From: a virus | Lineage: Duplodnaviria > Heunggongvirae > Uroviricota > Caudoviricetes | Length of the DNA: 64,000 nt | Strand: one strand, 5' to 3' | Virus record (IMG/VR): IMGVR_UViG_2778261268_000002 | In this document: piece after piece, positions 1 through 64,000 of the stretch | Numbering within the stretch: position 1 is the first letter of the stretch | Layout of the letters: each line of letters begins with the position of its first letter | The notes under the pieces: generated by a model | Database searches by the model: none | The model's input: the letters and a program-made list of their open reading frames with translations, nothing else | Told to the model about the DNA's origin: nothing | Translations under genes and position numbers: made by a program

Positions 1-17
1 ACCTCGGTTTACAGGAA
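1..17 (-). other. cix: Cin/Gin/Hin-type inversion crossover site (partial, cut by window edge)
   Basis: Reverse complement TTCCTGTAAACCGAGGT matches the left 17 bp of the gix/cix 26-bp consensus; inverted partner at 3664-3689. Confidence 0.6.
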
Positions 18-1025
18 ACGGTAAACAGGGCTGGTAACGCCGTGCAAAAAAATGGCGATACCTTGTCCGGTGGGCTTACTTTTGAAAATGACTCAATCCT
101 TGCCTGGATTCGAAATACTGACTGGGCGAAGATTGGATTTAAAAATGATGCCGATGGTGACACTGATTCATACATGTGGTTTGAAACAGGCGACAACGGC
201 AATGAATATTTCAAATGGAGAAGCAAACAAAGCACCACAACAAAAGACCTGATGAATCTTAAATGGGATGCTTTGTCTGTTCTTGTTAAAGCCCTTTTCA
301 GCAGTGAAGTAAAAATATCGACAGTCAATGCACTGAGGATATTTAATTCATCTTTTGGTGCCATTTTTCGCCGTTCTGAAGAATGCCTGCATATCATCCC
401 TACACGAGAGAACGAGGGAGAAAATGGTGATATAGGGCCACTACGCCCCTTTACGCTTAATCTTAGAACTGGTCGGATAAGCATGGGGCATGGTCTTGAT
501 GTTACAGGGGATATATTTGCAAACCGTTTTGCAATTAACAGTAGTACCGGCATGTGGATTCATATGCGTGACCAGAATGTTATTTTGGGACGCAATGCGG
601 TATCCACCGATGGTGCGCAGGCATTACTTCGTCAGGACCATGCTGATCGCAAATTTATGATTGGTGGGCTGGGAAATAAGCAATTTGGCATCTACATGAT
701 TAATAACTCAAGGACAGCCAATGGCACCGATGGTCAGGCGTACATGGATAATAACGGGAATTGGCTTTGCGGCTCGCAAGTTATTCCCGGCAACTATGGC
801 AATTTTGATTCCAGATATGTGAAAGATGTTCGACTTGGTTCACAGCAATATTATGGAGTGAACAACTGGCAAACATGGAATTTCCAGTGCCCTTCAGGTC
901 ATGTATTGTCTGGTATTAATGTTCAGGATACAGGTTCCAACTCTGCCGATAATATAGCGGGCGTTTATTACAGACCCGTTCAAAAGTATATAAATGGCAC
1001 CTGGTATAATGTAGCGAGCGTTTAA
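3..1025 (+). CDS. Sv': Alternative tail-fibre variable C-terminal module (5' partial; only joined to the constant part after inversion)
   Basis: ORF open to window start in frame 3; C-terminus ...[12 protein letters not shown] parallels the end of the full tail-fibre gene; reading frame through the crossover site encodes LGLQE like LGLRE in S. Confidence 0.7.
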
Positions 1026-1026
1026 T

Positions 1027-1554
1027 ATGATGCACTTAAAGAACATAAAAGCGGGTAACGCTAAAACACTGGAACAGTATGAGTTAACAAAGAAACACGG
1101 AGTTATCTGGCTTTACTCTGAGGACGGAAAAAACTGGTATGAGGAAGTGAAAAACTTTCAGCCAGACACAATAAAGATTGTTTACGATGCAAATAATATT
1201 ATTGTCGCCATCACTAAAGATGCCTCCACGCTTAACCCTGAAGGTTTTAGCGTCGTTGAGGTTCCCGATATAACAGCCAACCGCCGCGCTGATGATTCAG
1301 GAAAGTGGATGTTTAAGGATGGATCTGTAGTTAAACGGATTTATACGGCAGACGAACAGCAACAACAAGCCGAATCACAAAAGGCCGCATTGCTTTCCGA
1401 AGCTGAATCAGTCATCCAGCCGCTGGAACGCGCTGTCAGGCTGAATATGGCAACAGACGAGGAACGCACACGACTGGAAGCATGGGAACGCTATAGTGTT
1501 CTGGTCAGCCGTGTGGATACGGCAAATCCTGAATGGCCACAAAAGCCTGAATAA
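1027..1554 (+). CDS. U': Tail-fibre assembly chaperone (alternative copy)
   Basis: 175 aa; N-terminus [11 protein letters not shown]...[13 protein letters not shown] and [10 protein letters not shown]...GKWMFKDG are typical of Tfa; paralogue of 1583-2116. Confidence 0.85.
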
Positions 1555-1560
1555 AAATTA

Positions 1561-1580
1561 AGGCCCGCTATCGGGCCTTG
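1561..1580. terminator. Bidirectional stem-loop between convergent tfa genes
   Basis: AGGCCCG-CTAT-CGGGCCTT hairpin flanked by A/T runs. Confidence 0.45.
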
Positions 1581-1582
1581 TC

Positions 1583-2116
1583 TCATTCAGGTTGTTCGGG
1601 AAATGTTACTGGCAGGCTGGAGGTGTCTGTAGATTCGACTTTCTGCGCATAGAGCATCCACTCAGTTAATTTTTGTTTATTCTCGTCGGAAATGATGCCC
1701 AGCCGTAGCTGTGAGTCCCATAGCTGGGTTTTATCCCTGACAAGTTGCAACAGGCTTTGCTTTTCATTCTCTGCCTGCTGCCTCTGTTCCTCCTCGGTAT
1801 AAGTTCGCTTTATCACTACGCCATCTTTGAACATCCATTTACCCGAAATATCAGCCCGGCGATTTGCTGTAATATCAGGAACCTCAACGACGCTTGCGCC
1901 TTCTGGATTAATTGCTGAAACATCCTTTTCAATACAAATAATAACGTTGTTGTGGTCATAGACCATTTTCAACGTATCAGGCTGAAAGTTCTTTTGTTCC
2001 TCATACCAGTTTTTCCCATCCTCTGTATAAAGCCATTTGATGTTAAATTGTTTCGTTAGCTGGTATTGCTCTTTTGTTTTAGGGTTGCCAGCAGTAATAT
2101 TTTTTAAGTGCATCAT
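1583..2116 (-). CDS. U: Tail-fibre assembly chaperone
   Basis: 177 aa, about 60% identical by eye to the plus-strand copy; immediately downstream of the tail-fibre gene. Confidence 0.85.
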
Positions 2117-2118
2117 AA

Positions 2119-5037
2119 TTAAATACTCCCCGCGTTATACCACGTTCCATTAATGCAATACTGAATTGGCCTTGCCTGAGTTGTATCAATTAATTCATCA
2201 CGGTTTCCGTTAACTGAACCCGTAACGACATAACCTGACCTGTCAGACCAGCCGGGACCATTCCATGTCTGAACAGATGACAGACCGCCAAGGCGAATAC
2301 CTGTAATAAACCTTGAGTTACATTCTGCCTGCGTATATGCTCCAACATCTCCCGCAGAGGGTTTGCGGGTTGTGGTGTAAAACTCTGACCAGTCAGCTTC
2401 AAAGCCATAACCATCTCGCGCTGAACGATAATAAATACCGCCGTTCTTATAATTCACACGGAACTGAACCGCCGGGCAACTCCCCGCATTCATATTAAAG
2501 TGAAGAATCAATGTTGACGCTCCACTAATAGTCGCATTATAAACGCCGCTATTTGAGTTCCATCCAACAGCTTTGTCATTTCCAACAGTGCTTCCTGTCT
2601 GCCCTAAAGCAAATGCAGGCTGCTGATTTTTGGTACTGTAGTCACGCCGCCAGCCTGGCGCATAATCTCCACCGTGGTTTATATAAGTAAATTGTGCATT
2701 AGTAGTTCCGCCACCGCTGGAAGTGCTCGGGGTGGTTACACGGATGGTCATGGCACCTTTATTACCCATAACCTCAATAACGCAACCTGCAAGATGAATA
2801 GTTCCACAGCCAGTATCGGTAATAATTTTATTATTGCCGTATGACCATGAACATTTGCACATCCAGTATGGGTGATTGAATGCCCCTTGAGAATCCAGCC
2901 ATTCAATCAATTGTGCCGTCGTCCAGTTTCCTGCACCTGTGCTAATAGCACCATGAAAAGAGCGGCAAGCACCTATTGTTTGCGTAAATTTATCTTTGTT
3001 TGGAATATCTGCGCCGTTCTGTTTTTTCTGCAATGATCCAGCGGCTAATTCTACGGTTTGCTCAAGATTTAAATCTTCCGCCGTTAACTCAATGTTTTTA
3101 GAACCATCAAACGAGACACCGTTAATAGTACGTGCTGTCTGCAATTTAGTCGCTGTAGCCGCATTACCAGAGGTATCCTGATTCCCTTTGGCATTAACGC
3201 CGGGAACGGAATCTTTTGACGTATAGACCTGTGCCCATTCAGACCAGTTGGCAGAATCAGTATCCCGCCGCGAACGGATATGTACGGGCGCATGGGCACC
3301 GCTCGTGCCACTCCAGCCAATGAATAACTCACCTTCGCCAGCAGCGGTGGCACCTTTAAGGTGAAGCACATTGCCATAGGGGGAAGGGTAGCCATTGTTG
3401 TATGCCTCATACAGCTGAATCCCGGATGTTCCCTGTGCATTCGCCTCCAGGGCCGTTACGCGACCGCGCGATACCAGAGTATTGATATTAATGTCACCAG
3501 AACCATCGAACCTGACGCCATTAATGTTTCTGGCTGTTTTCAATTTCGTTGCGGTATCGGCGTTCCCTGTCAGCGCCCCGGTGATCCCGCCGTTGAAAGT
3601 CTGGCGTGCACTCCATGTGTTAGCCGTGCTCAACAGGGGGATCTTTTCACCGCTGGTACCGAGTTCTCTTAAACCAAGGTATTGGATAACGGCCAGTGTG
3701 CTTGTTTTAGCCAGAATATCGCGACCGACTGACGTTAAATCAGTCTGAGCTACCGTATCCTTACCAGTGAAATAAGGCAGTTTGTTTGCACCAGTCGCAA
3801 GGGCAGCGAGAGCGGTTAAAGTTGCATCCAGAGGCTGTTTGCCTGCCAGCGCATTTGTCATTGTTGTCGCAAAGTTCGGGTCATTGCCAAGTGCTGCGGC
3901 AAGCTCATTCAGGGTATCAAGAGCTTCTGGTGATGAACCAACCAATGCGGATATGGCAGCTCTTACATAAGCGGTCGTAGCAATCTGCGTGTTATTCGTA
4001 CCCTGTGCAGCGGTAGGCGCAGTAGGTATTCCCGTTAATGCAGGACTTGCTAAAGGAGCTTTAAGAGCCAGAGCATTGTTGATAGTTGTGCTGAAATTCG
4101 GGTCGTTATTGATCGCTGCAGCTATTTCTTTAAGCGTATCCAGTGTGCCTGGTGCACCGTTGATAAGTGCCGTTATAGCTGCCTTAACAAAGGCTGTATT
4201 TGCGATCTGCGTGCTATTTGTACCTTGCGCTGCCGTCGGCGCGGTTGGCGTTCCTGTCAGACTCGGGCTTTCTATTGGCGCTTTGGTATCAGCAAGATCT
4301 TTTACAGACTTAACGGCTTTAGGGGTAGCCGCCATTGTTTCGCTGTCGCTGTTAGTTTCGCTACTGAGCTGAACTAATCCCTTTTGCGTTGTGCTTGCAT
4401 CCTGCGCCGTATACTTACTTTTCGCCAGATCGTAAGCTTTTTTAACTGCCAGCGAACTTGCAGCAACATCACTTCTGCTACTGGTTACAGAGTCTGAAAT
4501 ATCAATGCCGATCGTGCGGTTGATACGCTCGGATGTATCAATCATCTCCTGGGTAATGGCAGATACACCAGCAGGGATATTCACCGTACAAACAAGCAGC
4601 TCCCCATCTCCTAACTGATATGAATCGGTATAGGTTCTGGCAATAAATTCGGCCGCATAAATATGTGACGCTGTATTAACCTGATAGGTATCTTCTCCAA
4701 GGAGGTATCTTCCCTTCAGCACAATTGCATATTTCTTGCCTGCGCTAAGTGCAAGAGAAATATCCTTACGTTGCTGAATAGTTACCTGGTAGAATTCACC
4801 AATATCCACCGACGCCGCGCCTGCGGTTTTATCACCATCCACTGAGGTGATTAACAGGTTCATCCCACCACTAGGCTTAGGTAAGAAACCGGCATAAAAT
4901 CCCGGGTCAACAATCCCTCTGAATTTTCGGTTTAGCGCGGCTGACAGATATGGTTCGTGGTATTGCACATCAGCCACCAGAGCCAACGACTCGGGTGATG
5001 GGTAAGTAACCGATGTAACAACTGTAACGTCATTCAT
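2119..5037 (-). CDS. S: Tail fibre protein (constant N-terminal part plus currently attached variable part)
   Basis: 973 aa from ATG at 5037 (RBS AAGGA upstream); Ala/Thr/Gly-rich repeats, [13 protein letters not shown] and [13 protein letters not shown] fibre motifs; the track ORF start at 5124 is an upstream in-frame extension. Confidence 0.85.
3664..3689 (+). other. cix: Inversion crossover site inside the tail-fibre gene
   Basis: TTCTCTTAAACCAAGGTATTGGATAA, 13/17 identical to the inverted site at 1-17; lies in codons ...VIQYLGLRE. Confidence 0.6.
3829..4269 (-). repeat. Internal tandem duplication (two units of about 73 codons) within the tail-fibre gene
   Basis: Protein residues about 257-329 and 330-403 repeat: SP(S/A)LTG(T/I)[23 protein letters not shown]...LDTL.E.AAA..NDPNF. 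Confidence 0.6.
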
Positions 5038-5048
5038 CAAGCATATCC

Positions 5049-5483
5049 TTATGCTGTAGTCGTGTTTATGGCCATAACTGCGGTATATGTTTTGCCTACA
5101 TACAGCGAGTCTTCCTGGACACAAATAATGGCGATTGGCTTGTTCTCGTTATCCAGAACAACCAGAGTGTTGAATGGGTAGTTTTTCCCTTCCTGCAACT
5201 GGCTTTGATCAAGGTCCATTCGGACAGTAATTATCCCACCTGAGTAGGTTGGCACGAGGTTGATGGTGCAAAATTGACTGGTCAGTTCTGCCAGATCGAA
5301 AGCCTTTGGCAGTTCTCCAATCTCATAAGTGCCATCTCCTTTCTTAGTAACCAGCGAACTGGTACCGAAAACGGCCTTGCTGATTAAAAATCGAGAGCCT
5401 TTGTTAATGGACGATTCAGCGCGCCGCTGATAGTAATAGTCCAACAACTGACTCTTATAGAGGTTTGTTGAGACGTCAGACAT
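5049..5483 (-). CDS. Tail/baseplate-associated structural protein (position of P1 R)
   Basis: 144 aa; stop 12 nt upstream of the tail-fibre start; same operon. Confidence 0.5.
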   Translation of the reverse strand: MSDVSTNLYKSQLLDYYYQRRAESSINKGSRFLISKAVFGTSSLVTKKGDGTYEIGELPKAFDLAELTSQFCTINLVPTYSGGIITVRMDLDQSQLQEGKNYPFNTLVVLDNENKPIAIICVQEDSLYVGKTYTAVMAINTTTA

Positions 5484-5561
5484 GATTTTCCCTAATCAAT
5501 GTTGTGAAGCCTCATTGTAAGATAAGTAACTTGTCACCCCGCCCTGCGGACGGGGTTATTG

Positions 5562-6401
5562 TCAGGCATCGCTATCCAGCAGCAAATCATCTGCGAGGGT
5601 GCGATCAAACGTAGGCGTTGCTTTCACAATAGTGCCGCCCGGCGTTGCAGTGATCGGAGCGCTAATCGACGTAACTCCAGTAAGCGAAGTTGTATCCGAA
5701 GTTTCAAACCAGCAGTACGCTTTTTCGGTATCAGAAATCTCGTTCAAAGTGATCATGTCGGCCTGTTCATTTACAACAACCGACAAATAGAGCGTAAGCC
5801 CATCAAACACTATATGCAGTGGCAGTAGAGGCTTTACGAACTGATTAAACTTTCTGAGAATTTCTTCTGTAATTGCAGACTGATCTATCGTGCCAGTAAT
5901 CCCCATTGTCCGGGCCAGGTCGTTTATGGGAATACTGATCATCCCTCTGGAAGTCAGAAACATCTCGCCGAATGTGCCGCCGGTAGTCTCCAGTGTGCTT
6001 TCTGGTATTAGAACCGTGCCATAGGGATGACGCTCAAGGTCCACCGGTGCATATATCGGATCCCATAAAACAGAAATACCGTTAAATTCGCGGTAAATTG
6101 TCTGGTTTATAGGGCGTTCAGTCCCCTTAAAGTGAATCTCATCAAGACGCTGTTGTAACAACATCGGAACGGAAGATGAGTTCGACGTTCTGATAGTAAA
6201 GAACTGGCCAAGTTCATTTGTCCTGGTCTCCAGATCCTCCTTGCTCATGGAGAAAATAGACTTCCGGTTGGTAATTCGCTCCAACCATGGGTCAACAAAG
6301 GTGTCCATCATTGACTGAACCAAATCAGCCAATGATTTATAGAGCAATGACTTTTGCTTAGCTGATGTAAGCCGGTTATTAAACCAGGAACGCTGCATCA
6401 C
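5562..6401 (-). CDS. Baseplate/tail structural protein
   Basis: 279 aa; start overlaps the stop of the upstream gene (ATGA), so translationally coupled within the tail operon. Confidence 0.5.
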   Translation of the reverse strand: MMQRSWFNNRLTSAKQKSLLYKSLADLVQSMMDTFVDPWLERITNRKSIFSMSKEDLETRTNELGQFFTIRTSNSSSVPMLLQQRLDEIHFKGTERPINQTIYREFNGISVLWDPIYAPVDLERHPYGTVLIPESTLETTGGTFGEMFLTSRGMISIPINDLARTMGITGTIDQSAITEEILRKFNQFVKPLLPLHIVFDGLTLYLSVVVNEQADMITLNEISDTEKAYCWFETSDTTSLTGVTSISAPITATPGGTIVKATPTFDRTLADDLLLDSDA

Positions 6402-7831
6402 TCCTCCTCATACGAAATATTAAAGGTGGAGTTTTCTGTATCCAGATAAACGAAATCGTAAAAGCCGTTGGACTCATTCCACTCGACAAATTCCAGATAA
6501 AAGTCGCGGAAATAACCCAGCGTTTCGATAAACGCCCAAACGTCTTTTTTCTTAATCAGGATGTACTTTCCAACGCGGTTCGGATCAAAAAAAGTTGAAT
6601 CGCGCCCAAATTTTGTTTCCAGTGCCGACTTCAGCTCATCGGTCACATTCTCAATGGTCAGGCTTGCCGATATCCGTCCGGTGATGGTGATCTTAAAGGG
6701 TAGTTTTCTGACCTCTTTATAAGAGAATTTCTTGTTCAGTTCATTCGGTACCTTCTTAAAGGCAGTCAGGATCATTTCTTCAAGCTCTGACTGGCTTTTA
6801 TTTGGATGCCATCCTGAAATAAATATCTTATTGATATTCTGAACATTATAAGCACCATCTAATTTCTCTTGCTGGCCTTCGCCCCATGCCTTTACCCAGG
6901 ACAGCCCCGGGATGTTACGAACCAGAAAATACGTATAGTCCCCGCCCCATACGACCTGATCATCATAGGCAAGGTAATATTGTGCACGGTTACGTGTGAT
7001 CTCCGTTGTTTCAGCATCGGTACCTGCGGTTATAGGTGTCGTTGTCTTAACTGAAATCAAATTAGCTAAATTAGCCGCAGAATCGACAGGCGTCAGGTTT
7101 TGGCCAGCAACCAGGGTTATATCGCCGTTGGTGCACCATACCTTAAGCGTAATTGTCGAGCCTTCTGGCGGTATTTGCCCAATTAGTCCATCGCCGAATC
7201 GAACCCCCAACTGCTCGGAAGGTTTATAAAACTCAACGTAGACCTGGCTTTTACTACCGGCTAACCGGAACATAGTGCTGGAAGACCACTGCGTGGTCTT
7301 ACCATCGGTCGTCACGAATACTTCCAGCTTATAGCAGACAGCAGTGAGAGCCTTTGATAACACGACTTCCAGAAATTCTTTGGCTGCCGTAACGGTATAT
7401 GTCACCTCCTGGATTTCCAACTGTGCCACTTCTACCGTACCGGTGCCGTCAACCAACCTGCATACATCCATAGTCATGTAAGGGTACTGGTCGTCAGATA
7501 TTAAAGGCATGTTTTTGGGTATTACCGCTGGGGCATCTTCACTTGTGGCAGTGATCTCAATCATCCCCGATGACGGTGTTGGCTTGGTACCAACGTAACT
7601 ATTCGTTTCTGCCGCTGCCAGGATAGAGGAACGCCGCGTCGCGGTCGATATAAAGCCTTCAGCCAGCGCCGCATCGGCATACTGAAAGCACCTGTAGACA
7701 ATCTGGGTAATAAACAATGTCAGCATCGAGACAAATTGAGAGCCGACAAACTTCGACCAGAATGAATCTTTCTCGACAAGCTCTTCAAACTCTGCACGAA
7801 TACTGTCTTTAGTCGGTGTTGTTTTACTCAT
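6398..7831 (-). CDS. Baseplate protein (baseplate-J-like by position and size)
   Basis: 477 aa; overlapping stop/start with neighbours on both sides. Confidence 0.45.
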   Translation of the reverse strand: MSKTTPTKDSIRAEFEELVEKDSFWSKFVGSQFVSMLTLFITQIVYRCFQYADAALAEGFISTATRRSSILAAAETNSYVGTKPTPSSGMIEITATSEDAPAVIPKNMPLISDDQYPYMTMDVCRLVDGTGTVEVAQLEIQEVTYTVTAAKEFLEVVLSKALTAVCYKLEVFVTTDGKTTQWSSSTMFRLAGSKSQVYVEFYKPSEQLGVRFGDGLIGQIPPEGSTITLKVWCTNGDITLVAGQNLTPVDSAANLANLISVKTTTPITAGTDAETTEITRNRAQYYLAYDDQVVWGGDYTYFLVRNIPGLSWVKAWGEGQQEKLDGAYNVQNINKIFISGWHPNKSQSELEEMILTAFKKVPNELNKKFSYKEVRKLPFKITITGRISASLTIENVTDELKSALETKFGRDSTFFDPNRVGKYILIKKKDVWAFIETLGYFRDFYLEFVEWNESNGFYDFVYLDTENSTFNISYEEE

Positions 7832-8187
7832 AGCACCACGTCCTGTGTGATAGTTATATCCCTGATACGAATGGATATTTTCAACTTATCAAAAGCATCT
7901 CCCTCGGCTACTGACAAGCCAGAAATCGGTATGTCGGGTAAATCTACCGTCAGTTTTTGCAAAAGCATTGCCTCAACCGCAATTTGAACATGTGACAAGT
8001 TGGTCGGTTCGTGTTTAAACTGCGGTAAAACATTGCCCCATGACGGATCTCCGTATACCTCACCCTGATAAGTGTTTAGCCACTCATATAAACGAGCGCC
8101 CCAGGCCTCCTCCTGGGACTCATACGTTTTTACGCCGGATAACTCCAGCGTCAGTAAAGGATCAATTTCATTATTGTTGGCCATCAA
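7828..8187 (-). CDS. Small baseplate-region protein (possibly GPW/gp25-like)
   Basis: 119 aa; coupled to the flanking baseplate genes. Confidence 0.4.
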   Translation of the reverse strand: MMANNNEIDPLLTLELSGVKTYESQEEAWGARLYEWLNTYQGEVYGDPSWGNVLPQFKHEPTNLSHVQIAVEAMLLQKLTVDLPDIPISGLSVAEGDAFDKLKISIRIRDITITQDVVL

Positions 8188-11100
8188 TCAACTCTCGCGT
8201 AGTCATTCATCAACGGATCATCAATTGACAGTGGCACCGTGCGCATAACGCCCGGTTGAGGCGTGCTGACCTTTACGACAGTTCCCTGGCCTTTCGCCGA
8301 GTCTTTAGTGTGCTCTTCAATCCTGGCAAGCAATGAGGTCATCTGCGCAAACAGCCGCTTCGTTTCACCATCAAGTGAAACGGTATTATCAGCCAACTGC
8401 ATTGTCGGCTTGGCACCGGAGCCGCCAAGGTCACTAATAACCTGTCCGTCTATCTGCATACGACCGGTTGGTTGCTGCAAATCGTTGGCGGCAGTCGTCA
8501 CCTGGGACGTGGAGGCTGGTTCAGGCGCATTATTTTTCCGCATCCCCGGCGAGTTGCGGAGTTTATCGAATAGTCCATCAATCCCCATTTGTGCGCCGAG
8601 TTGGTCAAAGTAACTTGAGTTGCTGGCCACCGGACGCGCCTCTTCAACTGGCATCGGAGTATCAACATACACATTGCCAGCTGCTGTTGCGGTCCCCTTC
8701 CCTCGTGCACGTTCTTCGAGCGTTCCCTGAACGACTTCCCGACGCATACCCCGGCCATTCATGAATTTGTTGACCAGATCGTTAACGCCAACAGCATTGC
8801 CGATTTTGTCTACCAGACCGCCTTTCTCAAACGGGCTATCACCAGGGGTAAACGCCAGGCCAGTAGACTGATCGATAACGGCGTTATCAGGTATCTTTTC
8901 GTAAATTGCTGGTGCGCTATGATCTACCTTAGAGCCATAAACGGCACCATTATTGAGCATCTGCTGATACCCTCTGACACGAGTAACATATTCGCCGGTA
9001 CCTGCGACTACTCTCCCCTTATCAACATGCCCCATACCAGCATGATAGGCAGCTATTGCACGACCCTGATCACCGTTATAACGGTTCATCAGCATACTTA
9101 GGTATCTGGCGGCACCATCAGCTGCTTTTCGTGTATCCATGGCATCAGCATCGCTGAGTCCAAGATCCTCCCTTGTACCTTTAGTGATCTGAAAAGCCCC
9201 AAGGGCAGATGAAAGTTTGTTCCCGTTTTTGTCTACTGGATTTCCAGTTCTCTGGCCTGCACTAGACTCTGCGGATGCAACTGCTGACAGAATCCCTTTT
9301 TCAAGCCCATACTTACGTTCAAGCTCATCAAAATAATCGGCATTGTCAGAAATCCATTGGTATCCGGCAGCATTTAATTTTGGCAAAGAAACATCCTTGC
9401 CATTGTTAAATCGACGTTTATCTATCTCATATGCACTTAATGCTTCCTCCTTACCTGTAGCAGACTGCCCCAAGGCAGCATCAATTGTTTGTGCTGCTTT
9501 ATTTCCTGTTTCTACGGCATTTGCATTGATAATCTGATTAGCAGTTTCTTTAACTGTTTTATTGCTATCTTTCGCCATATCCAGGGCCGCATTTATCACG
9601 CGGGCAGCAATATTAGTCTGTTTGGCATCGGATTCAGTTTTAGAATCAGATGTCCCCTGGTGGCTATTAACCGGAGCTTTTAACTCTGGAGTGATTTCTT
9701 TCGCATTAGCCTCGCCGATCGGATTGGGTATTTTTGATACAATCATTGCCGCAGGGGTATTTTTAACGGCATCAACCGCTGCATCTAATGCTTTACCTGG
9801 TAAATTTTTAACCCCATCCCAAATATTACCAGCCGCCTCTTTAATGTGTTTCCCTGGGTTCTTAATGAAATCAATTGCACTATCAATTGCATCACTGAAA
9901 ACCTGTTTCAGGTTATCGACAGTAAAGAAGTCTTTGATGGCATCCAGCTTTTCAAGCAGCTTATTAGATGTATCGCTAAACCATGCTGAAACAGCATCAC
10001 CAATCTTTGCTGTGTAATCATCGAACTTGGTAGAAATGGTGTCGCCAAGGTTAGAAATATATGTTTCTAAGTTGGTAATCCCACTATCAATGGCCAGGGC
10101 AATACTTTCCGTCGAAAATGATTGCAACATATTGCCGATATCCTCAAATCCAAGTGATTTGAGAACCTCACCAATGGCGCTGCTAATACCAGATACCAGT
10201 CCCCCCATATCAAGAACATTAGCTAACGTATAAGCGGCTTTTTGCTGGAATGATGGATCTTGCCCTGATTTAAGCCCAAACGCTCGACGTTGCGCTTCTG
10301 TATCATTCCAACCGGTTACCGCATCATAAATACCTCCAGCCACTGTGCCGACTAGGGGAATTGCGCGTAACGCCCCTTTACCAACTGCCTTTAATCCAAG
10401 TTTACCTGCTGCCCGGGCAGCCAAATCTCCGCCTTCATGGGCGAGAGTCTTCTTGCCACCACCGCGTAGCATTCCTACAAGTTTCTTTGCCCCCAGAGCG
10501 CCAAAAGCGAGTGCTCCAGCTTTTTTCAGCATGCCACGCCCCATTAACAACGACGCGACGCCACCGGCCCCCTTCCCTAACAGGCTAAATAATTTGGACA
10601 GCAAGCCGCCCTTCTTTTTCCCGGTGTTTTTGGCTATCTGATCAAGGGCGCTGAGAATCTTGTCATTGCCCTCTTTAATTTCGCTGGTCTGATCCTGAAG
10701 TTCCTGAACCGTCCGTTTTTGGGTGTTAACCTGAACGACATCGGCACTATTTTGCGATTTACGCCTAAAAAAACCTTTTCTACGGCTGTTATCGTCATTG
10801 CCACGAATCACATCGGCAATAGACTTTCTGGCACCATTAAGCGATCCACCAACTTCTTTTGATATCCCGCCAAGCTCCTTCCCTGCGGCCCACAATGGAC
10901 CAGCAACGGCATAACCTAACGCATCGACGGCACGAGTCTCTGAAGGGTTACCTATGCCTTCAGCTACTTTTGACAGTTTTTTTAATAAACCTGATTCAGC
11001 ATTTAGACGCTCATCATCCTCTTTTCGCCTGGCCTTTTCTGCTCGTTCAGCACGGGCATCTTCCGCTGCGGCCTTACTCCCTGACTTTCCAATAAAACGA

Positions 11101-11558
11101 CCACGCGCATCGCGTTGGTTTTGGCTTTTTTGCGCACCGCCTTTTTGACCGAACATTTCGCGAGCGTGTTCGGCTGCTTCGGTCCGTTGCGCCTTTACAT
11201 CCTCTGGTATAGCCTTCCTGCGTCGTTTTTTACCATTTGGTGTGGTTGATTTGGCCCGCTGTTCCTGTTGAGCAACATCTTCCTGAACTACACGAGAAAC
11301 GTCCCCTAAATTAAGCCGTTTCATTGCGTCAACAATAGGGTCTACTGATGGCGCTTTGGCCACAAAGTCAGGCCGGGAATTTTCGATTGTGTGATTTAAT
11401 GCCGACACGCTGCGAGAGACAGGATCAACAGTAGCAACTCGCCCACCTTTCAAATCTTCAACAGCTTCCCGGATACCAGCAAGCTCTTCCAGCTCTTTTG
11501 CGCTGGCGGTTTCAACTGTCCTTATAACATCGTCAATGTTGGCGTTTTTTCTTTCCAT
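8184..11558 (-). CDS. sit: Tape-measure-like injection protein with soluble lytic transglycosylase domain
   Basis: 1124 aa; Gly/Ala/Lys-rich helical central region; transglycosylase motif ...GAFQITKGTREDLGLSDADAMDTRKAADGAARYLSMLMNRYNGDQGRAIAAYHAGMG. Confidence 0.8.
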   Translation of the reverse strand: MERKNANIDDVIRTVETASAKELEELAGIREAVEDLKGGRVATVDPVSRSVSALNHTIENSRPDFVAKAPSVDPIVDAMKRLNLGDVSRVVQEDVAQQEQRAKSTTPNGKKRRRKAIPEDVKAQRTEAAEHAREMFGQKGGAQKSQNQRDARGRFIGKSGSKAAAEDARAERAEKARRKEDDERLNAESGLLKKLSKVAEGIGNPSETRAVDALGYAVAGPLWAAGKELGGISKEVGGSLNGARKSIADVIRGNDDNSRRKGFFRRKSQNSADVVQVNTQKRTVQELQDQTSEIKEGNDKILSALDQIAKNTGKKKGGLLSKLFSLLGKGAGGVASLLMGRGMLKKAGALAFGALGAKKLVGMLRGGGKKTLAHEGGDLAARAAGKLGLKAVGKGALRAIPLVGTVAGGIYDAVTGWNDTEAQRRAFGLKSGQDPSFQQKAAYTLANVLDMGGLVSGISSAIGEVLKSLGFEDIGNMLQSFSTESIALAIDSGITNLETYISNLGDTISTKFDDYTAKIGDAVSAWFSDTSNKLLEKLDAIKDFFTVDNLKQVFSDAIDSAIDFIKNPGKHIKEAAGNIWDGVKNLPGKALDAAVDAVKNTPAAMIVSKIPNPIGEANAKEITPELKAPVNSHQGTSDSKTESDAKQTNIAARVINAALDMAKDSNKTVKETANQIINANAVETGNKAAQTIDAALGQSATGKEEALSAYEIDKRRFNNGKDVSLPKLNAAGYQWISDNADYFDELERKYGLEKGILSAVASAESSAGQRTGNPVDKNGNKLSSALGAFQITKGTREDLGLSDADAMDTRKAADGAARYLSMLMNRYNGDQGRAIAAYHAGMGHVDKGRVVAGTGEYVTRVRGYQQMLNNGAVYGSKVDHSAPAIYEKIPDNAVIDQSTGLAFTPGDSPFEKGGLVDKIGNAVGVNDLVNKFMNGRGMRREVVQGTLEERARGKGTATAAGNVYVDTPMPVEEARPVASNSSYFDQLGAQMGIDGLFDKLRNSPGMRKNNAPEPASTSQVTTAANDLQQPTGRMQIDGQVISDLGGSGAKPTMQLADNTVSLDGETKRLFAQMTSLLARIEEHTKDSAKGQGTVVKVSTPQPGVMRTVPLSIDDPLMNDYARVD

Positions 11559-11639
11559 GATCTTATCGCCTACCGTTTCGGTTTAAGTTTTTCTTCCAGT
11601 TTCTCCAACAGGAAAAACGCATAGGATTCAGTGAGCCTT

Positions 11640-12521
11640 TCAGCGTCCTGAATCGGTATACCCCCATACAAAACCAGGTTGGACACTAAGGTCTGATAGC
11701 TTTTCAATCCCCACCTGTGGAATGAAGTCGGTAGCCCGAAAGGGCACCCACAGACGGGTATACGCACCCTCTGTGGACTCCTTTTTATCCTGGTTTGGGC
11801 ATTTATGCGGCGGGAGACGAAGACGCATTTCACCTTTATCGATGTAGCACGGTAAACCATGTTCGAGCTTTTCATGAGCCAGTCGGATGTGTGCCGCCAG
11901 CTTCATAAATTCAGTATCAATGGCCATCCGTTTAATCGTTTCATAACGACGCTCAGCCTGATCTTCACGAGTACCGCTAACATCGTTATAAAGCTCACAC
12001 TGATAAGCGAATTCCCAAAAACGCAAATCAACGATCGCTTCTTTGAATTCCGCGTCGTCTTCAGGTGGCAATGCTGCACGGCGCATCTCCAGCATTTCCA
12101 TTGCCCAACCATCAAGCGGCACGATACGCCATTGATAAGGCACTCCCTCTACAGACACCTCAATATCGTCAATGAAAGGTTCCACTTCCAGGACCTGGAT
12201 ATCTTCAGCCAGAGCATTCATATCGCAATCGTAATAATGCTCTTTACCGCAATGTTTACAGGTGTAGGTGAATGTCTCGACCGGTGTTTCACGGGAGCCG
12301 GTAAATATCCACCATAACGCGGTAATCCGGTCCTGCGCCGTCCATGTCAGGGGATCATGTTTCGCGGGTTCAGCCAGCAAGGCTTTTAAATATGCCGTTG
12401 TCTGTTGTTCTTGTTCCTCCGGTGTTATCGAGTTGAAACGCATCGCATCAGCAATATTTGGCTGACGGAACTGGATCAATTCAGTTGGCCGCGATGGTAG
12501 CGGGAAAAGGGGTAAAAGCAT
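11640..12521 (-). CDS. Tail morphogenesis protein (hypothetical)
   Basis: 293 aa; Cys cluster CKHCGKEHYYDC; an overlapping frame (11570-11875) has a protein-like C-terminus, so a frameshift is possible. Confidence 0.5.
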   Translation of the reverse strand: MLLPLFPLPSRPTELIQFRQPNIADAMRFNSITPEEQEQQTTAYLKALLAEPAKHDPLTWTAQDRITALWWIFTGSRETPVETFTYTCKHCGKEHYYDCDMNALAEDIQVLEVEPFIDDIEVSVEGVPYQWRIVPLDGWAMEMLEMRRAALPPEDDAEFKEAIVDLRFWEFAYQCELYNDVSGTREDQAERRYETIKRMAIDTEFMKLAAHIRLAHEKLEHGLPCYIDKGEMRLRLPPHKCPNQDKKESTEGAYTRLWVPFRATDFIPQVGIEKLSDLSVQPGFVWGYTDSGR

Positions 12522-12535
12522 CCTTGCTCCTTAAT

Positions 12536-13147
12536 TCAAAGAGAAAAACTAAAGCCCAGAAGGGAAGCCAAAGAACTTGAGGATTGGTTAAACGTGCTGT
12601 GCAATGCGAAGGTCATTGGGAATGACTTAAATTCCGTGACCTGATCCCGCGCATAGGTGACATCGCCGGTAGTAACCGGGAATACCGTCATCTCATTTTC
12701 CAGTTTGGTTAAACCGGAAGACAGCAACCGATAAATACGCACATTGAGCAAATATTTAGACGGTATGTTCACGGTGCCGTCAGGATTGATCACCCGACTT
12801 TTTGCCGTCTTAAACCAGTCCAAAACGAGGCCATCACCGGTATCCCTGACCATCATTGTTATCTGCCCAGGCGAACGCTCCGTTGGCTGAAGGATATTCC
12901 CTCCGCCGATTTTAATCGTTTCATATTCGATGCTGTAATCGTGGTAGGTAATGTCTTTGGCAAAGAAGTCTGCCCCCTCCAGCCCATCAACTTCGACAGA
13001 GAACTGCCATCCTTGCGCGAACAGCATTTTGTTCATGATGATTGACGTCAGCTTACCAACTTCCCGCTCACCAACGCCGGAGCCAAATAATGTCGTCGTT
13101 AATGCCGAAGATATATAAGACTTTACTGATGCAACATTAAGTCCCAT
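12536..13147 (-). CDS. Putative tail tube / tail structural protein
   Basis: 203 aa; position corresponds to the tail-tube gene of P1-type tail operons (from memory of gene order, not from sequence similarity). Confidence 0.4.
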   Translation of the reverse strand: MGLNVASVKSYISSALTTTLFGSGVGEREVGKLTSIIMNKMLFAQGWQFSVEVDGLEGADFFAKDITYHDYSIEYETIKIGGGNILQPTERSPGQITMMVRDTGDGLVLDWFKTAKSRVINPDGTVNIPSKYLLNVRIYRLLSSGLTKLENEMTVFPVTTGDVTYARDQVTEFKSFPMTFALHSTFNQSSSSLASLLGFSFSL

Positions 13148-13157
13148 ATCAACGACC

Positions 13158-13748
<591 letters not shown>

Positions 13749-13878
13749 TTAACCGATTCTACGAGTTGTCATTTGTTACCGGTCAGTCTACACATTTCAG
13801 ATACTACGTTAAAACAACTCAAGTGCTTCAAGTAGCACATCGTCATCAACACCCAATCCGAAGATGCGGAGATAAAAT

Positions 13879-15063
13879 TCAAGCCTTAAGAGGCTTTGTG
13901 TATGTTCGTGTAATCCAACCAGTAATAAACTCATCCCCTGATTTAACCTGCACGTAAAGCCATTGACGATCTTTCTTATCTAAAATAGCAACAATTGTGT
14001 TTTTGCCAATGCATTCAATCACTTCACTATTTAAAGAAGGACTGACATGTAATCTTACGTTATCACCAGTTATAAACCTAAAACCATTGAGATCTTCCCA
14101 CTTAATTTCTGTGTTTTCTTTAATTAATTTTTGTTTTGATATTGGTGCATCCTCATATAGGGATACAGAATATGATTCTGTCTTGTGTATTTGCGATAAG
14201 ATTTGTTCTTTTGCATAATCAGCAATAGCGCCAAGCACCACTTCTGTTAAAAGCCACATAATAATAAACTGAAGCGGGTGAGGGAGCGACTTAAATGAAT
14301 CAATGAACGTCGAACTGGATTTATTTAATCCTTTGTCTTGAACATCACTTTCGTTGTGAGATGTTTCAATAGCACCTTCGACATAAGCCTGTGCAATTGA
14401 TGAAAGACTTTGCTCCATTATTTGATGTAATGAAGCCTTTTGCGCTAGGGTATATTGTTTTAATGATTCTTTTATTTCATTGTTTAAATCTATCTTATGA
14501 CTTACATTTTGTCGCAATTCATTAAGTATTGCTTGCATGTTATTTAAACCAGCTTGCTTATTAAGCATCTCGAACTGGTTTCGTAACGGCATAGCAATTT
14601 CTGCCTGCTTCCTTAGCATTTGAATGTATTTATTTGCATCATGCGGGGGATAAACCTTGGCCTGTTTCTGTAGAATTTCAAGAAATTCACGATGCTTGCT
14701 ATTTATTCTTCTCAAGCTCGTCATGTTCGCAAGCTGTTTTTTAACAGAATCACTAAGTAACGATTGCAAATTCAATCTTGCTATTTGTTCTTGAGCTAGC
14801 CGCCCTATTCTTAACTGTTCTTGCAAGTTTGCCATATGTTCTCTATACGATGGAATGATTGCGTTTTTTTGCAGTTCTGCCAACTGTCTAACCAAATTAT
14901 TAGAAGCATATTCTGATTTTAATAAATCACTTGCCGATGTATATCCTGGCATTTTGATTTTACTTAAATTATCACGCCAGGTAATATTTGAATCTCTATT
15001 ATAGAGATCGCTTACTGAGCCAAGTGCAAGTTTTTTAATATCCTTCACTTTATTCACCGTCAT
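13879..15063 (-). CDS. Membrane-anchored coiled-coil protein with C-terminal SH3-like domain (sim-type exclusion operon)
   Basis: 394 aa, AT-rich; one hydrophobic segment FIIMWLLTEVVLGAIADY; C-terminal ...FRFITGDNVRLHVSPSLNSEVIECIG...WLYVQVKSGDEFITGWI. Confidence 0.5.
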   Translation of the reverse strand: MTVNKVKDIKKLALGSVSDLYNRDSNITWRDNLSKIKMPGYTSASDLLKSEYASNNLVRQLAELQKNAIIPSYREHMANLQEQLRIGRLAQEQIARLNLQSLLSDSVKKQLANMTSLRRINSKHREFLEILQKQAKVYPPHDANKYIQMLRKQAEIAMPLRNQFEMLNKQAGLNNMQAILNELRQNVSHKIDLNNEIKESLKQYTLAQKASLHQIMEQSLSSIAQAYVEGAIETSHNESDVQDKGLNKSSSTFIDSFKSLPHPLQFIIMWLLTEVVLGAIADYAKEQILSQIHKTESYSVSLYEDAPISKQKLIKENTEIKWEDLNGFRFITGDNVRLHVSPSLNSEVIECIGKNTIVAILDKKDRQWLYVQVKSGDEFITGWITRTYTKPLKA

Positions 15064-15556
15064 CTTGCTTTAAACATCCATCATTTTTAGCTTCCTTGTA
15101 AATACTTGAAATTCCATCAAGAGAGAATGATGTAATTCGACGCGATCCGATATATACATCCATGTTTTTTTCTTTTGTGGCTGACGCTGACTTCCAAAAA
15201 GAATACCATTCCCTACGATTTGGAGCAGTGTTTTGCGTACCAATATTAAAGCTATCCGGACCAACAATTAAGGTAATTACATCAGCTTTACGAGAAATTG
15301 TGTCGCGTGTAGAAAAATCAGCATTCTCTTTCCCTCCACTTACATACAAATTTCTTCCAGCTATATGATCTTCGGAACCTTCCCTTGCTCCAGCATCACA
15401 AGAAAAGTTAATTGTATAACCATCGTCATTGGTTGCAGAGATTTCTCTCCACCCTTGCTCACCTCCTACCGTCCAAACGGTAGAACCTGCCATTGCTGAT
15501 AATGGCAGAAAAGAGGACATTAATAAAAAGCTATACAATGACTTATATAATTTCAT
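15050..15556 (-). CDS. Secreted protein with signal peptide
   Basis: 168 aa; N-terminus MKLYKSLYSFLLMSSFLPLSAMA; 14-nt overlap with the downstream gene. Confidence 0.5.
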   Translation of the reverse strand: MKLYKSLYSFLLMSSFLPLSAMAGSTVWTVGGEQGWREISATNDDGYTINFSCDAGAREGSEDHIAGRNLYVSGGKENADFSTRDTISRKADVITLIVGPDSFNIGTQNTAPNRREWYSFWKSASATKEKNMDVYIGSRRITSFSLDGISSIYKEAKNDGCLKQDDGE

Positions 15557-15644
15557 ATTTTTATCCTTTTTGTTTTAGATATTATAGGCATAGTCCATAT
15601 TGTTAGATCCACTATGCCCAGAGAATTTAATATTATTCATTAAA

Positions 15645-16136
15645 TTATGGAGCTACACCCGGCCCCCTGGCTCGTTCTTCAAGCGTACCCTGCACGTTTT
15701 GATGGCGCATTCCTGGGGCATTTCTGATTGAGTCAATGCCATTTCTTCCAACATCTTCTTTATTAACGGCATTGCTCGCCACCAGCACACCCCAGCTAGG
15801 GATAGCAAAATCAGGAGCGGTTTCGCATGCCTTTACCATATAATCGAAAGTGCTTCGATTGATCTCATTTGCATCGGGGTTTAATAGGCGAGAATATTGG
15901 TATTTAGCATTTGCGTTGGTTGAGACTTTATACAGTTCCTGCTGCACCATCGCTTCAGAAAGTTTAAGGCGCTTCATATCTGACAGTAACTTCTTGCGCA
16001 TGGATTCGTCTTCACTGACAGCAAATCCGTAAACGTGCCCAAGGTATTTCGTATAATCGGTACAAATCTCCTTTACGCTTGATGCTGCATTAACAGTCCC
16101 AGCCATAAATAATAACGGTAGTAATAGTTTTCTCAT
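15645..16136 (-). CDS. Secreted protein with Sit-like C-terminal motif (SimC-like superinfection-exclusion candidate)
   Basis: 163 aa from ATG at 16136 (RBS AGGTGAGG); signal peptide MRKLLLPLLFMAGTVNA; C-terminal NAPGMRHQNVQGTLEERARGPG is 17/22 identical to Sit NGRGMRREVVQGTLEERARGKG. Confidence 0.55.
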   Translation of the reverse strand: MRKLLLPLLFMAGTVNAASSVKEICTDYTKYLGHVYGFAVSEDESMRKKLLSDMKRLKLSEAMVQQELYKVSTNANAKYQYSRLLNPDANEINRSTFDYMVKACETAPDFAIPSWGVLVASNAVNKEDVGRNGIDSIRNAPGMRHQNVQGTLEERARGPGVAP

Positions 16137-16232
16137 TATAACCTCACCTGCCTTATAACTCATTTAGGGTACATATTTTCGCCTTTAAAAAAAAGAGGTT
16201 ATTAGATCCAATTGTGCATTTATTAAACAAAC

Positions 16233-16249
16233 AATGCTCTAATAAATTT
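16233..16249 (+). promoter_or_regulatory. Repressor (C1-type) operator
   Basis: AATGCTCTAATAAATTT, one mismatch to the recurring ATTGCTCTAATAAATTT motif. Confidence 0.5.
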
Positions 16250-16399
16250 GTATTTTTAAGTCACGAATGCTATCTTTTCGCATCATATTGACCTTTTAAT
16301 CGTTCAGGCTTATAGTTCCGCCGTCGTAGCAAATTCTGCGACCAGGTTTGACAGCCTGAATGATTGTGCGGACAACCGCAGATTTCCGATATTGCGGTA

Positions 16400-16520
16400 T
16401 TTTTGTGTCCGTTAAACCGCGTTACGCCCAAATTATGGTGGGGCGTGATGGGGAGGCTTCGGCCTGCTGGTTTCACAATCGCCAGTCTGTCAACCCTGTC
16501 ACGTCCTGCCACCTGTTTGA
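16400..16520 (+). ncRNA. Candidate c4-type antisense regulatory RNA (boundaries approximate)
   Basis: Non-coding leader between operator and icd/ant with stable hairpins (GGCTTCGGCC, ACGCCC...GGGCGT) and segments complementary to downstream leader sequence. Confidence 0.25.
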
Positions 16521-16563
16521 CAGCGGGTAGCAGGTTGTTAAACCTGATTGTGAGGCCGTAACT

Positions 16564-16785
16564 ATGGGTAATGCCAATCCTTGCGCACGCCAAGAATTCA
16601 TCTGGCGTTTCTATTCCTGTAAAAAACACCACTATCACTTCGTTATCGCAGCAACAGAAGACGAAGCACGCTCTCAATTGCCTGACGGCCCCTGCATTTT
16701 TACTGCCCGTTTTTCAACTAACTCGCGCAATTCACTTAGTTACTGGAGCCTCCCCTTCTCTGCCGACGTTCAGGGGGGTTTATGA
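16564..16785 (+). CDS. icd: Small protein translationally coupled to ant (Icd-like, 73 aa)
   Basis: 73 aa; stop overlaps the ant start (ATGA at 16782-16785). Confidence 0.45.
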   Translation: MGNANPCARQEFIWRFYSCKKHHYHFVIAATEDEARSQLPDGPCIFTARFSTNSRNSLSYWSLPFSADVQGGL

Positions 16786-17825
16786 AAAAACCTCTCGTCA
16801 CCCGTAATGACATAGCCGAAGCGATCGCCCTGCATACTGCCTGTATGCCGACACGGGAGATCCCCGGCGCAATTGCCAACTATTTCATGATAACCAGACG
16901 TTTTTATACCCGAACAGATAAGGCTGTGATCAACAAGCTACTGATAGCCGAGATCAGGGATTATTTGATTGAACAAGGACGTCTACGTTACGCAACAGTG
17001 GCAGCAGAAATGAGAAAGGAGGCACATAGAATGACCGGTAATAATTTGAATGTTGAAAAAACAGCACCTGTTACGTCAGCTACGCCAGCACCAGCCGTGA
17101 ATATCATCCCCAACACCGGAGACACAATCGACAGCCTGACACTGTTAAAGATGGTCAATGAAGCGCGTAAGTTATGTGGGGAACCAGAGGTTCGGAACAA
17201 CAAATTCATCGAAAAAATACTCGACGAATTAGAAGGTGAGGACGGTTACACAAAAAGTGCAACCGTGCCGCCAGGTGGCGGTACGCCTATGGTTGTCATA
17301 ACCATGACCTACAAACAAGCCCTGCGAGTCGCCGCACGCGAATCAAAAGCCGTCCGCCGTTTGCTGATCGACAAACTGGAAGAATTGCAGCAGGCAAACT
17401 CCCCTGCCCCATCGATCCCCCAAACATTACCAGAAGCTCTACGCCTGGCTGCCGAGTTGGCAGAACAGAAAATGCAGCTGGAACAACAGCTGGTGGCCGC
17501 AGCCCCTAAAGTCGATTTTGCCGACCGGGTATCAGTGGCCAATGGAATCCTGATCGGGAACTTTGCAAAGGTCGTTGGACTTAAGCAAAACGCCCTTTTC
17601 TCATGGTTGCGCCAGAACGGCATTCTCATGGCTTTTGGTGCGCGCAAAAACGTACCGCGCCAACAGTACATCAACGCCGGGTATTTCACGGTGAAAGAAG
17701 TGGTGCTGGATGATGAAAATGGCTACCAGATACGGCTGACGCCCCAATTAACGGGTAAAGGCCAGCAGTGGTTAACTCGCAAGCTACTTGATGCTGGTTT
17801 GTTAAAACCAGTAGCAATAGGTTAA
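16782..17825 (+). CDS. ant: Antirepressor (KilAC-type C-terminal domain)
   Basis: 347 aa; C-terminal ...PKVDFADRVSVANGILIGNFAKVVGLKQNALFSWLRQNGIL... paralogous to the KilA C-terminus. Confidence 0.65.
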   Translation: MKKPLVTRNDIAEAIALHTACMPTREIPGAIANYFMITRRFYTRTDKAVINKLLIAEIRDYLIEQGRLRYATVAAEMRKEAHRMTGNNLNVEKTAPVTSATPAPAVNIIPNTGDTIDSLTLLKMVNEARKLCGEPEVRNNKFIEKILDELEGEDGYTKSATVPPGGGTPMVVITMTYKQALRVAARESKAVRRLLIDKLEELQQANSPAPSIPQTLPEALRLAAELAEQKMQLEQQLVAAAPKVDFADRVSVANGILIGNFAKVVGLKQNALFSWLRQNGILMAFGARKNVPRQQYINAGYFTVKEVVLDDENGYQIRLTPQLTGKGQQWLTRKLLDAGLLKPVAIG

Positions 17826-17838
17826 CAAAAGAAAAAAA

Positions 17839-17858
17839 CCTGCCAGCAAACTGGCAGG
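17839..17858 (+). terminator. Rho-independent terminator after ant
   Basis: CCTGCCAG-CAAA-CTGGCAGG followed by TTTC. Confidence 0.55.
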
Positions 17859-17903
17859 TTTCTGAGCAGATCGTCCAACCCGATCTGGATCGGGTCAGAA
17901 AAA

Positions 17904-17920
17904 TTTGCTCTAATAAATTT
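17904..17920 (+). promoter_or_regulatory. Repressor (C1-type) operator upstream of kilA-repL
   Basis: TTTGCTCTAATAAATTT. Confidence 0.55.
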
Positions 17921-17989
17921 CGTTTTCTAAGTGCAAAGAATCACCATTTCGAGCTGGTGATTGAAGGTTGATGCAAATTTGGAGAAAAA

Positions 17990-18790
17990 ATGCAACAAAC
18001 ATTCAATGCGGATATGAATATATCAAACCTTCATCAAAATGTCGATCCTTCAACCACTCTGCCCGTTATTTGTGGTGTTGAAATTACGACCGACCGCGCT
18101 GGCCGTTACAACCTTAATGCTCTACACAGAGCGAGCGGACTCGGTGCCCATAAAGCGCCAGCTCAATGGCTAAGAACGCTGTCAGCTAAACAGCTCATCG
18201 AAGAGCTTGAAAAAGAAACTATGCAGAATTGCATAGTTTCGTTCGAAGGCCGTGGCGGCGGCACTTTTGCCCATGAATTGCTCGCAGTGGAGTACGCTGG
18301 TTGGATTTCTCCCGCGTTTCGGCTGAAGGTAAACCAGACATTTATCGACTATCGAGCTGGAAGATTACAACCTGCTATTCCGAAGAGCCTCCCAGAAGCT
18401 CTCCGTTTGGCTGCCGACCTGGCAGAGCAAAAGCAACGGCTGGAGCAAAAAATGCTGATGGATGCACCTAAAGTCGAATTCGCCGAACGCGTTGCTACCG
18501 CCAGCGGGGTTCTAATCGGCAACTATGCCAAAGTGCTCGGCCTGGGCCAAAACTATCTCTTCACCTGGTTGCGTGATAACGGAATTCTGATCGCAACCGG
18601 TGAACGCAGGAACGTCCCCAAACAAGAATACATATCCCGTGGGTATTTCACCCTTAAAGAAACCGTGATCGATACAAGCAATGGAAGCAGGATTTCTTTC
18701 ACGACTCGTATAACCGGCAAAGGTCAGCAGTGGCTGATGAAGCGATTGCTTGATGCTGGTGTGCTGGTACCTGTCGCGGCAACGCGCTAA
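17990..18790 (+). CDS. kilA: KilA (KilA-N domain plus KilAC domain)
   Basis: 266 aa; N-terminal VICGVEITTDRAGRYNLNALHRASGLG; C-terminus paralogous to Ant. Confidence 0.7.
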   Translation: MQQTFNADMNISNLHQNVDPSTTLPVICGVEITTDRAGRYNLNALHRASGLGAHKAPAQWLRTLSAKQLIEELEKETMQNCIVSFEGRGGGTFAHELLAVEYAGWISPAFRLKVNQTFIDYRAGRLQPAIPKSLPEALRLAADLAEQKQRLEQKMLMDAPKVEFAERVATASGVLIGNYAKVLGLGQNYLFTWLRDNGILIATGERRNVPKQEYISRGYFTLKETVIDTSNGSRISFTTRITGKGQQWLMKRLLDAGVLVPVAATR

Positions 18791-18819
18791 CAGACGTAGT
18801 AAGAACCACCAGCATTGTA

Positions 18820-19665
18820 ATGCTGGCTAAAGTCACTTTCCTGAGCTGTATAACGATGAGCGATTTTACTTTTTCTGGCTATGAATTGGCCTGCTTTGTA
18901 ACACACTCCGGTCTATCCCGTAGCGCCGGGCATATCCTGTCGCAATGTGCAAATCTCGCGGCAACAACCAGTGAATACTTCATTCACAAGCCTCACCGCC
19001 TGATCGCGGCAGAAACTGGTTATAGCCAATCAACCGTCGTTCGTGCATTCCGTGAAGCTGTAAACAAAGGAATCCTGTCTGTAGAGATTGTTATCGGCGA
19101 TCACCGTGAACGTCGCGCTAACCTGTACCGGTTTACACCATCCTTTTTGGCCTTCGCACAACAAGCCAAAAATGCGCTGATTGAAAGCAAATTAAAGATC
19201 TCTTCAGCCGCAACCAAGGTTAAAGCTGTTCTCGCTAAGACATTGGCTTTATTTGATTTTTTATCCACACCCCCATGTCAAAATGATACCCCCTCCCCCT
19301 GTCAGGATGACGTGGCAATAAAGAATAAGAAGTCACAAATTAAAAAAACAAAAAGATCAGTTTCCGGCGGTGCCGGAACGACCAGACTCAAAAAATTGAC
19401 TTCATGGATCGCTGAGGCAAAAGCAAAGGCTGACAATCTGCGGTTATCCAAAAAACGCGCTCAAAAACATGAGTTCAAGCAGAAAGTAGAGGCGGCAGCG
19501 CGGAAATATACTTACCTGAAGAACAAGCGTTCTCCTGATATTAGCGGGATATCAAACTTCGATAATCTGCCGCATTGCATGACGGTAAACGAAGCTCTTA
19601 ATGCGGTTTTAGCCAAAAATAAAGATAACGAAAAATGGGGTATACCGGCAGGATTCAGAGGGTGA
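18820..19665 (+). CDS. repL: Lytic replication initiator (RepL-like)
   Basis: 281 aa immediately downstream of kilA; basic, helix-turn-helix-like N-terminal region; size and position as for P1 RepL. Confidence 0.55.
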   Translation: MLAKVTFLSCITMSDFTFSGYELACFVTHSGLSRSAGHILSQCANLAATTSEYFIHKPHRLIAAETGYSQSTVVRAFREAVNKGILSVEIVIGDHRERRANLYRFTPSFLAFAQQAKNALIESKLKISSAATKVKAVLAKTLALFDFLSTPPCQNDTPSPCQDDVAIKNKKSQIKKTKRSVSGGAGTTRLKKLTSWIAEAKAKADNLRLSKKRAQKHEFKQKVEAAARKYTYLKNKRSPDISGISNFDNLPHCMTVNEALNAVLAKNKDNEKWGIPAGFRG

Positions 19666-19928
19666 TAGATTGCTCTAATCTGGAGTCACCTGGCATTTTC
19701 AGTTTGAGGTCGGAGATGCAATCTGATTTTTACAGTTAGCGATCACTTTTTGCAGGGCATCGTTGAGACATATCCATATATAAAAACCCAAAGCCAGATC
19801 AAAACTTGTACTGATAAAAACACAGCTAACCATCACAACTTGTAACGTTTATAATGAGTAAAAGAGTGATACATTGCTACTTTTACATATTTTTTGACTT
19901 AATTCATGGATAGTAATGGAGATGCATA

Positions 19929-20984
19929 ATGACTTATGCTGGCACACAAACAGCAGATAACGCCGGGGATACCATGAAATCGTATGCTATTTGGAATAAT
20001 AAAGGTGGCGTAGGAAAGACCTACTTATCTTTCGCTATGGCCTGTGAATACGCAAGGCAAAATCCAGAAAAGCGTATTATTTTTGCAGATATGTGCCCGC
20101 AGGCTAACTTATCTGAAATATTGCTCGGCGGTAACGGTACTGGTGCTGCTAACCTCGCGAGCTTAATTCAACAACGAAAAACTGTCGGTGGGTACTTTGA
20201 CAGAAGAACTCGCAGCCCCCACATGCTTACCGGTTCAGAAACAAGTTTCTTAATTCATGTCTCTGAAATTAACGGGCATGTCCCTGACAATGTATTTTTG
20301 ATTGCAGGCGACCCAAGCCTGGAAGTTCAGGCGCAAGTAATCAATCAGTTAAGCAGCGTAAACTTACCAGTTGACTCATGGAAAAGCATCCACCTGTGGC
20401 TACGAGATTTGCTTGTTGCATGTGCACAACAACAAGGTATCGAAGAAACCATTTGCTTTATTGATTGCAACCCCAGTTTCTCTGCCTATACCGAACTATC
20501 ACTGATAGCAGCAAATGCAATTATAATACCTTGCTCAAGTGATGGTTCTTCGGCTCGAGCAGTGGATAACCTAAGCCAGTTGGTTTATGGCGTTGGAGTA
20601 CAAAACGATTATCGTTCTGTTAACTTTTACGATCGGTGTCAACAGTTTGGTCTAGCGGTTCCTGTCATTCATTCTCTAGTTTTTAATCGTTCGACAGAGT
20701 ATGACAAACGAGCAAGTAAAGCGTTTTCGGCAATGTTCGACGAAATCAGGGATAGAGCTGAAAATCTGCGGACGAATAAACCAACAGCGTTCCAAGGCGG
20801 AAATTTAAAAACGTTTACTGTGCCAGATAACCATTCCGTAGCTATAGTATCTTCCCATCTAGGAAGACCTCTATTTGATATAAAACCAGGCAGATATCAG
20901 ATCCATGATACTGAGCCACAAATCAATAATGAACCATTAGAAAGATATGGTGCAGCAATCGAACGTCTTGTTCAGAGTTTATAG
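19929..20984 (+). CDS. ParA/MinD-family P-loop ATPase (orphan)
   Basis: Deviant Walker A AIWNNKGGVGKT; probable start at ATG 19974; no adjacent ParB-like gene. Confidence 0.65.
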   Translation: MTYAGTQTADNAGDTMKSYAIWNNKGGVGKTYLSFAMACEYARQNPEKRIIFADMCPQANLSEILLGGNGTGAANLASLIQQRKTVGGYFDRRTRSPHMLTGSETSFLIHVSEINGHVPDNVFLIAGDPSLEVQAQVINQLSSVNLPVDSWKSIHLWLRDLLVACAQQQGIEETICFIDCNPSFSAYTELSLIAANAIIIPCSSDGSSARAVDNLSQLVYGVGVQNDYRSVNFYDRCQQFGLAVPVIHSLVFNRSTEYDKRASKAFSAMFDEIRDRAENLRTNKPTAFQGGNLKTFTVPDNHSVAIVSSHLGRPLFDIKPGRYQIHDTEPQINNEPLERYGAAIERLVQSL

Positions 20985-21010
20985 TGGCTTATCTCACTCA
21001 TAATGGCTAA

Positions 21011-21042
21011 AAAAAGGCTGCAACAGAGGTTGCAGCCTTTTT
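21011..21042. terminator. Bidirectional rho-independent terminator
   Basis: AAAAAGGCTGCAAC-AGAG-GTTGCAGCCTTTTT between convergent genes. Confidence 0.65.
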
Positions 21043-21054
21043 TATAAAATTACA

Positions 21055-21342
21055 TTAACAGACTGGTAGCGATAGTAAATTATTATTCCATCGATTGTCT
21101 GCATACGTTCTAATAAACTGCCTTCCACCATTACCAGGATTAACAACCCCAACTTCTACACGATTACCTGCATTATCTGTTACATAGAATGTATGGAGAT
21201 TATTATCAATAGCATTAATTACCTGCTCAACAGTCCATTTCCCATTGCTAGTATTAAATTGAGGACTTCCCACATGAGTAATATGCTCATGGATTGATTG
21301 CGAGCCGGAGAGGGTAATGCAAGTAATGCGTACATCAGCCAT
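21055..21342 (-). CDS. Small conserved protein (DUF3892-like)
   Basis: 95 aa from ATG at 21342 (RBS AAGGAAG); MADVRITCITLSGS...HITHVG...FYVTDNAGNRVEVGVV; AT-rich. Confidence 0.45.
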   Translation of the reverse strand: MADVRITCITLSGSQSIHEHITHVGSPQFNTSNGKWTVEQVINAIDNNLHTFYVTDNAGNRVEVGVVNPGNGGRQFIRTYADNRWNNNLLSLPVC

Positions 21343-21630
21343 ATATACTTCCTTTATTCTATAGATTATAGGAATTGCGTTGTCCAAAAAACAAACAACA
21401 CAATAACAATAAAGAAACATACACACAACAAAAACTAACGCTATTTATTGATAGATTTGCCTGATGAATGCTAGCTCTCTTTGCTGCCTAGCACTCAAAC
21501 AAATAACAGAAGAAAGCCCCAGATAACATTACGCGTCCTGCAAGACGCTTAACATTAATCTGAGGCCATATCCATGCTTAGCATATCTAGATTAACCCTC
21601 TCCCCTTTTAAGGAGCAAGGAATTTTACTG

Positions 21631-22227
21631 CTATGCCGCCTTTCCAGTTATGGATTCAGCGACAAGAACAACCCCATGCTTACTTCGATCTGGGTGTTCA
21701 CTCCATATCTCAGATTCAGGAATACTTACCCCGTCATAGCAAACACGTTCGCCGTCAAACGGGTAATACTGAGCGGCATCGGTGTCGAGGATAAACACTT
21801 TTAGCTCGGAAGAGCGACGGGCGATGTGTTGCCAAAGAGCTTTTCCACCTTCGTATTGCTCATTATCACTAAGCAAAACAACACCAGCTTTTGAGGCTAC
21901 GGTTTCGTAAACAAAAGTAGCTAAACCGACATCACGGACGGTTCCATCAACCACGATACCTTCAATCTGGGCAACATCGCTATCCTCCCAGAACTTCCTT
22001 ACCAGTACGCCTTCAAGCTGCGGGCGACGTTGAAGTTCAAGAGTAGCGACAACCTTATGGCGCATATCACCATCGATAACAGAAGGCGCAGCCTCTATTA
22101 CAGCTGCAAATGGGGTTTTGGAATCCCATATAACCTGGTAAAGCACACCCTGGATGGTAACTCCGTCCAGGATCGAAAATCGACGAGCGACAGTACCCGG
22201 GGAGTACGACATTGGAATCACAGCCAT
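21631..22227 (-). CDS. Hypothetical protein
   Basis: 198 aa from ATG at 22227 (RBS AAAGGGGGA). Confidence 0.5.
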   Translation of the reverse strand: MAVIPMSYSPGTVARRFSILDGVTIQGVLYQVIWDSKTPFAAVIEAAPSVIDGDMRHKVVATLELQRRPQLEGVLVRKFWEDSDVAQIEGIVVDGTVRDVGLATFVYETVASKAGVVLLSDNEQYEGGKALWQHIARRSSELKVFILDTDAAQYYPFDGERVCYDGVSIPESEIWSEHPDRSKHGVVLVAESITGKAA

Positions 22228-22360
22228 TTTAGAGTCCCCCTTTAACAGTACAGGCACAAACATCTACCTCAATAATTGTAGTTTATTAGAACATTAATAA
22301 TCTAACATAAAACTCCAGACAATGTTATCGATGCATGTTTATATAAAATAGTTATAAAAA

Positions 22361-22378
22361 AAGCTCCCGCAGGAGCTT
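22361..22378 (-). terminator. Stem-loop terminator downstream of the structural gene at 22399-22908
   Basis: AAGCTCC-CGCA-GGAGCTT flanked by A/T runs. Confidence 0.5.
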
Positions 22379-22398
22379 TAAAATACAAGGGATGACTC

Positions 22399-22908
22399 TT
22401 AATCCCACTCAATCCAGTTGTAAACGATACGAAGTGACGGACGCACAGCGGCAGTCACATCTTCGGTACTAAAGTCGATTGCATCACTGTAGATTTTGCA
22501 GTCCAACATTTCAATTGTTGTAGCAGCTTTTGTCACAGCGTTAACCCCGGAAGATTTGGATTCAGGGGTCGCAGCCATCGTGATATCAACATAGTCCTTC
22601 GCCGCAATGCGATCTTTAATGAACTGAAGAATATCGCCTTCGATAGTCTCCACGCACTGGACCTGGATTTCCCCAGAGTTTCGAATTGGACCGTGCTGGT
22701 TGAACTTCACACCATTCGGACCATAGTCCTCCACATCCTCGCGGGTCATTTCAGGAATTTGCGACGTGCGAACCAGTACGCTGATATCTTCATGGCCTGC
22801 AAAAGTGAGCTGGAATTCAGAAGATACCAGTCGTTCGCCTTTGGCCGCGTTGGCAGTATAGCGGCCCTTAATAAATTTACGGTTTCCCTTAGTGTTATTG
22901 TGCCCCAT
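22399..22908 (-). CDS. Putative baseplate/tail structural protein
   Basis: 169 aa; composition and size typical of tail tube or baseplate proteins; in operon with sheath and capsid genes. Confidence 0.45.
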   Translation of the reverse strand: MGHNNTKGNRKFIKGRYTANAAKGERLVSSEFQLTFAGHEDISVLVRTSQIPEMTREDVEDYGPNGVKFNQHGPIRNSGEIQVQCVETIEGDILQFIKDRIAAKDYVDITMAATPESKSSGVNAVTKAATTIEMLDCKIYSDAIDFSTEDVTAAVRPSLRIVYNWIEWD

Positions 22909-22919
22909 ATAAAATCCTT

Positions 22920-23501
22920 TTACTGGAACGCCCGAACAATATCGGAGCTGTTATATATCGAAGAACCGGTCAACTGGAGGTTGACGGTGTTTTTCAGGAA
23001 ATGCCCATTGCTGTCCCTGGGCGCATCGAGATCGAAACTTATGTCCTGGATAGCGACATCAATGATGTTGATCCGGCGACCAATGTTTAGCGTCACACGC
23101 TCCGGGATTCGACCTCCAATACTGGCATCTTTAAGTTCCGGGCTAATCATCGCTGACAATGCGGCGATAGCTCCTGAAACCTCCGTGAATGGATCAAACA
23201 AAGCGATGAAAGTTACTGGCAGCGTGAAAGTTGGCGGTGTTCCCCCCTCCCAAACCATTAAGCTGTTCCAACGGGCCACCGACGTTGTTTCAGTACCAAC
23301 CTGCGCAAAACCACTGAAGGCACCAGCAACAGACCCCATGGACATACCGGTAAACGGCGCTTCCCAATTCTGGGCCATGTTCATTGCTGCCCCCTGGCTG
23401 ATATATCCGGTAACCTGGTACTGAGAGTTCGTTAAAGTAACTTTCAGAAATGGCGATACACCGTCAGCCTGGCTGTAAACCCCATAAGGTATAGGTGCCA
23501 T
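22920..23501 (-). CDS. Hypothetical structural protein
   Basis: 193 aa; Gly/Ser/Ala/Thr-rich. Confidence 0.45.
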   Translation of the reverse strand: MAPIPYGVYSQADGVSPFLKVTLTNSQYQVTGYISQGAAMNMAQNWEAPFTGMSMGSVAGAFSGFAQVGTETTSVARWNSLMVWEGGTPPTFTLPVTFIALFDPFTEVSGAIAALSAMISPELKDASIGGRIPERVTLNIGRRINIIDVAIQDISFDLDAPRDSNGHFLKNTVNLQLTGSSIYNSSDIVRAFQ

Positions 23502-23536
23502 TCAAGTTAAAGGCCGGAGTTCTCCGGCCTCCTCCT

Positions 23537-24352
23537 TTAGCCAAGGCGCTTACGGCGCAGTTTCATTGACTTTTTGCGGGCAAGTTTTGCCGCACCCGTC
23601 TGGGCTTTTCGACGCGCTTTTTTCAGCGCCGATTTTTGAGCCGCAGTCAGACGTTTTTTACGCAGGCGTTTACGGATGAGTTTGATCTCACCGTTACGAA
23701 CAACCTTCTTAAATGCTTCAGTCAGCATTTCATCAGAAGTGCCAGCAACAACAAACGCCGCTTCCAGTTCGTCACGGTCGTCGCTATCTAAACCAGCGAT
23801 AGAGGCACCAACATCAGCAGCTGCGTCGTCGTCTTCATCGTCAGCCAGTGCTTCGATCAGGTCATCATCTACACCGCATGCTGCGAGGAAGTCAGCAACA
23901 TTTGCCCATGCTTCGTTATAGGCATCGTCCTGTTCTTCTGTAACTTCGGAGTCGTCGTCATCAGAGATACCAGCGATAGCCTGAACGAAACCATCAAGGG
24001 AGTCGAAAGTCAGATCACCGCTATCAGCCCAGGCGAAAACGGCGTCGGCCGCATCACTCAACGCATTCTGCATAGCACTTCGATTTGCAGCTTCCAGAAT
24101 CATCTGGTGCGCCTGTTCGACGGTCCATTCTTTACCGTCTTTCCCTTCCAGGATTTGCTCAGGAGCCGGGGCAGATGGAACGTTATCGTTAGTCTGTGCC
24201 GCCGGTTCCGGATTATTATTAATAACCGGATCTGTTGGCGGTTCGGCGCTTACTCGGGCAGACTCCATCAGCTGCACAGGATCAGAGTTCAAAGCGAAAC
24301 GAGACAGTCCATTCCCCAAAAATGCCCCGGATTGAAAAAAGTTTTTGCTCAT
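23537..24352 (-). CDS. Highly acidic protein with Lys/Arg-rich C-terminal tail
   Basis: 271 aa; central poly-Asp/Glu stretches (DDDDSEVTEEQDD, DDEDDDAAAD) and C-terminal RKRLRKKRL...KLRRKRLG. Confidence 0.5.
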   Translation of the reverse strand: MSKNFFQSGAFLGNGLSRFALNSDPVQLMESARVSAEPPTDPVINNNPEPAAQTNDNVPSAPAPEQILEGKDGKEWTVEQAHQMILEAANRSAMQNALSDAADAVFAWADSGDLTFDSLDGFVQAIAGISDDDDSEVTEEQDDAYNEAWANVADFLAACGVDDDLIEALADDEDDDAAADVGASIAGLDSDDRDELEAAFVVAGTSDEMLTEAFKKVVRNGEIKLIRKRLRKKRLTAAQKSALKKARRKAQTGAAKLARKKSMKLRRKRLG

Positions 24353-24361
24353 TGTATTCCC

Positions 24362-25951
24362 TTACTTAATAAGCAGCGGTACGCCCTGGATACGACGGGC
24401 TACGCCAGTCGGGCAGCAGGCCCAGACTACTTCCCATTTATCGAATTCCGCCTGCGTAACTTTCAGCACATACGGTTCTGTACCGTCAGCATCAGGATCA
24501 CGAGGAGCCACCAGAGCGCCGGAGGCGACAAAGCGATCCAAAAGTTTGGTCATCCCTTTAGTCAGACCAGCGGCAGTAATACCGTCAGGGCTATGCTTCA
24601 TCTGGCGGGCTAACTGGACAAAGAAACGGCTGATTGCATTCATCAGGGATGGGACGTGCTGGAAGTGCAGATAGTTATCCTGCGTGCAGCAAGTTAAAGC
24701 ATCGTCGATGATCATCTGGCCAGAGGTGCCAACAGATACTTTATTGAGACGGCCCTTGACCATTGCTTCTTCGTCCGGGGTATCTTCCGGATACAGCGGT
24801 TGAATTGACGCACGAGCAATGACGGCACGTTCTTCACCAGCCGGTGAGTAATGCCAACCGCCGACATCGGAGTTTTTCTTGACGCCACGAGCTTTCGCCG
24901 CATACGCCGCGCCAGACAGACCGAAGACCACGCGGGATTGGGTCCATTTGTCTTTGCAGGAGAACGGGAAATGATAGACAGCACAGCTTACATAATCGGT
25001 ACCAAGTAAACCGGTATCTTCAACAGCAGAGATCGCTTCCGTGTACGTCAATGTCGGTTTGACATCAAAGAAGCCATCAATCAGGCGATCAGAACAGATA
25101 TTACCTAACGCAGTGATCGCCGCATTGTCATAGCAACCCAGGCCGAGAACAGCGGTGTACATGTACGGCGCATTGTTCAGCACTTTCACCGCACGCAGGT
25201 AAGCAGCAGTGGAAATGTTCGACTGATCGCCGTTGGTACCGCCAGTGAACGCCAGCGATTTTTTATTTGTTACTTTCGCCGTCGAAATCAGCTCTTCATT
25301 AACAACCGCGCGCAGATATTTAGAACGGGCTTCCAGAGCCGTAGGCAGATAACACAAGCGGCCCATGTCATCTTTCGCTTCTTCCGCCAAAGACACAGTG
25401 TGTGTCTCCAGGGTCGTTACCACGCCGAGCGAAGTCGTCTGGGTCAGTTTTAAGAGGAAGCGTTCATTACCCGCGCTGTCCGCTGTTGCCGTTTCGATGG
25501 TTAACTCACGGGTAGGTGAAATACACGGATCACCATCATCAACGTAGATAGCAAAGGCTTCGCCGCTATCAAGTTCAATTTCAGAACCGTATGGCAACGC
25601 ACTGTAAGCCGGTTCGCCTGATTCATCGAACATAATAATCGGGAACTTCGCATCATCCGGAACAGCACGGACAACATAACCAGACGTTTGCTGAATAGCT
25701 TCGTACACATGGCGAATTGGTTCGAACTGTGAGCCGGAAGACGGCTTCAGCGGTTCGCCGAGAACATCTTCGTAATTGGACTCAGTAACCGCAAGAACAG
25801 TAAACGGCTTGCCACGCGCAAATACGCCAATACCAGCCCACAAGCTGCTATTTAATGCAACACCGGTAGATAACGTCGCATCGGCATTGATCGGGCTAAC
25901 AGCGACGCCGGATGCATTACCTAATGACTGTTGAATTGAATATTGAGACAT
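24362..25951 (-). CDS. Contractile tail sheath protein
   Basis: 529 aa (about 57 kDa); sheath-like composition and size; precedes tail structural genes. Confidence 0.65.
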   Translation of the reverse strand: MSQYSIQQSLGNASGVAVSPINADATLSTGVALNSSLWAGIGVFARGKPFTVLAVTESNYEDVLGEPLKPSSGSQFEPIRHVYEAIQQTSGYVVRAVPDDAKFPIIMFDESGEPAYSALPYGSEIELDSGEAFAIYVDDGDPCISPTRELTIETATADSAGNERFLLKLTQTTSLGVVTTLETHTVSLAEEAKDDMGRLCYLPTALEARSKYLRAVVNEELISTAKVTNKKSLAFTGGTNGDQSNISTAAYLRAVKVLNNAPYMYTAVLGLGCYDNAAITALGNICSDRLIDGFFDVKPTLTYTEAISAVEDTGLLGTDYVSCAVYHFPFSCKDKWTQSRVVFGLSGAAYAAKARGVKKNSDVGGWHYSPAGEERAVIARASIQPLYPEDTPDEEAMVKGRLNKVSVGTSGQMIIDDALTCCTQDNYLHFQHVPSLMNAISRFFVQLARQMKHSPDGITAAGLTKGMTKLLDRFVASGALVAPRDPDADGTEPYVLKVTQAEFDKWEVVWACCPTGVARRIQGVPLLIK

Positions 25952-26011
25952 AACTTTCCCTGTTATGCGCCCCGCACGGGGGCGCTATGTTAAACGGAGA
26001 ACTTCCCCTGA

Positions 26012-27739
26012 TTACTCAGAGTCACCGGCATCAATCGTGTCGCCGCTTATGAAGTTAAGCCCGCCTTTTTTGGCCATTGTCAGCGTTACACGAGTGAAGT
26101 AATCAGCGCCGTTGCGTGGGTGCATATCGTTGATAGCCGAACCCCACAGCGTGGTACGGTTGACCAGCGCCGGAGTGGTCGGATGCTGGAACGGGATGGC
26201 CGGGACAGCATCACCAGTCACGAAGCCTGCTTTACCCGGATTTTCATCACGGACGTAGCACAGCACATCCATCGAGCTGAACTGAATGTTCTCTGTCGTT
26301 AAGTTCTTACAAATACCAGCAGGTACTTCGTACACTTTCACGTTACCGAACAGGGTACCGATGTAGTGAACATACGGAGTCTGGATATAGTCTTCGGCTG
26401 GCTGGAAGAAATCCTTCGGCAACTGTTTGAAGAAAGATGCTGCATCAGCACCAGCAAACATCCCCATCGCACCAGAAGATTTAACGCGCTCAATAATGTC
26501 GCGATATACAGTCTGGAATTTGCCACGAATGATGGTTGCCCATACATCAAAGGACTGGTTAACCGGCAGAGCGATGTCAAAGGTGTCGGTCGCAAGAGTA
26601 CGCCAGATCATGATGCGAAGACGCAGCATATCCTGTTCATGAGACAGGTATTCCTTCAGGGTGCGGAACTGTAGGGAACCCAGGTCCAGACCAAATTCTC
26701 GCTGTGCTTCATACGCCGCCTGTACCGTGTGCTCAGCCGCGATAACGAACTGGCTTGGGAACAGGGTGTATTTCTTCATTTCGTGGTTGATCAGCGGGAT
26801 CAGCTCAGGAGCGGCTTCAATATTGATTTCCGTCTCAATTGCGATCTCAGTGCCTTTATCCGGCGCTTTGGAGAACGACAGGGCAATCTGACCAATGTTG
26901 TAGTTCAGAGAGCAGGTAACAGTGATTTGCTCACCAGCAGCATTAGTAAACGAGTGAAGTAGGCTGCCGGAACCGTTATCAACAACAGACTTAATACGGT
27001 TAACGTAGATATTAGTGCGACCTTTTCGGATTGGTACATTCTGGCCTTCGAAGTCTTCCATCTTGAAGGTTGCGGTTTTGCTGGTGCCATCGGAGCTTGC
27101 CACCAGCACATAGCGGCGGCGTAACTGGCTGTACACACCGACGGATTGCATGTCCAGAACATCACCAGCAGCATAAGAACCAAAAGAGGAACCTGCCACG
27201 TTAAAGACTTCATAGATGTCGGACTGGTCACGCGTAACCGGAATGAAGGTACACGCATCAGCGGTAGCTGCCCCCAACTGAACAGGCAGGATCATCGCGA
27301 GGAATAAAGGCAGACGCATAACACCGTCAGAAACGCTCATCATCTCTGCTGCGACGGATTCCAGCATCGCTTTATTAGTGGCATCCATGCTATTGCGGGT
27401 GGACTCAATCAGGCAGTTTTCCAGCGTCTGGTGGCAGGAGGCCAGAATTTCCGGACGCGGCATAGATTTATGTGCTGCGGCGTAGTCAGCCAGTGCACTT
27501 GCCCACGCTGTAGCGATTTGAGCGGTGGCATTATCAGAGATACCCGCAAAAACCGGGTCTTTACGTGCAGCTTCAAGGATAGATGCGGCACGCGCGGCAT
27601 CATCTTTAATGAATTGGTTATCAGTACCGAACTGCGCAGTGCTTGCCCAGCCAAGCACAGCTTTAGAGCGTTTTGCGATATCTGCAATACGATTCTGGTA
27701 TTCGCGTAAGTTACTCAATTTACTCTTCCTTAAACACAA
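26012..27739 (-). CDS. Major capsid (head) protein
   Basis: 575 aa; position directly upstream of parS as in P1 gene 23; track start is TTG, true start uncertain (alternative TTG at 27718 with RBS AGGAAG). Confidence 0.55.
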   Translation of the reverse strand: MCLRKSKLSNLREYQNRIADIAKRSKAVLGWASTAQFGTDNQFIKDDAARAASILEAARKDPVFAGISDNATAQIATAWASALADYAAAHKSMPRPEILASCHQTLENCLIESTRNSMDATNKAMLESVAAEMMSVSDGVMRLPLFLAMILPVQLGAATADACTFIPVTRDQSDIYEVFNVAGSSFGSYAAGDVLDMQSVGVYSQLRRRYVLVASSDGTSKTATFKMEDFEGQNVPIRKGRTNIYVNRIKSVVDNGSGSLLHSFTNAAGEQITVTCSLNYNIGQIALSFSKAPDKGTEIAIETEINIEAAPELIPLINHEMKKYTLFPSQFVIAAEHTVQAAYEAQREFGLDLGSLQFRTLKEYLSHEQDMLRLRIMIWRTLATDTFDIALPVNQSFDVWATIIRGKFQTVYRDIIERVKSSGAMGMFAGADAASFFKQLPKDFFQPAEDYIQTPYVHYIGTLFGNVKVYEVPAGICKNLTTENIQFSSMDVLCYVRDENPGKAGFVTGDAVPAIPFQHPTTPALVNRTTLWGSAINDMHPRNGADYFTRVTLTMAKKGGLNFISGDTIDAGDSE

Positions 27740-27855
27740 GGCACTTGTGTGAATCCCTTTTCGGAAGAGATTTTATTGAAAGTCACTTGTTGACTTTCTC
27801 GTGACAAGAAATTTTTTTATTTTTTTCGGGAGGAGGGGAGAAAGGTAAAATCCAA

Positions 27856-27941
27856 GGTGAAATCGTGGCGATTTCACCTTGAAATTTTAGAAGGATTTAC
27901 TTTAAAAACAGTAATTTAATGGTGAAATTTGAATGGCGAAA
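27856..27941. other. parS: Partition centromere parS
   Basis: GTGAAAT / TCGCCA-type ParB boxes flanking an AT-rich IHF-like core: GGTGAAATCGTGGCGATTTCACC...GGTGAAATTTGAATGGCGAA. Confidence 0.6.
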
Positions 27942-27943
27942 GT

Positions 27944-28945
27944 TTAAGGCTTCGGCTTTTTATCGAGGCTCTTTCTAAGGATATGCCCAATCATCCTGTC
28001 GAGTTCTTCCTGTAACTCTTTTGAGAGTCGATTAAACTCATAAGAAAATGCACGGCCTTTCACGCGCTTCCTTGCAAAGCGATCCTTGTCCTCAAATTTC
28101 CATAATTCAGTAACTACGGACTTATCTTTAGAACCTTTATCCGTGAGTAGTGAGGCTTCCTTTGTTATCAAGCGCAGGATTTTATTTTTAACTTCATCTT
28201 CGGCCATTTCTTCAATGGATAAGATGTCGTTTATTTCCGGGGATATGTTTTGAATAAGCTGATCAAACTCTAAATTCTTGTTCCCCATTTCGTCGCCAAC
28301 AGCACAAAGCGTTTTGTAGTCCGAAAAGGTTAATTCCGACTGCACAGGGAAAAGGGCGACTAATTCTTCCGGAGCACTCGCTGCCTGGAGAGCACGCGTG
28401 ACCTTCGCCTGAGACAGCCCTTCTTTGGCTGCAATATCCTTCTGACTCATCCCATCATTTTTCATTCGCATCAAACGCAGACCTATTTCTCGAATGCTGT
28501 GCTGCAATGCTGTCTGAACGTCTTTCGCTAAATTTTGCGCTTCCTGAACGCTGATCTCCTGATCCGTGACTAAAACCCGCAACCCTACGTTCTCTAAGAT
28601 GGCAGAAGCTCGACGCCGGGAACCATCCAAAATTTCAATTTTCCCTGTAGCCCGTCTAACACCTATTGCAGGGTAAAATTGCTGATGCTTAATAGTGCTT
28701 CGGATACTTTTTAATGATTTTGGCGTAAGAGATGCCTGGTCACGCCCGTTGTTATGCTGATCAACAAAGGTATCGCTTTCTACCTGGTTCGGAGGTATTA
28801 CCTCTTCAATAAATGTGGCCTGGCGACCAGTTGATAACTTGAATACCTGCTCGACTCGATCGCCAGAGGCTGAAGAACTATCAAATCCGCTTAATATTGA
28901 AGGATTAAGGGTTCGCCCAATTGTTGGTCTGTTTTTCTTTGACAT
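27944..28945 (-). CDS. parB: Partition protein ParB
   Basis: 333 aa; N-terminus MSKKNRPTIGRTLNPSILSGFDSSSASGDRVEQVFKL...; ParB box and HTH region; recognised as P1-type ParB. Confidence 0.9.
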   Translation of the reverse strand: MSKKNRPTIGRTLNPSILSGFDSSSASGDRVEQVFKLSTGRQATFIEEVIPPNQVESDTFVDQHNNGRDQASLTPKSLKSIRSTIKHQQFYPAIGVRRATGKIEILDGSRRRASAILENVGLRVLVTDQEISVQEAQNLAKDVQTALQHSIREIGLRLMRMKNDGMSQKDIAAKEGLSQAKVTRALQAASAPEELVALFPVQSELTFSDYKTLCAVGDEMGNKNLEFDQLIQNISPEINDILSIEEMAEDEVKNKILRLITKEASLLTDKGSKDKSVVTELWKFEDKDRFARKRVKGRAFSYEFNRLSKELQEELDRMIGHILRKSLDKKPKP

Positions 28946-28961
28946 GGGGGTTTCTTACTCC

Positions 28962-30158
28962 TCAGTTAGATCTGATAAATTCAATACGGTCAAAAACTGC
29001 TTTAGCAAAATCTTCCGCGGCAATTCGCGCGTTCTTCAATGCATCAGCACTACCAACATACGTTGCCGGGTTAGCTGAAATAACAGTGTCAAAAGACTCG
29101 CCGCAACGTTCAAAACCGTCAAGGCGAGGGAGGACGACATCGAGCATATCCCCACCGAACACTTCTTTAGCCAGGCTATGGCAATACTTATGATCTGCCT
29201 TGTTACTCAACTTGGACATAAAACCAATGTTAGTCGCAAGCTGGCACTCGCAGCCTTCATCCGAAATGAGTTTCACCAACTCAGGAAGGCGGGCAACGTA
29301 TTTAAGCGATGAGTGGAAATCGACAGTTGCTGGCGGCAGAGGTGTAAACAGTATATTGGCCGAGGCCAAAGCATTTTTCAGGAAGGCGTCAAGGTGAGGA
29401 CCACTATCAACGAGGATAAAGTCATAATCGCTCTTCAGCTTATCAATCACATTTTCTTTCAGGACAGCATGGATGTTCTGACCCGGTAGATGCTCATTGC
29501 ACAGCTCTCTCCAATCGGATGCAATAAAGGCATCGTCAATCGACGCAGGCATAACGTCAACCCCAGGTACAACAGAAGGAACAATAAACTCCTCTAACAG
29601 CTCTTCACGGCTTACATTCTGCAACATAGCCTGTGCAGATGTTGCGTTTACGATACCAATAGAGTGTTTATGGCTTAAAAACATCGTTGCTGAAGATTGC
29701 GGATCAAGGTCAATAACCAGAATCCTTAAATCTTCCATCAGAAGATGAGGGTGGGCACGCATTGCATGCGCCAGAGAAACCGTCGATACAGTTTTTGACA
29801 CACCGCCTTTAAGATTGGAGATGAAAATCACATACGCTTCGCTGTAGCGATCCCGGTATTTTGGCACTCCGCGATGTTCATATATGTCAATGATGTTCTG
29901 AATTGACATCGCATATTTCATTGAAGAGCCAGCAGGACGTTTATCGAAAACATAACCCTTTTCTTCCATTTCACTTACGGCATAGTCAACGTTCGCTCGA
30001 GTCAGTAGAGGCAATTTTGCCAGTGCCGCTTTCGCATAGACCTGGTAAAACTCGTTCGCGTGTAGCTCATCCTTTTGCAACTGTACTTGTTCAGTCAGAA
30101 CATTGAGCATTCTGTTTGCTCTTTGAGCAACCTTGTGAAGCTGGCTGGAATCACTCAT
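28962..30158 (-). CDS. parA: Partition ATPase ParA
   Basis: 398 aa; Walker A ISNLKGGVSKT; N-terminal DNA-binding extension; recognised as P1-type ParA. Confidence 0.9.
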   Translation of the reverse strand: MSDSSQLHKVAQRANRMLNVLTEQVQLQKDELHANEFYQVYAKAALAKLPLLTRANVDYAVSEMEEKGYVFDKRPAGSSMKYAMSIQNIIDIYEHRGVPKYRDRYSEAYVIFISNLKGGVSKTVSTVSLAHAMRAHPHLLMEDLRILVIDLDPQSSATMFLSHKHSIGIVNATSAQAMLQNVSREELLEEFIVPSVVPGVDVMPASIDDAFIASDWRELCNEHLPGQNIHAVLKENVIDKLKSDYDFILVDSGPHLDAFLKNALASANILFTPLPPATVDFHSSLKYVARLPELVKLISDEGCECQLATNIGFMSKLSNKADHKYCHSLAKEVFGGDMLDVVLPRLDGFERCGESFDTVISANPATYVGSADALKNARIAAEDFAKAVFDRIEFIRSN

Positions 30159-30431
30159 CGAAAGTCATCCTTTATGCTGTATTTTTGAATTTAATTAAAA
30201 ATGCTGCATAAAATAATAATGTATGCGTAGATGCTTGTACATAGCATTCCCTGCATGTTTACTCCTTTGCCAAGTGTGTCACAACATGCTTTGGCATCCT
30301 CCACGCATAAAGGACGCGGATTTCTTCTATGTTCAGGTTGTAGCCTGAATCATTTTGGTGATTTCCTGCTTCAACGGGCAGCCCGGCTTCACTCTCTATC
30401 AACTGGTGAGAACGGCTTGCCCGGCAGCTTC

Positions 30432-30716
30432 GATGTGTGCTGGAGGGAGAATAAAAGTCTAAGATGTGCGATAGAGGGAAGTCGCATTGAATTATGTGCT
30501 GTGGAGGGATCGCTGGTATCAAATATGTGTGCTGGAGGGAAAGACAGAGAATTACATGTGCACTGGAGGGAAAAACGGATGGACAGATGTGTGCTGGAGG
30601 GAAAGTCTGAGCAAACTGCGGGGCGTCCCCCTCCAGCGCACATCAAAAACGGGAAATTGGACAAGCCTTCCCGGCAGCACACATTTTTTGAATGCAGCTG
30701 CCCTCCAGCACACACT
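30432..30716. repeat. incA: incA iteron array (about 9 copies, both orientations)
   Basis: Repeats of GATGTGTGCTGGAGGGAAA and variants downstream of repA. Confidence 0.8.
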
Positions 30717-31576
30717 TATTCGGGGAGTTTCAGCTTTGGATTGCGAGAATGGACGATTACAAAACTTTCCCGGCCTTTCTTCTCAATTGAACAGTCGAGA
30801 TAGCCGATTGTTTTAAGCTGTTCTATCGCTTTCTTAATGATACGGTTTTGCTCGCCAACAGCTGACTGCAAAGCCAGGCGCTCACGGATTCGCGCGAACG
30901 ATAGCGGCAACGGGTTCTGCGGAAGGCTTTCGATGAAAGTGTAAATGGCTTGTGCAGCTTCTTTCTTCGGAAGGGCACGCAAGGCGTGGTGTTGCAACAG
31001 AACGCGATAATCAAGCTGGAACAGCTCCCACAGCTTCGAATCAGCCTCCAGCTCTATCAGATCAAGGTCAGCATCAAAACGCCCGACCTTCAGCAGACCA
31101 GTCTGATAGCCGCCTTTAGCATCTTTTCCGCGCTTAAAAGCGATACCCTTGTTACGCAAGCGTCCAAGTGATTCATGAATGGTTAAACGCAGTTTCGCAT
31201 CCAGACGTTTTGAGGGGAAACCACAGGCTTTAGCGAATTCCTGAAACGATAACTGGATGGTGTTTGAGGACAAGCCGTATTTGCTGAACGCGTAGATGAC
31301 ACCGATCCACGTTTTGAAATCAGTATCCATATCGAGTCGAGGACCGGTGATTTTAATATCATCGTAACCCTCGGCTTTAGCTATCTCCAGCTGGGAAAAC
31401 GCTTTGGTGGCATCAATCTCTTTACTTTCTCCTTTGCTCTTTGATGGCTTCGGAACGAATACCCCCAAGCGCATCAACGCTACAGGCTGGACAGTGTTGT
31501 TTGAATTAACTGTTAGTTCTTTTGCCTTACTTTCAATGTCTGCGTAAAGAATATCGGAGATAAATGATTGATTCAT
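30716..31576 (-). CDS. repA: Plasmid replication initiator RepA
   Basis: 286 aa; MNQSFISDILYADIESKAKELTV...; flanked by iteron arrays; recognised as P1-type RepA. Confidence 0.9.
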   Translation of the reverse strand: MNQSFISDILYADIESKAKELTVNSNNTVQPVALMRLGVFVPKPSKSKGESKEIDATKAFSQLEIAKAEGYDDIKITGPRLDMDTDFKTWIGVIYAFSKYGLSSNTIQLSFQEFAKACGFPSKRLDAKLRLTIHESLGRLRNKGIAFKRGKDAKGGYQTGLLKVGRFDADLDLIELEADSKLWELFQLDYRVLLQHHALRALPKKEAAQAIYTFIESLPQNPLPLSFARIRERLALQSAVGEQNRIIKKAIEQLKTIGYLDCSIEKKGRESFVIVHSRNPKLKLPE

Positions 31577-31632
31577 ATTACTTTTTCCGAATTGTGTGGA
31601 TAGTTTTTATAAGTGGTGATAACTACCCAGGC

Positions 31633-31736
31633 TTTCCCGTCAGCACACATCCTATATCCCGCCAGCACACATTAGCAACCCGTCAGCACACATTTTTATC
31701 CCTCCAGCACACATCGTTTTCCCTCCAGCACACATC
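31633..31736. repeat. incC: incC iterons within the plasmid origin (5 direct repeats)
   Basis: Five copies of TTTCCCTCCAGCACACATC-like 19-mers upstream of repA. Confidence 0.8.
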
Positions 31737-31775
31737 GCGATACACTTCTAAACCAGACGTGGCGCGGCCTGCAAC

Positions 31776-31853
31776 GATCAGGGATCTATATGGATCTAAT
31801 TGGGATCTGTATGGACCTAATTATTGGATCTACCCAGTGGATAATGTGGATAA
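31776..31853. other. oriR: Plasmid origin core: GATC cluster and tandem DnaA boxes
   Basis: Five GATC sites within 55 bp (31776-31830) followed by AGTGGATAA and TGTGGATAA DnaA boxes. Confidence 0.7.
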
Positions 31854-31893
31854 GTGAAAAACCGGCCAACATAGCCGGTTGGAAGGAAGGGTA

Positions 31894-32286
31894 TTATTCT
31901 ACGCTTTCGATAAGAAGACCATGTTCATAGCATTTAAGCTCATCGCCTTCATACAGGAACTGGTATCCAATACCACCATATTCAGGCACATTAGGGAATA
32001 ACTCATCACTTACCGAAGAACAAATCACACCAATGCAGCGATCAACGCCTTCTCGTTCTTCAGTGCTGAAAAAATCCTCTTCGGTAAGAACATGAGTGCA
32101 TTGCTCATCAGCATAGGTCGGAAATACATGCTCGATGCAATCCGGGTGTTTTAAACCAAGCTGATTGGCAAGCTCGAAAGCATGACGGTATTGTTCAGAT
32201 CCTGGCTTGCCAACAGTGATTTGCTCAATTTTGTAGATTGAAGTCGCTTTGTTGATAGTTTGCTTTACTGTTACTTTATCAGACAT
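31894..32286 (-). CDS. Hypothetical protein
   Basis: 130 aa, acidic; no recognised motif. Confidence 0.45.
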   Translation of the reverse strand: MSDKVTVKQTINKATSIYKIEQITVGKPGSEQYRHAFELANQLGLKHPDCIEHVFPTYADEQCTHVLTEEDFFSTEEREGVDRCIGVICSSVSDELFPNVPEYGGIGYQFLYEGDELKCYEHGLLIESVE

Positions 32287-32297
32287 AAAAATCCCTT

Positions 32298-32549
32298 TTA
32301 GTTACCGCTGATAGCGCGGTTGTAATCATTAACGTTGCGATTCTTCCTGTTAATCCCCATCAGCATCGTTTCTGTATCAAGGATATACGCTGGCAGATCA
32401 TCAAAATATTCACTGCTAAACTCTGGCATCCTGCACATAAACGCACTTTTGGGGGCAGGGTGGTTAACCTTTGTCGGCGTCGGCGTTAAATTCGCTGATC
32501 GACTCCCGGAGCAACCGCTGAGTGTCAGCAGGAATACGCTGGCGAACAT
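32298..32549 (-). CDS. Proline-rich lipoprotein (outer-membrane spanin-like)
   Basis: Lipobox LTLSGC then TPTPTKVNHPAPK and a single Cys; gene overlaps the 3' end of 32464-32886 in another frame. Confidence 0.5.
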   Translation of the reverse strand: MFASVFLLTLSGCSGSRSANLTPTPTKVNHPAPKSAFMCRMPEFSSEYFDDLPAYILDTETMLMGINRKNRNVNDYNRAISGN

Positions 32550-32886
32550 TACCCGCCGCAACCAGTTGTTTCTGAACTTCAGCTTTTCGTTCCATTTGCC
32601 TGTCAGCATACTTGGCTTGTTCTGATTCATTTTTCACTTCCTGGCTGTGAAAATGTTGCTCTGCTTTGTTCATCGTCTCAATGGTCTGGTTAAGATCCTT
32701 TATTGACTTATCACGTTCCTTAACAGCCTGATCAAGACTGCCAATTTTCTCGATGGCTTGCTTTAGCTGATGACGTTCCCATACAAACCCAGCACCAACA
32801 AGTGCGCAAATCAGAACAAGAACACCAGTAGCAGCAAGTTTCTCCTTCAAAGACAAAGCTGTTTTTAACGTAGAAAAGAATGACAT
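32464..32886 (-). CDS. N-terminally anchored coiled-coil protein (inner-membrane spanin-like)
   Basis: 141 aa from ATG at 32886; TM segment LAATGVLVLICALVGAGFVW then helical periplasmic region. Confidence 0.5.
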   Translation of the reverse strand: MSFFSTLKTALSLKEKLAATGVLVLICALVGAGFVWERHQLKQAIEKIGSLDQAVKERDKSIKDLNQTIETMNKAEQHFHSQEVKNESEQAKYADRQMERKAEVQKQLVAAGNVRQRIPADTQRLLRESISEFNADADKG

Positions 32887-32925
32887 GTCTTCCTCCTGAA
32901 GAAAAATTATCAATGAAGTCCTTTG

Positions 32926-33714
32926 TTACTGTGCCGCTTTGTTTAATTCATCAAGAACAGAATCAGGAACCAAAGCGGCAACTGCGCTGGCTGTGCTGGC
33001 CTTATTTGCTGATGCTTCCGCAAGCGCGGTACCGATAGCATGGTTATAAGCAGTTATGGCTACGTTGGCGCTTTCATTCGCTCGTTCATACTGCTGTTGT
33101 AACGCAGTTGTGGGCGCTGTTGTCTGGTTGAAAACAACCCCAAACTGTTCAGTTGCTACTTTCAGAGATTCAATTTGCTCTTCTGTTAGTGTTGGTGGGG
33201 GAGTGGCAGTGCCGCCGCCTGAACCAGAGCCTGACGAGCTTACTGAGCCAGTGTTAAGGGTCTGGTTAATCTCCCCCATAGCAGCGACTAAACTTGATGT
33301 ATTAAGCGCGTTAACAGCGTCCTCAAGCGATTTAGTAATATTCACATCACCAATGGCAATAGAGATCGGCAGTTCTGAAACTTCTCGCTCATTAGCACGG
33401 CAGTAAACATCCCAACCAATATCGAGTTGAAGCAGCATTGACAGATCTGCATAACCAGCCAACAGGTCCGCGTGCTTAGTTGCCAGTTCTCCAATGTTCG
33501 TTAAGCCGGTTGTAGTTGTTCTGATCGTTGAAACATAACTGGTAATAGTGTCGGGATAGACAATTGTATCCAGAATTAATCCGGTCAATTCTTCTGCAAG
33601 CAGTTTTGCTGTGTTAGCACTGTTTCGTGCCGATGTTATGGCACCAGGTGTTTTCATCCCACCAGCGGCGGCCAATTTTTTATATGCGGATAACTGGTAG
33701 TCTTTTTCCAGCAT
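32926..33714 (-). CDS. Hypothetical Ser/Gly/Thr-rich protein
   Basis: 263 aa from ATG at 33714 (RBS AGGAG); poly-Ser/Gly linker GSVSSSGSGSGGG. Confidence 0.5.
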   Translation of the reverse strand: MLEKDYQLSAYKKLAAAGGMKTPGAITSARNSANTAKLLAEELTGLILDTIVYPDTITSYVSTIRTTTTGLTNIGELATKHADLLAGYADLSMLLQLDIGWDVYCRANEREVSELPISIAIGDVNITKSLEDAVNALNTSSLVAAMGEINQTLNTGSVSSSGSGSGGGTATPPPTLTEEQIESLKVATEQFGVVFNQTTAPTTALQQQYERANESANVAITAYNHAIGTALAEASANKASTASAVAALVPDSVLDELNKAAQ

Positions 33715-33722
33715 GATATCTC

Positions 33723-34007
33723 CTAACTTACCTGAACCAGGCCGTCTCCGGACGCTACGGTAGATCCGCATGAAACAGGGTCACCAACGCATACGATCCC
33801 TTTACCATTGACGGTAAACCATGCCCTGGTTGATATAGCTTGCCCACCGTGCGTACTGTTTCCATCGGTATGCTGTGCATATTGCTTACCATCAACTAAC
33901 ACTTCGACTCCGTTGACTTTAAGTAGTGGTTCACTCTCTACAGGAGGCCTGGATGGGAATCCTCCGTGCCCCGAACAAATGCTGTCTTTTGTTGCAATAC
34001 TTGCCAC
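33723..34007 (-). CDS. PAAR-like / gp5.4-like spike-tip protein
   Basis: 94 aa; pattern VNG..V.VDG...HTDG..THGG....VNGKGIVCVGDPVSCGSTV resembles PAAR-repeat proteins. Confidence 0.4.
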   Translation of the reverse strand: MASIATKDSICSGHGGFPSRPPVESEPLLKVNGVEVLVDGKQYAQHTDGNSTHGGQAISTRAWFTVNGKGIVCVGDPVSCGSTVASGDGLVQVS

Positions 34008-34088
34008 GTCATCACCAATTATTTGCTCTGATTTTCGTTATTTTAACTCAGGTTGTTTGTGGTCTACATGGCGTTTACCTATTATAAA

Positions 34089-34105
34089 ATTGCTCTAATA
34101 AATAT
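34089..34105 (+). promoter_or_regulatory. Repressor (C1-type) operator
   Basis: ATTGCTCTAATAAATAT. Confidence 0.55.
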
Positions 34106-34176
34106 TGTTTTTTATGTCGTATTTTCGGTACCATTCAGCCATCGCCCTTCAATGGGCATTTGTTTGGAGTCGTCAG

Positions 34177-34461
34177 ATGCAGATGGAGCTAATAAGCCGC
34201 AAAGAGTTCGATAGCCGTGTAACCAGCGGTGAACTCGACAACTTGCAGGCTATCAAGGTGAAAGAAGGCTTTTGCCTCATTGGGAATCAGAGCGGAACAA
34301 ATCGCGTTTTTATGCTTCGCCGTACGGATTTGAAGCCATTTGTCTGGAAGAACGAAATTGGTCCCAGCTCATACGCTCAAACGAGGGGGGGCCACAACCT
34401 GGCCTTTTTCTACAAAGACGAGCTTTCTGTGGTTGATATTCAAGGGTTACAACATGTTTAA
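34177..34461 (+). CDS. Hypothetical protein upstream of the rdgC homologue
   Basis: Start uncertain (track ORF begins 34105). Confidence 0.4.
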
Positions 34462-35359
34462 GCACTGGAAAAACATTACTATTTATAAACTTTCTCGTGA
34501 GGCGGATCTGACCGACTTAGAAGATAAAAAGAAAATGATCCTTTTCACGCCATGCGGTAGTCAGGATATGGCCAAGTTCGGTTTTGTATCTCCATTTGGT
34601 GATAATTCCGAAGTTATCGCTATGCATGGAAATGGTTTTATCCTTGTTGAAGCAAAGCGCGAAACAAAAATTCTTCCCCCGCCGGTTATCCAGCGAGCTA
34701 TTCAAGAAAAAATTGAAAAACTTGAGCAAGAACAAGCGCGTAAACTGAAGAAAACAGAGAAGGACTCCCTGAAAGACGAAGTTCTGCATTCTCTTCTGCC
34801 ACGAGCTTTTTCAAAGTTTTCTGTTATCCAGGCGATCTACGACGGTTCAACTAAACGTATCTATATCAATGCCAGCGCGCGGCAGGCAGAGGATATGCTC
34901 GCGCTTATGCGTAAGTCTCTGGGTTCTCTTCCTGTTGTTCCCCTGAGTGTTGAAAATCCCATTGAATTAACGCTGACCGACTGGGTACGTGATGCTCGTG
35001 CTCCACAGGGATTTCAAATGGGGGATGCGGCAGAACTTAAGGCAGTGCTTGAGGATGGCGGTATCGCCCGAGTGAAAAAGCAGGATTTGGGAAGCGATGA
35101 AATTTCCACACACCTGGAAGCTGGCAAGCTCGTCACAAAGTTGGCACTCGACTGGCAGAACCGCATTAAATTTACACTGGACCATAACTTCAGCCTTACC
35201 AGCGTCAAATTTGCGGATGAATTGCTTGAGCAGAACTCTGATATTGATAGTGAAGATGTAGCGCAGCGACTGGACGCAGATTTCTTCCTGTTAACCAGTG
35301 AAATTTCGTGCCTGGTTGATGCTCTGGTAAATGCCCTGGGCGGAGAGGCTAAGCAGTGA
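34454..35359 (+). CDS. hrdC: Recombination-associated protein RdgC homologue
   Basis: 301 aa from ATG at 34454; ...[13 protein letters not shown]...KILPPPVIQ...[26 protein letters not shown]...[10 protein letters not shown]...LGGEAKQ, near-collinear with E. coli RdgC. Confidence 0.75.
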
Positions 35360-37374
35360 GAGAGCTGTGCTATGGATCTGTTTGCAGTGGAATTGAAGCC
35401 GCGAGCATTGCCTGGGAACCGTTGGGTATGCGTCCGGCGTGGTTTGCTGAGATCGAGCCTTTTCCATCTGCCGTTCTTGCGCACCGCTGGCCCCATGTCG
35501 CCAACCTTGGCGACATGACAAAACTCGCCCAAAAAGTCCAGGCAGGAGAAATTGAAGCCCCTGATATGCTCGTCGGGGGTACGCCTTGTCAGGCATTCAG
35601 TATCGCGGGCTTACGTGGTGGGCTTGATGATGAGCGCGGCGCGCTAACTTTGAAGTATGTGGAGCTTGCAAATGCAATTGACGACAAACGGGCTGAGTCC
35701 TTCCTCAAACCAGCAGTTATCGTCTGGGAAAATGTCCCAGGAGTCCTGTCATCAGCAGATAACGCGTTCGGATGTTTCCTTGCCGGATTGGCTGGAGAAG
35801 ATGCGCCATTCGAACCTGGTGATCGACCTGAATCACGAAAAAGTAATACGTTCTGGCGGTGGGATGTCAAAACCGGTTGCCATGCTCCAAAGTGGCCGCA
35901 GTGTGGTTGTATTTATGGACCGCAGCGAAAAGTGGCCTGGAGAATCCTTGATGCCCAATACTTCGGAGTGGCACAACGACGCCGACGCGTGTTTGTTGTC
36001 GCAAGTGCTCGAACAGACCTCGATCCCGCAACGGTACTTTTTGAGTTCGAAGGCGTGCGCCGGAATATTGCGCCGAGCAGAGGCGAGGGGAAGGAAACTA
36101 CCAGATATACTTCAAACATCGCTATCAGAACTTGCGATGATACAAACATAATTGCCATGGCACATGGGCAAGGAGGGGCTGAGATAAAAACCGATAATTC
36201 GGCACCAACTTTGACATGTAACCATGAAGCACCAATTGTATTGCTCGGCGACGGTAGAATGCGCCGTCTTACCCCTGTCGAATGTGAAAGGCTGCAAGGT
36301 TTTCCTGATGGGCATACGTTGATCCCGACGGAAAAGCGTAAAAAAGTTAATTCAGATGAACTGGCATATCTTCGCAATCACTATCCAGATTTAAGCGAAG
36401 AAGAGGTCGCGATGCTTGCAGCTGACGGACCGCGTTACAAAGCGATCGGCAATAGTATGGCAATACCAGTAATGTGCTGGATTGGAGATCGGATTACTAA
36501 GGCCGTATGTCGGCAGAAAGAAGGAAGTGAAACAAAAGAGCGAAAAGTTAAACCAGCGGCAGAATTCGAACGGTCCATATTCAAATGGGCTGGTGGAAAA
36601 TTTGGTGTTCTGGAACAAATCTTTCACTATTTGCCAGAAGGGAAGCGCCTGATTGAACCTTTCGTTGGTGGCGGAGCTGTCTTCATGAATGCCGGATACC
36701 AGGAAAATCTGCTAAATGATGTGAATGCTGACCTGATTAACTTTTACAAGACTCTGCAACGCGAGGCGCATTCACTTATCACTCTGGCACATCGTTTCTT
36801 CCTGGACTACAACACCCAGGAGGGATTCCTGGCAGTACGGAATGCGTTTAACAAACAAGTCTATGATGATTTACATCGCGCAGCGGCGTTTTTGTTCCTG
36901 AACCGACATTGTTTTAATGGATTGACGCGCTACAACCAGGCCGGTGAGTTCAATGTCGGTTATGGGAAGTATAAAACTCCGTATTTCCCATTACAGGAGA
37001 TGGAAGCCTTCCTCGGTGCGGAAGGGCGGTCTGAGTTTGTATGCGGTGATTTTGCAGCAGTGATTGAAGCTGCCGGAGAAGGAGATGTCATCTTTTGCGA
37101 TCCGCCGTATGAACCGCTCCCCAATACAGAGGGGTTTACGAACTATTCCGGTCATGACTTTAAGTTTGAAGAGCAAAAACGCCTGGTGTCTCTGTTGACG
37201 GATGCTCATCGCCGAGGTGCAAAGGTACTCATTACTAACAGTGGCGCGCCAAACGTCAGAGAACTTTATCAGGACAGTGGCTTCAGAGTGGAACCTCTCT
37301 TTGCCAGACGTTCTGTGTCTTGTAAGGGAGACACTCGTGGTGTTGCTCATGACGTTATGGCTATATTGCTCTAA
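35356..37374 (+). CDS. dmt: Bifunctional DNA methyltransferase (N-terminal cytosine-C5, C-terminal Dam-like adenine-N6)
   Basis: GTG start overlapping the hrdC stop; C5 motifs [27 protein letters not shown]; C-terminal WAGGK and DPPY motifs. Confidence 0.8.
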
Positions 37375-37381
37375 TAAATTT
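37365..37381 (+). promoter_or_regulatory. Repressor (C1-type) operator overlapping the dmt stop codon
   Basis: ATTGCTCTAATAAATTT followed by an inverted degenerate copy AAATTTATTAGTGTAAT. Confidence 0.55.
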
Positions 37382-37558
37382 ATTAGTGTAATATCACCTC
37401 AATGAATCGTGATTTATAGAGCGATTTAGCTGTTAGCCGCGACAGGCGCGGCGGCAAGTATGGCGGGGTAGTGACTCCTTCCCCATCATGACGCCGAGTT
37501 GCCAGGTTGACCATACGCCTAAGTGGCAACACCGAAGTGCGTTACGAGCTTCCAGTTT

Positions 37559-37584
37559 GCCCATCTTCGGGTGGGCGTTTTTTT
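37559..37584 (+). terminator. Rho-independent terminator
   Basis: GCCCATC-TTCG-GGTGGGC followed by TTTTTTT. Confidence 0.6.
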
Positions 37585-38050
37585 CAGGGTTTTCGTCATG
37601 GTTAGCGACTTTGCGGCGGTTTAGAAACTGACCATTAAAGTAAATGCAAACGATGATCTGATGATGGTAGCGGCCTAAGAAGCCAGACGCCACGGGGTAT
37701 GAGTCGTCCCCCGTCAAAAAATCGACCGCAGAGTGTCCCCGTCTGTGTATTAGGGAACGGGGAGGCACAACAGGTAAGGGCGCTGGTTCGATTAACCAGA
37801 TGAGCGAGAAGGGGTCATCTTTTTGGTCAGCGTCCTTACCTGTTACGTCCTTTTTCATTCTGCGTAACAGCAATTGCTTTTAGCAATTTGAAGATAACGT
37901 CCTACTACGGGTGTATCCCGTCATGCTGAAGGCGCTAATCACGCTGGAAGCCAGGGTTGTGCATCCCCTGTTACCGAATTGCAGCCAGGGCGCGGTGCGC
38001 CGAAAAGCATACGGAGGTGGAAGCCCTCGCCGGAGACGTACCCGGCAAGT

Positions 38051-38126
38051 GATGGTGTAGCTCAGCGGTTAGAGCGGTTGACTGTTAATCAACGGGTCGA
38101 TGGTTCAAATCCATCCACCATCGCCA
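38051..38126 (+). tRNA. tRNA-Asn (anticodon GTT)
   Basis: Cloverleaf with acceptor GATGGTG/CACCATC, anticodon loop CTGTTAA, T-loop GGTTCAAATCC, encoded CCA. Confidence 0.9.
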
Positions 38127-38128
38127 AT

Positions 38129-38204
38129 GCCGGTTTAGCTCAGTTGGTAGAGCGCCTGCCTTGTAAGCAGGATGTCAGCGGTTCGAGTCCGTTAACCGGC
38201 ACCA
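38129..38204 (+). tRNA. tRNA-Thr (anticodon TGT)
   Basis: GCCGGTTTAGCTCAGTTGGTAGAGC..., anticodon loop CTTGTAA, T-loop GGTTCGAGTCC, encoded CCA; 2 nt after tRNA-Asn. Confidence 0.9.
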
Positions 38205-38767
38205 GCACAACAGGTAAGGGCATTCTCCCTTATAGGGCTTGGCTTAAATGCATCGAGTGCTCTTACCGTTGTGATGAAGTGCAGCTCTTTGAAGCAACCA
38301 GAAGATAAGCATCTGGCTTCACAACATAAACCGCAGGAACGACCAATAAACGGTAGTCCGTATGGAGAACACCCCGTTGAGGAAGAGGCCTGGCCGGAAC
38401 CGTAACCGGCGACTGGTAATGTGTGTAAATGGAGCGAAATATGTGGGCGTTTAACGGGATACGGGTTGTAACAGCGATTATTAACGGCGAACTTAAGTAT
38501 TCACGTTTCGAGACAAATGAACGTGATGGGAAATGTATTGGTGTGCGGTTAGTAAGAGAATACGCATAACAACTACAACGTTGAGAACACTGGCGTAACG
38601 GGGTCATATCCCAATCTATGAATAAATGTTGCGTTGCAGCGTGACAACCAGTGTTCTCAACATTGTGGTGAATGCACAGGCTGATGTGCCGCAACTACAG
38701 TAGTGCGCGCTTTGCGGGGCTTGCTACAACCCTGTGTCGGAGTTCAGCACCGACCATCACAATCACT

Positions 38768-38854
38768 GGAGAGTAGGGAGCATGGTGCTCAAACGGTCTT
38801 GAAAACCGTCCCATTGCGCAAGCGATGATGGTTCGATTCCATTACTCTCCGCCA
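38768..38854 (+). tRNA. tRNA-Ser-like element (anticodon TGA; class II, possibly pseudo)
   Basis: Acceptor GGAGAGT/ACTCTCC, anticodon arm ACGGT-CTTGAAA-ACCGT, long variable arm with GCAA tetraloop, T-loop TTCGATT, CCA; D-arm is short. Confidence 0.45.
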
Positions 38855-39117
38855 GTGCAACGTTAAGAGTATTTGGCTAATTAAGCGAATGCCGGAAGCA
38901 GAACCGGATCACCAAATGCGTACAGGCGTCATCGCCGCCCAGCCAGCCAAGTGCTCTTACCATTGCGGTGAATGCGGCTATGCGCACGCGGAACAGTTAA
39001 AACAATCCTCCTTAGTGGTTAAGTCAAACATCCCGGCGTTAATTGTTAACTGGTTAACGTCACCTGGAGGCACCAGGCACCGCAGCTTTTTTATTCGTTA
39101 AATAATGGAGTGAGAGG

Positions 39118-39354
39118 ATGCAGAACAATCCGAACAAATGTCGAACGCTATGGGTGCGGTTATATATTTATGCCGTCCTCTGTTTGATTGTGTCACTGGT
39201 TCTGTATGTTTGGCTTTTGCCAAATATGATCTCATCTAACAGCACAATACTTGTATTGTTGGGAGTCCTTTTCGCGCTCATTTACCCGGCTTTCGCAGTA
39301 GTCTTTTTTCGTGAAAAAACCAGGAAATTAATTAATGAAAAAAACGTTGATTAG
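39118..39354 (+). CDS. Small integral membrane protein
   Basis: 78 aa, two hydrophobic helices; overlaps the start of the downstream lipoprotein gene. Confidence 0.5.
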   Translation: MQNNPNKCRTLWVRLYIYAVLCLIVSLVLYVWLLPNMISSNSTILVLLGVLFALIYPAFAVVFFREKTRKLINEKNVD

Positions 39355-51708: not shown

Positions 51709-52971
51709 ATGAGCACTTCAGCACAAAACCAATCAATCGAAAATGTATCTATCCCTGACGTCCTGAATGCCGGTATCCCGGCCATTATCCAGAACATCCG
51801 GGCCGCGCAACGCCGCGTTAGTTGTGATGACCTCACAGCGCGTTTTTTTGATAATGCGGTTCAGTCAGCGGAGATGCTTCACGCACAGCTTATTGATGTT
51901 TATAACGCAGAAGCTGATAGCCATAACTCCCTGGTAGATGCAGCTGAAAATATGCAGTTGGATCTCGGTCTGAAGGGTAAAGAAATTGAAGAGCTTCAGC
52001 TGCAAATTGAACATTTGAAACGCCAGCAACAGGACGCGATCGACGATGCGACGCATGACGCCAACCAGCGTGCTGATAATGCCGAACGTATAAGCATTGA
52101 GCTGGAAACAAAACTCAATGAAATGACCGCGATGGTTGAACTGCGGAACTCACAGATTTCAACGCTAAAATCTCAATATAAAGAGATCATGAAACTTGAT
52201 CCTTTTAACCTTGAGAAACGCTATAACAAAGCTAAAAGCGAGCGACAGGAACTGCGTAAGCAGGTCGCCGACCTTAACCAACAGCTCAAAAAAACTATTA
52301 AAGATGCAAGCGAAGCGCGCGTGGCATTTGCTAATAAAAAAGCAGAGGTTACCGCGCTGGTTAATGAGAATGCCAAATTTGCGACGCTCAAGAAGGAAAT
52401 GTATGGCATTACTGAGCGCCGTTTCCCTGCAAGAAAACTTCATCCGACGTTAGGGCAAATCTCCTTCTTCCCGCGCCTCCTGGCTTATGGGATCTCATCG
52501 CCTAAAGAGTTCAATAACGAGCGTCCTTATATCGTTTCTAAGCTGGACTTTGCTTATCAGTTCTGCTGCGACATGGGCTATGCCATTGATATCCGGATCA
52601 ACGAATGGTTGATGCCAAACTTCCAGCCGTTGGCCATTTTCCGCGAGTTCCAGCCGGAAGGTTGGGTAGAGTTCTTCCATGAATTGATCTGTAAAGAGAT
52701 GGAAAGCCGCCGCCCGGAACTGGTCCGTCGAGTTGAGTGGGCGCAAGAGGTTATATTGGCAGAGGCAGAGCTGCCGTTCGAACCGGAATTCATTGATGAT
52801 CTGGCAACTAAAGGGCTGCATACCCTGTTTGATGTGGTTACCCGCCGTCATGAGCAGTTGGTTGTCGAATTGGGTTTAGAGGAAACTGCGGCAAGAAGAC
52901 TTCTCGATGTTTGCTATGCACGTAGCGATGCATGGGAAAAAGAGAACGGCGGCACTATTTACGTTCGCTGA
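51709..52971 (+). CDS. Coiled-coil protein
   Basis: 420 aa; long heptad-repeat region then a globular C-terminal domain. Confidence 0.5.
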   Translation: MSTSAQNQSIENVSIPDVLNAGIPAIIQNIRAAQRRVSCDDLTARFFDNAVQSAEMLHAQLIDVYNAEADSHNSLVDAAENMQLDLGLKGKEIEELQLQIEHLKRQQQDAIDDATHDANQRADNAERISIELETKLNEMTAMVELRNSQISTLKSQYKEIMKLDPFNLEKRYNKAKSERQELRKQVADLNQQLKKTIKDASEARVAFANKKAEVTALVNENAKFATLKKEMYGITERRFPARKLHPTLGQISFFPRLLAYGISSPKEFNNERPYIVSKLDFAYQFCCDMGYAIDIRINEWLMPNFQPLAIFREFQPEGWVEFFHELICKEMESRRPELVRRVEWAQEVILAEAELPFEPEFIDDLATKGLHTLFDVVTRRHEQLVVELGLEETAARRLLDVCYARSDAWEKENGGTIYVR

Positions 52972-53044
52972 TAGTTACAGTGTCACTTTTAATGCTGGTG
53001 GAGTGCGTCCCACCAGCATTTTTTTCGTCCAATGAGGAGGGCAT

Positions 53045-53551
53045 TTGAGTATTTTCAATAAACACGCACACCAGGAACGTCCGTATATCGTCATAGTAGA
53101 TATTGATGGGACGATATCGGAGGCAACGGAAGACAGACTGCATTTACTTCCACCACCTGGCAAAGGTGCATTAACAGAGCACTGGAACGAGTTTAACCTT
53201 GCCTGTGACACTGATGCTCCCATCACTCCAGTTATTGATATGGTGCGCCAGTTGTCCAGCATTTACACGCTCTGGTTTGTAACCGGGCGCTGTGAGATAG
53301 CCAGGGATAAAACACGAGCTTGGTTGCGTAAGCACGTAACAAATGGGGCTGAGCCTTTGCTATCTATGCGTCCTGCCACCGATGACAGAAATGACGGCCC
53401 TGCAAAGATTGATCTCCTGAAGAAAATTGGTCTAAGTAAAATTGCGTTCGCGCTGGAAGATAAGATTGAAGTGGCGCGTGTTTTCAGGAGTCACGGCGTG
53501 CTTACGTTAATGGTCAGGGAGTATGAAAACGCGCTTCTCCATCAACAATAA
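53045..53551 (+). CDS. HAD-superfamily phosphatase
   Basis: Motif I VIVDIDGT near the N-terminus. Confidence 0.55.
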   Translation: MSIFNKHAHQERPYIVIVDIDGTISEATEDRLHLLPPPGKGALTEHWNEFNLACDTDAPITPVIDMVRQLSSIYTLWFVTGRCEIARDKTRAWLRKHVTNGAEPLLSMRPATDDRNDGPAKIDLLKKIGLSKIAFALEDKIEVARVFRSHGVLTLMVREYENALLHQQ

Positions 53552-53567
53552 TTGCTCTAATAAATAT
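53551..53567 (+). promoter_or_regulatory. Repressor (C1-type) operator
   Basis: ATTGCTCTAATAAATAT. Confidence 0.5.
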
Positions 53568-53745
53568 TGATTTTTAAAACAGAGAAAGTGAAAATAAAAA
53601 CATGCCGCAAGGCGCGGCATGTATCCAATCAATCACAGGAGCTGAAAATATGAACACGGCATTCAAAATCATTATGGCCGCGATCTATTTCTGGCTGTTC
53701 TCTATCACTTTTGGCGGCATCGTCGCACATGGGTAAGGGGGATGC

Positions 53746-54327
53746 ATGAAAGGCGAAGTGAAAGAGCGCGGCATGATTTTTAACGATGAGATGGTCCGGG
53801 CAATTCTTGGCGGGAATAAAACACAGACTCGCAGGATTGTTGAAGAAAAATTCTATGGACGGGCAGTGGCCGCAGAGTTGCTTGCCAAGCATTGTCCATA
53901 TGGTCAACCGGGCGATCGTATTTGGGTTCGCGAAACCTACCGGGTACATGGCAAAGCGACGGACGTCGCAACGCTGGTTTATCGCGCAAGCGTGCGTAAC
54001 TCCTGGACAGAACAAACGCACCGGGTTCCGGTCGAGGTTTGTAATAAACCAGTATCAGAAAAGTGGACGCCATCAATTCACATGCCGCGCTGGGCATCGC
54101 GCATTCTTCTGGAAATTACCAACGTGCGCGTTGAGCGGTTGAACGATATCAGCGAATGCGATGCAAGGGCTGAGGGCGCACCAACAGAATCGACCCTCAT
54201 TGGCGATAAGCATTACCCAGGTTTCCGTAGCCTATGGAAATCAATTTATGGCGAAGATAGTTGGAACGCTAATCCCTGGGTGTGGGTAATCGAGTTTGAG
54301 CGTATTCAGGGGGCAACCAGTGAGTAA
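53746..54327 (+). CDS. Conserved phage protein (ASCH/PUA-like fold suggested)
   Basis: 193 aa; MIFNDEMVRAILGGNKTQTRR. Confidence 0.4.
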   Translation: MKGEVKERGMIFNDEMVRAILGGNKTQTRRIVEEKFYGRAVAAELLAKHCPYGQPGDRIWVRETYRVHGKATDVATLVYRASVRNSWTEQTHRVPVEVCNKPVSEKWTPSIHMPRWASRILLEITNVRVERLNDISECDARAEGAPTESTLIGDKHYPGFRSLWKSIYGEDSWNANPWVWVIEFERIQGATSE

Positions 54328-54337
54328 CCGTTTTTAC

Positions 54338-54964
54338 ATGATGTGCTTGCGTGAAACTGTGGGTAATAACGCCTCATTCCATTGCCATAACGGCAATGGT
54401 TACAGTTCTGATATCGATCGCGCTCATATTTACACGCTGGAAGAAGCCCAAAAAGCCTGGAATTGTGGGCGAGATATCGATCAGCCTGTTTGTGCCGATA
54501 GTGTGGATGCAATGGCTGTGTGGCACGTTGATTGCCAGTACATCCCTACAGAAAGCCTGATTGAGTCAGATTGCACTGAGTATGTGGCCTACAAAAAAGG
54601 TAGCTGGAACGGCAACGATGTTTACTGGCTTCAACACGGTGGATTGCCAACAGATGACTTCAGTAAAGCGACCATCTTTAGCGTCGTCAACAAAAACGAA
54701 CCAGGAATAGTTTGGTTGCCATTTTCCATTGCTGATGCAGCAAAGCGCCGGACGTTCAATATCAATAACTTTAACCGCAGAACAATGGTTCAGGGCGCAG
54801 GTTTGGTCATGCCTGACTGGTTGAAAGAGCAGAACAGAAGAAAGAAGTCGCGAAGCGGGAAGGTGCGTTGGAATTGTCCGCATTGCGGAAAAATAACCTG
54901 GCAGTACAGCCCATATGATTTTGAAGGCTGTAGTGATTACAACTGTGAAGGATGGCGAGAATGA
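54338..54964 (+). CDS. Hypothetical Cys-rich protein
   Basis: Start uncertain (ATG 54338, GTG 54320 or TTG 54296); C-terminal CPHCGK...CSDYNCEGW. Confidence 0.4.
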   Translation: MMCLRETVGNNASFHCHNGNGYSSDIDRAHIYTLEEAQKAWNCGRDIDQPVCADSVDAMAVWHVDCQYIPTESLIESDCTEYVAYKKGSWNGNDVYWLQHGGLPTDDFSKATIFSVVNKNEPGIVWLPFSIADAAKRRTFNINNFNRRTMVQGAGLVMPDWLKEQNRRKKSRSGKVRWNCPHCGKITWQYSPYDFEGCSDYNCEGWRE

Positions 54965-55614
54965 CAATTGACTATCAGGTACTGCGTGAGGCGGCAGAAA
55001 AGGCAACACCAGACGAATGGGTCGCATTTATTTCGACGGATACTGGTACTTATGCGGTGCACACGCCCGGTGATGAACGATGTGAAGACGTTATCAAATG
55101 GACCGGCTTTGATGGACAGAAAAATGCAGAGAACAACGCTCGTCATGTTGCCGCGTTCAACCCAAAGGTTGCACTGGAGCTGCTTGGTGAAATTAAGTGC
55201 TTGGAGGACACAAATATTGATGCCACGTGCCGAATTTCAGAGCTTGAGACTAATCTCGCTGCGCTGGTGGCAGAGAACGCTGGGCTGAAACACGCAATGG
55301 CCGTAACTCTTGAGCATGTGTCGGTCACGGATGCAGGGCAGGCCGGAGTTGCTGCAATGATTATCAACGATGCCCTGCACCACAGCGAAACTCCAGCTAC
55401 CGATGCTTTCCTGTCTGAAGTGCGGGCGCAGGGGGTGGATGCTGCTATAGAAGCTGCAAAAAATCTGGTGGCCCAAGAATATGAGTATAAGGATTTCAAA
55501 GCGGCGCAGAGTGATTGCTGTATGCACCCTGGTTCAGACCTGGTAGGGAAGGTTGAAATGACTGAGTGGTTAGTTGACTTTGCTGCCCAGCTTCGCAAAG
55601 GAGGCAACCAGTGA
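54961..55614 (+). CDS. ead/Ea22-like protein
   Basis: MTIDYQVLREAAEKATPDEW...; ATGA overlap with the upstream stop. Confidence 0.55.
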   Translation: MTIDYQVLREAAEKATPDEWVAFISTDTGTYAVHTPGDERCEDVIKWTGFDGQKNAENNARHVAAFNPKVALELLGEIKCLEDTNIDATCRISELETNLAALVAENAGLKHAMAVTLEHVSVTDAGQAGVAAMIINDALHHSETPATDAFLSEVRAQGVDAAIEAAKNLVAQEYEYKDFKAAQSDCCMHPGSDLVGKVEMTEWLVDFAAQLRKGGNQ

Positions 55615-56363
55615 GCGAAATTAATTACCAGGCACTGCGTGAGGCGGCGGAACGTGCAATTCCAGCAATGGAACGCCTGTTAATGTTGCCAGCTGATGAT
55701 GATTTGTTAAGTGAACAGGAACTTAAAGATTACGGTGTGGATATTGATGCGCTCAACGCCTTCAAATTTCTGACCGGACCAGAAACCGTGCTGGCGCTGC
55801 TGGATGAACGGGAAAGAAACCAGCAATACATAAAACGCCGCGATCAGGAGAACGAGGATATTGCGCTAACGGTAGGGAAGCTGAGAGTTGAGCTTGAGGA
55901 AGTAAAACAACACGCTGAAGAATTATCCGAAACCAAGGCTGTTCGTAACCAATGGCGGCCAGATATTTGCCCAATAACCGGACGTGCATTTTTCATGTGG
56001 ATTGAGCATCCAACATTGGGAAATGTGCCGACATATGGTGGCCCATTAGATAGTTACACCATTCCAACAAAGGACGGTGACGGTGAGTTTTCATGTGAGC
56101 GTTACGATCATGATTTTGGCGGTTGGGTAGAAAGCGAATGTCTTGGGTTATATCTGATTGATGATAGAGAACAATGCAGGGTCTACGAACTGGAGGAACG
56201 CGTTAAGGAACTGGATGCTCGGGAAATATCGCTCCCGGAACGTAGCAGCATGCTTCATCGAACAGATTTTCACGATGATTACCAAACGGTAATGGCATAC
56301 AAAGTTTCTGAAGTCATCGCTGCAATCCGCGCCGCAGGCATTCGCATCAAAGGAGGTGAGTAA
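55611..56363 (+). CDS. ead/Ea22-like protein (second paralogue)
   Basis: GTG start; MSEINYQALREAAERAIPAMERLL... Confidence 0.55.
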   Translation: MSEINYQALREAAERAIPAMERLLMLPADDDLLSEQELKDYGVDIDALNAFKFLTGPETVLALLDERERNQQYIKRRDQENEDIALTVGKLRVELEEVKQHAEELSETKAVRNQWRPDICPITGRAFFMWIEHPTLGNVPTYGGPLDSYTIPTKDGDGEFSCERYDHDFGGWVESECLGLYLIDDREQCRVYELEERVKELDAREISLPERSSMLHRTDFHDDYQTVMAYKVSEVIAAIRAAGIRIKGGE

Positions 56364-56539
56364 TGCGTGTGGCATGTATCGGCTTGTTACCGTACCCGAC
56401 TCGTTTTTGGGCTTCTGCGCTAATTGCAAAGCCGTATGTCCTGATGGCTGACAACATCATCCCGGCACCAAAGCGCCGCCATACCGGTATTGCAGCGGCA
56501 CGACGAGCAGCAAAGAGACGCAGGAGAGCAAAGCGATGA
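56363..56539 (+). CDS. Small basic protein (58 aa)
   Basis: C-terminal RRAAKRRRRAKR; TAATG overlap upstream, ATGA overlap downstream. Confidence 0.35.
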   Translation: MRVACIGLLPYPTRFWASALIAKPYVLMADNIIPAPKRRHTGIAAARRAAKRRRRAKR

Positions 56540-56712
56540 AAAACCGTAAGGCAAAACGACTTTTTTTACAGCGACCTGTGCGTGTGGTGGAGCTGGTTAT
56601 TAGCAACCATAAGATAGCGGTACTCCATCCATTTGGTCAGGTGGCTTTTGCCGCAAAGCGTAAGCCTACTGCGTCACAGAACAGGCGGAAGAAAGGGTAC
56701 GCTGTAAGATGA
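56536..56712 (+). CDS. Small basic protein (58 aa), paralogue
   Basis: MKNRKAKRLFLQR...KPTASQNRRKKG; 5' 20 nt repeated at 56709. Confidence 0.4.
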   Translation: MKNRKAKRLFLQRPVRVVELVISNHKIAVLHPFGQVAFAAKRKPTASQNRRKKGYAVR

Positions 56713-56897
56713 AAAACCGTAAAGCAAAGATTCTGTTAGTTCGTAGAAACGCTCCTGGCGTCTGGCAGTGGGTGAGACTCAGCAACCGACGGATGGGGTT
56801 GATGAAATATTACGGGATGATGGATTGTGGTTTTTGCAAAAAGCCCAGCGCGGCGCAAAACCGCTGGAAAAACCACTTGCGCACTAAAGGAGAGTGA
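56709..56897 (+). CDS. Small basic protein (62 aa), paralogue
   Basis: MKNRKAKILLVRR...KPSAAQNRWKNH. Confidence 0.4.
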   Translation: MKNRKAKILLVRRNAPGVWQWVRLSNRRMGLMKYYGMMDCGFCKKPSAAQNRWKNHLRTKGE

Positions 56898-56898
56898 T

Positions 56899-57414
56899 AT
56901 GGCGTTAACACACCGCGAACTCTGTCAGATTGCGTATAAGTTCCTTAAGCGCAACGGGTTCAAGGTTTGTTTTCATGACCGCTTTATAGCTGTAACCAGT
57001 ACCGGAGAACAGCCAGATGCTATGGGATTCAGAAATTCAGCATCATGCCTGATAGAGGCGAAGTGTTCTCGTGCTGACTTGTTGGCAGATAGAAAAAAGC
57101 GTTTTCGTAAAAATCCATCTCTTGGAATGGGCGACTGGCGATTCTTTATTAGTGAGCCGGGAATTATTTCAGTTGAGGATTTACCACCTGGCTGGGGATT
57201 ACTTCACGTTGTTAACGGAAGAGTACGGAAAGTACATGGGTGGCCCAAGGGTAATTGCTGTTGGGGTAATCCTGACGATAAGCCATTTACTGGAAATAAG
57301 CAGGTTGAATGCGATTACATGTTATCTGCATTAAGGCGCATGGAGTTGAGAGGGCACCTTAATGAAATATATGACGGTGTAATTGTTAATAAGAAAGAAG
57401 GAAACGCGGCATGA
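56899..57414 (+). CDS. PD-(D/E)xK nuclease, Hjc-type resolvase-like
   Basis: 171 aa from ATG 56899 (RBS AAGGAGAG); ...KRNGFKVCF...GEQPDAMGF...CLIEAKCS. Confidence 0.5.
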   Translation: MALTHRELCQIAYKFLKRNGFKVCFHDRFIAVTSTGEQPDAMGFRNSASCLIEAKCSRADLLADRKKRFRKNPSLGMGDWRFFISEPGIISVEDLPPGWGLLHVVNGRVRKVHGWPKGNCCWGNPDDKPFTGNKQVECDYMLSALRRMELRGHLNEIYDGVIVNKKEGNAA

Positions 57415-58127
57415 TCACTATTACCAAAGAGCGACTACTGACAATCAAGCAGTGGCGCGAAACATACGGACCTGGTAGCAACGTTGTACTGCCAGCAGAA
57501 GAGGCGGAAGAACTGGCACGAATTGCGCTGGCATCGCTGGAAGCAGATCCAGTTGCTTATATTTTCAAACATCCGGCCGGGAAATTATTCTGGTCTTTAA
57601 CGGATGAAAGCAATAAAGAGCAAGCGGACGTTATTCCTGTTTATGCTGCCGCGCCTGCGTCGGTTGTGCCGGATAATGCATCAGAGCCTCTTGCTTATGC
57701 TTACAAAGAGCTTACGCCTGAGATTATGCGCAACCATTTAGCTGTATTCGAGCGATATGGAATAGCCCCAAACGATAGCTCTACCACAATTCAGGCACTG
57801 CGAATCGCGCTGGATGGCATAGAGCGGAGCGACGCCATGCTTCATGGTGCCGAACCTGTAAGCCAAACTTACAAGTTGAACCAGCTATCGGGCAACTCTC
57901 CGGCAACTCCGGATGGTTGGATAAGCTGTAGTGAGCGAATGCCGAATACCAAAACAGCCGTTCTTGTTGCCGTGGAGTTTGACAGGAAAGGTGACTGGCG
58001 AATGAAATGGGCTACTTACATCCCCGGGCATCCTGACGCTAATGATGGGTGGATAATTCCTGGTGCGTCGTGGAAACCGTCACACTGGATGCCGCTACCA
58101 GAACCGCCGCAGGAGGTGAATCAATGA
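57411..58127 (+). CDS. DUF551 domain protein
   Basis: C-terminal W..CSERMP...VLVAV...W...PSHWMPLPEPP. Confidence 0.6.
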   Translation: MITITKERLLTIKQWRETYGPGSNVVLPAEEAEELARIALASLEADPVAYIFKHPAGKLFWSLTDESNKEQADVIPVYAAAPASVVPDNASEPLAYAYKELTPEIMRNHLAVFERYGIAPNDSSTTIQALRIALDGIERSDAMLHGAEPVSQTYKLNQLSGNSPATPDGWISCSERMPNTKTAVLVAVEFDRKGDWRMKWATYIPGHPDANDGWIIPGASWKPSHWMPLPEPPQEVNQ

Positions 58128-58207
58128 GCTGGCCTGAAGCATTCACCACGGTAGGAATTGTGATGGCGGCAGCACTGGGTTTGTATTCAATTTGTCGCTG
58201 GTGGTAA
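58124..58207 (+). CDS. Possible 27-aa hydrophobic micro-protein
   Basis: MSWPEAFTTVGIVMAAALGLYSICRWW; ATGA-coupled to the DUF551 gene; below the ORF track length cut-off. Confidence 0.3.
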   Translation: MSWPEAFTTVGIVMAAALGLYSICRWW

Positions 58208-58443
58208 CGATGGGAAAAATAACTTTTGTAGTCGAATTTGAGGATGGCAAAGAGCCACCTGTTAGCGCCAATCTTGATGTTGCTGGTGGCAGGCTGGTTT
58301 CGGTTCTATTTGGTGATTACCGCGACGACTTCTTTCAGCCTGAAGAAGTTGATGTAGTGCGAGAAGCATTAAACGAGCTAAGTGTTGATAACGATGATGC
58401 TCATGCGGAAATCATCAAAAAAATGGAACTGCTAACTCACTAA
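58192..58443 (+). CDS. Small acidic hypothetical protein
   Basis: 83 aa. Confidence 0.4.
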   Translation: MSLVVTMGKITFVVEFEDGKEPPVSANLDVAGGRLVSVLFGDYRDDFFQPEEVDVVREALNELSVDNDDAHAEIIKKMELLTH

Positions 58444-58491
58444 ATTATCAATTATGGTGCTATCACCTACGACACCGAGAGAAAATTTATA

Positions 58492-58614
58492 ATGTCAAAA
58501 GTAAATGTTTTGATTTTTTCAGCAATTGTTTGCTTTGGTTTTACTGCCGGAGTGCAGATTTATATTGCGTGGGAAAAAATCATCAACTACGCATGGAGTT
58601 GTTTTATTAAGTGA
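58492..58614 (+). CDS. Possible 40-aa single-pass membrane peptide
   Basis: MSKVNVLIFSAIVCFGFTAGVQIYIAWEKIINYAWSCFIK in an AT-rich spacer. Confidence 0.3.
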   Translation: MSKVNVLIFSAIVCFGFTAGVQIYIAWEKIINYAWSCFIK

Positions 58615-58621
58615 GGTAAGT

Positions 58622-58915
58622 ATGTGGAGAGGTAATAGTCATGGCAAAAGCCAGATGATACTTACCGAATATAAGCTAGACCACAAAACCAATAAATCAC
58701 GCTCAGTATATTTGCTCCGGCACAATAGCCGCGTAAGAAATACCGTTCTGGAGCAAAATCTGACCGTTGAAATGGATAATTTGGGAAACTTCAAGCCAAC
58801 AATATCGCTTGATGATTTTCCGTGTGGTTTAAGCGAAAGAGAAGCAATGCTGAAATTAGCAGAATGGCTACAAAGATTAAGCATTGCTATTGAAGATAAC
58901 TGGTCTGAACCTTAA
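58622..58915 (+). CDS. Hypothetical protein
   Basis: 97 aa from ATG 58622 (RBS GAGGTAAG). Confidence 0.4.
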   Translation: MWRGNSHGKSQMILTEYKLDHKTNKSRSVYLLRHNSRVRNTVLEQNLTVEMDNLGNFKPTISLDDFPCGLSEREAMLKLAEWLQRLSIAIEDNWSEP

Positions 58916-58921
58916 ATTAAT

Positions 58922-59296
58922 ATGATGACACTAAAACATTTTCTTGACCGCCCATTATGGGCGGCAGCCGCAGGCTATGACTTTAATTATATGGATTGCA
59001 TGTCTTATACTGCCAATGCATACGACCATTCGTTCAGCCTGCTGTTTAATTCTTTAAGAATATTGCCGGAAACAGAAGTTGGAGAGCTTCATTTATGGAT
59101 ATTGGGCTTTATCGCGGCTGGAGTTGGTATTGCCGTATGGCCTTTTATTTTCTGGCTGGTGGCTGTTGTAGTGTGGTTTAAGTGCAAGACGTACCGGAAA
59201 AAGTATTTCTTAGGTGATGGAATGACTGATATTGCCAAAATGAACATTGAAAAATGGACTAAGGAATGTGAAAAGAAATGGCGCAAAAAGAAATGA
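58922..59296 (+). CDS. Membrane protein with Lys-rich C-terminal tail
   Basis: TM helix LWILGFIAAGVGIAVWPFIFWLVAVVVWF then KCKTYRKK...EKKWRKKK. Confidence 0.45.
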   Translation: MMTLKHFLDRPLWAAAAGYDFNYMDCMSYTANAYDHSFSLLFNSLRILPETEVGELHLWILGFIAAGVGIAVWPFIFWLVAVVVWFKCKTYRKKYFLGDGMTDIAKMNIEKWTKECEKKWRKKK

Positions 59297-59958
59297 CTAC
59301 TCTAACGACAGCATACTTACAGCAATTGGTATTTTTTGCAGGCGAGGCTACTTGTCATCCTGACGCAAACTATTTATTGGAATTTGAGAGGTTAGCGTCA
59401 CCCGGTATCGTTCTGGAACTGGCCCAACAGGTGCTGGCCTTGAGACAAAAAGAGCAACATGAAAGTAATACGTGTAGATTGAATTTTGAGCAGTGGCTGG
59501 AACAGCAACGCGGAAAAATCGATGTGGACTGTGGTTGTGTGTCCACTGAAACATTCATGCACTGGCTGCGGGTAGCTTACGAGGCTGGCAACTATCCGGA
59601 TATTCCGGATAGTTCGGTGCCAGCGCCAGGAAAGGGCGTCACCGGTGAACGTATCCGCATTAAGCCGCATGTTTATCGCGAACTGGTTAACCGTCTCCAC
59701 GATACAGCGATCAAGTGTGCTGGCACCCAGCAATTACGAGAAAGAATTAGCCGTGTTTTGGGCGACGTTATTACGCCAGATCATCATAAACAAGCCGAGA
59801 AAAGTGACCTGGAAAGGTGTCACCTTGAGGCGGCATTAAACATTAAGCCGGGGCATACGCTTGGCATTATCGATGCTCTGTTGGTTCATAAGATGGCCAG
59901 GGCTTTATTGCCGCTGGTGGCTGAAAAACATGAGGTGGACCATGCCAACGAAAGCTGA
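59278..59958 (+). CDS. Hypothetical protein
   Basis: 226 aa. Confidence 0.45.
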   Translation: MAQKEMTTLTTAYLQQLVFFAGEATCHPDANYLLEFERLASPGIVLELAQQVLALRQKEQHESNTCRLNFEQWLEQQRGKIDVDCGCVSTETFMHWLRVAYEAGNYPDIPDSSVPAPGKGVTGERIRIKPHVYRELVNRLHDTAIKCAGTQQLRERISRVLGDVITPDHHKQAEKSDLERCHLEAALNIKPGHTLGIIDALLVHKMARALLPLVAEKHEVDHANES

Positions 59959-60226
59959 GTTACAGGCGCGCATAGATATTCTTGAAAAAGAGAATGCGAG
60001 TCTAAAAGGAATGCTGGCGCGGGCGGAAAGGGAATTATCAGGCAAATTATTGCCAGAAGAGCTGCCACCAGCAGATATACCTGATCGAGTGTCCTGGTGG
60101 ATGAAGTATTTCCGTGCACCGTGGGAGGCGTTTTGGTGCTACGACCATCGCAGATGGTGTGATGAGCTTGATAGCAGTTTCCCCTATTTTGCGGAAGGGA
60201 ACTCTTGCCCTGAATGTAGGAGTTAA
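59942..60226 (+). CDS. Coiled-coil / CxxC protein, paralogue 1
   Basis: ...WWMKYFRAPWEAFWCYDHRRWCDELDSSFPYFAEGNSCPECRS. Confidence 0.45.
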   Translation: MPTKAELQARIDILEKENASLKGMLARAERELSGKLLPEELPPADIPDRVSWWMKYFRAPWEAFWCYDHRRWCDELDSSFPYFAEGNSCPECRS

Positions 60227-60531
60227 TGATGACCGGCGAGCTTTATTTTAAAATGGCACGGGAGCGGCGTGTGCATCTGGATCGGATATTTCATCTCCAG
60301 AAGAGAGTAGAAGAACTGGAACGTCGTCTGAACTGTTATCCTGTTGATATGGTGTCTGCAATACCGCCGATTCCAATAGAAATGCAGATCCGCCTATGGA
60401 TGGAAGAATATGGAATGCCGTGGGAGATATTTTTCTGCTTCGACCATAAACAGTGGGTAGATGAGCTGGATAATAGTTTCCCATATTTCACAGAGAACAC
60501 ATGCCCAGTATGCAGGAAGAACGGAATATGA
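60226..60531 (+). CDS. Coiled-coil / CxxC protein, paralogue 2
   Basis: ...LWMEEYGMPWEIFFCFDHKQWVDELDNSFPYFTENTCPVCRKNGI. Confidence 0.45.
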   Translation: MMTGELYFKMARERRVHLDRIFHLQKRVEELERRLNCYPVDMVSAIPPIPIEMQIRLWMEEYGMPWEIFFCFDHKQWVDELDNSFPYFTENTCPVCRKNGI

Positions 60532-61052
60532 CAAAATTTGGAAAGCTGGAAGCTCATTTGCTAACTCGTAACTACCGCCATGATATACACCCATATAGAC
60601 AGTGGATCGATGAAAGCGAAGGAGTAGTTACATTCCCTCTATACAGGTTTGATGGGATGTTGGCTGGGTATCAGACATATAGACCAGGTGCTCCTAAGCA
60701 GCATAGCAATCCGAAGATGGCCCGGTATTTCACGCGATCACACGGCAGACAATTACTTTGGGGAACCTATCTTCCTTTAAAAGATGGCCCAATATGGATA
60801 ACTGAGTCTATTTTTAAGAGCGCAGCTGTACACAATGCGGGCGGCAATTCGTGGGCGCTGTTAGGTTCGACTTTCTCCGCAGGATTACGCCGTCAACTTG
60901 CGATGCTGCCGTATGACTTTCGTGTAATAGGTGACAATGATGCGGCTGGTGAATTACTTGTGAAGTCTTTCGGAAAAGGTTTTGTGGCCCCGGATCTTGA
61001 CGAGCTACAACCACATGAAGTGTCTCATTTGATTTTTAGCCATAGCCAATAA
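60528..61052 (+). CDS. Toprim-like domain protein
   Basis: 175 aa; IWITESIFKSAAV ... RVIGDNDAAGELL (conserved Glu and DxD pattern). Confidence 0.4.
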   Translation: MTKFGKLEAHLLTRNYRHDIHPYRQWIDESEGVVTFPLYRFDGMLAGYQTYRPGAPKQHSNPKMARYFTRSHGRQLLWGTYLPLKDGPIWITESIFKSAAVHNAGGNSWALLGSTFSAGLRRQLAMLPYDFRVIGDNDAAGELLVKSFGKGFVAPDLDELQPHEVSHLIFSHSQ

Positions 61053-61067
61053 GCATCTCTCCCCTTT

Positions 61068-61088
61068 GAGGCCACAATTAGTGGCCTT
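61068..61088. terminator. Bidirectional stem-loop between convergent genes
   Basis: GAGGCCAC-AATTA-GTGGCCTT. Confidence 0.5.
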
Positions 61089-61112
61089 AAACAATGTGTT
61101 TTCTACCTCGAT

Positions 61113-61694
61113 TTAGCCTCTATTATCGTTTTGCATTTCTCTAATCCGGTTCAGAACTACTTCATGCTGGGCTTGGATAGCGGCTTTTTCGTTTTCAAGT
61201 CGGGCAATAGACATCTCTAATTCTTTGCTGTACCAGGCGAGTTGGGCCAGGTTCATCCGGTTGTGGTCGAGAGTTGGAGACACTTCGACGCGATCCCTTT
61301 CTTCCTGCTTTAATGAGAAGAGATTCATCTCATCCCTTGAGGAAAATTCAGCAACAATTTCTTGTTGATGATCCGGTCGCTGCGGCATCCTCGCCAGTAT
61401 AAATGGCGGTTCTTTTGAAAACATGAATGACGGTTTAGACCGTGTTTTGACCCATCTAGCTTGCTGTCTTTCGGCAAGTTCACAGGCTTCATCATAGTTA
61501 TCTACAAAACCAAGCACGGATGGACGGTCCCACGCGCCACCATTCAGACAATAAACAAGAATTTTCCCGTCAGGTTCTGTAACTCCATAGGGATGGTCCC
61601 ACCAGGCGTCCAGCTGGGCTTTGGAGCGTTTCTCGTTAGGAGTGCAGTCAAAATTTTTGGGCAATGCAGGATCGAGAGGAATGCGGGCAGGCAT
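61113..61694 (-). CDS. Hypothetical protein divergent from humD (possibly SOS-regulated)
   Basis: 193 aa; promoter region shared with the LexA-box-containing humD promoter. Confidence 0.45.
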   Translation of the reverse strand: MPARIPLDPALPKNFDCTPNEKRSKAQLDAWWDHPYGVTEPDGKILVYCLNGGAWDRPSVLGFVDNYDEACELAERQQARWVKTRSKPSFMFSKEPPFILARMPQRPDHQQEIVAEFSSRDEMNLFSLKQEERDRVEVSPTLDHNRMNLAQLAWYSKELEMSIARLENEKAAIQAQHEVVLNRIREMQNDNRG

Positions 61695-61828
61695 GGCTAA
61701 TTCCTTATTAATTGATTAGTAACGAGGTTACGCTGATCCAGCGGTGATGAATAGTAGCAAAGCGCACAAAGTCATCAGAGGGGTTAAGATCCATAACGCG
61801 TTTGCACCAAAGGTGTCTCTTTAATGTA

Positions 61829-61848
61829 TACTGTATAAATGAACAGTA
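61829..61848. promoter_or_regulatory. LexA (SOS) box
   Basis: TACTGTATAAATGAACAGTA = CTGT-N8-ACAG, 20 bp upstream of the humD start. Confidence 0.7.
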
Positions 61849-61867
61849 TTATTGAGGTGAAAACGCT

Positions 61868-62257
61868 ATGGGCTTCCCTTCTCCTGCGGCGGATTATGTT
61901 GAAAGCCGAATTTCTCTTGATCAGCAACTAATCAGGCATCCATCAGCAACCTACTTCATGCGGGCAGCTGATAGCCATCACCGTGAGGGAATATTGCAGG
62001 GTGCTTTGCTGGTGGTTGATTCTTCGCTTACTCCAGTTGATGGTTCGCTGCTTGTGTGCGCTATGGAGGGTGAATATCGCATAAAGAGATACCGAAAGTA
62101 TCCGCGCCAGCACCTGGAGGATTTAAGCACCGGGAAGAAAGAGGCGTTACCAGTAGATGACGATGGATGCACGGGCAGTAATGCTGTGTTTGGTGTGATC
62201 ACTCATGTCATTAATGATGCCCGAAGTGGGGAATTTGATGATTGTCCGGTGATTTAA
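61868..62257 (+). CDS. humD: UmuD-like S24 peptidase
   Basis: 129 aa; LexA/UmuD-type self-cleaving peptidase fold pattern; preceded by a LexA box. Confidence 0.75.
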   Translation: MGFPSPAADYVESRISLDQQLIRHPSATYFMRAADSHHREGILQGALLVVDSSLTPVDGSLLVCAMEGEYRIKRYRKYPRQHLEDLSTGKKEALPVDDDGCTGSNAVFGVITHVINDARSGEFDDCPVI

Positions 62258-62298
62258 GCTGCAAAGTGCTGGTGCTTTATGCCTGTGACGTTTATAAT

Positions 62299-62321
62299 TG
62301 TGTACACATAACGAGTACACG
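62299..62321 (+). promoter_or_regulatory. phd-doc operator (two GTAC-centred palindromes) overlapping the promoter
   Basis: TGTGTACACA and CGAGTACACG immediately downstream of TATAAT (62293-62298). Confidence 0.6.
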
Positions 62322-62329
62322 AGGTGTTT

Positions 62330-62551
62330 ATGCAATCCATTAACTTCCGTACCGCGCGCGGCAACCTTTCTGAAGTGCTCAACAATGTTGAAGCCGGGGA
62401 AGAGGTTGAAATCACCCGCAGAGGCCGTGAGCCAGCAGTAATTGTCAGCAAGGCTACTTTCGAAGCCTACAAAAAAGCGGCGCTGGATGCTGAATTTGCA
62501 TCCCTGTTTGACACCCTGGACTCCACCAACAAGGAACTGGTTAACCGATAA
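62330..62551 (+). CDS. phd: Antitoxin Phd
   Basis: 73 aa [41 protein letters not shown]...; RBS GAGGTG; stop overlaps doc start. Confidence 0.9.
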
Positions 62552-62931
62552 TGAGGCATATATCACCGGAAGAACTTATTGCGCTTCATGATGCGAATAT
62601 AAGCCGCTACGGCGGCCTGCCTGGCATGTCAGATCCGGGCAGGGCAGAGGCCATTATCGGGAGAGTTCAGGCCAGAGTTGCCTACGAAGAGATCACCGAC
62701 CTTTTCGAAGTCTCCGCCACCTACCTAGTGGCTACAGCGAGAGGGCATATATTCAATGATGCCAATAAGCGTACCGCGCTAAACAGCGCGCTGCTATTTC
62801 TACGCCGTAACGGGGTGCAGGTATTTGATTCACCTGAACTGGCAGACCTTACTGTAGGCGCTGCGACTGGCGAGATATCTGTATCTTCTGTCGCCGACAC
62901 GTTACGTAGATTGTATGGTTCTGCGGAGTAG
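62551..62931 (+). CDS. doc: Toxin Doc (Fic-fold kinase)
   Basis: 126 aa [25 protein letters not shown]...[19 protein letters not shown]. Confidence 0.9.
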
Positions 62932-62935
62932 ATTA

Positions 62936-63115
62936 ATGGCACGTAAATACAACAAGTTGTCCCGTGAAGCGTTAAAGATGCTTCTTGATGGCGTGAGTCG
63001 CCGCGAGGTAAAGCAATACCTGGTTGGTAAGCAAGTTGGTGTCAGGACCGCTATTGCTGTGTTATGCCGTCAGGAAATGGTTGTGCTTAAACAGAGAATG
63101 CCGGGCAGCAGATAA
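62936..63115 (+). CDS. Small basic protein downstream of doc
   Basis: 59 aa from ATG 62936 (RBS GGAG); MARKYNKLSREALKMLLDGVSRREVKQYL. Confidence 0.45.
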   Translation: MARKYNKLSREALKMLLDGVSRREVKQYLVGKQVGVRTAIAVLCRQEMVVLKQRMPGSR

Positions 63116-63142
63116 AGCCCAATCAGTGATGAAAGGTGTGAT

Positions 63143-64000
63143 GTGAAAGCCGTAATTACTCCCTTTGTACAAAAAGAGCTTGGCGTCGCCACATTCAAAG
63201 TGGATCAGGAGGTCAGAAAGCTGGTGGAGGCTGGCCGTAAATTTATTATGGAGCCGGTGCCGCGTGAGTTAATCGAGCACATGGACGACGGCCTCGTTGT
63301 TTCCGAGCAAACTATGGCAACAAATGAGGCGTTGCAGCCGTTTTTTAACAGCGATGAACTGTTTCGCCGTATTGGTGGGATTGACTCGCTGGTGGCGTGG
63401 TTGCGCAGGAAAGAGGGGCAATGCCAGGCCGCAGATCGTAGTTGGTGTGACAACCATATTGTCCACGCTGAACGAGACAATAGCGCGGTGTTGTTGTGCT
63501 GGCATCACGATAACCATTACCGGATGCGTGGTTTTAATGAGCTGAAAGAAACGCTGCATAATAATCGCGTTAACTGGATACTGGATGTCGCCCGTCAGGA
63601 AATGGGGCTTTCAGATGGCCATGATTTAAGTATTCAGGAACTGTGCTGGTGGGCTTTCATGCGCAACATGATGCACCTGATGCCGGAAGAAGTTTGCCGT
63701 ATATCAATAAATAAGATGAAAGCCGCAACGCAGGATAGCGGACCTCTGAAAGAGGCGGATATTCGCCCGTATGACGATCGCGCTACAGCATATGTTCAGA
63801 TGATGGAAGAACGCGCCGCGCCGATGCGTGCAAAAGTATGCCCTGTGGATGTTGACTCCGACCCTGGCATGGCGCATTTCAAAATACCAAAACTGCAATC
63901 GCTAAAATTACCTGAGTACATGGACTTTGTTGCTTCCCGTCCATGCTGTGGGTGTGGAGCGGCGGGAGCTGGCGCTCACATTATGCCTTATATCGTTCGT
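63143..64000 (+). CDS. Cys/His-rich hypothetical protein (3' partial; runs off window)
   Basis: GTG start after RBS AAAGG; uninterrupted ORF to the window end, not in the ORF track because it has no stop; motifs [31 protein letters not shown]. Confidence 0.5.

Follow-up and report, generated by a model that had tools for sequence, protein, structure and literature searches.

The overlapping gene pair at positions 32298 to 32886 (minus strand) is very probably ppfA/mlp, the two-component spanin of a P1-like phage-plasmid. ppfA (32464..32886, minus strand; ORF, P1 annotation, phrog_89) encodes a predicted inner-membrane spanin (i-spanin) of 140 aa, and mlp (32298..32630, minus strand; ORF, phrog_30284) encodes a predicted outer-membrane spanin (o-spanin), a 110-aa lipoprotein precursor that would mature to 71 aa; position 32886 is the A of the ppfA ATG, and 32298 is the final base of the mlp stop codon. 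Judged by nucleotide identity, the window, by which we mean the whole 64-kb stretch of DNA analyzed, is a P1-like phage-plasmid and a variant of P1. In a megablast search of a phage collection, positions 31800 to 34100 matched P1, P7, RCS47, SJ46, and other Punavirus records at 95–98% DNA identity (95.6–98.3% for the P1 records). The genes under this match are annotated as upfA, mlp, ppfA, upfB, and upfC, and several of the matching phage records name ppfA/mlp 'Rz-like spanin' or 'Rz / Rz1'. In the P1 reference (NC_005856), mlp (63354..63686) and ppfA (63520..63942) both run leftward and lie between upfA and upfB, adjoining oriR and repA.

The P1 ppfA/mlp spanin pair is already known. SpaninDB lists it as 'P1, NC_005856.1, ovl' (Kongari et al., 2018; PMC6139136, supplementary files 2 and 6), and Bednarek et al. 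(2022; PMC9025707) cite Summer et al. (2007) for the prediction of the P1 spanins; thus, its detection in the window is a correct rediscovery. The Mlp of the window has exactly the sequence that SpaninDB gives for P1 gp063, and the PpfA of the window differs from gp064 at 2 of 140 residues (V35A, K63M). In Bednarek et al. (2022) the labels are swapped, ppfA being called the o-spanin and mlp the i-spanin, the reverse of what is indicated by the sequences and by SpaninDB. The overlapped inner/outer spanin architecture that a sequence-only reading had proposed for this locus agrees with SpaninDB, with Bednarek et al. (2022), and with all of the sequence-level properties tested. The spanin interpretation is therefore supported as a prediction, short of proof, that matches the published P1 annotation. 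The pair entered the spanin literature in 2007 and SpaninDB in 2018, and the result has little importance beyond correct annotation.

Sequence features of PpfA and Mlp

PpfA has a single hydrophobic segment (residues 17–35; codons at 32782..32838, minus strand, LAATGVLVLICALVGAGFV), at which the 19-residue Kyte–Doolittle mean reaches its maximum of 2.48, and which is helical in an AlphaFold2 model. The only Cys of the protein lies inside this segment, leaving none in the periplasmic part. From its sequence, PpfA would be a type II inner-membrane protein with one N-terminal transmembrane domain. The AlphaFold2 model, built on 21 family members (mean pLDDT 69.6), has a helix at residues 13–110, a break at 111–119, and a second helix at 120–139, and the hydrophobic residues between positions 38 and 80 recur with a periodicity of 3.45–3.5 residues, above 5000 of 5000 shuffles. 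The predicted periplasmic domain is thus mostly helical, coiled-coil-prone, and interrupted by a linker, as in i-spanins, and with one hydrophobic segment, a long helix, and heptad periodicity the earlier description of an N-terminally anchored coiled-coil protein is a fair one. PpfA matched the PHROGs model phrog_89, whose annotation is 'Rz-like spanin' (E 7.1e-25; residues 21–139), and a sequence search against the PDB gave no meaningful match. SpaninDB describes P1 gp064 as an overlapped i-spanin of 140 aa, with 104 periplasmic residues, no periplasmic Cys, and 'one in TMD' (PMC6139136). A strong Shine–Dalgarno sequence (AGGAGG; 32892..32897, minus strand), kept in all loci, lies 5 nt 5' of the ppfA ATG.

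Mlp carries an SPase II signal ending in the lipobox L37-S-G-C40 (codons at 32511..32522, minus strand), the LSGC lipobox that had been seen from the letters. C40 is the predicted lipidated residue, and the residue at +2 is Ser41 and not Asp, so that no inner-membrane retention signal is predicted. The protein had been described as having a single Cys. This holds for the non-lipidated, periplasmic Cys and fails for the precursor, which has both C40 and C66; the mature form would accordingly have one lipidated Cys and one periplasmic Cys. Likewise, 'proline-rich' applies only moderately, as Pro accounts for 6 of the 71 mature residues, all within the first 41.

Cys66 (codon at 32433..32435, minus strand) is the sole periplasmic Cys of the pair, and is a candidate for an intermolecular disulfide. 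It is kept in all homologues, lies in the motif FMCRMPE(F/Y)..EYFDDLPAY, and aligns with a Cys of P2 LysC. At least one periplasmic Cys is present in 507 of 528 spanin pairs, and the commonest combination reported by Kongari et al. (2018) is none in the i-spanin and two in the o-spanin (PMC6139136). Mlp matched phrog_30284 over its entire length (residues 1–110; E 6.5e-79), a family also annotated as 'Rz-like spanin', and, more weakly, phrog_456 (E 2.7e-5). When PpfA, Mlp, UpfA, and UpfB were scanned against Pfam, coiled-coil noise below threshold and one weak match, to LPAM_1, were all that appeared. Counted from the first ATG, the signal peptide of Mlp is 39 aa, which is unusually long. The SpaninDB entry for gp063 (overlapped o-spanin, 110 aa, mature form 71 aa, one periplasmic Cys) flags this 39-aa signal as 'too long', with LipoP cleavage at 39 and no PROSITE match (PMC6139136).

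Overlapping reading frames and their conservation

The lipoprotein gene had been placed in another frame at the 3' end of the coiled-coil gene, and this is the arrangement found. mlp starts inside ppfA in the +1 frame, shares with it a dual-coding overlap of 167 nt (32464..32630, minus strand; PpfA residues 86–140 and Mlp residues 1–56), and runs 166 nt beyond the ppfA stop, as in the overlapped class of spanin genes defined by Summer et al. (2007) and Kongari et al. (2018). An SD-like AGGAAGTG is present 5' of the mlp ATG.

PpfA was found in 80 IMG/VR loci, all P1-like and 96–100% identical; these were too similar to be informative on conservation, and a large protein search was needed to reach more distant relatives. 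That search recovered a second PpfA clade, 58–63% identical, on contigs of about 90–97 kb from Cronobacter, Salmonella, and Klebsiella, from which four divergent loci (L085–L088) were used as the conservation sample. All four share the gene order hrdC-uhr | upfC(PAAR)-upfB-ppfA-...-repA-parA-parB, and three of them also have dmt on the upstream side of hrdC. Whether the lipoprotein frame is conserved in relatives was the point on which the earlier proposal could have failed, and in each of the four loci the +1-frame mlp ORF is open at the same offset (108–109 aa, 164-nt overlap). All retain a lipobox, which reads LSAC, LNGC, or LNAC (two of these Mlp relatives have Asn at position −2), and the second Cys and the C-terminal motif around it are present in 4/4. 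Selection was assessed by Nei–Gojobori counts over 53 codons analyzed downstream of the ppfA stop: in this non-overlapped part, the mlp frame has a pN/pS of 0.17, whereas the two alternative frames give 1.67 and 1.79. Inside the overlap, which is the most conserved part of PpfA, it is the ppfA frame that is constrained (dN/dS 0.14–0.25); the mlp frame, here encoding the signal peptide and linker, varies freely yet stays open. The mlp frame, open and with its lipobox in all four loci, is more than chance, and by these measures of codon substitution it is under purifying selection.

An unexpressed chance ORF inside and beyond ppfA would account for several features of the lipoprotein frame: automated gene calls gave only a 45–52 aa tail of mlp in three of the four divergent loci and nothing in L087, a search for Mlp homologues returned a tiny set of 28 proteins, mostly fragments, and no curated family in Pfam or NCBIfam was matched above threshold. 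The small number of homologues is explained by overlapped frames being rarely called. Several observations speak against a chance ORF: in four loci at about 60% PpfA identity the reading frame is intact, together with its start region, its lipobox, the second Cys, and the C-terminal motif; the low pN/pS is confined to the mlp frame; Mlp is similar to P2 LysC; and an SD-like sequence precedes the ATG. We regard this explanation as hardly credible, and as effectively refuted by the intact frame in the four divergent loci together with its pN/pS. The conserved frame supports annotating an o-spanin in divergent P1-like contigs, in which gene callers miss or shorten it.

Operon context and late transcription

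The pair was described as lying next to the replicon and away from any lysis cassette, and both statements stand. repA (30716..31576, minus strand), an ORF beginning MNQSFISDILYADIESK, corresponds to P1 repA by annotation, and oriR is flanked by repA and upfA. A tblastn search of the entire 64-kb window with P1 Lyz, LydA, LydB, LydC, LydD, and LydE gave no match, in line with the remark that no holin or endolysin is nearby. On the P1 map, lyz-lydD-lydE (20.0–20.9 kb) and lydC-lydA-lydB (30.4–31.5 kb) are more than 30 kb from the spanin genes (63.4–63.9 kb), and Bednarek et al. (2022; PMC9025707) describe the operon of the predicted P1 spanins as having no linkage to the remaining lysis genes. 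P1 is a textbook case of a phage whose lysis genes are distributed among several late transcription units.

The ppfA-mlp unit has upfC (33723..34007, minus strand; PAAR-like) and upfB (32926..33771, minus strand) as its 5' genes, and upfA (31894..32286, minus strand; phrog_1453, of unknown function) as its 3' gene, each placed by ORF and P1 annotation. UpfC matched the NCBIfam T6SS PAAR domain (4.5e-9, below the cut-off). Just after upfA and before oriR is a terminator-like hairpin followed by a T-run (31860..31880, minus strand), which is likely the end of a upfC-upfB-ppfA-mlp-upfA transcription unit. For a spanin pair this is an unusual setting, in which a PAAR-like spike-tip gene belongs to the same late operon and a probable terminator stands immediately before a plasmid origin.

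Timing was taken from RNA-seq of P1vir, and not of the element in the window, as log fold change at 10 and then 30 min (PMC8201110 Table S1). All five genes of the unit rise between the two times (upfC, 4.9 to 10.6; upfB, 4.1 to 11.1; ppfA, 5.6 to 11.2; mlp, 4.1 to 10.5; upfA, 5.2 to 11.2), as do lyz (6.1 to 11.3), lydA (5.2 to 11.8), lydB (3.4 to 11.0), S (4.0 to 11.8), and gene 23 (5.4 to 12.1); the divergent early neighbors uhr, hrdC, and dmt are already at 8.6–9.4 at 10 min. In P1vir, the whole upfC-upfA unit has late kinetics like those of lyz and lydA, despite its physical separation from them.

A strict search for Lpa late promoters (AAGTNAYTT-N4-TANNNT, at most one mismatch) found no site near the operon. 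A relaxed scan combined with the relatives gave a candidate Lpa-type late promoter, AAAGGACTT-CATT-GATAAT (32906..32924, minus strand), consisting of a degenerate −22 box, a 4-nt spacer, and a −10 element, 8 nt 5' of the ppfA Shine–Dalgarno sequence. At the equivalent position, L085 and L087 have a perfect −22 box, AAGTGACTT-N4-GAGAAT, and L086 and L088 have ATATGACCT and AAATGACCT, respectively, each followed by N4-GAAAAT. The box upstream of ppfA is the sole perfect AAGTNACTT in the 10.4-kb L085 locus; the 10.4-kb L087 locus has two perfect boxes, the second of which follows parB at a distance of about 220 nt, a place occupied in P1 by gene 23 with its late promoter. The position and conservation of these sites suggest a late promoter for ppfA-mlp-upfA that is degenerate in P1 and absent from the annotation of NC_005856, in which only predicted sigma-70 promoters, inside upfB, are given. 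Such a degenerate, Lpa-dependent promoter may contribute to late transcription, and is a possible explanation for the co-timing of the unlinked spanin and lysis genes. A transcript starting from it would have a very short leader, and it would leave the late kinetics of upfC and upfB unexplained. No convincing promoter for these two genes was found in the upstream sequence. Two sites were rejected: a sigma-70-like site for upfC (34046..34018), which ends 11 nt before the GTG start, and a TATAAT for upfC/upfB (34081..34086), which abuts the C1 operator Odmt and has neither a −35 nor a −22 box.

The position beside repA and oriR could instead reflect a role in the plasmid-prophage state, with PpfA and Mlp forming an envelope complex, or Mlp acting as a lipoprotein, with a part in exclusion, in serum resistance, or in the fitness of the host, in the manner of lambda Bor or of the Cor and TraT lipoproteins. 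The distance from lyz and lydA-E, the presence of only predicted sigma-70 promoters upstream in the P1 record, and the non-essentiality of the pair for plaques in CRISPRi experiments would all fit such a role. The P1vir kinetics, however, are late and neither early nor constitutive, the operon also contains a virion-type gene that is PAAR-like, there is a candidate late promoter, and the PHROG, P2 LysC, and architecture matches all indicate spanins. We consider a prophage-state role very unlikely.

Proposed lysis model and comparison with known spanins

For a ppfA/mlp spanin, the mode of action can be modeled on the lambda Rz/Rz1 paradigm (Berry, 2008, 2012; Rajaure, 2015; all as cited in PMC9025707). 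Mlp would be lipidated at C40 and Lol-sorted to the inner leaflet of the outer membrane, where it would probably homodimerize through C66; Mlp and PpfA would bind via their C-terminal parts, giving complexes that span the periplasm through the peptidoglycan mesh and are restrained by it until the murein is degraded. Degradation by the SAR-endolysin Lyz, timed by LydA/LydB, would free the PpfA–Mlp complexes to move and collapse, and this collapse would fuse the inner and outer membranes, removing the last barrier to phage release. Counted against the spanin reading are the lack of a periplasmic Cys in PpfA, the long Mlp signal and the Asn at lipobox position −2 in two relatives, the replicon-side location, the absence of any match above a curated Pfam or NCBIfam spanin threshold, the non-significant comparison of PpfA with P2 LysB, and the CRISPRi scores of the two genes, which, like the RNA-seq, come from P1vir and not from the element in the window.

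In CRISPRi knock-down of P1vir, the efficiency of plating (EOP) was 0.24 and 0.19 for mlp and 1.3 and 1.2 for ppfA, and both genes were scored as non-essential for plaques; for comparison, EOP was 0.05 for lyz and 5e-4 and 0.15 (two columns) for lambda Rz, and lambda R was scored as only intermediate. Knock-down of late, high-copy templates is leaky and can be incomplete. These results bear on whether PpfA/Mlp, although a true spanin in its ancestry, is redundant or not needed for P1-type lysis, the outer membrane being broken mainly by other means, such as shear, a different phage factor, or the unusually complex Lyz/LydA-E system. Such dispensability would be in keeping with a drop in EOP of only 4–5-fold for mlp, with the report that spanins are non-essential in shaken laboratory cultures (PMC9025707), and with a decayed copy found in two further loci (L083/L084), in which ppfA is truncated and mlp has an internal double frameshift. 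On the other side, the knock-down may have been incomplete, as the intermediate score of lambda R illustrates, and the decayed copy lies in loci in which none of the P1 neighbors upfB, upfC, uhr, hrdC, and dmt was called. Moreover, the mlp frame is under strong purifying selection, and both genes are full length in the divergent clade and across 77 P1-like phage-plasmids, among whose 21 most conserved genes mlp and ppfA are counted (PMC9603915). On balance, a dispensable spanin is unlikely. Less likely still is a further departure, in which P1-type release is independent of PpfA/Mlp and the pair has another or an additional role linked to its unusual setting, perhaps in envelope remodeling other than lysis; in a more modest version of this reading, the unannotated, degenerate Lpa promoter upstream of ppfA would drive the operon.

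The interpretation of ppfA/mlp as a spanin pair can be set against the characterized systems. Like the predicted P1 pair, lambda Rz/Rz1, the experimentally characterized paradigm, combines a type II coiled-coil inner-membrane protein with a small outer-membrane lipoprotein that contains Pro and is encoded in the +1 frame, and each pair has one or more periplasmic Cys available for homodimer disulfides (predicted in P1). The Pfam models of lambda Rz and Rz1 (PF03245 and PF06085) gave no match to PpfA or Mlp even at E values up to 1, and with nothing above noise in Pfam, the P1 pair is placed outside the lambda Rz/Rz1 family. The Rz1 gene lies entirely within Rz, but mlp continues past the end of ppfA; Rz has two periplasmic Cys, whereas PpfA has none. 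Mature lambda Rz1 is 40 aa with 25% Pro; mature Mlp, at 71 aa and 8.5% Pro, is the longer and less Pro-rich protein. The lambda pair sits in the S-R-Rz cassette, whereas the P1 pair is outside any lysis cassette. The spanin genes of T4 are also not adjacent to endolysin or holin genes. In T4 PseT.3/PseT.2, as in P1, the i-spanin has no periplasmic Cys, so that all disulfide capacity resides in the o-spanin; however, the T4 genes are separate, unlike the overlapped ppfA/mlp, and the o-spanin of T4 requires both of its two periplasmic Cys (PMC6139136), where Mlp has one.

Among the closest systems outside P1 is P2 lysB/lysC, which is likewise overlapped and similar in size to ppfA/mlp (141 aa and 96 aa; 146-nt overlap). 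Mlp and P2 LysC are 37% identical over 68 aa (pairwise E 1e-7), in an alignment that covers both the stretch rich in Pro and the Cys motif PK..C.MP; this match suggests a distant relatedness of the o-spanins only. The P2 LysB and LysC models (TIGR03495 and NF038368) were the top NCBIfam matches of PpfA and Mlp, both sub-threshold (19.4 bits vs. a cut-off of 92.75, and 14.7 bits vs. a cut-off of 27, respectively). A profile comparison of the PpfA family with P2 LysB (hhalign) was not significant (probability 0.8%), and homology of the i-spanins to P2 is consequently not claimed. The P2 genes follow Y, K, and lysA within the lysis cassette, a linkage that the P1 pair lacks. With P1 gp064/gp063, finally, the comparison is with the genes themselves: the Shine–Dalgarno sequence, the overlap length, and the neighbors upfA, upfB, upfC, and repA are the same, and the P1 pair and that of the window show no difference of substance.

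Gene order and candidate promoter of the late unit

The transcription unit upfC-upfB-ppfA-mlp-upfA begins with upfC (window 33723..34007, minus strand), a PAAR-like gene that overlaps upfB (window 32926..33771, minus strand) by 49 nt. UpfC has a sub-threshold match (4.5e-9) to the NCBIfam T6SS PAAR domain, and the note on upfC in the P1 record cites T4 gp5.4; upfC is likely a virion spike-tip gene. One late operon thus combines a likely spike-tip gene with the predicted spanin genes.

Directly upstream of ppfA is a candidate Lpa-type late promoter (window 32906..32924, minus strand), which in both the window and P1 has the degenerate form AAAGGACTT-CATT-GATAAT, and for which the annotation of the P1 reference (NC_005856) has no entry. 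The counterparts upstream of ppfA in two divergent P1-like relatives (L085 4964..4982 and L087 4964..4982) have a perfect -22 box, AAGTGACTT-N4-GAGAAT. A promoter for upfC or upfB was also sought, and none was identified. A perfect minus-strand TATAAT, oriented toward upfC, adjoins the C1 operator Odmt (Op68; window 34081..34107, -/+; plus-strand reading attgctctaataaatatt), and an operator-like ttattaga(a/g)c in the same arrangement as Odmt/TATAAT is kept in the divergent loci.

Annotation and decay of the predicted spanin pair

In the region downstream of ppfA in the four divergent P1-like loci (L085-L088), the automated calls of the public assemblies comprise only a 45–52 aa tail of the o-spanin frame, or nothing. 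Thus, a search for Mlp homologues yields few full-length proteins, because gene calls truncate or miss the o-spanin frame.

A decayed copy of ppfA/mlp is present in two E. coli contigs (L083 4200..5100, and L084). Its ppfA is truncated and contains stops; its mlp has kept an open frame, but a double frameshift within the gene has replaced the conserved Cys motif. The decayed pair adjoins a Rep3-type rep gene and parAB; upstream, CaiF/GrlA-family genes replace upfB, upfC, uhr, hrdC, and dmt.

Comparison with P1 and its literature

The window begins inside the invertible C segment (tail-fibre S/U region). Its first stretch (window 1..3687) gives a forward match to the related phages RCS47 and P7 and a reverse match to the P1 reference; therefore, the C segment is oriented opposite to that of NC_005856. 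Inside the dmt region, the window and the P1 reference differ in length (window 36077..36262; ~185 nt here vs. ~430 nt in P1), and the local blastn alignment is interrupted at that point. In the Introduction of a 2022 paper on P1 lysis (PMC9025707), ppfA is labelled the o-spanin and mlp the i-spanin, whereas the sequences and SpaninDB show that these labels are swapped, with PpfA as the membrane-anchored i-spanin and Mlp as the lipoprotein o-spanin.

Follow-up and report, generated by a model that had tools for sequence, protein, structure and literature searches.

UpfC of a P1-like phage-plasmid, a PAAR-fold protein of the gp5 needle tip encoded at a distance from its spike gene

What kind of protein is encoded by a 94-residue reading frame that stands several kilobases from the nearest spike gene of a contractile-tailed phage, and is it plausible that this protein forms the tip of that spike? 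The question arises from a sequence-only reading of a 64,000-nucleotide stretch of viral DNA (the window; IMG/VR record IMGVR_UViG_2778261268_000002), which had proposed a PAAR-like spike-tip gene for a protein of 94 residues at 33723-34007, and both the coordinates and the length prove to be exact. The frame is read from the minus strand, with a GTG start at 34007-34005 and a TAG stop at 33725-33723, and its translation begins with MASIATKDSICSGHGG and ends with GDGLVQVS. The window represents a P1-like (Punavirus) phage-plasmid, in which the frame is the upfC gene, whose product is almost certainly an accessory, metal-pinned PAAR cone that caps the gp5 needle and serves as an anchor for UpfB. 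In the following, gene identity, PAAR homology, fold, ligand conservation, gene coupling and the presence of a suitable gp5 partner come from our own analysis, with the virion location, stoichiometry and dispensability of UpfC taken from the literature.

The frame at 33723-34007 is a genuine gene and not a chance open reading frame, given the recurrence of its protein in IMG/VR, in Cronobacter phage JK004 and in phage D6, the existence of 71 matching cluster representatives, and its conserved start. A viral-contig scan with the single protein found 80 P1-like IMG/VR contigs that encode the 94-residue product at 97-99% identity and no locus beyond these near-identical ones; for the context of more distant loci, two members of the phage collection were used, JK004 and D6, in which identity to UpfC is 78% and about 56-57%, respectively. 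The 71 representatives, found in a collection of 5.8 billion proteins, extend down to approximately 40% identity; where they are full-length, a length of exactly 94 residues prevails, and many derive from contigs of around 90 kb from Salmonella, Cronobacter, Enterobacter, Serratia, Xenorhabdus, Pantoea and Buttiauxella. The start position is likewise conserved: every P1-like locus has GTG there, and JK004 and D6 use ATG at the homologous codon. Direct reading of the sequence places a Shine-Dalgarno-like GGTGAT (34011-34016, minus strand) 3 nt 5' of the GTG, and a GGTGA/GGTGG-type element is kept at this position in nearly all of the 82 P1-like loci, with GGTAAT in one. A 96-residue plus-strand frame at 33808-34098 and the other short frames that overlap upfC are presumed to be shadow ORFs.

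The assignment to upfC is straightforward. Across 32800-34600 the window shares 95-99% DNA identity with 18 phage records of the P1-like group (P1, P7, SJ46, RCS47, JL22 and others), and the reference P1 record, AF234172, annotates the equivalent frame as upfC at 64779..65063, its GenBank annotation of 2004 describing UpfC as 31% identical to T4 ORF5.4. P1 UpfC (AAQ14038.1; 9vyi chain A) is alike in its position between upfB and uhr, its length of 94 residues and its GTG start. The chain named "UpfC" in the P1 baseplate cryo-EM structure (9vyi_A) is identical to our translation at 93 of 94 residues, the single difference being residue 86, which is Ser in the window and Ala in the solved chain. 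The translation is also identical to an upfC frame left unannotated in the P1 isolate OP279344. Elsewhere the window element is a variant relative to P1, for example in dmt and sit.

Membership of the PAAR superfamily (PF05488 / cd14671) is apparent from the sequence, though this single protein sits below the gathering threshold: it matches the Pfam PAAR_motif family PF05488 at E=8.5e-6 and 26.4 bits, marginally under the curated cut-off of 27. The same profile is matched by 37 of 38 aligned UpfC relatives, the best at 2.4e-21, and PHROG family phrog_281 ('PAAR motif of membran proteins') matches UpfC residues 1-93 at E=2e-30. Of the two profiles that the sequence-only reading had named for a search, PAAR matches and DUF4150 does not, as PAAR_motif is the sole family found in a Pfam search at E<=1 and DUF4150 (PF13665) is absent from it. 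Among solved structures, the single sequence retrieves the T4-like tip 9f4b_BA (4.8e-10), T4 gp5.4 (5iv5_ZA/4ku0_D; 8.6e-8 to about 1e-7) and the Vibrio cholerae type VI secretion (T6SS) PAAR protein VCA0105 (4jiv_D; 3.7e-4), and a UpfC family profile returns T4 gp5.4 at 5.5e-16, VCA0105 at 3.8e-12 and E. coli c1882 (4jiw_D) at 2e-7. In the phage collection 1,177 records hold a UpfC relative, 1,158 of which match at <60% identity, with T4-like phages forming the majority among the matches listed. The full-length match to phrog_281, in a contractile-tail phage with a separate gp5-type spike, places UpfC in this tip family, and both gp5 and the sheath gene 22 are encoded in the window (tblastn). 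PHROGs itself files phrog_281 under 'moron, auxiliary metabolic gene and host takeover' and not under 'tail'.

The repeat pattern first noticed in the sequence is real though degenerate, and a literal P-A-A-R motif is absent from UpfC. Three PAAR-equivalent segments, as is characteristic of the superfamily with its pseudo-threefold symmetry, can be recognized at approximately residues 2-9 (ASIATKDS), 34-41 (VEVLVDGK) and 69-76 (KGIVCVGD), and these align with PAVTRQGD, VPVHRRGD and KAIGRTGD of distant relatives whose repeats are more canonical (P0066, P0067 and P0070). T4 gp5.4, an accepted member of the PAAR family, is equally degenerate in its repeats (PMC12407873).

Structure prediction gives an unambiguous PAAR fold for the modeled protein. 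The AlphaFold2 model built on a 38-sequence alignment (pLDDT 97.8, pTM 0.87) has the conical shape with three intertwined beta-hairpins that typifies the family, and superposes on P1 UpfC, T4 gp5.4, c1882 and VCA0105, in agreement with the fold that had been foreseen from the sequence; prediction from the single UpfC sequence was uninformative (pLDDT 40.5). A Foldseek search of the PDB yielded five matches at E<=0.001, all of them PAAR proteins with TM scores of 0.87-0.97: 9vyi, the P1 baseplate cryo-EM structure, C1 (TM 0.97, rmsd 0.7); 4ku0_D, T4 gp5.4 (TM 0.93, rmsd 1.3); 9f4b_BA, a chain named 'Phospholipase' from the baseplate cup of the Klebsiella phage KP1 variant vB_Kpn_Lilla1 (TM 0.93); 4jiv_D, VCA0105 (TM 0.88); and 4jiw_D, c1882 (TM 0.87). 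The PAAR-repeat tip phiKZ gp163.1 (6p1z_D; TM 0.68, E=0.07) ranks next, and no non-PAAR protein in the PDB scored better than E=0.2, with ribosomal proteins following at E>0.2.

These searches also bear on the possibility that UpfC is an enzyme, as the database names of its relatives would have it: many homologues in NCBI and UniRef are called 'alanine racemase', and 'phospholipase' is attached to T4-like homologues, to 9f4b_BA and to the protein of phage JL22. Against these names, Pfam at E<=1 returns PAAR_motif and no enzyme family, and the predicted and solved folds of UpfC are both PAAR cones. At 94 residues, UpfC seems far too small for an alanine racemase. Moreover, 9f4b_BA is a chain in a baseplate-cup structure, so the enzyme names are best understood as propagated mis-annotations. 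We therefore reject the 'alanine racemase' and 'phospholipase' identities, which have neither profile nor fold support, and an enzymatic role for UpfC is scarcely credible.

A closer comparison with the known PAAR tips highlights a likely metal site. When 39 sequences, T4 gp5.4 among them, are aligned, the positions without variation are M1, G13, H14, G33, H46, H53, G55, D76, C80 and G81, and H14, H46, H53 and C80 are unchanged across the P1-like, distant and T4 sequences. The predicted ligands are His14 (codon 33966-33968), which aligns with H14 of T4 gp5.4 and is invariant in the 39 sequences, together with His46 (33870-33872), His53 (33849-33851) and Cys80 (TGC, 33768-33770), each an invariant column in both of our alignments (A1 and A2); all four codons are read from the minus strand. 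UpfC thus has the predicted ligands of an apical, tetrahedral 3His+1Cys site. In T4 gp5.4 the equivalent tetrahedral site binds Fe, and an H14A mutant no longer binds the spike (PMC12407873). By analogy with gp5.4 and the type VI secretion PAAR proteins, we infer that UpfC is likely to bind metal as well.

A spike of the appropriate kind is encoded in the window. Gene 5 (42961-43593, minus strand) is 98% identical to P1 gp5 by tblastn and specifies a 210-residue trimeric beta-helix spike, or needle, which at E=2e-51 falls into phrog_430 ('baseplate hub subunit and tail lysozyme'). The protein is without a lysozyme domain, and a scan of its whole length for H.H found no HxH motif; spikes of this class have been proposed to require a separate tip protein (PMC12407873). 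Gene 6 (43586-44602, minus strand; tblastn 98.5% to P1 gp6) encodes the trimeric baseplate hub that carries the gp5 spike (PMC12810830). Cryo-EM of the P1 baseplate has placed monomeric UpfC on trimeric gp5 (PMC12810830; PDB 9vyi), and a second, independent cryo-EM study also puts UpfC at the tip of the P1 needle (bioRxiv 2025.07.21.665459). In one of these two studies the gp5/gp6/UpfC spike is an unrefined AlphaFold2 multimer placed in the map. Taken with the PAAR profile and the PAAR fold, the published position on gp5 supports the spike-tip role that had been read from the sequence, and the grounds that reading had named for giving it up do not hold. On its presence in virions, which that reading had also implied, the published data come from two methods: UpfC went undetected when purified P1 virions were analyzed by LC-MS/MS, which the authors blame on there being one small copy per particle (PMC9024508), whereas cryo-EM shows the monomer in place on gp5.

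The LC-MS/MS result is one of several observations that would fit a different kind of protein, namely a 'moron' or T6SS-style PAAR protein with a function in the lysogen, for example capping a host VgrG spike or carrying an effector, and not part of the virion. The PHROGs category of phrog_281 points in the same direction, as do the label 'uncharacterized Zn-binding protein involved in type VI secretion' that JGI attaches to several homologues and the setting of upfC near plasmid-maintenance genes, with the upstream C1 operator Op68 annotated in the P1 record as the operator of the divergent dmt promoter. However, UpfC is a bare 94-residue PAAR core with no effector extension, there are no T6SS genes among the genes mapped in this P1-like phage genome, and UpfC does not show the combination of an extension or effector domain with vgrG/T6SS linkage by which effector-PAAR proteins are recognized. 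Furthermore, its nearest relatives outside the P1-like phages, among the matches listed, are the gp5.4 tips of T4-like phages, its gene is coupled to upfB, whose product has itself been assigned to the tail tip (PMC12810830), and the P1 needle carries it in both cryo-EM studies. We consider a non-virion, lysogen-acting role very improbable.

The T6SS proteins VCA0105 and c1882 have the PAAR cone in common with UpfC and, according to the titles of their PDB entries, attach to a trimeric beta-helix spike at its blunt end, but they share only 14-22% identity with UpfC, in which the canonical PAAR motifs are degenerate. They cap bacterial VgrG proteins and have many relatives with effector domains, whereas the needle capped by UpfC is that of a phage and UpfC is free of any extension. 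The closer parallel is T4 gp5.4 (4ku0_D, 5iv5_ZA), which at 97 residues is similar in length to UpfC and shares its fold and 3His+1Cys positions at a sequence identity of ~30%; both sit as a monomer on a trimeric gp5 beta-helix and both are dispensable for plaque formation, although P1 gp5, unlike that of T4, is without the lysozyme domain. In phiKZ, gp163.1 is a PAAR-repeat tip bound to a gp5 beta-helix, but is structurally more distant from UpfC, and in P2 the tip is fused to the spike gpV, with no separate tip gene, in contrast to a P1 gp5 that is without HxH.

Dispensability, in turn, decides between an accessory tip and an essential nucleator of baseplate or spike assembly. Contractile systems depend on the spike complex as a unit to assemble their baseplates, and the tip proteins are among the most conserved of all tail proteins, the comparison of T4 with P1 yielding this sole pair (PMC12407873), both of which would be compatible with UpfC as a nucleator. 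Genetic evidence argues otherwise. The 2022 study that connected UpfC with T4 gp5.4 by HHpred found that deletion of upfC had no effect on plaquing (PMC9024508), and in a genome-wide CRISPRi screen both upfC and upfB were non-essential, with an efficiency of plating of ~1 on upfC knock-down (PMC10695390). Particle assembly likewise proceeds without T4 gp5.4, which is dispensable for assembly, matters for fitness, and is required on an hldD LPS mutant (PMC12407873). An essential assembly role for UpfC is accordingly very hard to sustain, and we retain the reading of UpfC as an accessory tip.

The position of upfC relative to the genes of its partners can be described from P1 proteins mapped onto the window by tblastn. 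On the minus strand, in order of rising coordinate, R (5052-5483) is followed by the wedge genes gp16 (5565-6398), bplA (6401-7831) and pmgA (7831-8184), and then by sit (8187-11558), bplB (22402-22908), pmgG (22923-23384), the sheath gene gp22 (24365-25951), the capsid gene gp23 (26015-27718) and repA (30716-31576). At the coordinates just below upfC lie upfA (31894-32286), mlp (32298-32630), ppfA (32464-32886) and upfB, all on the minus strand. Beyond it, uhr (34177-34461), hrdC (34454-35359), dmt (35356-37374) and ban with dbn (40551-42910) occupy the plus strand, and genes 5 and 6, gp24, gp7 and gp25 (together 44607-47325) and gp26 (47335-47595) the minus strand. The gene is indeed far from the baseplate genes, with 8,954 bp between it and spike gene 5 and ~25.5 kb between it and gp16/bplA/pmgA, the wedge genes (5565-8184), but it does not lie on the opposite side of the window from the baseplate clusters, as had been thought; instead it sits between the two. 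Its supposed replicon-adjacent flanks are also not what the map shows, since the actual neighbors are upfB, the ppfA/mlp spanins and upfA on one side and uhr-hrdC-dmt on the other, and repA begins at 31576, ~2.1 kb from upfC.

The separation of tip and spike genes is comparable in related phages, being 8.95 kb in the window and 8.6, 8.2 and 7.3 kb in P1, JK004 and D6, respectively, and it follows that this separation is an old and conserved feature of the lineage. That a tip gene need not adjoin its spike gene has already been remarked in a preprint on T4 (PMC12407873); in T4, gene 5.4 lies ~1.1 kb 3' of gene 5 inside the baseplate cluster, in contrast to upfC, which is 8.95 kb away across the dmt-ban region. 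On its other side, what separates the upfC-upfB block from the genes for capsid and sheath differs from phage to phage. In P1 and JK004, repA stands between the block and gene 23, and in P1 parA and parB are found there too, whereas in D6 only a few small frames and no plasmid-maintenance genes intervene between the block and the capsid/sheath genes, the D6 partition genes being on the opposite side of upfC.

Far from being an orphan, upfC leads a conserved upfC-upfB pair. The upfB gene (32926-33714, minus strand; tblastn to P1 UpfB residues 1-262; phrog_1559) encodes 262 residues from an ATG at 33714, 8 nt past the upfC stop, and the ribosome-binding site of upfB, AGGAG at 33724-33720, shares nucleotides with the upfC TAG. 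A longer upfB frame can be drawn from the ATG at 33771; it has 49 nt in common with upfC, which is how P1 was first annotated. This 262-residue UpfB agrees with the annotation in OP279344 and matches phrog_1559 end to end (positions 1-263 of the 263 in the profile), and the start at 33771 is probably a longest-ORF artefact. The spacing of 8 nt between the two genes is found in all 80 IMG/VR P1-like loci; JK004 has 9 nt, and in D6 the two genes overlap by 1 nt. UpfC is far more strongly conserved than UpfB, with 56% identity to its D6 counterpart compared with 26%. The genes 3' of upfB are ppfA/mlp, an overlapped Rz/Rz1-like spanin pair (phrog_89, 7e-25; phrog_30284, 6.5e-79), followed by upfA, and 5' of upfC, in divergent orientation, is the uhr-hrdC-dmt operon with a promoter region that contains a C1 operator according to the P1 annotation. 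As for the protein, three UpfB trimers (the 'tripod') have been assigned to density on the P1 spike tip, and in these terms UpfC would be the platform on which they stand (PMC12810830); no UpfB homologue was found adjoining T4 gene 5.4. For the tripod, that assignment was made in a map of medium resolution into which an AlphaFold3 model had been fitted (PMC12810830).

We propose a model in which UpfC adopts the PAAR-repeat fold, a small cone built from three beta-hairpins, with a tetrahedral metal site formed by His14, His46, His53 and Cys80 pinning the cone at its apex. A single UpfC monomer would bind the trimeric gp5 beta-helix needle at its blunt, C-terminal end in the center of the baseplate, capping and sharpening the needle, so that on contraction of the sheath the capped needle could be driven through the host outer membrane. 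In this model UpfC would also act as the docking site for the UpfB trimers, as the published cryo-EM suggests, with upfC likely translated directly before upfB from one mRNA. UpfC may aid penetration in this way without being required for it, since its deletion or knock-down leaves plaque formation intact. The sharpening and penetration role is one that we infer from T4 gp5.4 and the type VI secretion PAAR proteins, and we assume that upfC is co-expressed with the other virion genes.

How such co-expression might be achieved was approached through a promoter search. The upfC-uhr intergenic region, 169 bp in length, accommodates both Op68, a C1 operator (34089-34105), and Pdmt, the divergent promoter. 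From LPs we derived a pattern for the Lpa-dependent late promoters of P1, AAGTTACTT-N4-TAnAAT, which occurs at three sites, all on the minus strand: LPs itself (5514-5532), just 5' of gene 23 (27770-27788) and ~150 bp 5' of gene 26 (47742-47760). When up to 3 mismatches were allowed, the 9 matches overall were at chance level and none lay 5' of upfC, where the P1 record annotates no late promoter either. The region does contain a weak late-promoter half-site, GAGTTAAAA-TAAC-GAAAAT at 34049-34031, which reads AAGTTAAAA in P1 itself. A sigma-70 scan gave a sole match of 9/12 at 34046-34018, the number of matches in the region being that expected by chance, and a transcript from this site would start at or within the upfC Shine-Dalgarno sequence. 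A perfect minus-strand TATAAT at 34086-34081 is not conserved in P1. The late-promoter and sigma-70 scans thus identified no convincing promoter for upfC-upfB. Read-through into upfC from the late operon of genes 26 to 5 was also considered; no minus-strand terminator-like site was found directly 3' of gene 5, and such a transcript would need to run for 9 kb antisense to ban and dmt. The main text of the P1 RNA-seq paper (PMC8201110) makes no mention of upfC, upfB, ppfA or mlp.

The coupling of the two genes leads to a further, tentative proposal, in which upfC and upfB form a conserved, translationally coupled cassette of a tip plus a tip-mounted adaptor. UpfC would then be mainly a PAAR cone for the docking of UpfB trimers, required only under certain conditions and perhaps expressed other than through Lpa, given the C1 operator in the 169-bp region and the lack of a late-promoter match 5' of upfC. 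We regard this as unlikely on present evidence. If it were correct, the cassette would be a phage analogue of the cargo-carrying PAAR proteins of the T6SS, and the conditional need for it might arise, for example, on hosts with an altered LPS or outer membrane, as has lately been demonstrated for T4 gp5.4.

Each element of the spike-tip interpretation is already known, in that the upfC gene, its PAAR homology, its dispensability, its place at the needle tip and a PDB structure have all been published. The homology dates from 2004, the functional prediction and knockout from 2022, and the structure from 2025-26. The present analysis therefore carries little weight as a discovery, and its practical value lies in the annotation of upfC and of the upfB start in P1-like genomes. 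The gene is absent from several deposited P1-like genome annotations, and where it does appear it can be misnamed, as 'alanine racemase', 'phospholipase' or 'PAAR motif of membran proteins'.

The distance from the tip gene upfC, which encodes the PAAR-repeat spike-tip protein, to the spike gene is 7-9 kb and is kept in all three of P1, Cronobacter phage JK004 and phage D6. What differs between these phages is the content of the interval that separates the upfC-upfB block from the head and tail genes. In P1 and JK004, repA is found between this block and the capsid gene (gene 23), with P1 additionally carrying parA/parB there, whereas in D6 (locus 4400-12282) the corresponding interval, which extends to the capsid and sheath genes, contains only a few small ORFs and no plasmid-maintenance genes, its different partition system being located on the opposite side of upfC.

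The sequence-only reading had described the neighbours of upfC as replicon-adjacent genes, a description that does not hold between upfB and upfA. Downstream of upfB, which encodes the reported spike-tip 'tripod', two overlapping minus-strand genes, ppfA (32464-32886) and mlp (32298-32630), together span 32298-32886 and match phrog_89 (7e-25) and phrog_30284 (6.5e-79). They form an Rz/Rz1-like spanin pair, and the upfB-to-upfA interval therefore holds lysis genes instead.

The longest upfB ORF (32926-33771, minus strand) starts at 33771 and overlaps upfC by 49 nt, as it does in the original P1 annotation. Alternatively, translation from the ATG codon at 33714, whose AGGAG ribosome-binding site overlaps the upfC stop, gives a 262-aa UpfB that matches phrog_1559 end to end, and this start is consistent with the gene starts in the P1 isolate OP279344, JK004 and D6. 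The longer start is probably a mis-annotation. Several deposited P1-like genomes, OP279344 among them, do not annotate upfC at all, and elsewhere the gene carries propagated wrong names ('alanine racemase', 'phospholipase' and 'PAAR motif of membran proteins').

The C1 operator Op68 lies at 34089-34105 in the upfC-uhr intergenic region (34008-34176), which also carries the divergently oriented promoter of dmt. For upfC itself, we found neither a recognisable Lpa late-promoter box nor a good sigma-70 promoter in this region, the sole Lpa-type trace being a weak half-site, GAGTTAAAA-TAAC-GAAAAT, at 34049-34031.

The methyltransferase gene dmt (35356-37374, plus strand) is a 672-aa ORF lacking roughly residues 79-418 of the 1013-aa Dmt of OP279344. 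The reference P1 record has a Dmt of yet another length, and dmt is therefore a variable region. The tape-measure/transglycosylase gene sit (8187-11558, minus strand) encodes a protein that shares just 84% identity with P1 Sit and carries indels relative to it. Identity to P1 is 99-100% in the baseplate genes on either side, which suggests that sit is a mosaic or fast-evolving segment.

Follow-up and report, generated by a model that had tools for sequence, protein, structure and literature searches.

The closest described relatives of the gene considered here are dmt of phage P1, whose product (AAQ14041.1, formerly Dam) is the experimentally studied member of the group with respect to GATC methylation, pac cleavage and C1 control, and dam of phage P7 (AAQ07538.1; AF503408, 68963-70981). 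Both GenBank records annotate the gene as a bifunctional methyltransferase, with notes that put the cytosine-C5 (C5) activity no higher than 'perhaps', and our literature searches returned no experimental report that either protein makes m5C. Packaging depends on methylation of GATC in the pac site, as stated in two papers that refer to Sternberg & Coulby (1990) for it (PMC12707154, PMC7253447). P1 requires dmt in hosts that are dam- (PMC12707154, PMC7253447, PMC11437467); in a dam+ host the gene is non-essential as judged by CRISPRi (PMC10695390), and by rt-qPCR it behaves as a C1-controlled gene that is induced in lytic growth (PMC4713147).

Identity and context of the methyltransferase gene

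The window (the whole stretch of DNA analysed, 64,000 nt) is of a P1/P7-type phage-plasmid. It is colinear with P7, with 97.7% nucleotide identity across uhr-hrdC-dam-Op(ban)-tRNAs, and it keeps the context of both P1 and P7, namely Op68-Pdmt, uhr, hrdC, dmt, Op72ab, tRNA-Asn and tRNA-Thr. The single 672-aa ORF originally proposed to carry a C5-methyltransferase followed by a Dam-like domain is present as described, with support from Pfam, NCBIfam and motif matches, and its GTG start overlaps the hrdC stop codon (GTGA). The product is 98% identical to P7 Dam, which is of equal length, and 90% identical to P1 Dmt (754 aa), the divergence from the latter being concentrated in the target-recognition domain (TRD). 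This near-identity and the conserved context place it in the P1 Dmt/P7 Dam orthologue group; judged by its sequence, the ORF is the known dmt/dam gene of P1/P7-type phage-plasmids and no discovery. It is very probable that this gene encodes two AdoMet-dependent methyltransferases, is controlled by C1 through Op68 and marks GATC sites for pac, with Op72ab serving for control of ban. The coordinates of its parts and neighbours are collected in Table 1.

In P7 the operon is likewise upf64.0/uhr-hrdC-dam, with Op(dam) upstream and Op(ban a/b) over the stop codon, and P1 Dmt shares with the window its two-domain architecture, operon and operators. The window protein differs from P7 Dam by a handful of substitutions, none of them in the TRD, and eight substitutions (V71M, S113A, T120A, G161R, A165T, A351V, R374C and R424H) are private to it relative to both P1 and P7. 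Minus-strand ORFs lie within dmt, for example at 35913-36377 and 36991-37350, and were treated as coding-frame shadows. The first operon gene, uhr, has no match in Pfam or NCBIfam.

Table 1. Features of the dmt operon and its flanks (coordinates are those of the window)
Feature	Position	Strand	Evidence and remarks
C1 operator Op68 (Odmt), ATTGCTCTAATAAATAT	34089..34105	+	1 mismatch to consensus; identical to P1 Op68
Pdmt sigma-70 promoter; -35 TTGTTT 34105-34110, -10 TACCAT 34129-34134	34105..34134	+	Position transferred from P1 annotation
uhr, 94 aa, first operon gene	34177..34461	+	Position and length of P1 uhr/P7 upf64.0; PHROG 2213, E 2.6e-62
hrdC, 301 aa, RdgC-family, second operon gene	34454..35359	+	Pfam RdgC, E 2.4e-97; P1/P7 annotation
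dmt (P7 'dam'), 672-aa bifunctional DNA methyltransferase	35356..37374	+	GTG start, TAA stop 37372-37374
C5 catalytic core, aa 1-240 (motifs I, IV, VI, VIII)	35356..36075	+	Family-consensus motifs; pLDDT >90 over most; Foldseek M.HhaI, DNMT3
Empty intein insertion site, codons Pro77-Cys78 of motif IV	35584..35589	+	Alignment with 1013-aa homologue P0045
C5 TRD, aa 241-302, P7-type allele	36076..36261	+	Identical to P7; sole block differing from P1 Dmt
C5 module C-terminal part, aa 303-385 (motifs IX, X)	36262..36510	+	Motif residues at family consensus
Charged linker between the two enzymes, aa 386-404	36511..36567	+	pLDDT <50 at 392-399; between Pfam domain boundaries
Dam-family N6-adenine methyltransferase domain, aa 405-672	36568..37371	+	phmmer E 3.5e-57 to E. 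coli Dam structures; Foldseek
P2ban promoter; -35 37349-37354, -10 TAAATT 37375-37380	within 37349..37394	+	Transferred from P1 annotation
P1ban promoter; -35 TTGCTC 37366-37371, -10 TAATAT 37389-37394	within 37349..37394	+	Transferred from P1 annotation
C1 operator Op72a (Obana), over dmt stop codon and P1ban -35	37365..37381	+	Perfect 17-bp consensus ATTGCTCTAATAAATTT; identical to P1/P7
C1 operator Op72b (Obanb), inverted partner, 6-bp overlap with Op72a	37376..37392	-	2 mismatches; identical to P1/P7

Operators and promoters at the two ends of the operon

The window contains nine matches to the C1 operator at three or fewer mismatches, against 0.41 expected, and none of 100 shuffled sequences reached nine. 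One of them, Op68, lies 1.25 kb upstream of dmt, the third gene of uhr-hrdC-dmt, in a segment near-identical to P1 and P7; it is the Odmt of the P1 record and the Op(dam) of the P7 record, where it is 'predicted to control expression of upf64.0, hrdC and dam'. It overlaps the dmt promoter, Pdmt, which was missed by our own consensus scan, so that the call rests on the P1 annotation.

The original prediction attributed control of the gene to a repressor operator over its stop codon, paired with an inverted degenerate copy. Both sites are where they were said to be, one perfect and the other with two mismatches, and the gene does appear to be under C1; the assignment of the pair to dmt, however, did not hold. 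The two sites correspond to Op72ab, which is annotated as controlling the tRNA-tci-ban operon, and they miss the dmt promoter. The ban region aligns with P1 as near-identical, the differences being upstream of the operators plus one base downstream. Following the annotation of P1 and P7, which is alike on this point, we assign Op72ab (Oban) to control of the next operon, ban, and Op68 to control of dmt.

It is highly improbable that the pair at the stop codon controls dmt itself, be it by antisense transcription, as a roadblock or through a loop formed with the upstream operator. Op72a and Op72b do physically overlap the last dmt codons, the whole operon lies between Op68 and Op72ab, which are 3.3 kb apart, and C1-mediated looping between operators, which counts in favour of such an arrangement, is known from the c1 region of P1. 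Nevertheless, a site at the 3' end is unable to block the initiation of dmt transcription, the embedded promoters P1ban and P2ban face downstream, away from dmt, and a separate operator-promoter pair already stands upstream of the operon in the correct place. Under the assignment of Op72ab to ban there may still be some interplay at Op72 through read-through from Pdmt into the ban operon; no terminator-like site was found on the + strand between the dmt stop codon and Op72. The lesson is that an operator lying across a stop codon is to be assigned to the transcription unit that follows. A literature search for Op72 and Op68 returned unrelated papers only.

The P7 record also predicts an internal late promoter, 'LPdam2', which might give a Dam-only product. 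In the window this site reads AAGTTAATT...TGAACT, compared with AAGTGACTT...TAAAAT or TAGAAT in accepted late promoters, and since the curated P1 annotation has no such promoter we rejected it as unsupported. Scanned with Rfam, the dicF-like region downstream gave no match to DicF at E <= 0.1.

The two methyltransferase domains

The C5 half matches the Pfam C5 DNA methylase family PF00145 from aa 8 (E 2.2e-35; 123.1 bits, cut-off 22) and the NCBIfam model TIGR00675 dcm (115.6 bits, cut-off 100.65). Motif IV is GGTPCQAFS, in which Cys78 is the catalytic cysteine, and is accompanied by motifs VI (WENVPG), VIII (QRRRRVFVV) and X (GNSMAIPV), with motif IX also at consensus; these agree with the family at positions conserved to 97-100% (motif IX: 90-100%) among 143-146 relatives. 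In the AF2 model of Dmt, which has a mean pLDDT of 84, the C5 core exceeds 90 over most of its length, and Foldseek matches it to M.HhaI, HaeIII and DNMT3 at TM 0.6-0.7. A Dcm-like specificity for CCWGG, as implied by the original prediction, is unsupported, the Dcm model PRK10458 (NF007772) giving 20.4 bits against a cut-off of 710 and covering motif IV alone.

The Dam half is matched at aa 411-644 by the D12 N6-adenine methylase family PF02086 (E 1.7e-56; 192.2 bits, cut-off 22) and by TIGR00571 dam (248.6 bits, cut-off 114.85), and it contains PFVGGGAV (FxGxG) and DPPY (582-585). Residues K410, N521, L523, R525 and Y539 align with K9, N120, L122, R124 and Y138 of E. coli Dam, which are GATC-contact residues in the E. 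coli Dam-DNA structures. The domain model superimposes on E. coli Dam (2ORE, 4RTN) with a TM of 0.91 and an rmsd of 2.3-2.7 A (Foldseek). Its score of 242.8 bits with the E. coli Dam equivalog NF008152 is under the cut-off of 441, making it a Dam-family member and no orthologue of the host Dam. The domain differs from that of P1 at eight amino acids (97% identity). Both domains look intact at the level of sequence, the catalytic motifs of the two halves being present at family consensus.

Every documented phenotype of Dmt concerns GATC methylation, and the protein is often named simply an N6-adenine methyltransferase in papers, as would suit a Dam half that alone is functional and a C5 half that is vestigial or purely structural. 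To this may be added the split or incomplete dmt of some laboratory P1 genomes, the substitution G161R in the window copy (the position is Gly in 136 of 142 relatives) and the sequence of C5 motif I, VCSGIEA, which differs from the textbook FxGxG. This motif I variant is, however, itself 97-100% conserved across its clade (143 relatives), which would make it a clade trait and no lesion. Loss of the C5 activity is also at odds with the intact Cys78 in PCQ, ENV, QxRxR, motif IX and GNS, all at highly conserved family residues, and with a dN/dS of 0.24 for the C5 core relative to P1 (0.10 for Dam). Two distinct TRD alleles are moreover each in frame across hundreds of plasmids, and an intein that occurs at the catalytic cysteine in relatives has kept its splice residues, as would be expected if splicing to an active enzyme were under selection. 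We therefore regard a C5 half without activity as quite unlikely, and favour a protein with two working methyltransferases.

Target recognition and the role of Dmt

The window TRD carries the hallmark P-T-L at 284-286. Its pLDDT in the AF2 model is about 30 (29-35 over 245-291), too low for the cytosine target to be predicted from structure. In P1 Dmt the TRD, which stands between motifs VIII and IX, has 82 additional residues and an unrelated sequence, and so the cytosine target is probably different. In PLSDB the P7-type allele is present in 184 plasmids and the P1-type in 257. Many relatives contain a 341-aa intein at the catalytic Cys, whereas the window copy is free of it; a phmmer intein scan placed the intein at the identical site in seven of 149 representatives, and in PLSDB it occurs, with either TRD allele, in 133 plasmids. 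That of the 1013-aa homologue, which has a LAGLIDADG endonuclease, keeps the splice residues C1, HN and the +1 Cys. Literature searches for a dmt intein found nothing. It is a serious possibility, falling a little short of an even chance, that the C5 half works as an active specificity module open to exchange, the P1 and P7 TRDs directing m5C to different sites and being swapped among P1-like phage-plasmids under restriction or defence pressure, with an intein homing into the catalytic-Cys codon of both alleles. Mapping the m5C sites of both alleles would close a gap of some 20 years.

The following course of events would accommodate these features. The polypeptide would comprise two independent AdoMet-dependent DNA methyltransferases joined by a short flexible linker. 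In the lysogen, C1 bound at Op68 would shut Pdmt off, leaving host Dam alone to methylate the plasmid prophage and with it the five GATCs of oriR. Upon induction or infection C1 control would be lifted and Dmt made early. Its Dam half would then methylate GATC on the fast-replicating phage DNA and keep pac fully methylated, as pacase requires for cutting and for the start of headful packaging, a step shown for P1 and carried over here on the strength of 97% identity. The C5 half would, most likely, modify phage DNA at short sites chosen by the TRD, probably other than the P1 target given the P7-type allele, and its likely use would be protection from restriction in new hosts. Downstream, Op72ab and the embedded ban promoters would start the next C1-controlled operon (dicF-like region, tRNAs and ban helicase). 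Since c1 and pacA/pac, like lpa, fall outside the window, we infer the repressor and the target from the family. The window has no pac site, and its sole GATC cluster is formed by the five sites of oriR.

The original prediction described an anti-restriction or self-marking enzyme with no restriction gene nearby. The last point is borne out: none is annotated within 20 kb on either side in P7, with which the window is colinear, and the nearby non-P7 segments of the window encode ParA, ParB and an SPFH protein. 'Self-marking' is not far from the role on record, in which methylated GATC in pac serves packaging, and an anti-restriction role for the C5 half is a plausible conjecture. It seems unlikely that Dmt as a whole serves mainly against restriction, or belongs as methylase to a restriction-modification (R-M) system, rather than marking DNA for packaging or replication. 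Phage orphan methylases commonly shield against host restriction (PMC12707154), orphans of the C5 family occur widely among unrelated phages, and diversity of TRD alleles is the expected product of diversifying selection by restriction systems. On the other hand, the absence of an endonuclease gene within 20 kb means that this is no R-M system, enteric hosts are normally Dam+ and would gain little added protection from GATC methylation, the demonstrated requirement for GATC methylation is in pac cleavage, and P1-type phages have a separate, dedicated anti-restriction system, Dar (PMC12707154). We retain the packaging mark as the documented role of the Dam half.

Outside the P1/P7 group the Dam half resembles E. 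coli Dam (2G1P, 2ORE, 4RTJ), DpnM and T4 Dam in fold, FxGxG, DPPY and most GATC contacts, but E. coli Dam is a stand-alone protein of 278 aa, and its Y119 and P134 are replaced by F and G in the window domain. The C5 half has the same motif set as the orphan phage C5 enzymes of the 'CSGIEA' clade (Burkholderia phage Bcep22, Caulobacter phiCbK-like, Vibrio and actinophage), which are mostly 30-55% identical to its N-terminal domain and belong to a family with 4,294 representatives at E <= 1e-30. These enzymes are mostly without a Dam fusion, a C-terminal Dam being present in 10 of the 149 closest 50%-identity representatives (phmmer). The multispecific C5 enzymes of Bacillus temperate phages (SPR, phi3T type) are likewise orphans with exchangeable TRD modules, expressed on induction (PMC12707154), although they array several TRDs on one polypeptide, whereas P1/P7 Dmt has one TRD per allele together with a separate N6-adenine enzyme.

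Domain organization of the dmt product

The ORF known as dmt in phage P1 (and as 'Dam' in P7) begins with a GTG that shares bases with the stop codon of the preceding gene (GTGA), with a Shine–Dalgarno-like GGAGAGG located 7 nt upstream. Its product contains a C5-cytosine DNA methylase domain starting at residue 8 (Pfam PF00145, E-value 2.2e-35) and a D12-class N6-adenine methylase domain at residues 411–644 (PF02086, E-value 1.7e-56), and scores above the curated cut-offs of both the NCBIfam dcm superfamily and dam subfamily models; the original prediction of a single ORF fusing C5 and Dam-like domains is thus borne out by the ORF call, Pfam and NCBIfam.

When the protein was aligned with 146 of the 4,294 C5 family representatives recovered in a full HMMER scan (E-value ≤1e-30), all of its C5 catalytic positions were found to agree with the family consensus, including motif IV with Cys78, motifs VI (ENV), VIII (QRRRR) and IX, and motif X (GNSMAIP). 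At motif I the protein has VCSGIEA instead of FxGxG; this variant is 97–100 % conserved within the clade and is therefore a family trait, not damage. In the Dam half, the motifs PFVGGGAV and DPPY are present, and it keeps the residues aligning to E. coli Dam K9, N120, L122, R124 and Y138, which we take, from Dam–DNA structures, to act in GATC recognition. At the level of sequence both domains, and not merely one of them, are unbroken, with the catalytic motifs of each half present. The dN/dS values between the window and P1 genes (0.24 over the C5 core, 0.10 over the Dam domain; both from small counts) point to purifying selection on each. An AlphaFold model (mean pLDDT 84) shows both methyltransferase cores well folded, with a linker of low confidence between them (residues 392–399); superposition of the Dam half on E. 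coli Dam gives a TM of 0.91, the N-terminal half finds structural matches in M.HhaI and DNMT3, and residues 245–291 of the target-recognition domain (TRD) are modelled without confidence. No enzymatic activity of the C5 half is reported for any family member in the searchable literature. A window-specific substitution, G161R (codon at 35836–35838; glycine in 136 of 142 relatives), lies within the insert that separates C5 motifs VI and VIII and is a caveat for the intactness of this copy.

Features of the dmt operon, its operators and the ban-operon leader
Feature	Coordinates	Strand	Remarks
Op68 (Odmt)	34089–34105		C1 operator annotated as controlling dmt; overlaps Pdmt −35; identical to P1
uhr	34177–34461	+	First gene of dmt operon, behind Op68
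hrdC	34454–35359		Between uhr and dmt; RdgC-like
dmt	35356–37374	+	672 aa; GTG start, TAA stop
Op72a	37365–37381	+	C1 operator; perfect 17 bp consensus; covers dmt TAA stop
Op72b	37376–37392	inverted	C1 operator; 2 mismatches to consensus
tRNA-Asn(gtt)	38051–38126	+	3′ of Op72ab
tRNA-Thr(tgt)	38129–38204	+	3′ of Op72ab
tRNA-Ser(tga)	38768–38854	+	3′ of Op72ab; no tRNA annotated at this position in P1 and P7 records
CAT-anticodon tRNA	40190–40265	+	3′ of Op72ab; tRNA-Ile2 in P1 record

C1 operators and the ban-operon leader

Nine C1 operator sites are present in the window, where 0.41 would be expected by chance. The pair over the dmt stop codon is base-for-base identical to P1 Op72ab (Obanab), a divalent operator that contains the downstream-facing promoters P1ban and P2ban and whose annotated role is control of the ban operon. 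It had been proposed that dmt is under repressor control from this pair; C1 control stands, as does the description of an operator over the stop codon paired with an inverted degenerate copy, but the operator named belongs to the next transcription unit (ban), and Op68 is the one annotated for dmt. In P1, dmt behaves in rt-qPCR as a C1-controlled gene that is induced upon lytic induction (PMC4713147). The + strand shows no terminator-like site from the dmt stop to Op72, so transcription from Pdmt may continue into the ban operon. Six further operator matches, at 16233, 17904, 47785 (−), 51409, 51458 (−) and 53551, fall at the places where P7 has Op(c4), Op(rep), Op(26), Op(sht a/b) and Op(hea), so that the entire C1 regulon layout is conserved. 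The uhr product matches PHROG 2213 ('nucleoside triphosphate pyrophosphohydrolase', E-value 2.6e-62) and has no Pfam or NCBIfam match.

Downstream of Op72ab, approximately 37489–37590 is homologous to P1's 'dicF-like region' and ends just 3′ of Pban in a terminator-like hairpin (37558–37577) followed by a T-run; no Rfam match to DicF was found there at an E-value of ≤0.1. An STnc100 match at 38964–39084 is sub-threshold (40.1 bits versus a gathering score of 47). The leader also encodes a lipoprotein-like SPFH/Band-7 protein of 275 aa (39335–40162, +; Pfam E-value 9.7e-31), where P1 and P7 carry tciA/terB.

Genomic context and a proposed role

The window is colinear with P7 except for a few replaced modules, and 34000–38415 is 97.7 % identical to P7 and about 96 % identical to P1. 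Six segments find no counterpart by blastn in the aligned part of P7 (13776–16235, 19679–22357, 27888–30429, 38414–38729, 39084–40181 and 54997–55791), and the genome is therefore mosaic; the third carries a ParB/ParA pair differing from that of P7 (27944–28945 and 28962–30158, −). The earlier remark that no restriction gene lies nearby holds, since the P7 annotation contains no restriction endonuclease up to 20 kb on either side of the gene and the segments near dmt that differ from P7 carry genes for ParA, ParB and the SPFH protein. The dmt methyltransferase is an orphan enzyme. The c1 repressor gene, the late activator gene lpa, and pacA with its pac site lie past the window end. GATC sites cluster in the window only at oriR (31776–31830), where five of them lie beside the RepA iterons; oriR is a plasmid origin known to depend on Dam.

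In the lysogen, C1 bound at Op68 would hold the uhr–hrdC–dmt operon off, as suggested by the P1 rt-qPCR data and GenBank operator annotation, carried over through the identical operators; because dmt would be repressed, the oriR GATC sites would need methylation by host Dam. Induction would lead to early Dmt synthesis, and the Dam half would methylate GATC sites of replicating phage DNA, yielding a fully methylated pac site that is cleaved for packaging. This role was shown in P1, and we infer it here from the 97 % identity. Passages in reviews citing Sternberg & Coulby (1990) give dmt as essential in dam− hosts (PMC12707154, PMC11437467, PMC7253447), and a CRISPRi screen found it dispensable in a dam+ host (PMC10695390). 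The C5 half would probably add m5C at a TRD-defined site, which could plausibly protect the phage from restriction in new hosts.

Relatives, TRD alleles and an intein

PLSDB contains 498 plasmid records with the dmt gene, and almost all of these come from E. coli or Salmonella. The P7 orthologue is of the same length and 98 % identical, with an identical TRD, whereas P1 Dmt (754 aa, 90 % identical) is the same apart from its TRD allele: the divergence lies entirely between C5 motifs VIII and IX, where the P1 segment is unrelated in sequence and 82 aa longer. These two unrelated alleles (window 36076–36261 versus L001:4577–5008 in a comparison sequence) recur among P1-like plasmids, with P7-type TRD DNA in 184 PLSDB plasmids and P1-type in 257. 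Neither probe matches about 57 of the 498 records, which could have truncated genes or represent additional alleles. Since the TRD differs between alleles that are both present among these plasmids, the cytosine target is probably allele-specific. CCWGG specificity is unsupported (Dcm model, 20 bits versus a cut-off of 710).

In many relatives Dmt is otherwise the same protein but is lengthened to 1013 or 1095 aa (P7-type and P1-type TRD, respectively) by a 341-aa intein (Hint_2 and LAGLIDADG_3; beginning CFTAGH and ending VVHN, with a +1 Cys). The intein splits motif IV precisely between Pro77 and the catalytic Cys78. Examples are the phage RCS47 dmt (L004:1788–2810) and proteins P0045 and P0034. 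Intein DNA is present in 133 PLSDB plasmids, and the intein occupies this same position in seven of 149 distant family representatives; the window site (35584–35589) is empty. No paper describing this intein was found in the searchable literature.

The fused ORF is a known and already named gene: the GenBank P1 and P7 records describe its product as a bifunctional DNA methyltransferase, N6-adenine 'and perhaps' C5-cytosine, and the P1 record gives GATC as the adenine target. The nearest known item for the C-terminal domain is E. coli Dam, and that for the N-terminal domain is a large clade of orphan C5 methylases from phages, among whose 149 closest representatives only 10 carry the Dam fusion.

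What the first reader, a model, noticed from the sequence alone, without database searches (positions are those of the whole stretch)
37382..38890. About 1.4 kb of structured non-coding DNA around the tRNA genes, with repeat families
No convincing protein frame occupies this region. It contains a terminator-ended 200-nt unit after dmt, a 17-bp exact direct repeat (GCACAACAGGTAAGGGC at 37765 and 38205, the second abutting the tRNA-Thr 3' end), three copies of a 26-bp motif (AGTGYTCTYAMCRTTGYGGTGAATGC at 38256, 38650, 38949), and a 15-bp long-range inverted repeat (38577-38592 with 38648-38663). This pattern suggests processed small RNAs, decayed tRNA copies or protein-binding sites, not spacer DNA.
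Basis: seen in the sequence. Interest (0 to 1): 0.6.

Follow-up and report, generated by a model that had tools for sequence, protein, structure and literature searches.

The report
Phage non-coding RNA array, tmRNA-like unit
The "empty" DNA around the tRNA genes of this P1-type phage-plasmid is a tightly organised string of small structured RNAs separated by conserved hairpins, and one unit, unannotated even in phage P1, looks like the message-carrying half of the bacterial ribosome-rescue RNA (tmRNA).

Summary
The window is a P1/P7/D6-type phage-plasmid, and 37375-39117 is the untranslated leader of the C1-repressed ban operon.

A post-unit sequence J1 (CAACAGGTAAGRGCATT) pairs with a pre-unit sequence J2 (AGTGCTCTTWCC). 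This forms four "spacer hairpins" between RNA units. The pairing is supported by compensatory changes in 38 distinct J1/J2 pairs.

The 3' half of the 26-nt motif is the 5' strand of a closing helix. It closes three paralogous modules (T1, T2, T3). T3 is a sub-threshold relative of the prophage sRNA STnc100.

The 200-nt unit after dmt is homologous to the segment just upstream of DicF in Qin-type prophages. DicF itself is replaced there by another terminator.

The main new result is element X (37586-37764). It has a tmRNA resume-codon context and a 10-codon tag frame (ANDDLMMVAA*). It also has a tag hairpin and two covarying pseudoknots, but no reliable tRNA-like domain. X recurs in T1-like, N4-like, Vi01-like, some lambdoid and SSU5-like phages.

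No expression data were available. Processing into small RNAs and any function of X are inferred.

The parts
37365..37392 (+). Divalent C1 repressor operator (Oban a/b, former Op72) overlapping the P1ban/P2ban promoters. This is the start of the ban-operon transcript.
   Evidence: ATTGCTCTAATAAATTT at 37365-37381 and its inverted partner at 37376-37392. They are at the same position as the annotated operators and promoters of P1 NC_005856 and P7.
37437..37534 (+). Unit U0: homologue of the segment immediately upstream of DicF in Qin-type prophages. This is the "dicF-like region" of the P1 annotation.
   Evidence: About 82% identical to chromosomal sites in 4424 of 5426 E. coli genomes. In K-12 the match (L008 2501-2597) ends 25 nt before DicF (Rfam 76.7 bits at 2622-2673). 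Compensatory differences between window, P1 and Qin are visible in alignment A1 (GUAUGG/CCAUAC vs GCAUGG/CCAUGC; GUUGCCA/UGGCAAC vs GUUGUCA/UGACAAC).
37538..37585 (+). sRNA-type 3' module sitting where DicF sits in Qin: a single-stranded stretch followed by an intrinsic terminator (hairpin 37558-37577 plus T7).
   Evidence: Terminator scan. No DicF match even at E<=10. Alignment A1 shows DicF replaced by this hairpin.
37586..37764 (+). Element X: a tmRNA-like coding-domain RNA.
- Resume-codon context TAAAT|GCA at 37641-37648.
- Tag frame 37646-37678 (ANDDLMMVAA, stop TAA).
- Tag hairpin.
- Pseudoknot a: 37692-37697/37709-37714 and 37703-37706/37723-37726.
- Pseudoknot b: 37727-37731/37743-37747 and 37736-37740/37759-37763.
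   Evidence: - Rfam tmRNA_permuted 24.1 bits, E 0.005 (below the gathering score of 47).
- Conserved in unrelated phage families.
- The same tag-like frame in every relative.
- Covariation: 25 pairs, 14 with changes on both sides, 0/500 shuffles.
- Own covariance model scores 92.6 bits here (by construction) and 60-62 bits in independently fetched SSU5-like loci.
- Coordinates.
37765..37848 (+). Spacer hairpin SH1: J1 (first copy of the 17-nt repeat, 37765-37785) paired with a J2-type sequence (37828-37844).
   Evidence: Inverted repeat I3. MFE -46.1 kcal/mol, z = -5.9. Recovered as the MFE structure.
37849..38050 (+). Unit Y, not characterised. It contains a palindrome at 37871-37890 and the hairpin GCCGGAGACGTACCCGGC (38029-38046), which resembles the terminal hairpin of T2 modules and ends 4 nt before tRNA-Asn.
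   Evidence: Homologues were found only in P1-like elements. No covariation test was possible.
38051..38204 (+). tRNA-Asn(GUU) 38051-38126 and tRNA-Thr(UGU) 38129-38204.
   Evidence: ARAGORN. Rfam tRNA 74.5 and 74.9 bits.
38205..38267 (+). Spacer hairpin SH2: J1 (second copy of the 17-nt repeat) paired with J2 (the 5' half of 26-nt motif copy 1, 38256-38267).
   Evidence: MFE structure. J1/J2 covariation.
38268..38325 (+). Module T1 (minimal), closed by GUUGUGA / UCACAAC.
38411..38571 (+). Lineage-specific 161-bp insertion absent from P1, P7 and D6. It holds a 42-codon ORF (38441-38569) with a GGAG ribosome-binding site.
38572..38669 (+). The J1 variant GUUGAGAACA pairs with the J2 variant UGUUCUCAAC (motif copy 2). 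Relative to the consensus J1/J2 this is three compensatory double changes.
   Evidence: (z = -5.2).
38661..38764 (+). Module T2.
- Closing stem 38661-38669 / 38755-38763.
- Hairpin GCACA-GGCUGA-UGUGC at 38674-38689.
- Variable insert.
- Conserved hairpin at 38736-38754.
It ends 4 nt before tRNA-Ser.
   Evidence: Fold. Covariation on 22 distinct cores: 98.8% of cells paired, 6 pairs with double changes, 0/500 shuffles.
38768..38854 (+). tRNA-Ser(UGA), 87 nt, with encoded CCA. The fold is atypical and scores best with the tRNA-Sec model.
   Evidence: ARAGORN. Rfam tRNA-Sec 45.1 bits, below the gathering score of 47. The D6 annotators also flagged it as odd.
38857..38962 (+). Spacer hairpin SH4: the J1 variant GCAACGUUAAGAGUAUU pairs with J2 (the 5' half of motif copy 3, 38950-38962).
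38963..39085 (+). Module T3, STnc100-like. Closing stem UUGCGGUG / CACCGCAG and terminal hairpin at 39063-39077. It ends 32 nt before the start codon of the first ORF (39118).
   Evidence: Rfam STnc100 40.1 bits, E 2e-6, below the gathering score of 47. Fold. Homologous elements lie upstream of dicB in Qin and of kil in Stx phage 75/02. Compensatory variants are listed.

Best explanation
The stretch from the dmt stop codon to the first ORF at 39118 is the untranslated leader of the C1-repressed ban operon. It is a polycistronic array of small structured RNAs on the + strand.

Order of units:
1. Pban with its operator.
2. U0, a homologue of the DicF-locus flank, ending in an sRNA-type terminator.
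3. X, a tmRNA-like coding-domain RNA.
4. Spacer hairpin SH1, then unit Y.
5. tRNA-Asn and tRNA-Thr.
6. SH2, then module T1.
7. SH3, then module T2, then tRNA-Ser.
8. SH4, then module T3 (STnc100-like), then the ORFs, tRNA(CAU) and ban.

What the repeats are. The units are punctuated by spacer hairpins. A sequence that follows each unit (J1, ...CAACAGGTAAGRGCATT) pairs with one that precedes the next unit (J2, AGTGCTCTTWCC). The 5' half of the 26-nt motif is J2. The 3' half of the motif is the 5' strand of each module's closing helix. The long inverted repeat is a J1/J2 hairpin carrying compensatory changes.

Shown here: the conservation, the helices with their covariation, and the cassette-like reshuffling of units between relatives.

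Inferred mechanism:
- When C1 repression is lifted, RNA polymerase starts at Pban.
- Part of the transcripts end at the 37558-37585 terminator, giving a DicF-position small RNA.
- Read-through transcripts fold co-transcriptionally into units plus 13-22-bp spacer hairpins.
- The hairpins insulate neighbouring folds and are cut by double-strand-specific RNase III.
- RNase P cuts at the tRNA 5' ends, which also trims T2 just past its closing stem. RNase E and exonucleases finish the ends.
- The near-identical J1/J2 copies additionally provide homology for recombination that swaps, adds or deletes units.

X most likely acts on the trans-translation system, as a decoy or as a split coding piece. 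That step is the least certain.
For: Identity of the locus:
- 93-95% identity to P1, P7 and D6 with annotated Oban operators, promoters, tRNAs and ban.

J1:J2 pairing:
- All four hairpins are the MFE structures. Two have z-scores of -5.2 and -5.9.
- Across 38 distinct adjacent J1/J2 pairs, 93.9% of cells pair and 6 of 13 pairs have changes on both sides.
- There are 46 double-change cells against 12.2 +/- 2.6 in shuffles (0/500). Slid controls pair at 41-59%.
- Each J2 variant has its matching J1 variant (TGTTCTCAAC/GTTGAGAACA, TACCCTTACC/GGTAAGGGTA, TGCTCTTACC/GGTAAGAGCA).
- Frequent U-G pairs on the + strand would be C-A mismatches on the other strand. This points to RNA read from the + strand.

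Modules:
- T2 core: 98.8% paired, 6 pairs with double changes, 0/500 shuffles.
- Closing-stem covariation among paralogues.
- T3 is related to STnc100.

Cassette behaviour:
- Dozens of architectures differ by gain or loss of whole units exactly at the motif.

Element X:
-.

Not coding:
- plp and upl are broken in relatives.
Against: - I found no transcript, end-mapping or RNase data, so transcription through the leader and processing are inferred.
- Thermodynamic z-scores of the modules themselves are unremarkable (-0.1 to -1.1). U0 and Y are at -1.5 and -1.1.
- The J1/J2 and module sequences were partly collected with patterns derived from the motif itself. This inflates apparent conservation of the pattern positions, but not the covariation at free positions.
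- Many sequences are closely related, so shuffle controls overstate independence.
- J2 of a unit could equally pair with the J1 that follows the same unit, bracketing it. The data do not exclude that alternative.
- Two spacer stems (13-15 bp) are short for canonical RNase III substrates.
Confidence: 0.65

Rival explanations
1. The J2 half of the motif (UGCUCUUACC / UGCUCUUUCC) is a boxA-type site. Host NusB/NusE and the other Nus factors assemble on it to make RNA polymerase resistant to Rho. This would work as in rrn operons and lambda nut sites, allowing transcription of 1.7 kb of untranslated RNA up to ban.
For: - The sequence resembles rrn boxA (UGCUCUUUAACAA) and lambda nutR boxA (CGCUCUUACACA); these consensus sequences are from my own knowledge.
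- It is followed in T2 by a 5-bp/6-nt-loop hairpin.
- A long untranslated operon would need protection from Rho.
Against: - Common variants depart from the boxA core (UACCCUUACC, UGUUCUCAAC, UGAUCUUACC), and each is matched by a compensating J1 partner. The selected property is therefore pairing, which would sequester the site.
- No N-like protein is known for P1.
- The related STnc100 and Qin elements lack this half of the motif altogether.
Confidence: 0.1
2. The repeats act at the DNA level. They would be recombination sites or homology patches at module boundaries (integron-attC-like or lambdoid "boundary sequences"), or binding sites for a phage protein. The RNA structure would then be incidental.
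For: - Units are gained, lost and reshuffled exactly at the motif in many relatives.
- The same junction sequences occur in unrelated phage families.
- True C1 operators lie at the 5' edge.
Against: - The pairing tolerates U-G on the + strand only. This is expected for RNA and not for a DNA cruciform or for a double-stranded protein site.
- The motif does not fit the attC core sites (RYYYAAC ... GTTRRRY, from my own knowledge), and the orientation is wrong.
- The match to the C1 operator consensus is only 10 of 17 (read from the sequence).
- Recombination at repeats is a likely consequence of the system. It does not explain the compensatory changes.
Confidence: 0.12
3. The region is decaying junk: remnants of a tmRNA gene, of tRNA genes and of the ORFs plp and upl, carried along with functional tRNAs.
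For: - X lacks a tRNA-like domain.
- A T-loop-like sequence (CTGGTTCGATTAACCAG, 37783-37799) lies in the SH1 loop.
- P1 annotates plp and upl here.
- Unit content varies between relatives.
Against: - X keeps its 10-codon frame, its stop codon and two pseudoknots through many compensatory changes. This holds across phage families that share little else.
- J1:J2 and the T2 helices covary.
- plp and upl are not conserved as reading frames.
Confidence: 0.08

Closest known systems
Two-piece (circularly permuted) tmRNA, coding piece (Rfam RF04321 tmRNA_permuted; ARAGORN class "tmRNA*")
   Same: - Resume-codon context (U)AAAU|GCA AAC GA.
- A 10-codon tag ending in hydrophobic/Ala residues (ANDDLMMVAA here; E. 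coli SsrA is ANDENYALAA, from my own knowledge).
- The stop codon lies in the loop of a hairpin.
- H-type pseudoknots follow, with an A-rich linker.
- Bona fide permuted tmRNAs with the same resume context exist on environmental viral contigs.
   Different: - No acceptor stem, no G3:U70, no T-arm and no CCA could be found reliably.
- In T1-like phages a sigma-70 promoter sits directly in front of X, so no upstream acceptor piece is possible there.
- Rfam scores are 22-33 bits, below the gathering score of 47.
- The element is embedded in a tRNA/sRNA array, not a stand-alone gene.
STnc100 / PasD prophage small RNAs (Rfam RF02076)
   Same: - T3 aligns to model positions 31-147 and shares the closing helix (UGGUG...CACCA type), the 5' GAAU(G/C)C hairpin and the terminal hairpin CACCKGGAGGCACCMGG.
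- The context is the same: just upstream of dicB or kil in lambdoid PL-type operons.
- STnc100 is described as a prophage-encoded sRNA related to PasD, with function still unclear (bioRxiv 10.64898/2026.05.13.724894; PMC12370729).
   Different: - The score is below the curated threshold (40.1 against 47).
- T1 and T2 are paralogues with other inserts and are not detected by the Rfam model.
- Here the modules are preceded by J2 and belong to a punctuated array with tRNAs.
DicF locus of the Qin prophage (dicB operon)
   Same: U0 is about 82% identical to the RNA segment immediately 5' of DicF. T3 is homologous to the segment 3' of DicF. Both loci are early, repressor-controlled phage operons.
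   Different: DicF itself is absent (no Rfam hit at E<=10). It is replaced by a different single-stranded stretch plus terminator. In the window about 1.4 kb of X, tRNAs and modules lie between the two homologous flanks.
Phage T4 tRNA gene cluster with co-transcribed stable RNAs (species 1 and 2), and rRNA operons with RNase III processing stems (from my own knowledge)
   Same: One promoter drives a string of tRNAs and other small stable RNAs that must be cut out of a common precursor. Double-stranded stems formed by flanking sequences mark the processing sites.
   Different: - Here a single reusable pair of junction sequences (J1/J2) recurs between all units and across unrelated phage families.
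- This gives a cassette syntax that, as far as I could find, has not been described.
- The unit types (tmRNA-like, STnc100-like) are also different.

Membership tests
tmRNA (SsrA), one-piece or two-piece | mRNA-like domain: conserved resume-codon context and a short tag frame ending in a hydrophobic/Ala C-terminus and a stop codon | tested here: met
   UAAAU|GCA AAC GAU GAU CUG AUG AUG GUA GCG GCC UAA at 37641-37678. ARAGORN recognises the resume consensus when its thresholds are relaxed. Every diverse relative keeps a 10-codon frame plus stop (ANEEMYLAVA, ANDDVVLMAA, ANDEQFLAVA and others).
tmRNA (SsrA), one-piece or two-piece | Tag stop codon in a hairpin (helix 5) and H-type pseudoknots next to the tag | tested here: met
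   Six helices, 25 pairs, 92.7% of cells paired. 14 pairs have changes on both sides. Covariation score 0.360 against 0.147 in shuffles (0/500).
tmRNA (SsrA), one-piece or two-piece | tRNA-like domain: 7-bp acceptor stem with G3:U70, T-arm, 3' CCA | tested here: not met
   - ARAGORN at default settings makes no tmRNA call.
- The Rfam alignment deletes the 111 model positions of that domain.
- At -ps85 a pseudo-call at 37558-37807 has 6 of 7 acceptor pairs, no G3:U70 and no CCA.
- Relaxed calls in other phages are inconsistent or false.
- A promoter abuts X in T1-like phages.
tmRNA (SsrA), one-piece or two-piece | Reaches the curated Rfam gathering score | tested here: not met
   tmRNA_permuted scores 24.1 bits in the window and 22.5-32.7 bits in six other phages. 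The gathering score is 47.
tmRNA (SsrA), one-piece or two-piece | Alanine charging, SmpB binding and tagging of stalled nascent chains | not testable with these tools
   Needs biochemistry or mass spectrometry.
STnc100 (RF02076) | Reaches the curated gathering score over the full model | tested here: not met
   40.1 bits against 47, covering model positions 31-147 of 206. The Qin copy also scores only 34.4 bits.
STnc100 (RF02076) | Shared core helices and prophage early-operon context | tested here: met
   The closing helix and terminal hairpin are kept with compensatory variants (GTTGCGGTG/CACCGCAAC vs GTTGTGGTG/CACCACAAC; CCGGG/CCCGG vs CCTGG/CCAGG). The element lies upstream of dicB or kil.
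DicF sRNA (RF00039) | Match to the DicF covariance model | tested here: not met
   No hit at E<=10 in the window. The K-12 control scores 76.7 bits. Only the flanks are homologous.
boxA / nut-type antitermination site | Conserved single-stranded boxA core (GCUCUUUA / GCUCUUA) available for NusB-NusE | tested here: inconclusive
   The consensus is present in two of the three window copies. It varies in relatives, always with a compensating change in J1, and is predicted to be paired. Binding was not testable.
Integron attC-type cassette sites | Inverse core RYYYAAC ... core GTTRRRY in that order, folding as single-stranded DNA | tested here: not met
   The sequences do not fit the cores and the order is reversed (read). 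The wobble pairs are specific to the + strand.
P1 ban operon leader (Oban/Op72, Pban, trnA, trnT) | Same position, operators, promoters and tRNA genes as in the annotated P1 and P7 genomes | tested here: met

The most novel reading that the evidence does not exclude
Element X would be a working, phage-encoded "tRNA-less" tmRNA. Its conserved 10-codon tag frame would be translated on stalled ribosomes in infected or lysogenic cells. This could happen because X pairs with a separately encoded acceptor RNA, as in a split tmRNA. It could also happen because X exploits the host SmpB/tmRNA machinery. Either way, many enterobacterial phages would reprogramme or block ribosome rescue and protein tagging. 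The phages concerned are P1-like and SSU5-like phage-plasmids, and T1-like, N4-like, Vi01-like and some lambdoid phages. X would be delivered as one cassette of a mobile, hairpin-punctuated non-coding RNA array.
Probability: 0.25. Interest if true: 0.9.

Novelty: new variant of a known kind. Interest (0 to 1): 0.72.

Why it matters
**A gap in a classic genome.** Phage P1 is one of the most studied phages. Its ban leader is annotated only with operators, a "dicF-like region", two tRNAs and two doubtful ORFs.

**A reusable syntax.** This analysis shows the leader is a dense array of conserved RNA units built as unit, J1, hairpin, J2, unit. The same syntax and the same units recur next to tRNA genes in phage families that share almost nothing else. 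That points to a mobile non-coding gene set that travels with phage tRNAs.

**Element X.**
- Until now, phage tmRNAs were reported for mycobacteriophages and Bacillus phage G, including a domain-only variant in DS6A that keeps just the tRNA-like half (PMC4131195).
- X is the opposite kind of fragment: coding half only.
- It is conserved with covariation in common enterobacterial phages.
- This makes phage interference with trans-translation directly testable in E. coli with P1.

**Practical points.**
- plp and upl in the P1 reference are probably mis-annotations.
- Genome annotation pipelines miss all of these RNAs.

Tried and rejected
1. boxA/Nus reading of the motif. It was attractive at first but was displaced by J1:J2 covariation.

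2. HK022 put-type antiterminator RNA. There is no motif in the HK022 early region.

3. Motif as remnant of a small Cys-rich peptide (CSYHCGEC / CSQHCGEC) or of Plp. All three frames give "conservative" peptides simply because the copies are 70-85% identical. There are no supporting ORFs, and plp/upl are broken in relatives.

4. DicF homologue. Only the flanks are homologous.

5. Searching for a tRNA-like domain for X.
   - ARAGORN at default finds nothing.
   - Relaxed runs give inconsistent and false calls.
   - The tRNA-like genes upstream of X in PD205 and phiMAM1, and the T-arm-like pieces in PhiSH19, could not be assembled into a convincing acceptor piece.

6. Thermodynamic stability as evidence. 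It is useful for the spacer hairpins (z about -5 to -6). It is uninformative for the modules, U0 and Y.

7. Scores of my X model on true permuted tmRNAs (17-34 bits). I do not count these as independent evidence, because those loci were fetched with a 16-nt seed from X.

8. My first genome contigs pattern was mis-designed and found nothing. The corrected pattern found only 3 species-representative genomes.

9. Literature.
   - The Lobocka 2004 P1 genome paper is not held.
   - Searches for phage tmRNA-like elements or for the tag sequence found nothing relevant.
Full report
**What the locus is.** The window is a P1/P7/D6-type phage-plasmid.
- The queried stretch is 93-95% identical to P7, P1, D6 and many P1-like plasmids.
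- In the annotated P1 and P7 genomes the dmt stop codon overlaps the divalent C1 operator Oban (Op72) and the promoters P1ban/P2ban. Downstream lie a "dicF-like region", tRNA-Asn and tRNA-Thr. P1 then has the minus-strand ORFs plp and upl, followed by tciABC, tRNA(CAU) and ban.
- The window has the operators at 37365-37392, the same two tRNAs and an extra tRNA-Ser(UGA), as in D6.
- A membrane-protein gene plus an SPFH-protein gene replace tciABC. tRNA(CAU) and ban follow.
- So 37375-39117 is the leader of the ban operon, about 1.7 kb without a credible gene.

**Check of the observation.** All reported repeats exist, with two corrections.
- The third motif copy starts at 38950.
- The "15-bp" inverted repeat is 22 nt long.
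- A second strong inverted repeat (37769-37785 / 37828-37844) involves the first copy of the 17-nt repeat.
- The two long hairpins fold far better than shuffled sequence (z = -5.2 and -5.9).

**Not coding.**
- P1's Plp "protein" starts at TTG, and its C-terminus is the reverse translation of tRNA-Thr.
- In relatives the frame carries a stop (L004) or is split by indels (window, L047, P7, L012). Upl is truncated in most.
- RefSeq annotation of a close relative calls no gene there.
- The window also has a 161-bp insertion (38411-38571), not a multiple of three, inside the plp frame.

The 3' half (RTTGYGRTGA) always has a complementary partner 50-150 nt downstream, and the two co-vary:
- GTTGTGATGA / TCATCACAAC
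- GTTGTGGTGG / CCACCACAAC
- GTTGCGGTGA / (G)CACCGCAAC
- GTTGTGGTGA / GCACCACAAC

It is the 5' strand of a helix that closes a structured module. There are three paralogous module types.
- **T1** is minimal.
- **T2** has a 5-bp hairpin (GCRCA-GGCUGA-UGYGC), a variable insert of 25-130 nt and a conserved terminal hairpin. It usually abuts tRNA-Ser.
- **T3** is the sub-threshold STnc100 match (40.1 bits).
- On 22 distinct T2 cores, 98.8% of cells pair and six pairs show changes on both sides. No shuffle of 500 reaches the observed covariation.
- T3-like elements sit just upstream of dicB in Qin and of kil in Stx phage 75/02.
- STnc100 is a known prophage sRNA related to PasD, of unclear function.

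**The unifying point: J1 and J2.**
- The 5' half of the motif (J2, AGTGCTCTTWCC) is the reverse complement of the core of the 17-nt repeat (J1, ...CAACAGGTAAGRGCATT).
- J1 follows each unit. In the window it follows X, tRNA-Thr and tRNA-Ser. In relatives it also follows T2 modules.
- J2 precedes each unit: T1, T2 and T3 here. In other phages it also precedes X.
- Adjacent J1 and J2 form four spacer hairpins in the window. All four are recovered as minimum-energy structures: SH1 37765-37848, SH2 38205-38267, SH3 38572-38669, SH4 38857-38962.
That is three compensatory double changes relative to GGUAAGAGCA / UGCUCUUACC.
- Each J2 variant has its own J1 variant across relatives.
- On 38 distinct pairs, 93.9% of cells pair and 6 of 13 pairs change on both sides. 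There are 46 double-change cells against 12.2 +/- 2.6 in shuffles. Slid controls drop to 41-59%.
- Many pairs are U-G on the + strand, which argues for RNA and not a DNA structure.
- This displaces my initial boxA idea.
- Architectures in relatives differ by whole units gained or lost at the junctions: Asn or Arg, with or without Tyr, Thr, one to four modules, with or without Ser.

**The 200-nt unit after dmt.**
- Positions 37437-37534 are about 82% identical to a site present in 4424 of 5426 complete E. coli genomes.
- In K-12 that site lies in the Qin dicB operon and ends 25 nt before DicF.
- In the window and in P1, DicF is replaced by a different single-stranded stretch and an intrinsic terminator at 37558-37585. 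The DicF model does not match.
- Compensatory differences between window, P1 and Qin support three helices in this unit (alignment A1).
- P1's note "dicF-like region" is therefore right about homology of the locus, not of the sRNA.

**Element X (37586-37764).**

Distribution:
- A sensitive search found this segment at 70-84% identity in unannotated gaps of unrelated phages:
  - N4-like PD205
  - Vi01-like phiMAM1 and PhiSH19
  - T1-like SG01, Akira and BUCT610
  - lambdoid HK633, between pR'/qut and the holin gene
- It usually lies near tRNA genes.

Tag frame:
- The invariant core AAAUGCAAACGA is the tmRNA resume region.
- The frame from GCA reads ANDDLMMVAA-stop in the window.
- Other phages read ANEEMYLAVA, ANDDVVLMAA, ANDEQFLAVA, ANDNTFLAVA, ANDNAYLMVA and similar. 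In the enteric phage copies (the 31 aligned in A5) the frame is always ten codons plus a stop. E. coli SsrA encodes ANDENYALAA (my own knowledge).

Database models:
- Rfam's tmRNA_permuted model hits X below threshold in the window (24.1 bits, E 0.005) and in six other phages (22-33 bits).

Structure:
- On 31 diverse sequences, a hairpin carrying the stop codon and two H-type pseudoknots are supported by 14 pairs with double changes. Overall 92.7% of cells pair, with covariation 0.360 against 0.147 in shuffles (0/500).
- For example, pseudoknot stem 2 is CCGA/UCGG, CCAG/CUGG, CCAA/UUGG, CUAG/CUAG, or GUCG/CGAC in the window.

Own model:
- A covariance model built from X finds a single copy in the window.
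- It also hits SSU5-like phage-plasmids at 60-62 bits (E about 1e-9, tag ANEEVYLAVA). Those loci had been fetched through their tRNA region and were not used for the model.

**What X lacks.** X has no reliable tRNA-like domain.
- ARAGORN at default finds no tmRNA, and Rfam deletes that part of the model.
- A relaxed ARAGORN run proposes 37558-37807. It uses the terminator's 5' strand and a T-loop-like hairpin in the SH1 loop. That call has 6 of 7 acceptor pairs, no G3:U70 and no CCA.
- Relaxed calls in other phages disagree with each other or are plainly false.
- In Akira and BUCT610 a TTGACA-17-TAGATT promoter sits directly in front of X.
- By contrast, 27 environmental viral contigs with the same resume context carry bona fide two-piece tmRNAs with both halves of the tRNA-like domain.
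- X therefore looks like the coding piece of a phage-borne two-piece tmRNA that has lost, or outsourced, its acceptor part.
- It fails membership as a tmRNA on a defining feature. Its conserved frame still says that the tag is, or recently was, read.
- The literature I could reach lists phage tmRNAs only for mycobacteriophages and Bacillus phage G, including the tRNA-like-domain-only case of DS6A. I found nothing on this element.

**Most likely mechanism (inferred).**
1. Derepression of Pban gives a transcript that partly stops at 37585. This yields a small RNA at the DicF position.
2. Read-through RNA folds into units separated by 13-22-bp J1:J2 hairpins. These keep neighbouring folds apart and are probable RNase III sites.
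3. RNase P at the tRNA 5' ends also defines the 3' end of T2, whose closing stem ends 4 nt before tRNA-Ser.
4. RNase E and exonucleases trim the rest.
5. The repeated junctions favour recombination, which explains the cassette-like diversity.

None of this could be tested without transcript data.

**Limits.**
- Sequences were partly retrieved with patterns taken from the motifs, and many are close relatives.
- Unit Y (37849-38050) remains uncharacterised.
- J2 might alternatively pair with the J1 that follows its own unit.
- The function of X is open.

Noticed in passing
window 38411-38571: A 161-bp insertion absent from P1, P7, D6 and most relatives. It contains a 42-codon ORF (38441-38569, MWAFNGIRVV...) with a GGAG ribosome-binding site. 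It occurs in only 18 PLSDB plasmids, all at least 99% identical. The peptide has a single tiny protein cluster (6 members) and no Pfam domain on record for its one matching cluster. Its origin is unknown.
   Followed up: partly
window 38768-38854: The tRNA-Ser(UGA) is 87 nt with encoded CCA. It scores best with the selenocysteine-tRNA model (45.1 bits, just under threshold), and the D6 annotators noted that tRNAscan would not assign it. The stretch 38768-38945 (this gene plus about 90 nt downstream) has roughly 83%-identical matches in rV5-like (Vequintavirinae) phages, some annotated as tRNA-Ser; SSU5-like plasmids carry a 94.7%-identical copy of T2 plus this tRNA. It may be an unusual-fold serine tRNA of the kind that lets phages supply a missing host tRNA.
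   Followed up: no
window 39118-40162: The cargo between the RNA array and tRNA(CAU)/ban differs from P1. A 78-aa predicted membrane protein and a 275-aa SPFH-domain lipoprotein-like gene replace tciA/tciB/tciC.
   Followed up: no
L001 (P1 NC_005856) 3296-3865, equivalent to window ~38175-38760: The reference P1 genes plp and upl are probably not genes. plp starts at TTG and overlaps tRNA-Thr antisense. It is interrupted by stops or frameshifts in P7, pLH10-b-1-B, the window and other relatives. The DNA is explained by + strand RNA helices.
   Followed up: yes
L142, L161, L152 and 24 other viral contigs: Environmental IMG/VR viral contigs carry complete two-piece (permuted) tmRNA genes called by ARAGORN. 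Their tags include ANDERFLMAA, ANDERFALAA and ANDDSFTPMALAA. They share the resume context of element X and are possible relatives of its ancestor.
   Followed up: partly
L137 (Salmonella phage PhiSH19) 644-3070; L133 (N4-like PD205) 491-3087; L134 (phiMAM1) 787-3017: These virulent phages have 2.2-2.6 kb without annotated genes. The stretches contain X, J1/J2 hairpins and odd tRNA-like genes (a 92-nt "tRNA-Cys", and a pseudo-tRNA that ARAGORN calls Ala). They also contain T-arm/acceptor-like fragments such as GGGTTCGACTCCCTAAAACGGCTCCAC. These fragments could hide an acceptor partner for X.
   Followed up: partly
window 37871-37890: The palindrome CAATTGCTTTTAGCAATTTG lies inside unit Y. One half resembles the C1 operator consensus ATTGCTCTAATAAATTT at about 13 of 17 positions. 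It is not annotated as an operator in P1.
   Followed up: no
L136 (Akira) ~1455-1500 and L131 (BUCT610) ~2510-2555: In T1-like phages a near-consensus sigma-70 promoter (TTGACA, 17 nt, TAGATT) directly precedes element X. There X would be the 5' end of a primary transcript that continues into J1/J2 hairpins, modules and a tRNA-Met.
   Followed up: partly

Follow-up and report, generated by a model that had tools for sequence, protein, structure and literature searches.

A tRNA-Ser(UGA) gene carried by P1-type phage-plasmids and its likely membership of the phage-borne (8/4) class of serine tRNAs

What is the fourth tRNA-like element in the P1-type phage-plasmid of IMG/VR record IMGVR_UViG_2778261268_000002, and is it likely to work as a serine tRNA? 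The window, by which we mean the whole stretch of 64,000 nucleotides that was analysed, is a phage-plasmid of this type, with a C4 antisense RNA, C1 operators and a dmt-tRNA-ban region that matches those of P1, P7 and D6. A sequence-only reading had described one element of this region as an unexpected fourth tRNA-like gene (Ser, anticodon TGA), because P1-type phages are usually described with three tRNAs, and had suggested from its short D-arm that it may be a pseudo-tRNA or a regulatory element. Every feature listed in that reading is present in the sequence, including the length of 87 nucleotides, the 7-bp strands of the acceptor stem (GGAGAGU and ACUCUCC), the anticodon loop CTTGAAA, the variable arm closed by GCAA, the T-loop TTCGATT, the encoded CCA and the short D-arm. 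The count of three tRNAs is also true of reference P1, which has genes for tRNA-Asn, tRNA-Thr and tRNA-Ile and none for tRNA-Ser.

The element is a genuine tRNA-Ser(UGA) gene. That reading had called for a check with tRNA predictors, and ARAGORN returns tRNA-Ser(tga) at exactly 38768-38854, with the anticodon placed at position 33, bearing out the assignment as a class II tRNA-Ser(UGA). Folding of the sequence beats 200 of 200 shuffles (z = -3.24). The general Rfam tRNA model RF00005, applied to the window at its gathering score, finds the other three tRNAs only, and in a permissive Rfam search the top match for the element is the tRNA-Sec model RF01852 (45.1 bits, gathering score 47, E = 1e-7). 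The gene, its parts and its neighbours are listed in Table 1.

Table 1. Features of the tRNA-Ser(UGA) gene and its surroundings in the window
Feature	Position	Strand	Basis or remark
tRNA-Ser(UGA) gene, 87 nt with encoded CCA; putative non-canonical 8/4 class II	38768..38854	+	ARAGORN; tRNA-Sec model 45.1 bits, threshold 47; PGAP; family covariation
Acceptor stem, 5' strand GGAGAGUA, positions 1-8, partners 38843-38850; predicted eighth pair A8-U65	38768..38775	+	homology
Linker G9 G10	38776-38777	+	5' of D-arm
Compact D-arm, stem GAGC/GCUC around AUGGU, or GAGCA/UGCUC around UGG	38778..38790	+	covariation
AA linker	38791-38792	+	3' of D-arm
Anticodon arm ACGGU-CUUGAAA-ACCGU; anticodon UGA at 38800-38802	38793..38809	+	sequence; ARAGORN
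Long variable region: CCC, stem AUUGC/GCGAU around GCAA, then G49	38810..38827	+	sequence
T-arm, predicted 4-bp stem AUGG/CCAU, T-loop UUCGAUU	38828..38842	+	conservation of pair 50-64; RNAalifold
Acceptor stem, 3' strand UACUCUCC, discriminator G73 (38851), encoded CCA (38852-38854)	38843..38854	+	sequence
Bivalent C1 operator Oban and overlapping ban promoters	37365..37392	.	~1.4 kb upstream of tRNA-Ser; orientation same as the four tRNA genes and ban
Canonical tRNA-Asn(GUU)	38051-38126	+	ARAGORN; Rfam 74.5 bits; same transcription unit as tRNA-Ser
Canonical tRNA-Thr(UGU)	38129-38204	+	ARAGORN; Rfam 74.9 bits; same transcription unit as tRNA-Ser
Canonical tRNA with CAU anticodon, annotated tRNA-Ile (AUA reader) in P1, P7 and RefSeq	40190..40265	+	ARAGORN; Rfam 64.7 bits
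Structured downstream sequence that travels with tRNA-Ser in P1-family elements	38855..39086	+	fold; near-identity of window, D6 and P7

Judged by its identity elements, the gene is that of a complete serine tRNA. SerRS recognizes the variable arm, G73 and the acceptor stem independently of the anticodon (PMC9976931), and the window tRNA has the full set: a long variable arm, G73 and the pairs G1-C72, G2-C71 and A3-U70. Together with the serine anticodon, these are also the features of a canonical class II serine tRNA. The variable region of 18 nucleotides contains a 5-bp stem with a GCAA loop, and this stem shows compensatory changes in close relatives (for example AUUGU...ACGAU in member L196). 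The anticodon loop CUUGAAA is the same as that of host serT. What sets the molecule apart is its compact D-arm, whose stem of 4-5 bp falls within the 4-6 bp found across the family, tRNA-Sec having a longer one of 6 bp.

This unusual layout is shared by a large group of homologues. Hundreds of plasmids from Escherichia, Salmonella and Shigella carry copies with 95-100% identity, P1-like plasmids of Klebsiella have versions with ~88% identity to the window tRNA, and the copies in P7 (unannotated) and D6 (annotated) are 98.9% and 97.7% identical, respectively. The same odd layout is seen in rV5-like phages (~89% identity), in a Pseudomonas phage whose homologue has the anticodon AGA (still serine), in T5-like and T4-like Klebsiella phages, in tRNA-Ser1 of T5 and in many IMG/VR contigs, and it is kept across phage families at about 70% identity. 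The BLAST homologues, in the selection of which the anticodon played no part, all have serine anticodons (UGA in seven, AGA in one). A sub-threshold top match to the tRNA-Sec model is common to the window tRNA (45.1 bits), T5 tRNA-Ser1 (42.9), the rV5-like homologue (41.2) and those of Riker (38.0) and ATCCa (36.5). RF00005 is matched normally by the canonical Ser(GCU) tRNAs that these phages also encode, but not by the 8/4-type relatives tested. The GenBank record of Riker marks its homologue as a pseudogene.

A broader family set was gathered with two pattern scans of viral metagenome contigs in which the contested positions were left free, and about 200 distinct candidates were found among the matches listed. 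The first pattern, with a spacing of 8-11 from AUGG to the anticodon loop, missed the subtype of the window, which has a spacing of 12; the second used a spacing of 12-13. Closure of pairs 1-7 with 66-72 was a condition of membership. Among the matches listed, 93 combine a UGA anticodon with a compact D-arm, and 59 have the exact layout of the window. The latter were aligned with MAFFT to give the alignment referred to here as A2. Parsing of 111 members from the matches listed gave a D-loop AUGG in 70 (the window has AUGGU or UGG) and, at the discriminator position, 85 G, 16 U and 10 A. The D-stem covaries at 4/4 pairs in A2 with 98.7% of cells paired, and homologues display compensating substitutions of the form GAGC/GCUC, GGGC/GCCC, GCUC/GAGC and GCUA/UAGC. 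The D-loop UGG is invariant in A2 and so is the T-loop, the conservation of the T-loop and of the motif YUUGAA being by construction since both were fixed in the patterns.

How the paired positions are divided between the acceptor and T stems is the question on which the class of this tRNA turns. Positions 8, 9, 49, 50, 64 and 65 of the window tRNA are A, G, G, A, U and U, a combination compatible with 7/5, 8/4 and 9/3 splits, because A8-U65 competes with G49.U65 and A50-U64 with G9.U64. Single-sequence minimum free energy folding yields a 9-bp acceptor stem and the ARAGORN drawing a 7-bp one, and RNAalifold, given no input structure, produces an 8-bp acceptor stem with a 4-bp T-stem. When the three models are imposed on A2 (n = 59), the 8/4 model leaves 98.0% of cells paired with a covariation score of 0.731, as compared with 96.8% and 0.699 for 7/5 and 96.7% and 0.696 for 9/3. 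Per-helix pairing under the 8/4 model is 96-100% of cells, and all helices covary. Four rows of A2 (L053, L066, L148 and L221) sit one column out of register at the 5' end and were retained; they contribute noise against the 8/4 and 9/3 models only, and alignment-free indexing provided a cross-check.

The individual pairs show where the models part. Pair 8-65 is kept in 57/59 rows of A2 (AU 40, GC 8, UA 5, UG 2, CG 1, GU 1; unpaired 2), as is pair 50-64 (AU 41, GC 14, UA 2; unpaired 2), and each of the two has 16 double changes among the 59 layout-matched members. The competing pair 49-65 (GU 34, GC 4, AU 3, UA 1) is unpaired in 17 rows, and 9-64 (GU 38, GC 3) is unpaired in 18. Alignment-free counting gives 56 members paired at 8-65 against 37.4 expected and 57 paired at 50-64 against 43.1 expected, neither count being reached in any of 20,000 shuffles, in a single-pair control that ignores relatedness (the 59 members form ~44 clusters at roughly 90% identity). 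The corresponding values are at chance for 49-65 (42 paired, 42.9 expected) and for 9-64 (40 paired, 41.0 expected). The 9/3 fold suggested by single-sequence folding was rejected, since 9-64 is at chance and 50-64 covaries. With A8-U65 and G49.U65 both possible in the window tRNA itself, we assign it the 8/4 split by homology to the more divergent members, and the 7-bp acceptor stem of the sequence-only reading would give way to one of 8 bp followed by a T-stem of 4 bp.

The assignment has to be weighed against the view that this is an ordinary, functional 7/5 serine tRNA with a reduced D-arm, built on G49.U65 and A50-U64, which, in this subfamily, would bear no more than a superficial likeness to the 8/4 class. 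That view draws on the invariance of the six contested positions (A, G, G, A, U, U) in the window tRNA and its P1-like, rV5-like and Klebsiella P1-like relatives, where both folds are possible, as well as on the ARAGORN drawing and on the 96.8% of A2 cells that the 7/5 model still leaves paired. Moreover, among the 33 members of a subgroup without the additional nucleotide 5' of the D-stem, 29 pair at 49-65 and only 21 at 8-65, so that both solutions may occur in nature. Within the layout group of the window, however, it is 8-65 and not 49-65 that pairs far more often than chance, and among the 17 members with a nucleotide other than U at position 65, 14 pair at 8-65 and only 5 at 49-65. RNAalifold also picks the 8/4 fold, and an A8 in place of the near-universal U8, followed by two linker nucleotides, fits it as well. 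The family data thus disfavour the 7/5 reading, which we regard as unlikely. A canonical class II tRNA-Ser with a 7/5 split fits poorly on further grounds: the RF00005 threshold is not reached, A8 is predicted to pair with U65, and the D-loop of 3-5 nucleotides retains only the GG of the A14/R15/G18G19/A21 core.

The 8/4 assignment places the window tRNA beside a class that is already described. Mukai et al. (2017, NAR 45:2776; PMC5389517) found tRNAs with 8/4 and 9/3 acceptor/T splits among the false positives of tRNA-Sec covariance models, and reported an "(8/4) tRNA-Ser" from bacteriophages. The likeness to the latter takes in a predicted 8-bp acceptor stem and 4-bp T-stem adding up to 12 bp, a long variable arm, a serine anticodon and a sub-threshold tRNA-Sec match (45.1 bits in the window, 36.5-42.9 bits in the relatives). 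It may extend to the D stem-loop, which is Sec-like in having a loop of the tetraloop type but has a shorter stem than tRNA-Sec. The discriminator is G73 here and U73 in some members. The same paper shows that 8/4 and 9/3 allo-tRNAs of Silvibacterium are folded, processed and serylated in E. coli and are used there by EF-Tu and the ribosome. Unlike the description given there of allo-tRNAs in general, with a long D-stem and a longer anticodon stem, the window tRNA has a D-stem of 4-5 bp and an anticodon stem of 5 bp (ACGGU/ACCGU), the next positions being A and C, which cannot pair. Unlike in most allo-tRNAs, its anticodon agrees with its serine identity, and thus no recoding is implied.

The closest parallel outside the P1 family is tRNA-Ser1(UGA) of T5 (NC_005859, 30845-30934). 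It has the layout of the window tRNA position for position, with A8 G9 G10, a 5-bp D-stem, a GUGG loop and the AA linker, and it shares the elements GAUGG...CCAUU, the loop CUUGAAA and the sub-threshold tRNA-Sec match (42.9 bits). It differs in having U73, a length of 90 nucleotides and another variable arm, and in lying within a 25-tRNA array of a lytic phage. A note in the T5 GenBank record states that anticodon replacement makes tRNA-Ser1(UGA) an effective amber suppressor, an activity on record for the T5 tRNA and not for the window gene. The host tRNA-Ser(UGA), encoded by E. coli serT, resembles the window tRNA in its anticodon loop, G73, GGA... acceptor start, long variable arm and encoded CCA. 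Unlike the window tRNA, serT is canonical, with U8, a 3-4 bp D-stem, a large D-loop (GCCGAGCGGUUGAAGGC), a 7/5 split and a match to the general tRNA architecture. Bacterial tRNA-Sec (RF01852), the best Rfam match, likewise has more than 7 bp in its acceptor stem, a compact D-arm whose tetraloop contains YGG, and a long variable arm. It differs in its anticodon (UCA, reading UGA, as against UGA, reading UCA), in a helix of 13 rather than 12 bp (8/5 in bacteria) and in its longer D-stem. Anticodon and helix length, along with the score of 45.1 against 47, led to the rejection of a tRNA-Sec identity. We regard the window gene as likely to encode a functional, non-canonical serine tRNA with anticodon UGA that belongs to the phage-borne (8/4) tRNA-Ser class.

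Nor is the gene new to P1-type elements. PGAP annotates a tRNA-Ser at this element in 330/5,426 complete E. coli genomes, one annotated copy being 100% identical over a 141-nucleotide query. The neighbouring Asn-Thr tRNA pair, taken to mark P1-type elements, is present in 696 genomes, so that roughly half of these elements carry the fourth tRNA. The places of the tRNA-Ser are on plasmids in 333/335 cases, and the plasmid nature of P1-type elements bears on any attP role of the gene. The D6 record (MF356679, 7145-7231) annotates its tRNA-Ser, with the remark that tRNAscan-SE left the amino acid uncalled, and a D6-like Salmonella plasmid, pYU39_89, was published with four tRNAs for Asn, Thr, Ser and Met (PMC6799933). 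The copies of D6 and RefSeq P1-type plasmids are 97.7-100% identical to that of the window and likewise lie between tRNA-Thr and tRNA-Ile. Thus the gene was already known from PGAP, the D6 record and the paper on the D6-like plasmid, and its structural class has been in print since 2017. The fourth tRNA looked unexpected because reference P1 and RCS47 are without the gene, and their lack of it also indicates that it is dispensable. The main value of the present analysis is a correction, in that the gene is neither new nor anomalous for P1-type phages: tRNA content varies among these elements, which matters whenever reference P1 is taken as the norm. What we add is covariation evidence by which the 8/4 class would include the tRNA-Ser of T5, of rV5-like phages, of P1-family plasmids and of several phages of Klebsiella and Pseudomonas.

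The position of the gene offers a plausible route to its expression. It has tRNA-Thr on one side and tRNA-Ile on the other, and it points the same way as ban. The upstream operator Oban contains an exact match to the C1 operator at 37365-37381 and an inverted copy at 37376-37392; the Oban/Pban region is identical to the annotated one of P1 and P7, and the P7 record states that Op(ban) controls tRNA gene expression. A scan of 37000-40700 found no consensus sigma-70 promoter, and we therefore attribute expression of the tRNA-Ser to the annotated ban promoters by homology. A terminator-like hairpin is present at 37555-37577, between Pban and the tRNAs. Downstream, the structured sequence that accompanies the gene includes a long predicted hairpin (38856-38967) and an STnc100-like element (38964-39084) with a sub-threshold score of 40.1 bits for RF02076 (threshold 47). 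The window, D6 and P7 are nearly identical up to the sequence ...CACCGCA, beyond which the cargo genes differ: TerB/TciB in D6 and P1-type plasmids, and a 78-aa membrane protein with a 275-aa SPFH-type lipoprotein in the window.

Codon usage bears on three of the four tRNAs. When 53 long ORFs of the window are set against a host sample of only 42 E. coli K-12 genes, UCA makes up 20.7% of serine codons (14.1 per thousand) in the former and 10.8% (6.4 per thousand) in the latter, ACA stands at 16.1 and 8.0 per thousand, and AUA at 11.4 and 2.8 per thousand, enrichments of ~2-fold, 2-fold and 4-fold, respectively. UCA is the top serine codon of the window ORFs, and ACA and AUA are the codons read by the phage Thr and Ile tRNAs, so that a codon-supply role fits all three readers of A-ending codons. 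The gene is probably functional, and its product would act as follows. Once C1 repression of the ban promoters is lifted, the tRNA-Ser would be co-transcribed with tRNA-Asn, tRNA-Thr, tRNA-Ile and ban and would be processed by host RNase P and 3' nucleases. Host SerRS would charge it with serine by reading the long variable arm, G73 and the G1-C72, G2-C71 and A3-U70 pairs rather than the anticodon, and EF-Tu would be able to deliver it because the 12-bp acceptor/T helix is preserved. On the ribosome it would read UCA and related UCN codons, by the same logic as the phage tRNAs that read ACA and AUA. Since its anticodon loop is that of host serT, the usual modifications and UCN decoding are to be expected.

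A more ambitious possibility is that the 8/4 body and Sec-like D-arm serve a counter-defence purpose beyond decoding, keeping a serine tRNA available when those of the host are destroyed. According to this idea, the 8/4 body would be a phage-specific adaptation rather than a neutral variant, in a serine tRNA lineage handed from one phage to another unrelated one, and would allow escape from host nucleases or toxins directed at serine tRNAs (the HNH effector of type I-A retrons, for example) or from some other host factor that handles tRNAs. In its favour, phage attack leads FORC82, a type I-A retron of E. coli, to deplete the four tRNA-Ser species of the host, and the D-loop is where T5 and host tRNAs mostly differ (both PMC12475279). 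The 8/4 class is kept across many phage families, and phage tRNAs are known to escape tRNA-targeting defences (PMC10264068 and PMC11555353). Were it true, P1-type plasmids with the tRNA-Ser would gain a counter-defence advantage over those without it. Nevertheless, T5 failed to evade the FORC82 retron despite a full tRNA set that includes the 8/4 Ser1, and its tRNA-Ser(GCU) was cleaved (PMC12475279). A tRNA with anticodon UGA cannot read AGY codons and would not, alone, rescue a total loss of serine tRNAs, and the anticodon loop is the same as that of host serT, which leaves no room for escape through the loop. We consider a counter-defence role improbable on present evidence. Escape from nucleases through the anticodon loop (PMC10264068) was itself rejected because the loop is identical to that of the host. 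A paper on bacterial Schlafen proteins contains no serine-specific result.

Alternatively, the cloverleaf might be a structural signal rather than a decoder, for instance a site for RNase P or RNase E processing in the ban-operon transcript or a boundary of the cargo cassette. The surroundings lend themselves to this idea: the polycistronic unit is long, structured RNAs with hairpins at 38572-38669 and 38856-38967 flank the gene (z = -3.86 for the upstream flank), a repeat confined to this region comes after each tRNA unit, and the tRNA and the 230 or so nucleotides that follow it travel together as a module next to differing cargo genes. A processing site, however, needs no serine anticodon in combination with serine identity features, and the homologues that were not chosen on the anticodon have serine anticodons throughout. 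In addition, homologues are found in ordinary tRNA arrays of lytic phages that lack any such cassette context. We find the signal explanation very hard to credit, and a serine tRNA active in decoding remains our preferred reading.

The decaying relic of a serine tRNA, out of use in translation, that the sequence-only reading had offered from the short D-arm is the least credible explanation of all: the sub-threshold score with the general Rfam model, the missing amino acid call by tRNAscan-SE in D6, the pseudogene label of the Riker homologue and the lack of the gene in P1 and RCS47 are its grounds, but all helices covary with 96-100% of cells paired in each, the D-stem does so at every pair, the D-loop UGG is invariant (as is the pattern-fixed T-loop), G73, the acceptor pairs and the variable arm are intact, the gene is 95-100% identical in hundreds of plasmids with its odd layout kept among phage families at ~70% identity, and the T5 homologue works as a suppressor according to its GenBank note. 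Membership of the 8/4 class would explain why general tRNA models miss these genes, why an amino acid went uncalled and why pseudogene labels have been attached to them.

Judging from the genes it holds in related elements, the slot flanked by tRNA-Ser and tRNA-Ile is a variable cargo site. Genes resembling the cargo of the window are present in Stx and P88/phiP27 prophages, and its lipoprotein is annotated elsewhere as either an SPFH-domain protein or a putative serine protease. In place of this membrane protein and lipoprotein, the P1-family elements D6 and P7 and plasmid NZ_CP028585 carry TerB/TciB in the same slot, whereas P1 itself carries plp, upl and tciABC there. The position after tRNA-Ile differs as well, being occupied by ban in the window but, in the plasmid NZ_CP028585.2 with its 100%-identical tRNA-Ser, by a gene whose product is annotated as a member of the Thoeris anti-defense Tad2 family (3431-3741 of the fetched locus). 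We take this gene as another sign that the region gathers accessory and counter-defence genes.

Features around the tRNA genes of the window
Feature	Position	Strand	Remarks
Terminator-like hairpin, then U run	37555-37577	+	Between ban promoters/operator and tRNA genes
21-nt repeat TGYTCTYAMCNTTGYGRTGAA	38258-38278, 38652-38672, 38952-38972	+	3 copies in window
STnc100-like element (prophage sRNA family, RF02076)	38964-39084	+	40.1 bits, sub-threshold (threshold 47)
Cargo, tRNA-Ser to tRNA-Ile	39118-40162	+	78-aa membrane protein and 275-aa lipoprotein

The copies of the 21-nt repeat are confined to the tRNA region of the window, where none would be expected by chance. One follows tRNA-Thr and one follows tRNA-Ser, and two of the three each supply the 3' side of a long hairpin, at 38572-38669 and at 38856-38967. 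Every P1-family locus fetched has one to three copies, including those of P1 and RCS47, both without tRNA-Ser; the rV5-like loci fetched have none. The repeat may mark junctions for the exchange of cargo cassettes or be part of small RNA modules. The STnc100-like element, conserved together with tRNA-Ser in D6 and P7, ends in a CCUGG...CCAGG hairpin that is followed by a U run in this window. A relationship between STnc100 and the PasD sRNAs that Stx prophages encode has been reported (bioRxiv 10.64898/2026.05.13.724894). At the other end of the region, the terminator-like hairpin falls within a stretch annotated in P1 as dicF-like, and expression of the tRNAs and ban from the Pban promoters would require read-through.

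The tRNA sets of P1-type elements vary in more than one way, since the locus of the P1-like phage vB_EcoM-Ro157c2YLVW (L004) has an extra tRNA-Tyr(GUA) between tRNA-Asn and tRNA-Thr (1632-1718 of that locus) and received no ARAGORN call for tRNA-Ser. Roughly 65 nt of window sequence downstream of tRNA-Ser is common to rV5-like phages. In two rV5-like loci (L005, 590-688; L006, 589-687), the interval separating tRNA-Ser from tRNA-Thr holds an ARAGORN prediction of 99 nt, labelled 'tRNA-???', whose anticodon has four bases (atcc) and which scores 37.5 bits with the Rfam tRNA model.

Further class II tRNAs with a compact D-arm occur in IMG/VR viral contigs among the matches listed (L181, L194 and L222, for example), several of them with Tyr (GUA) or other anticodons. 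In the listed subgroup without an extra nucleotide before the D-stem, pair 49-65, the mark of a 7/5 acceptor/T-stem split, is formed in 29 of 33 sequences, as against 21 of 33 for pair 8-65, the mark of 8/4, a bias suggesting that 7/5 tRNAs with a compact D-arm may also exist. A separate architecture, GGAAGYG-GUCCGA-AUGG-ACGAGG..., likewise recurs in IMG/VR contigs among the matches listed.
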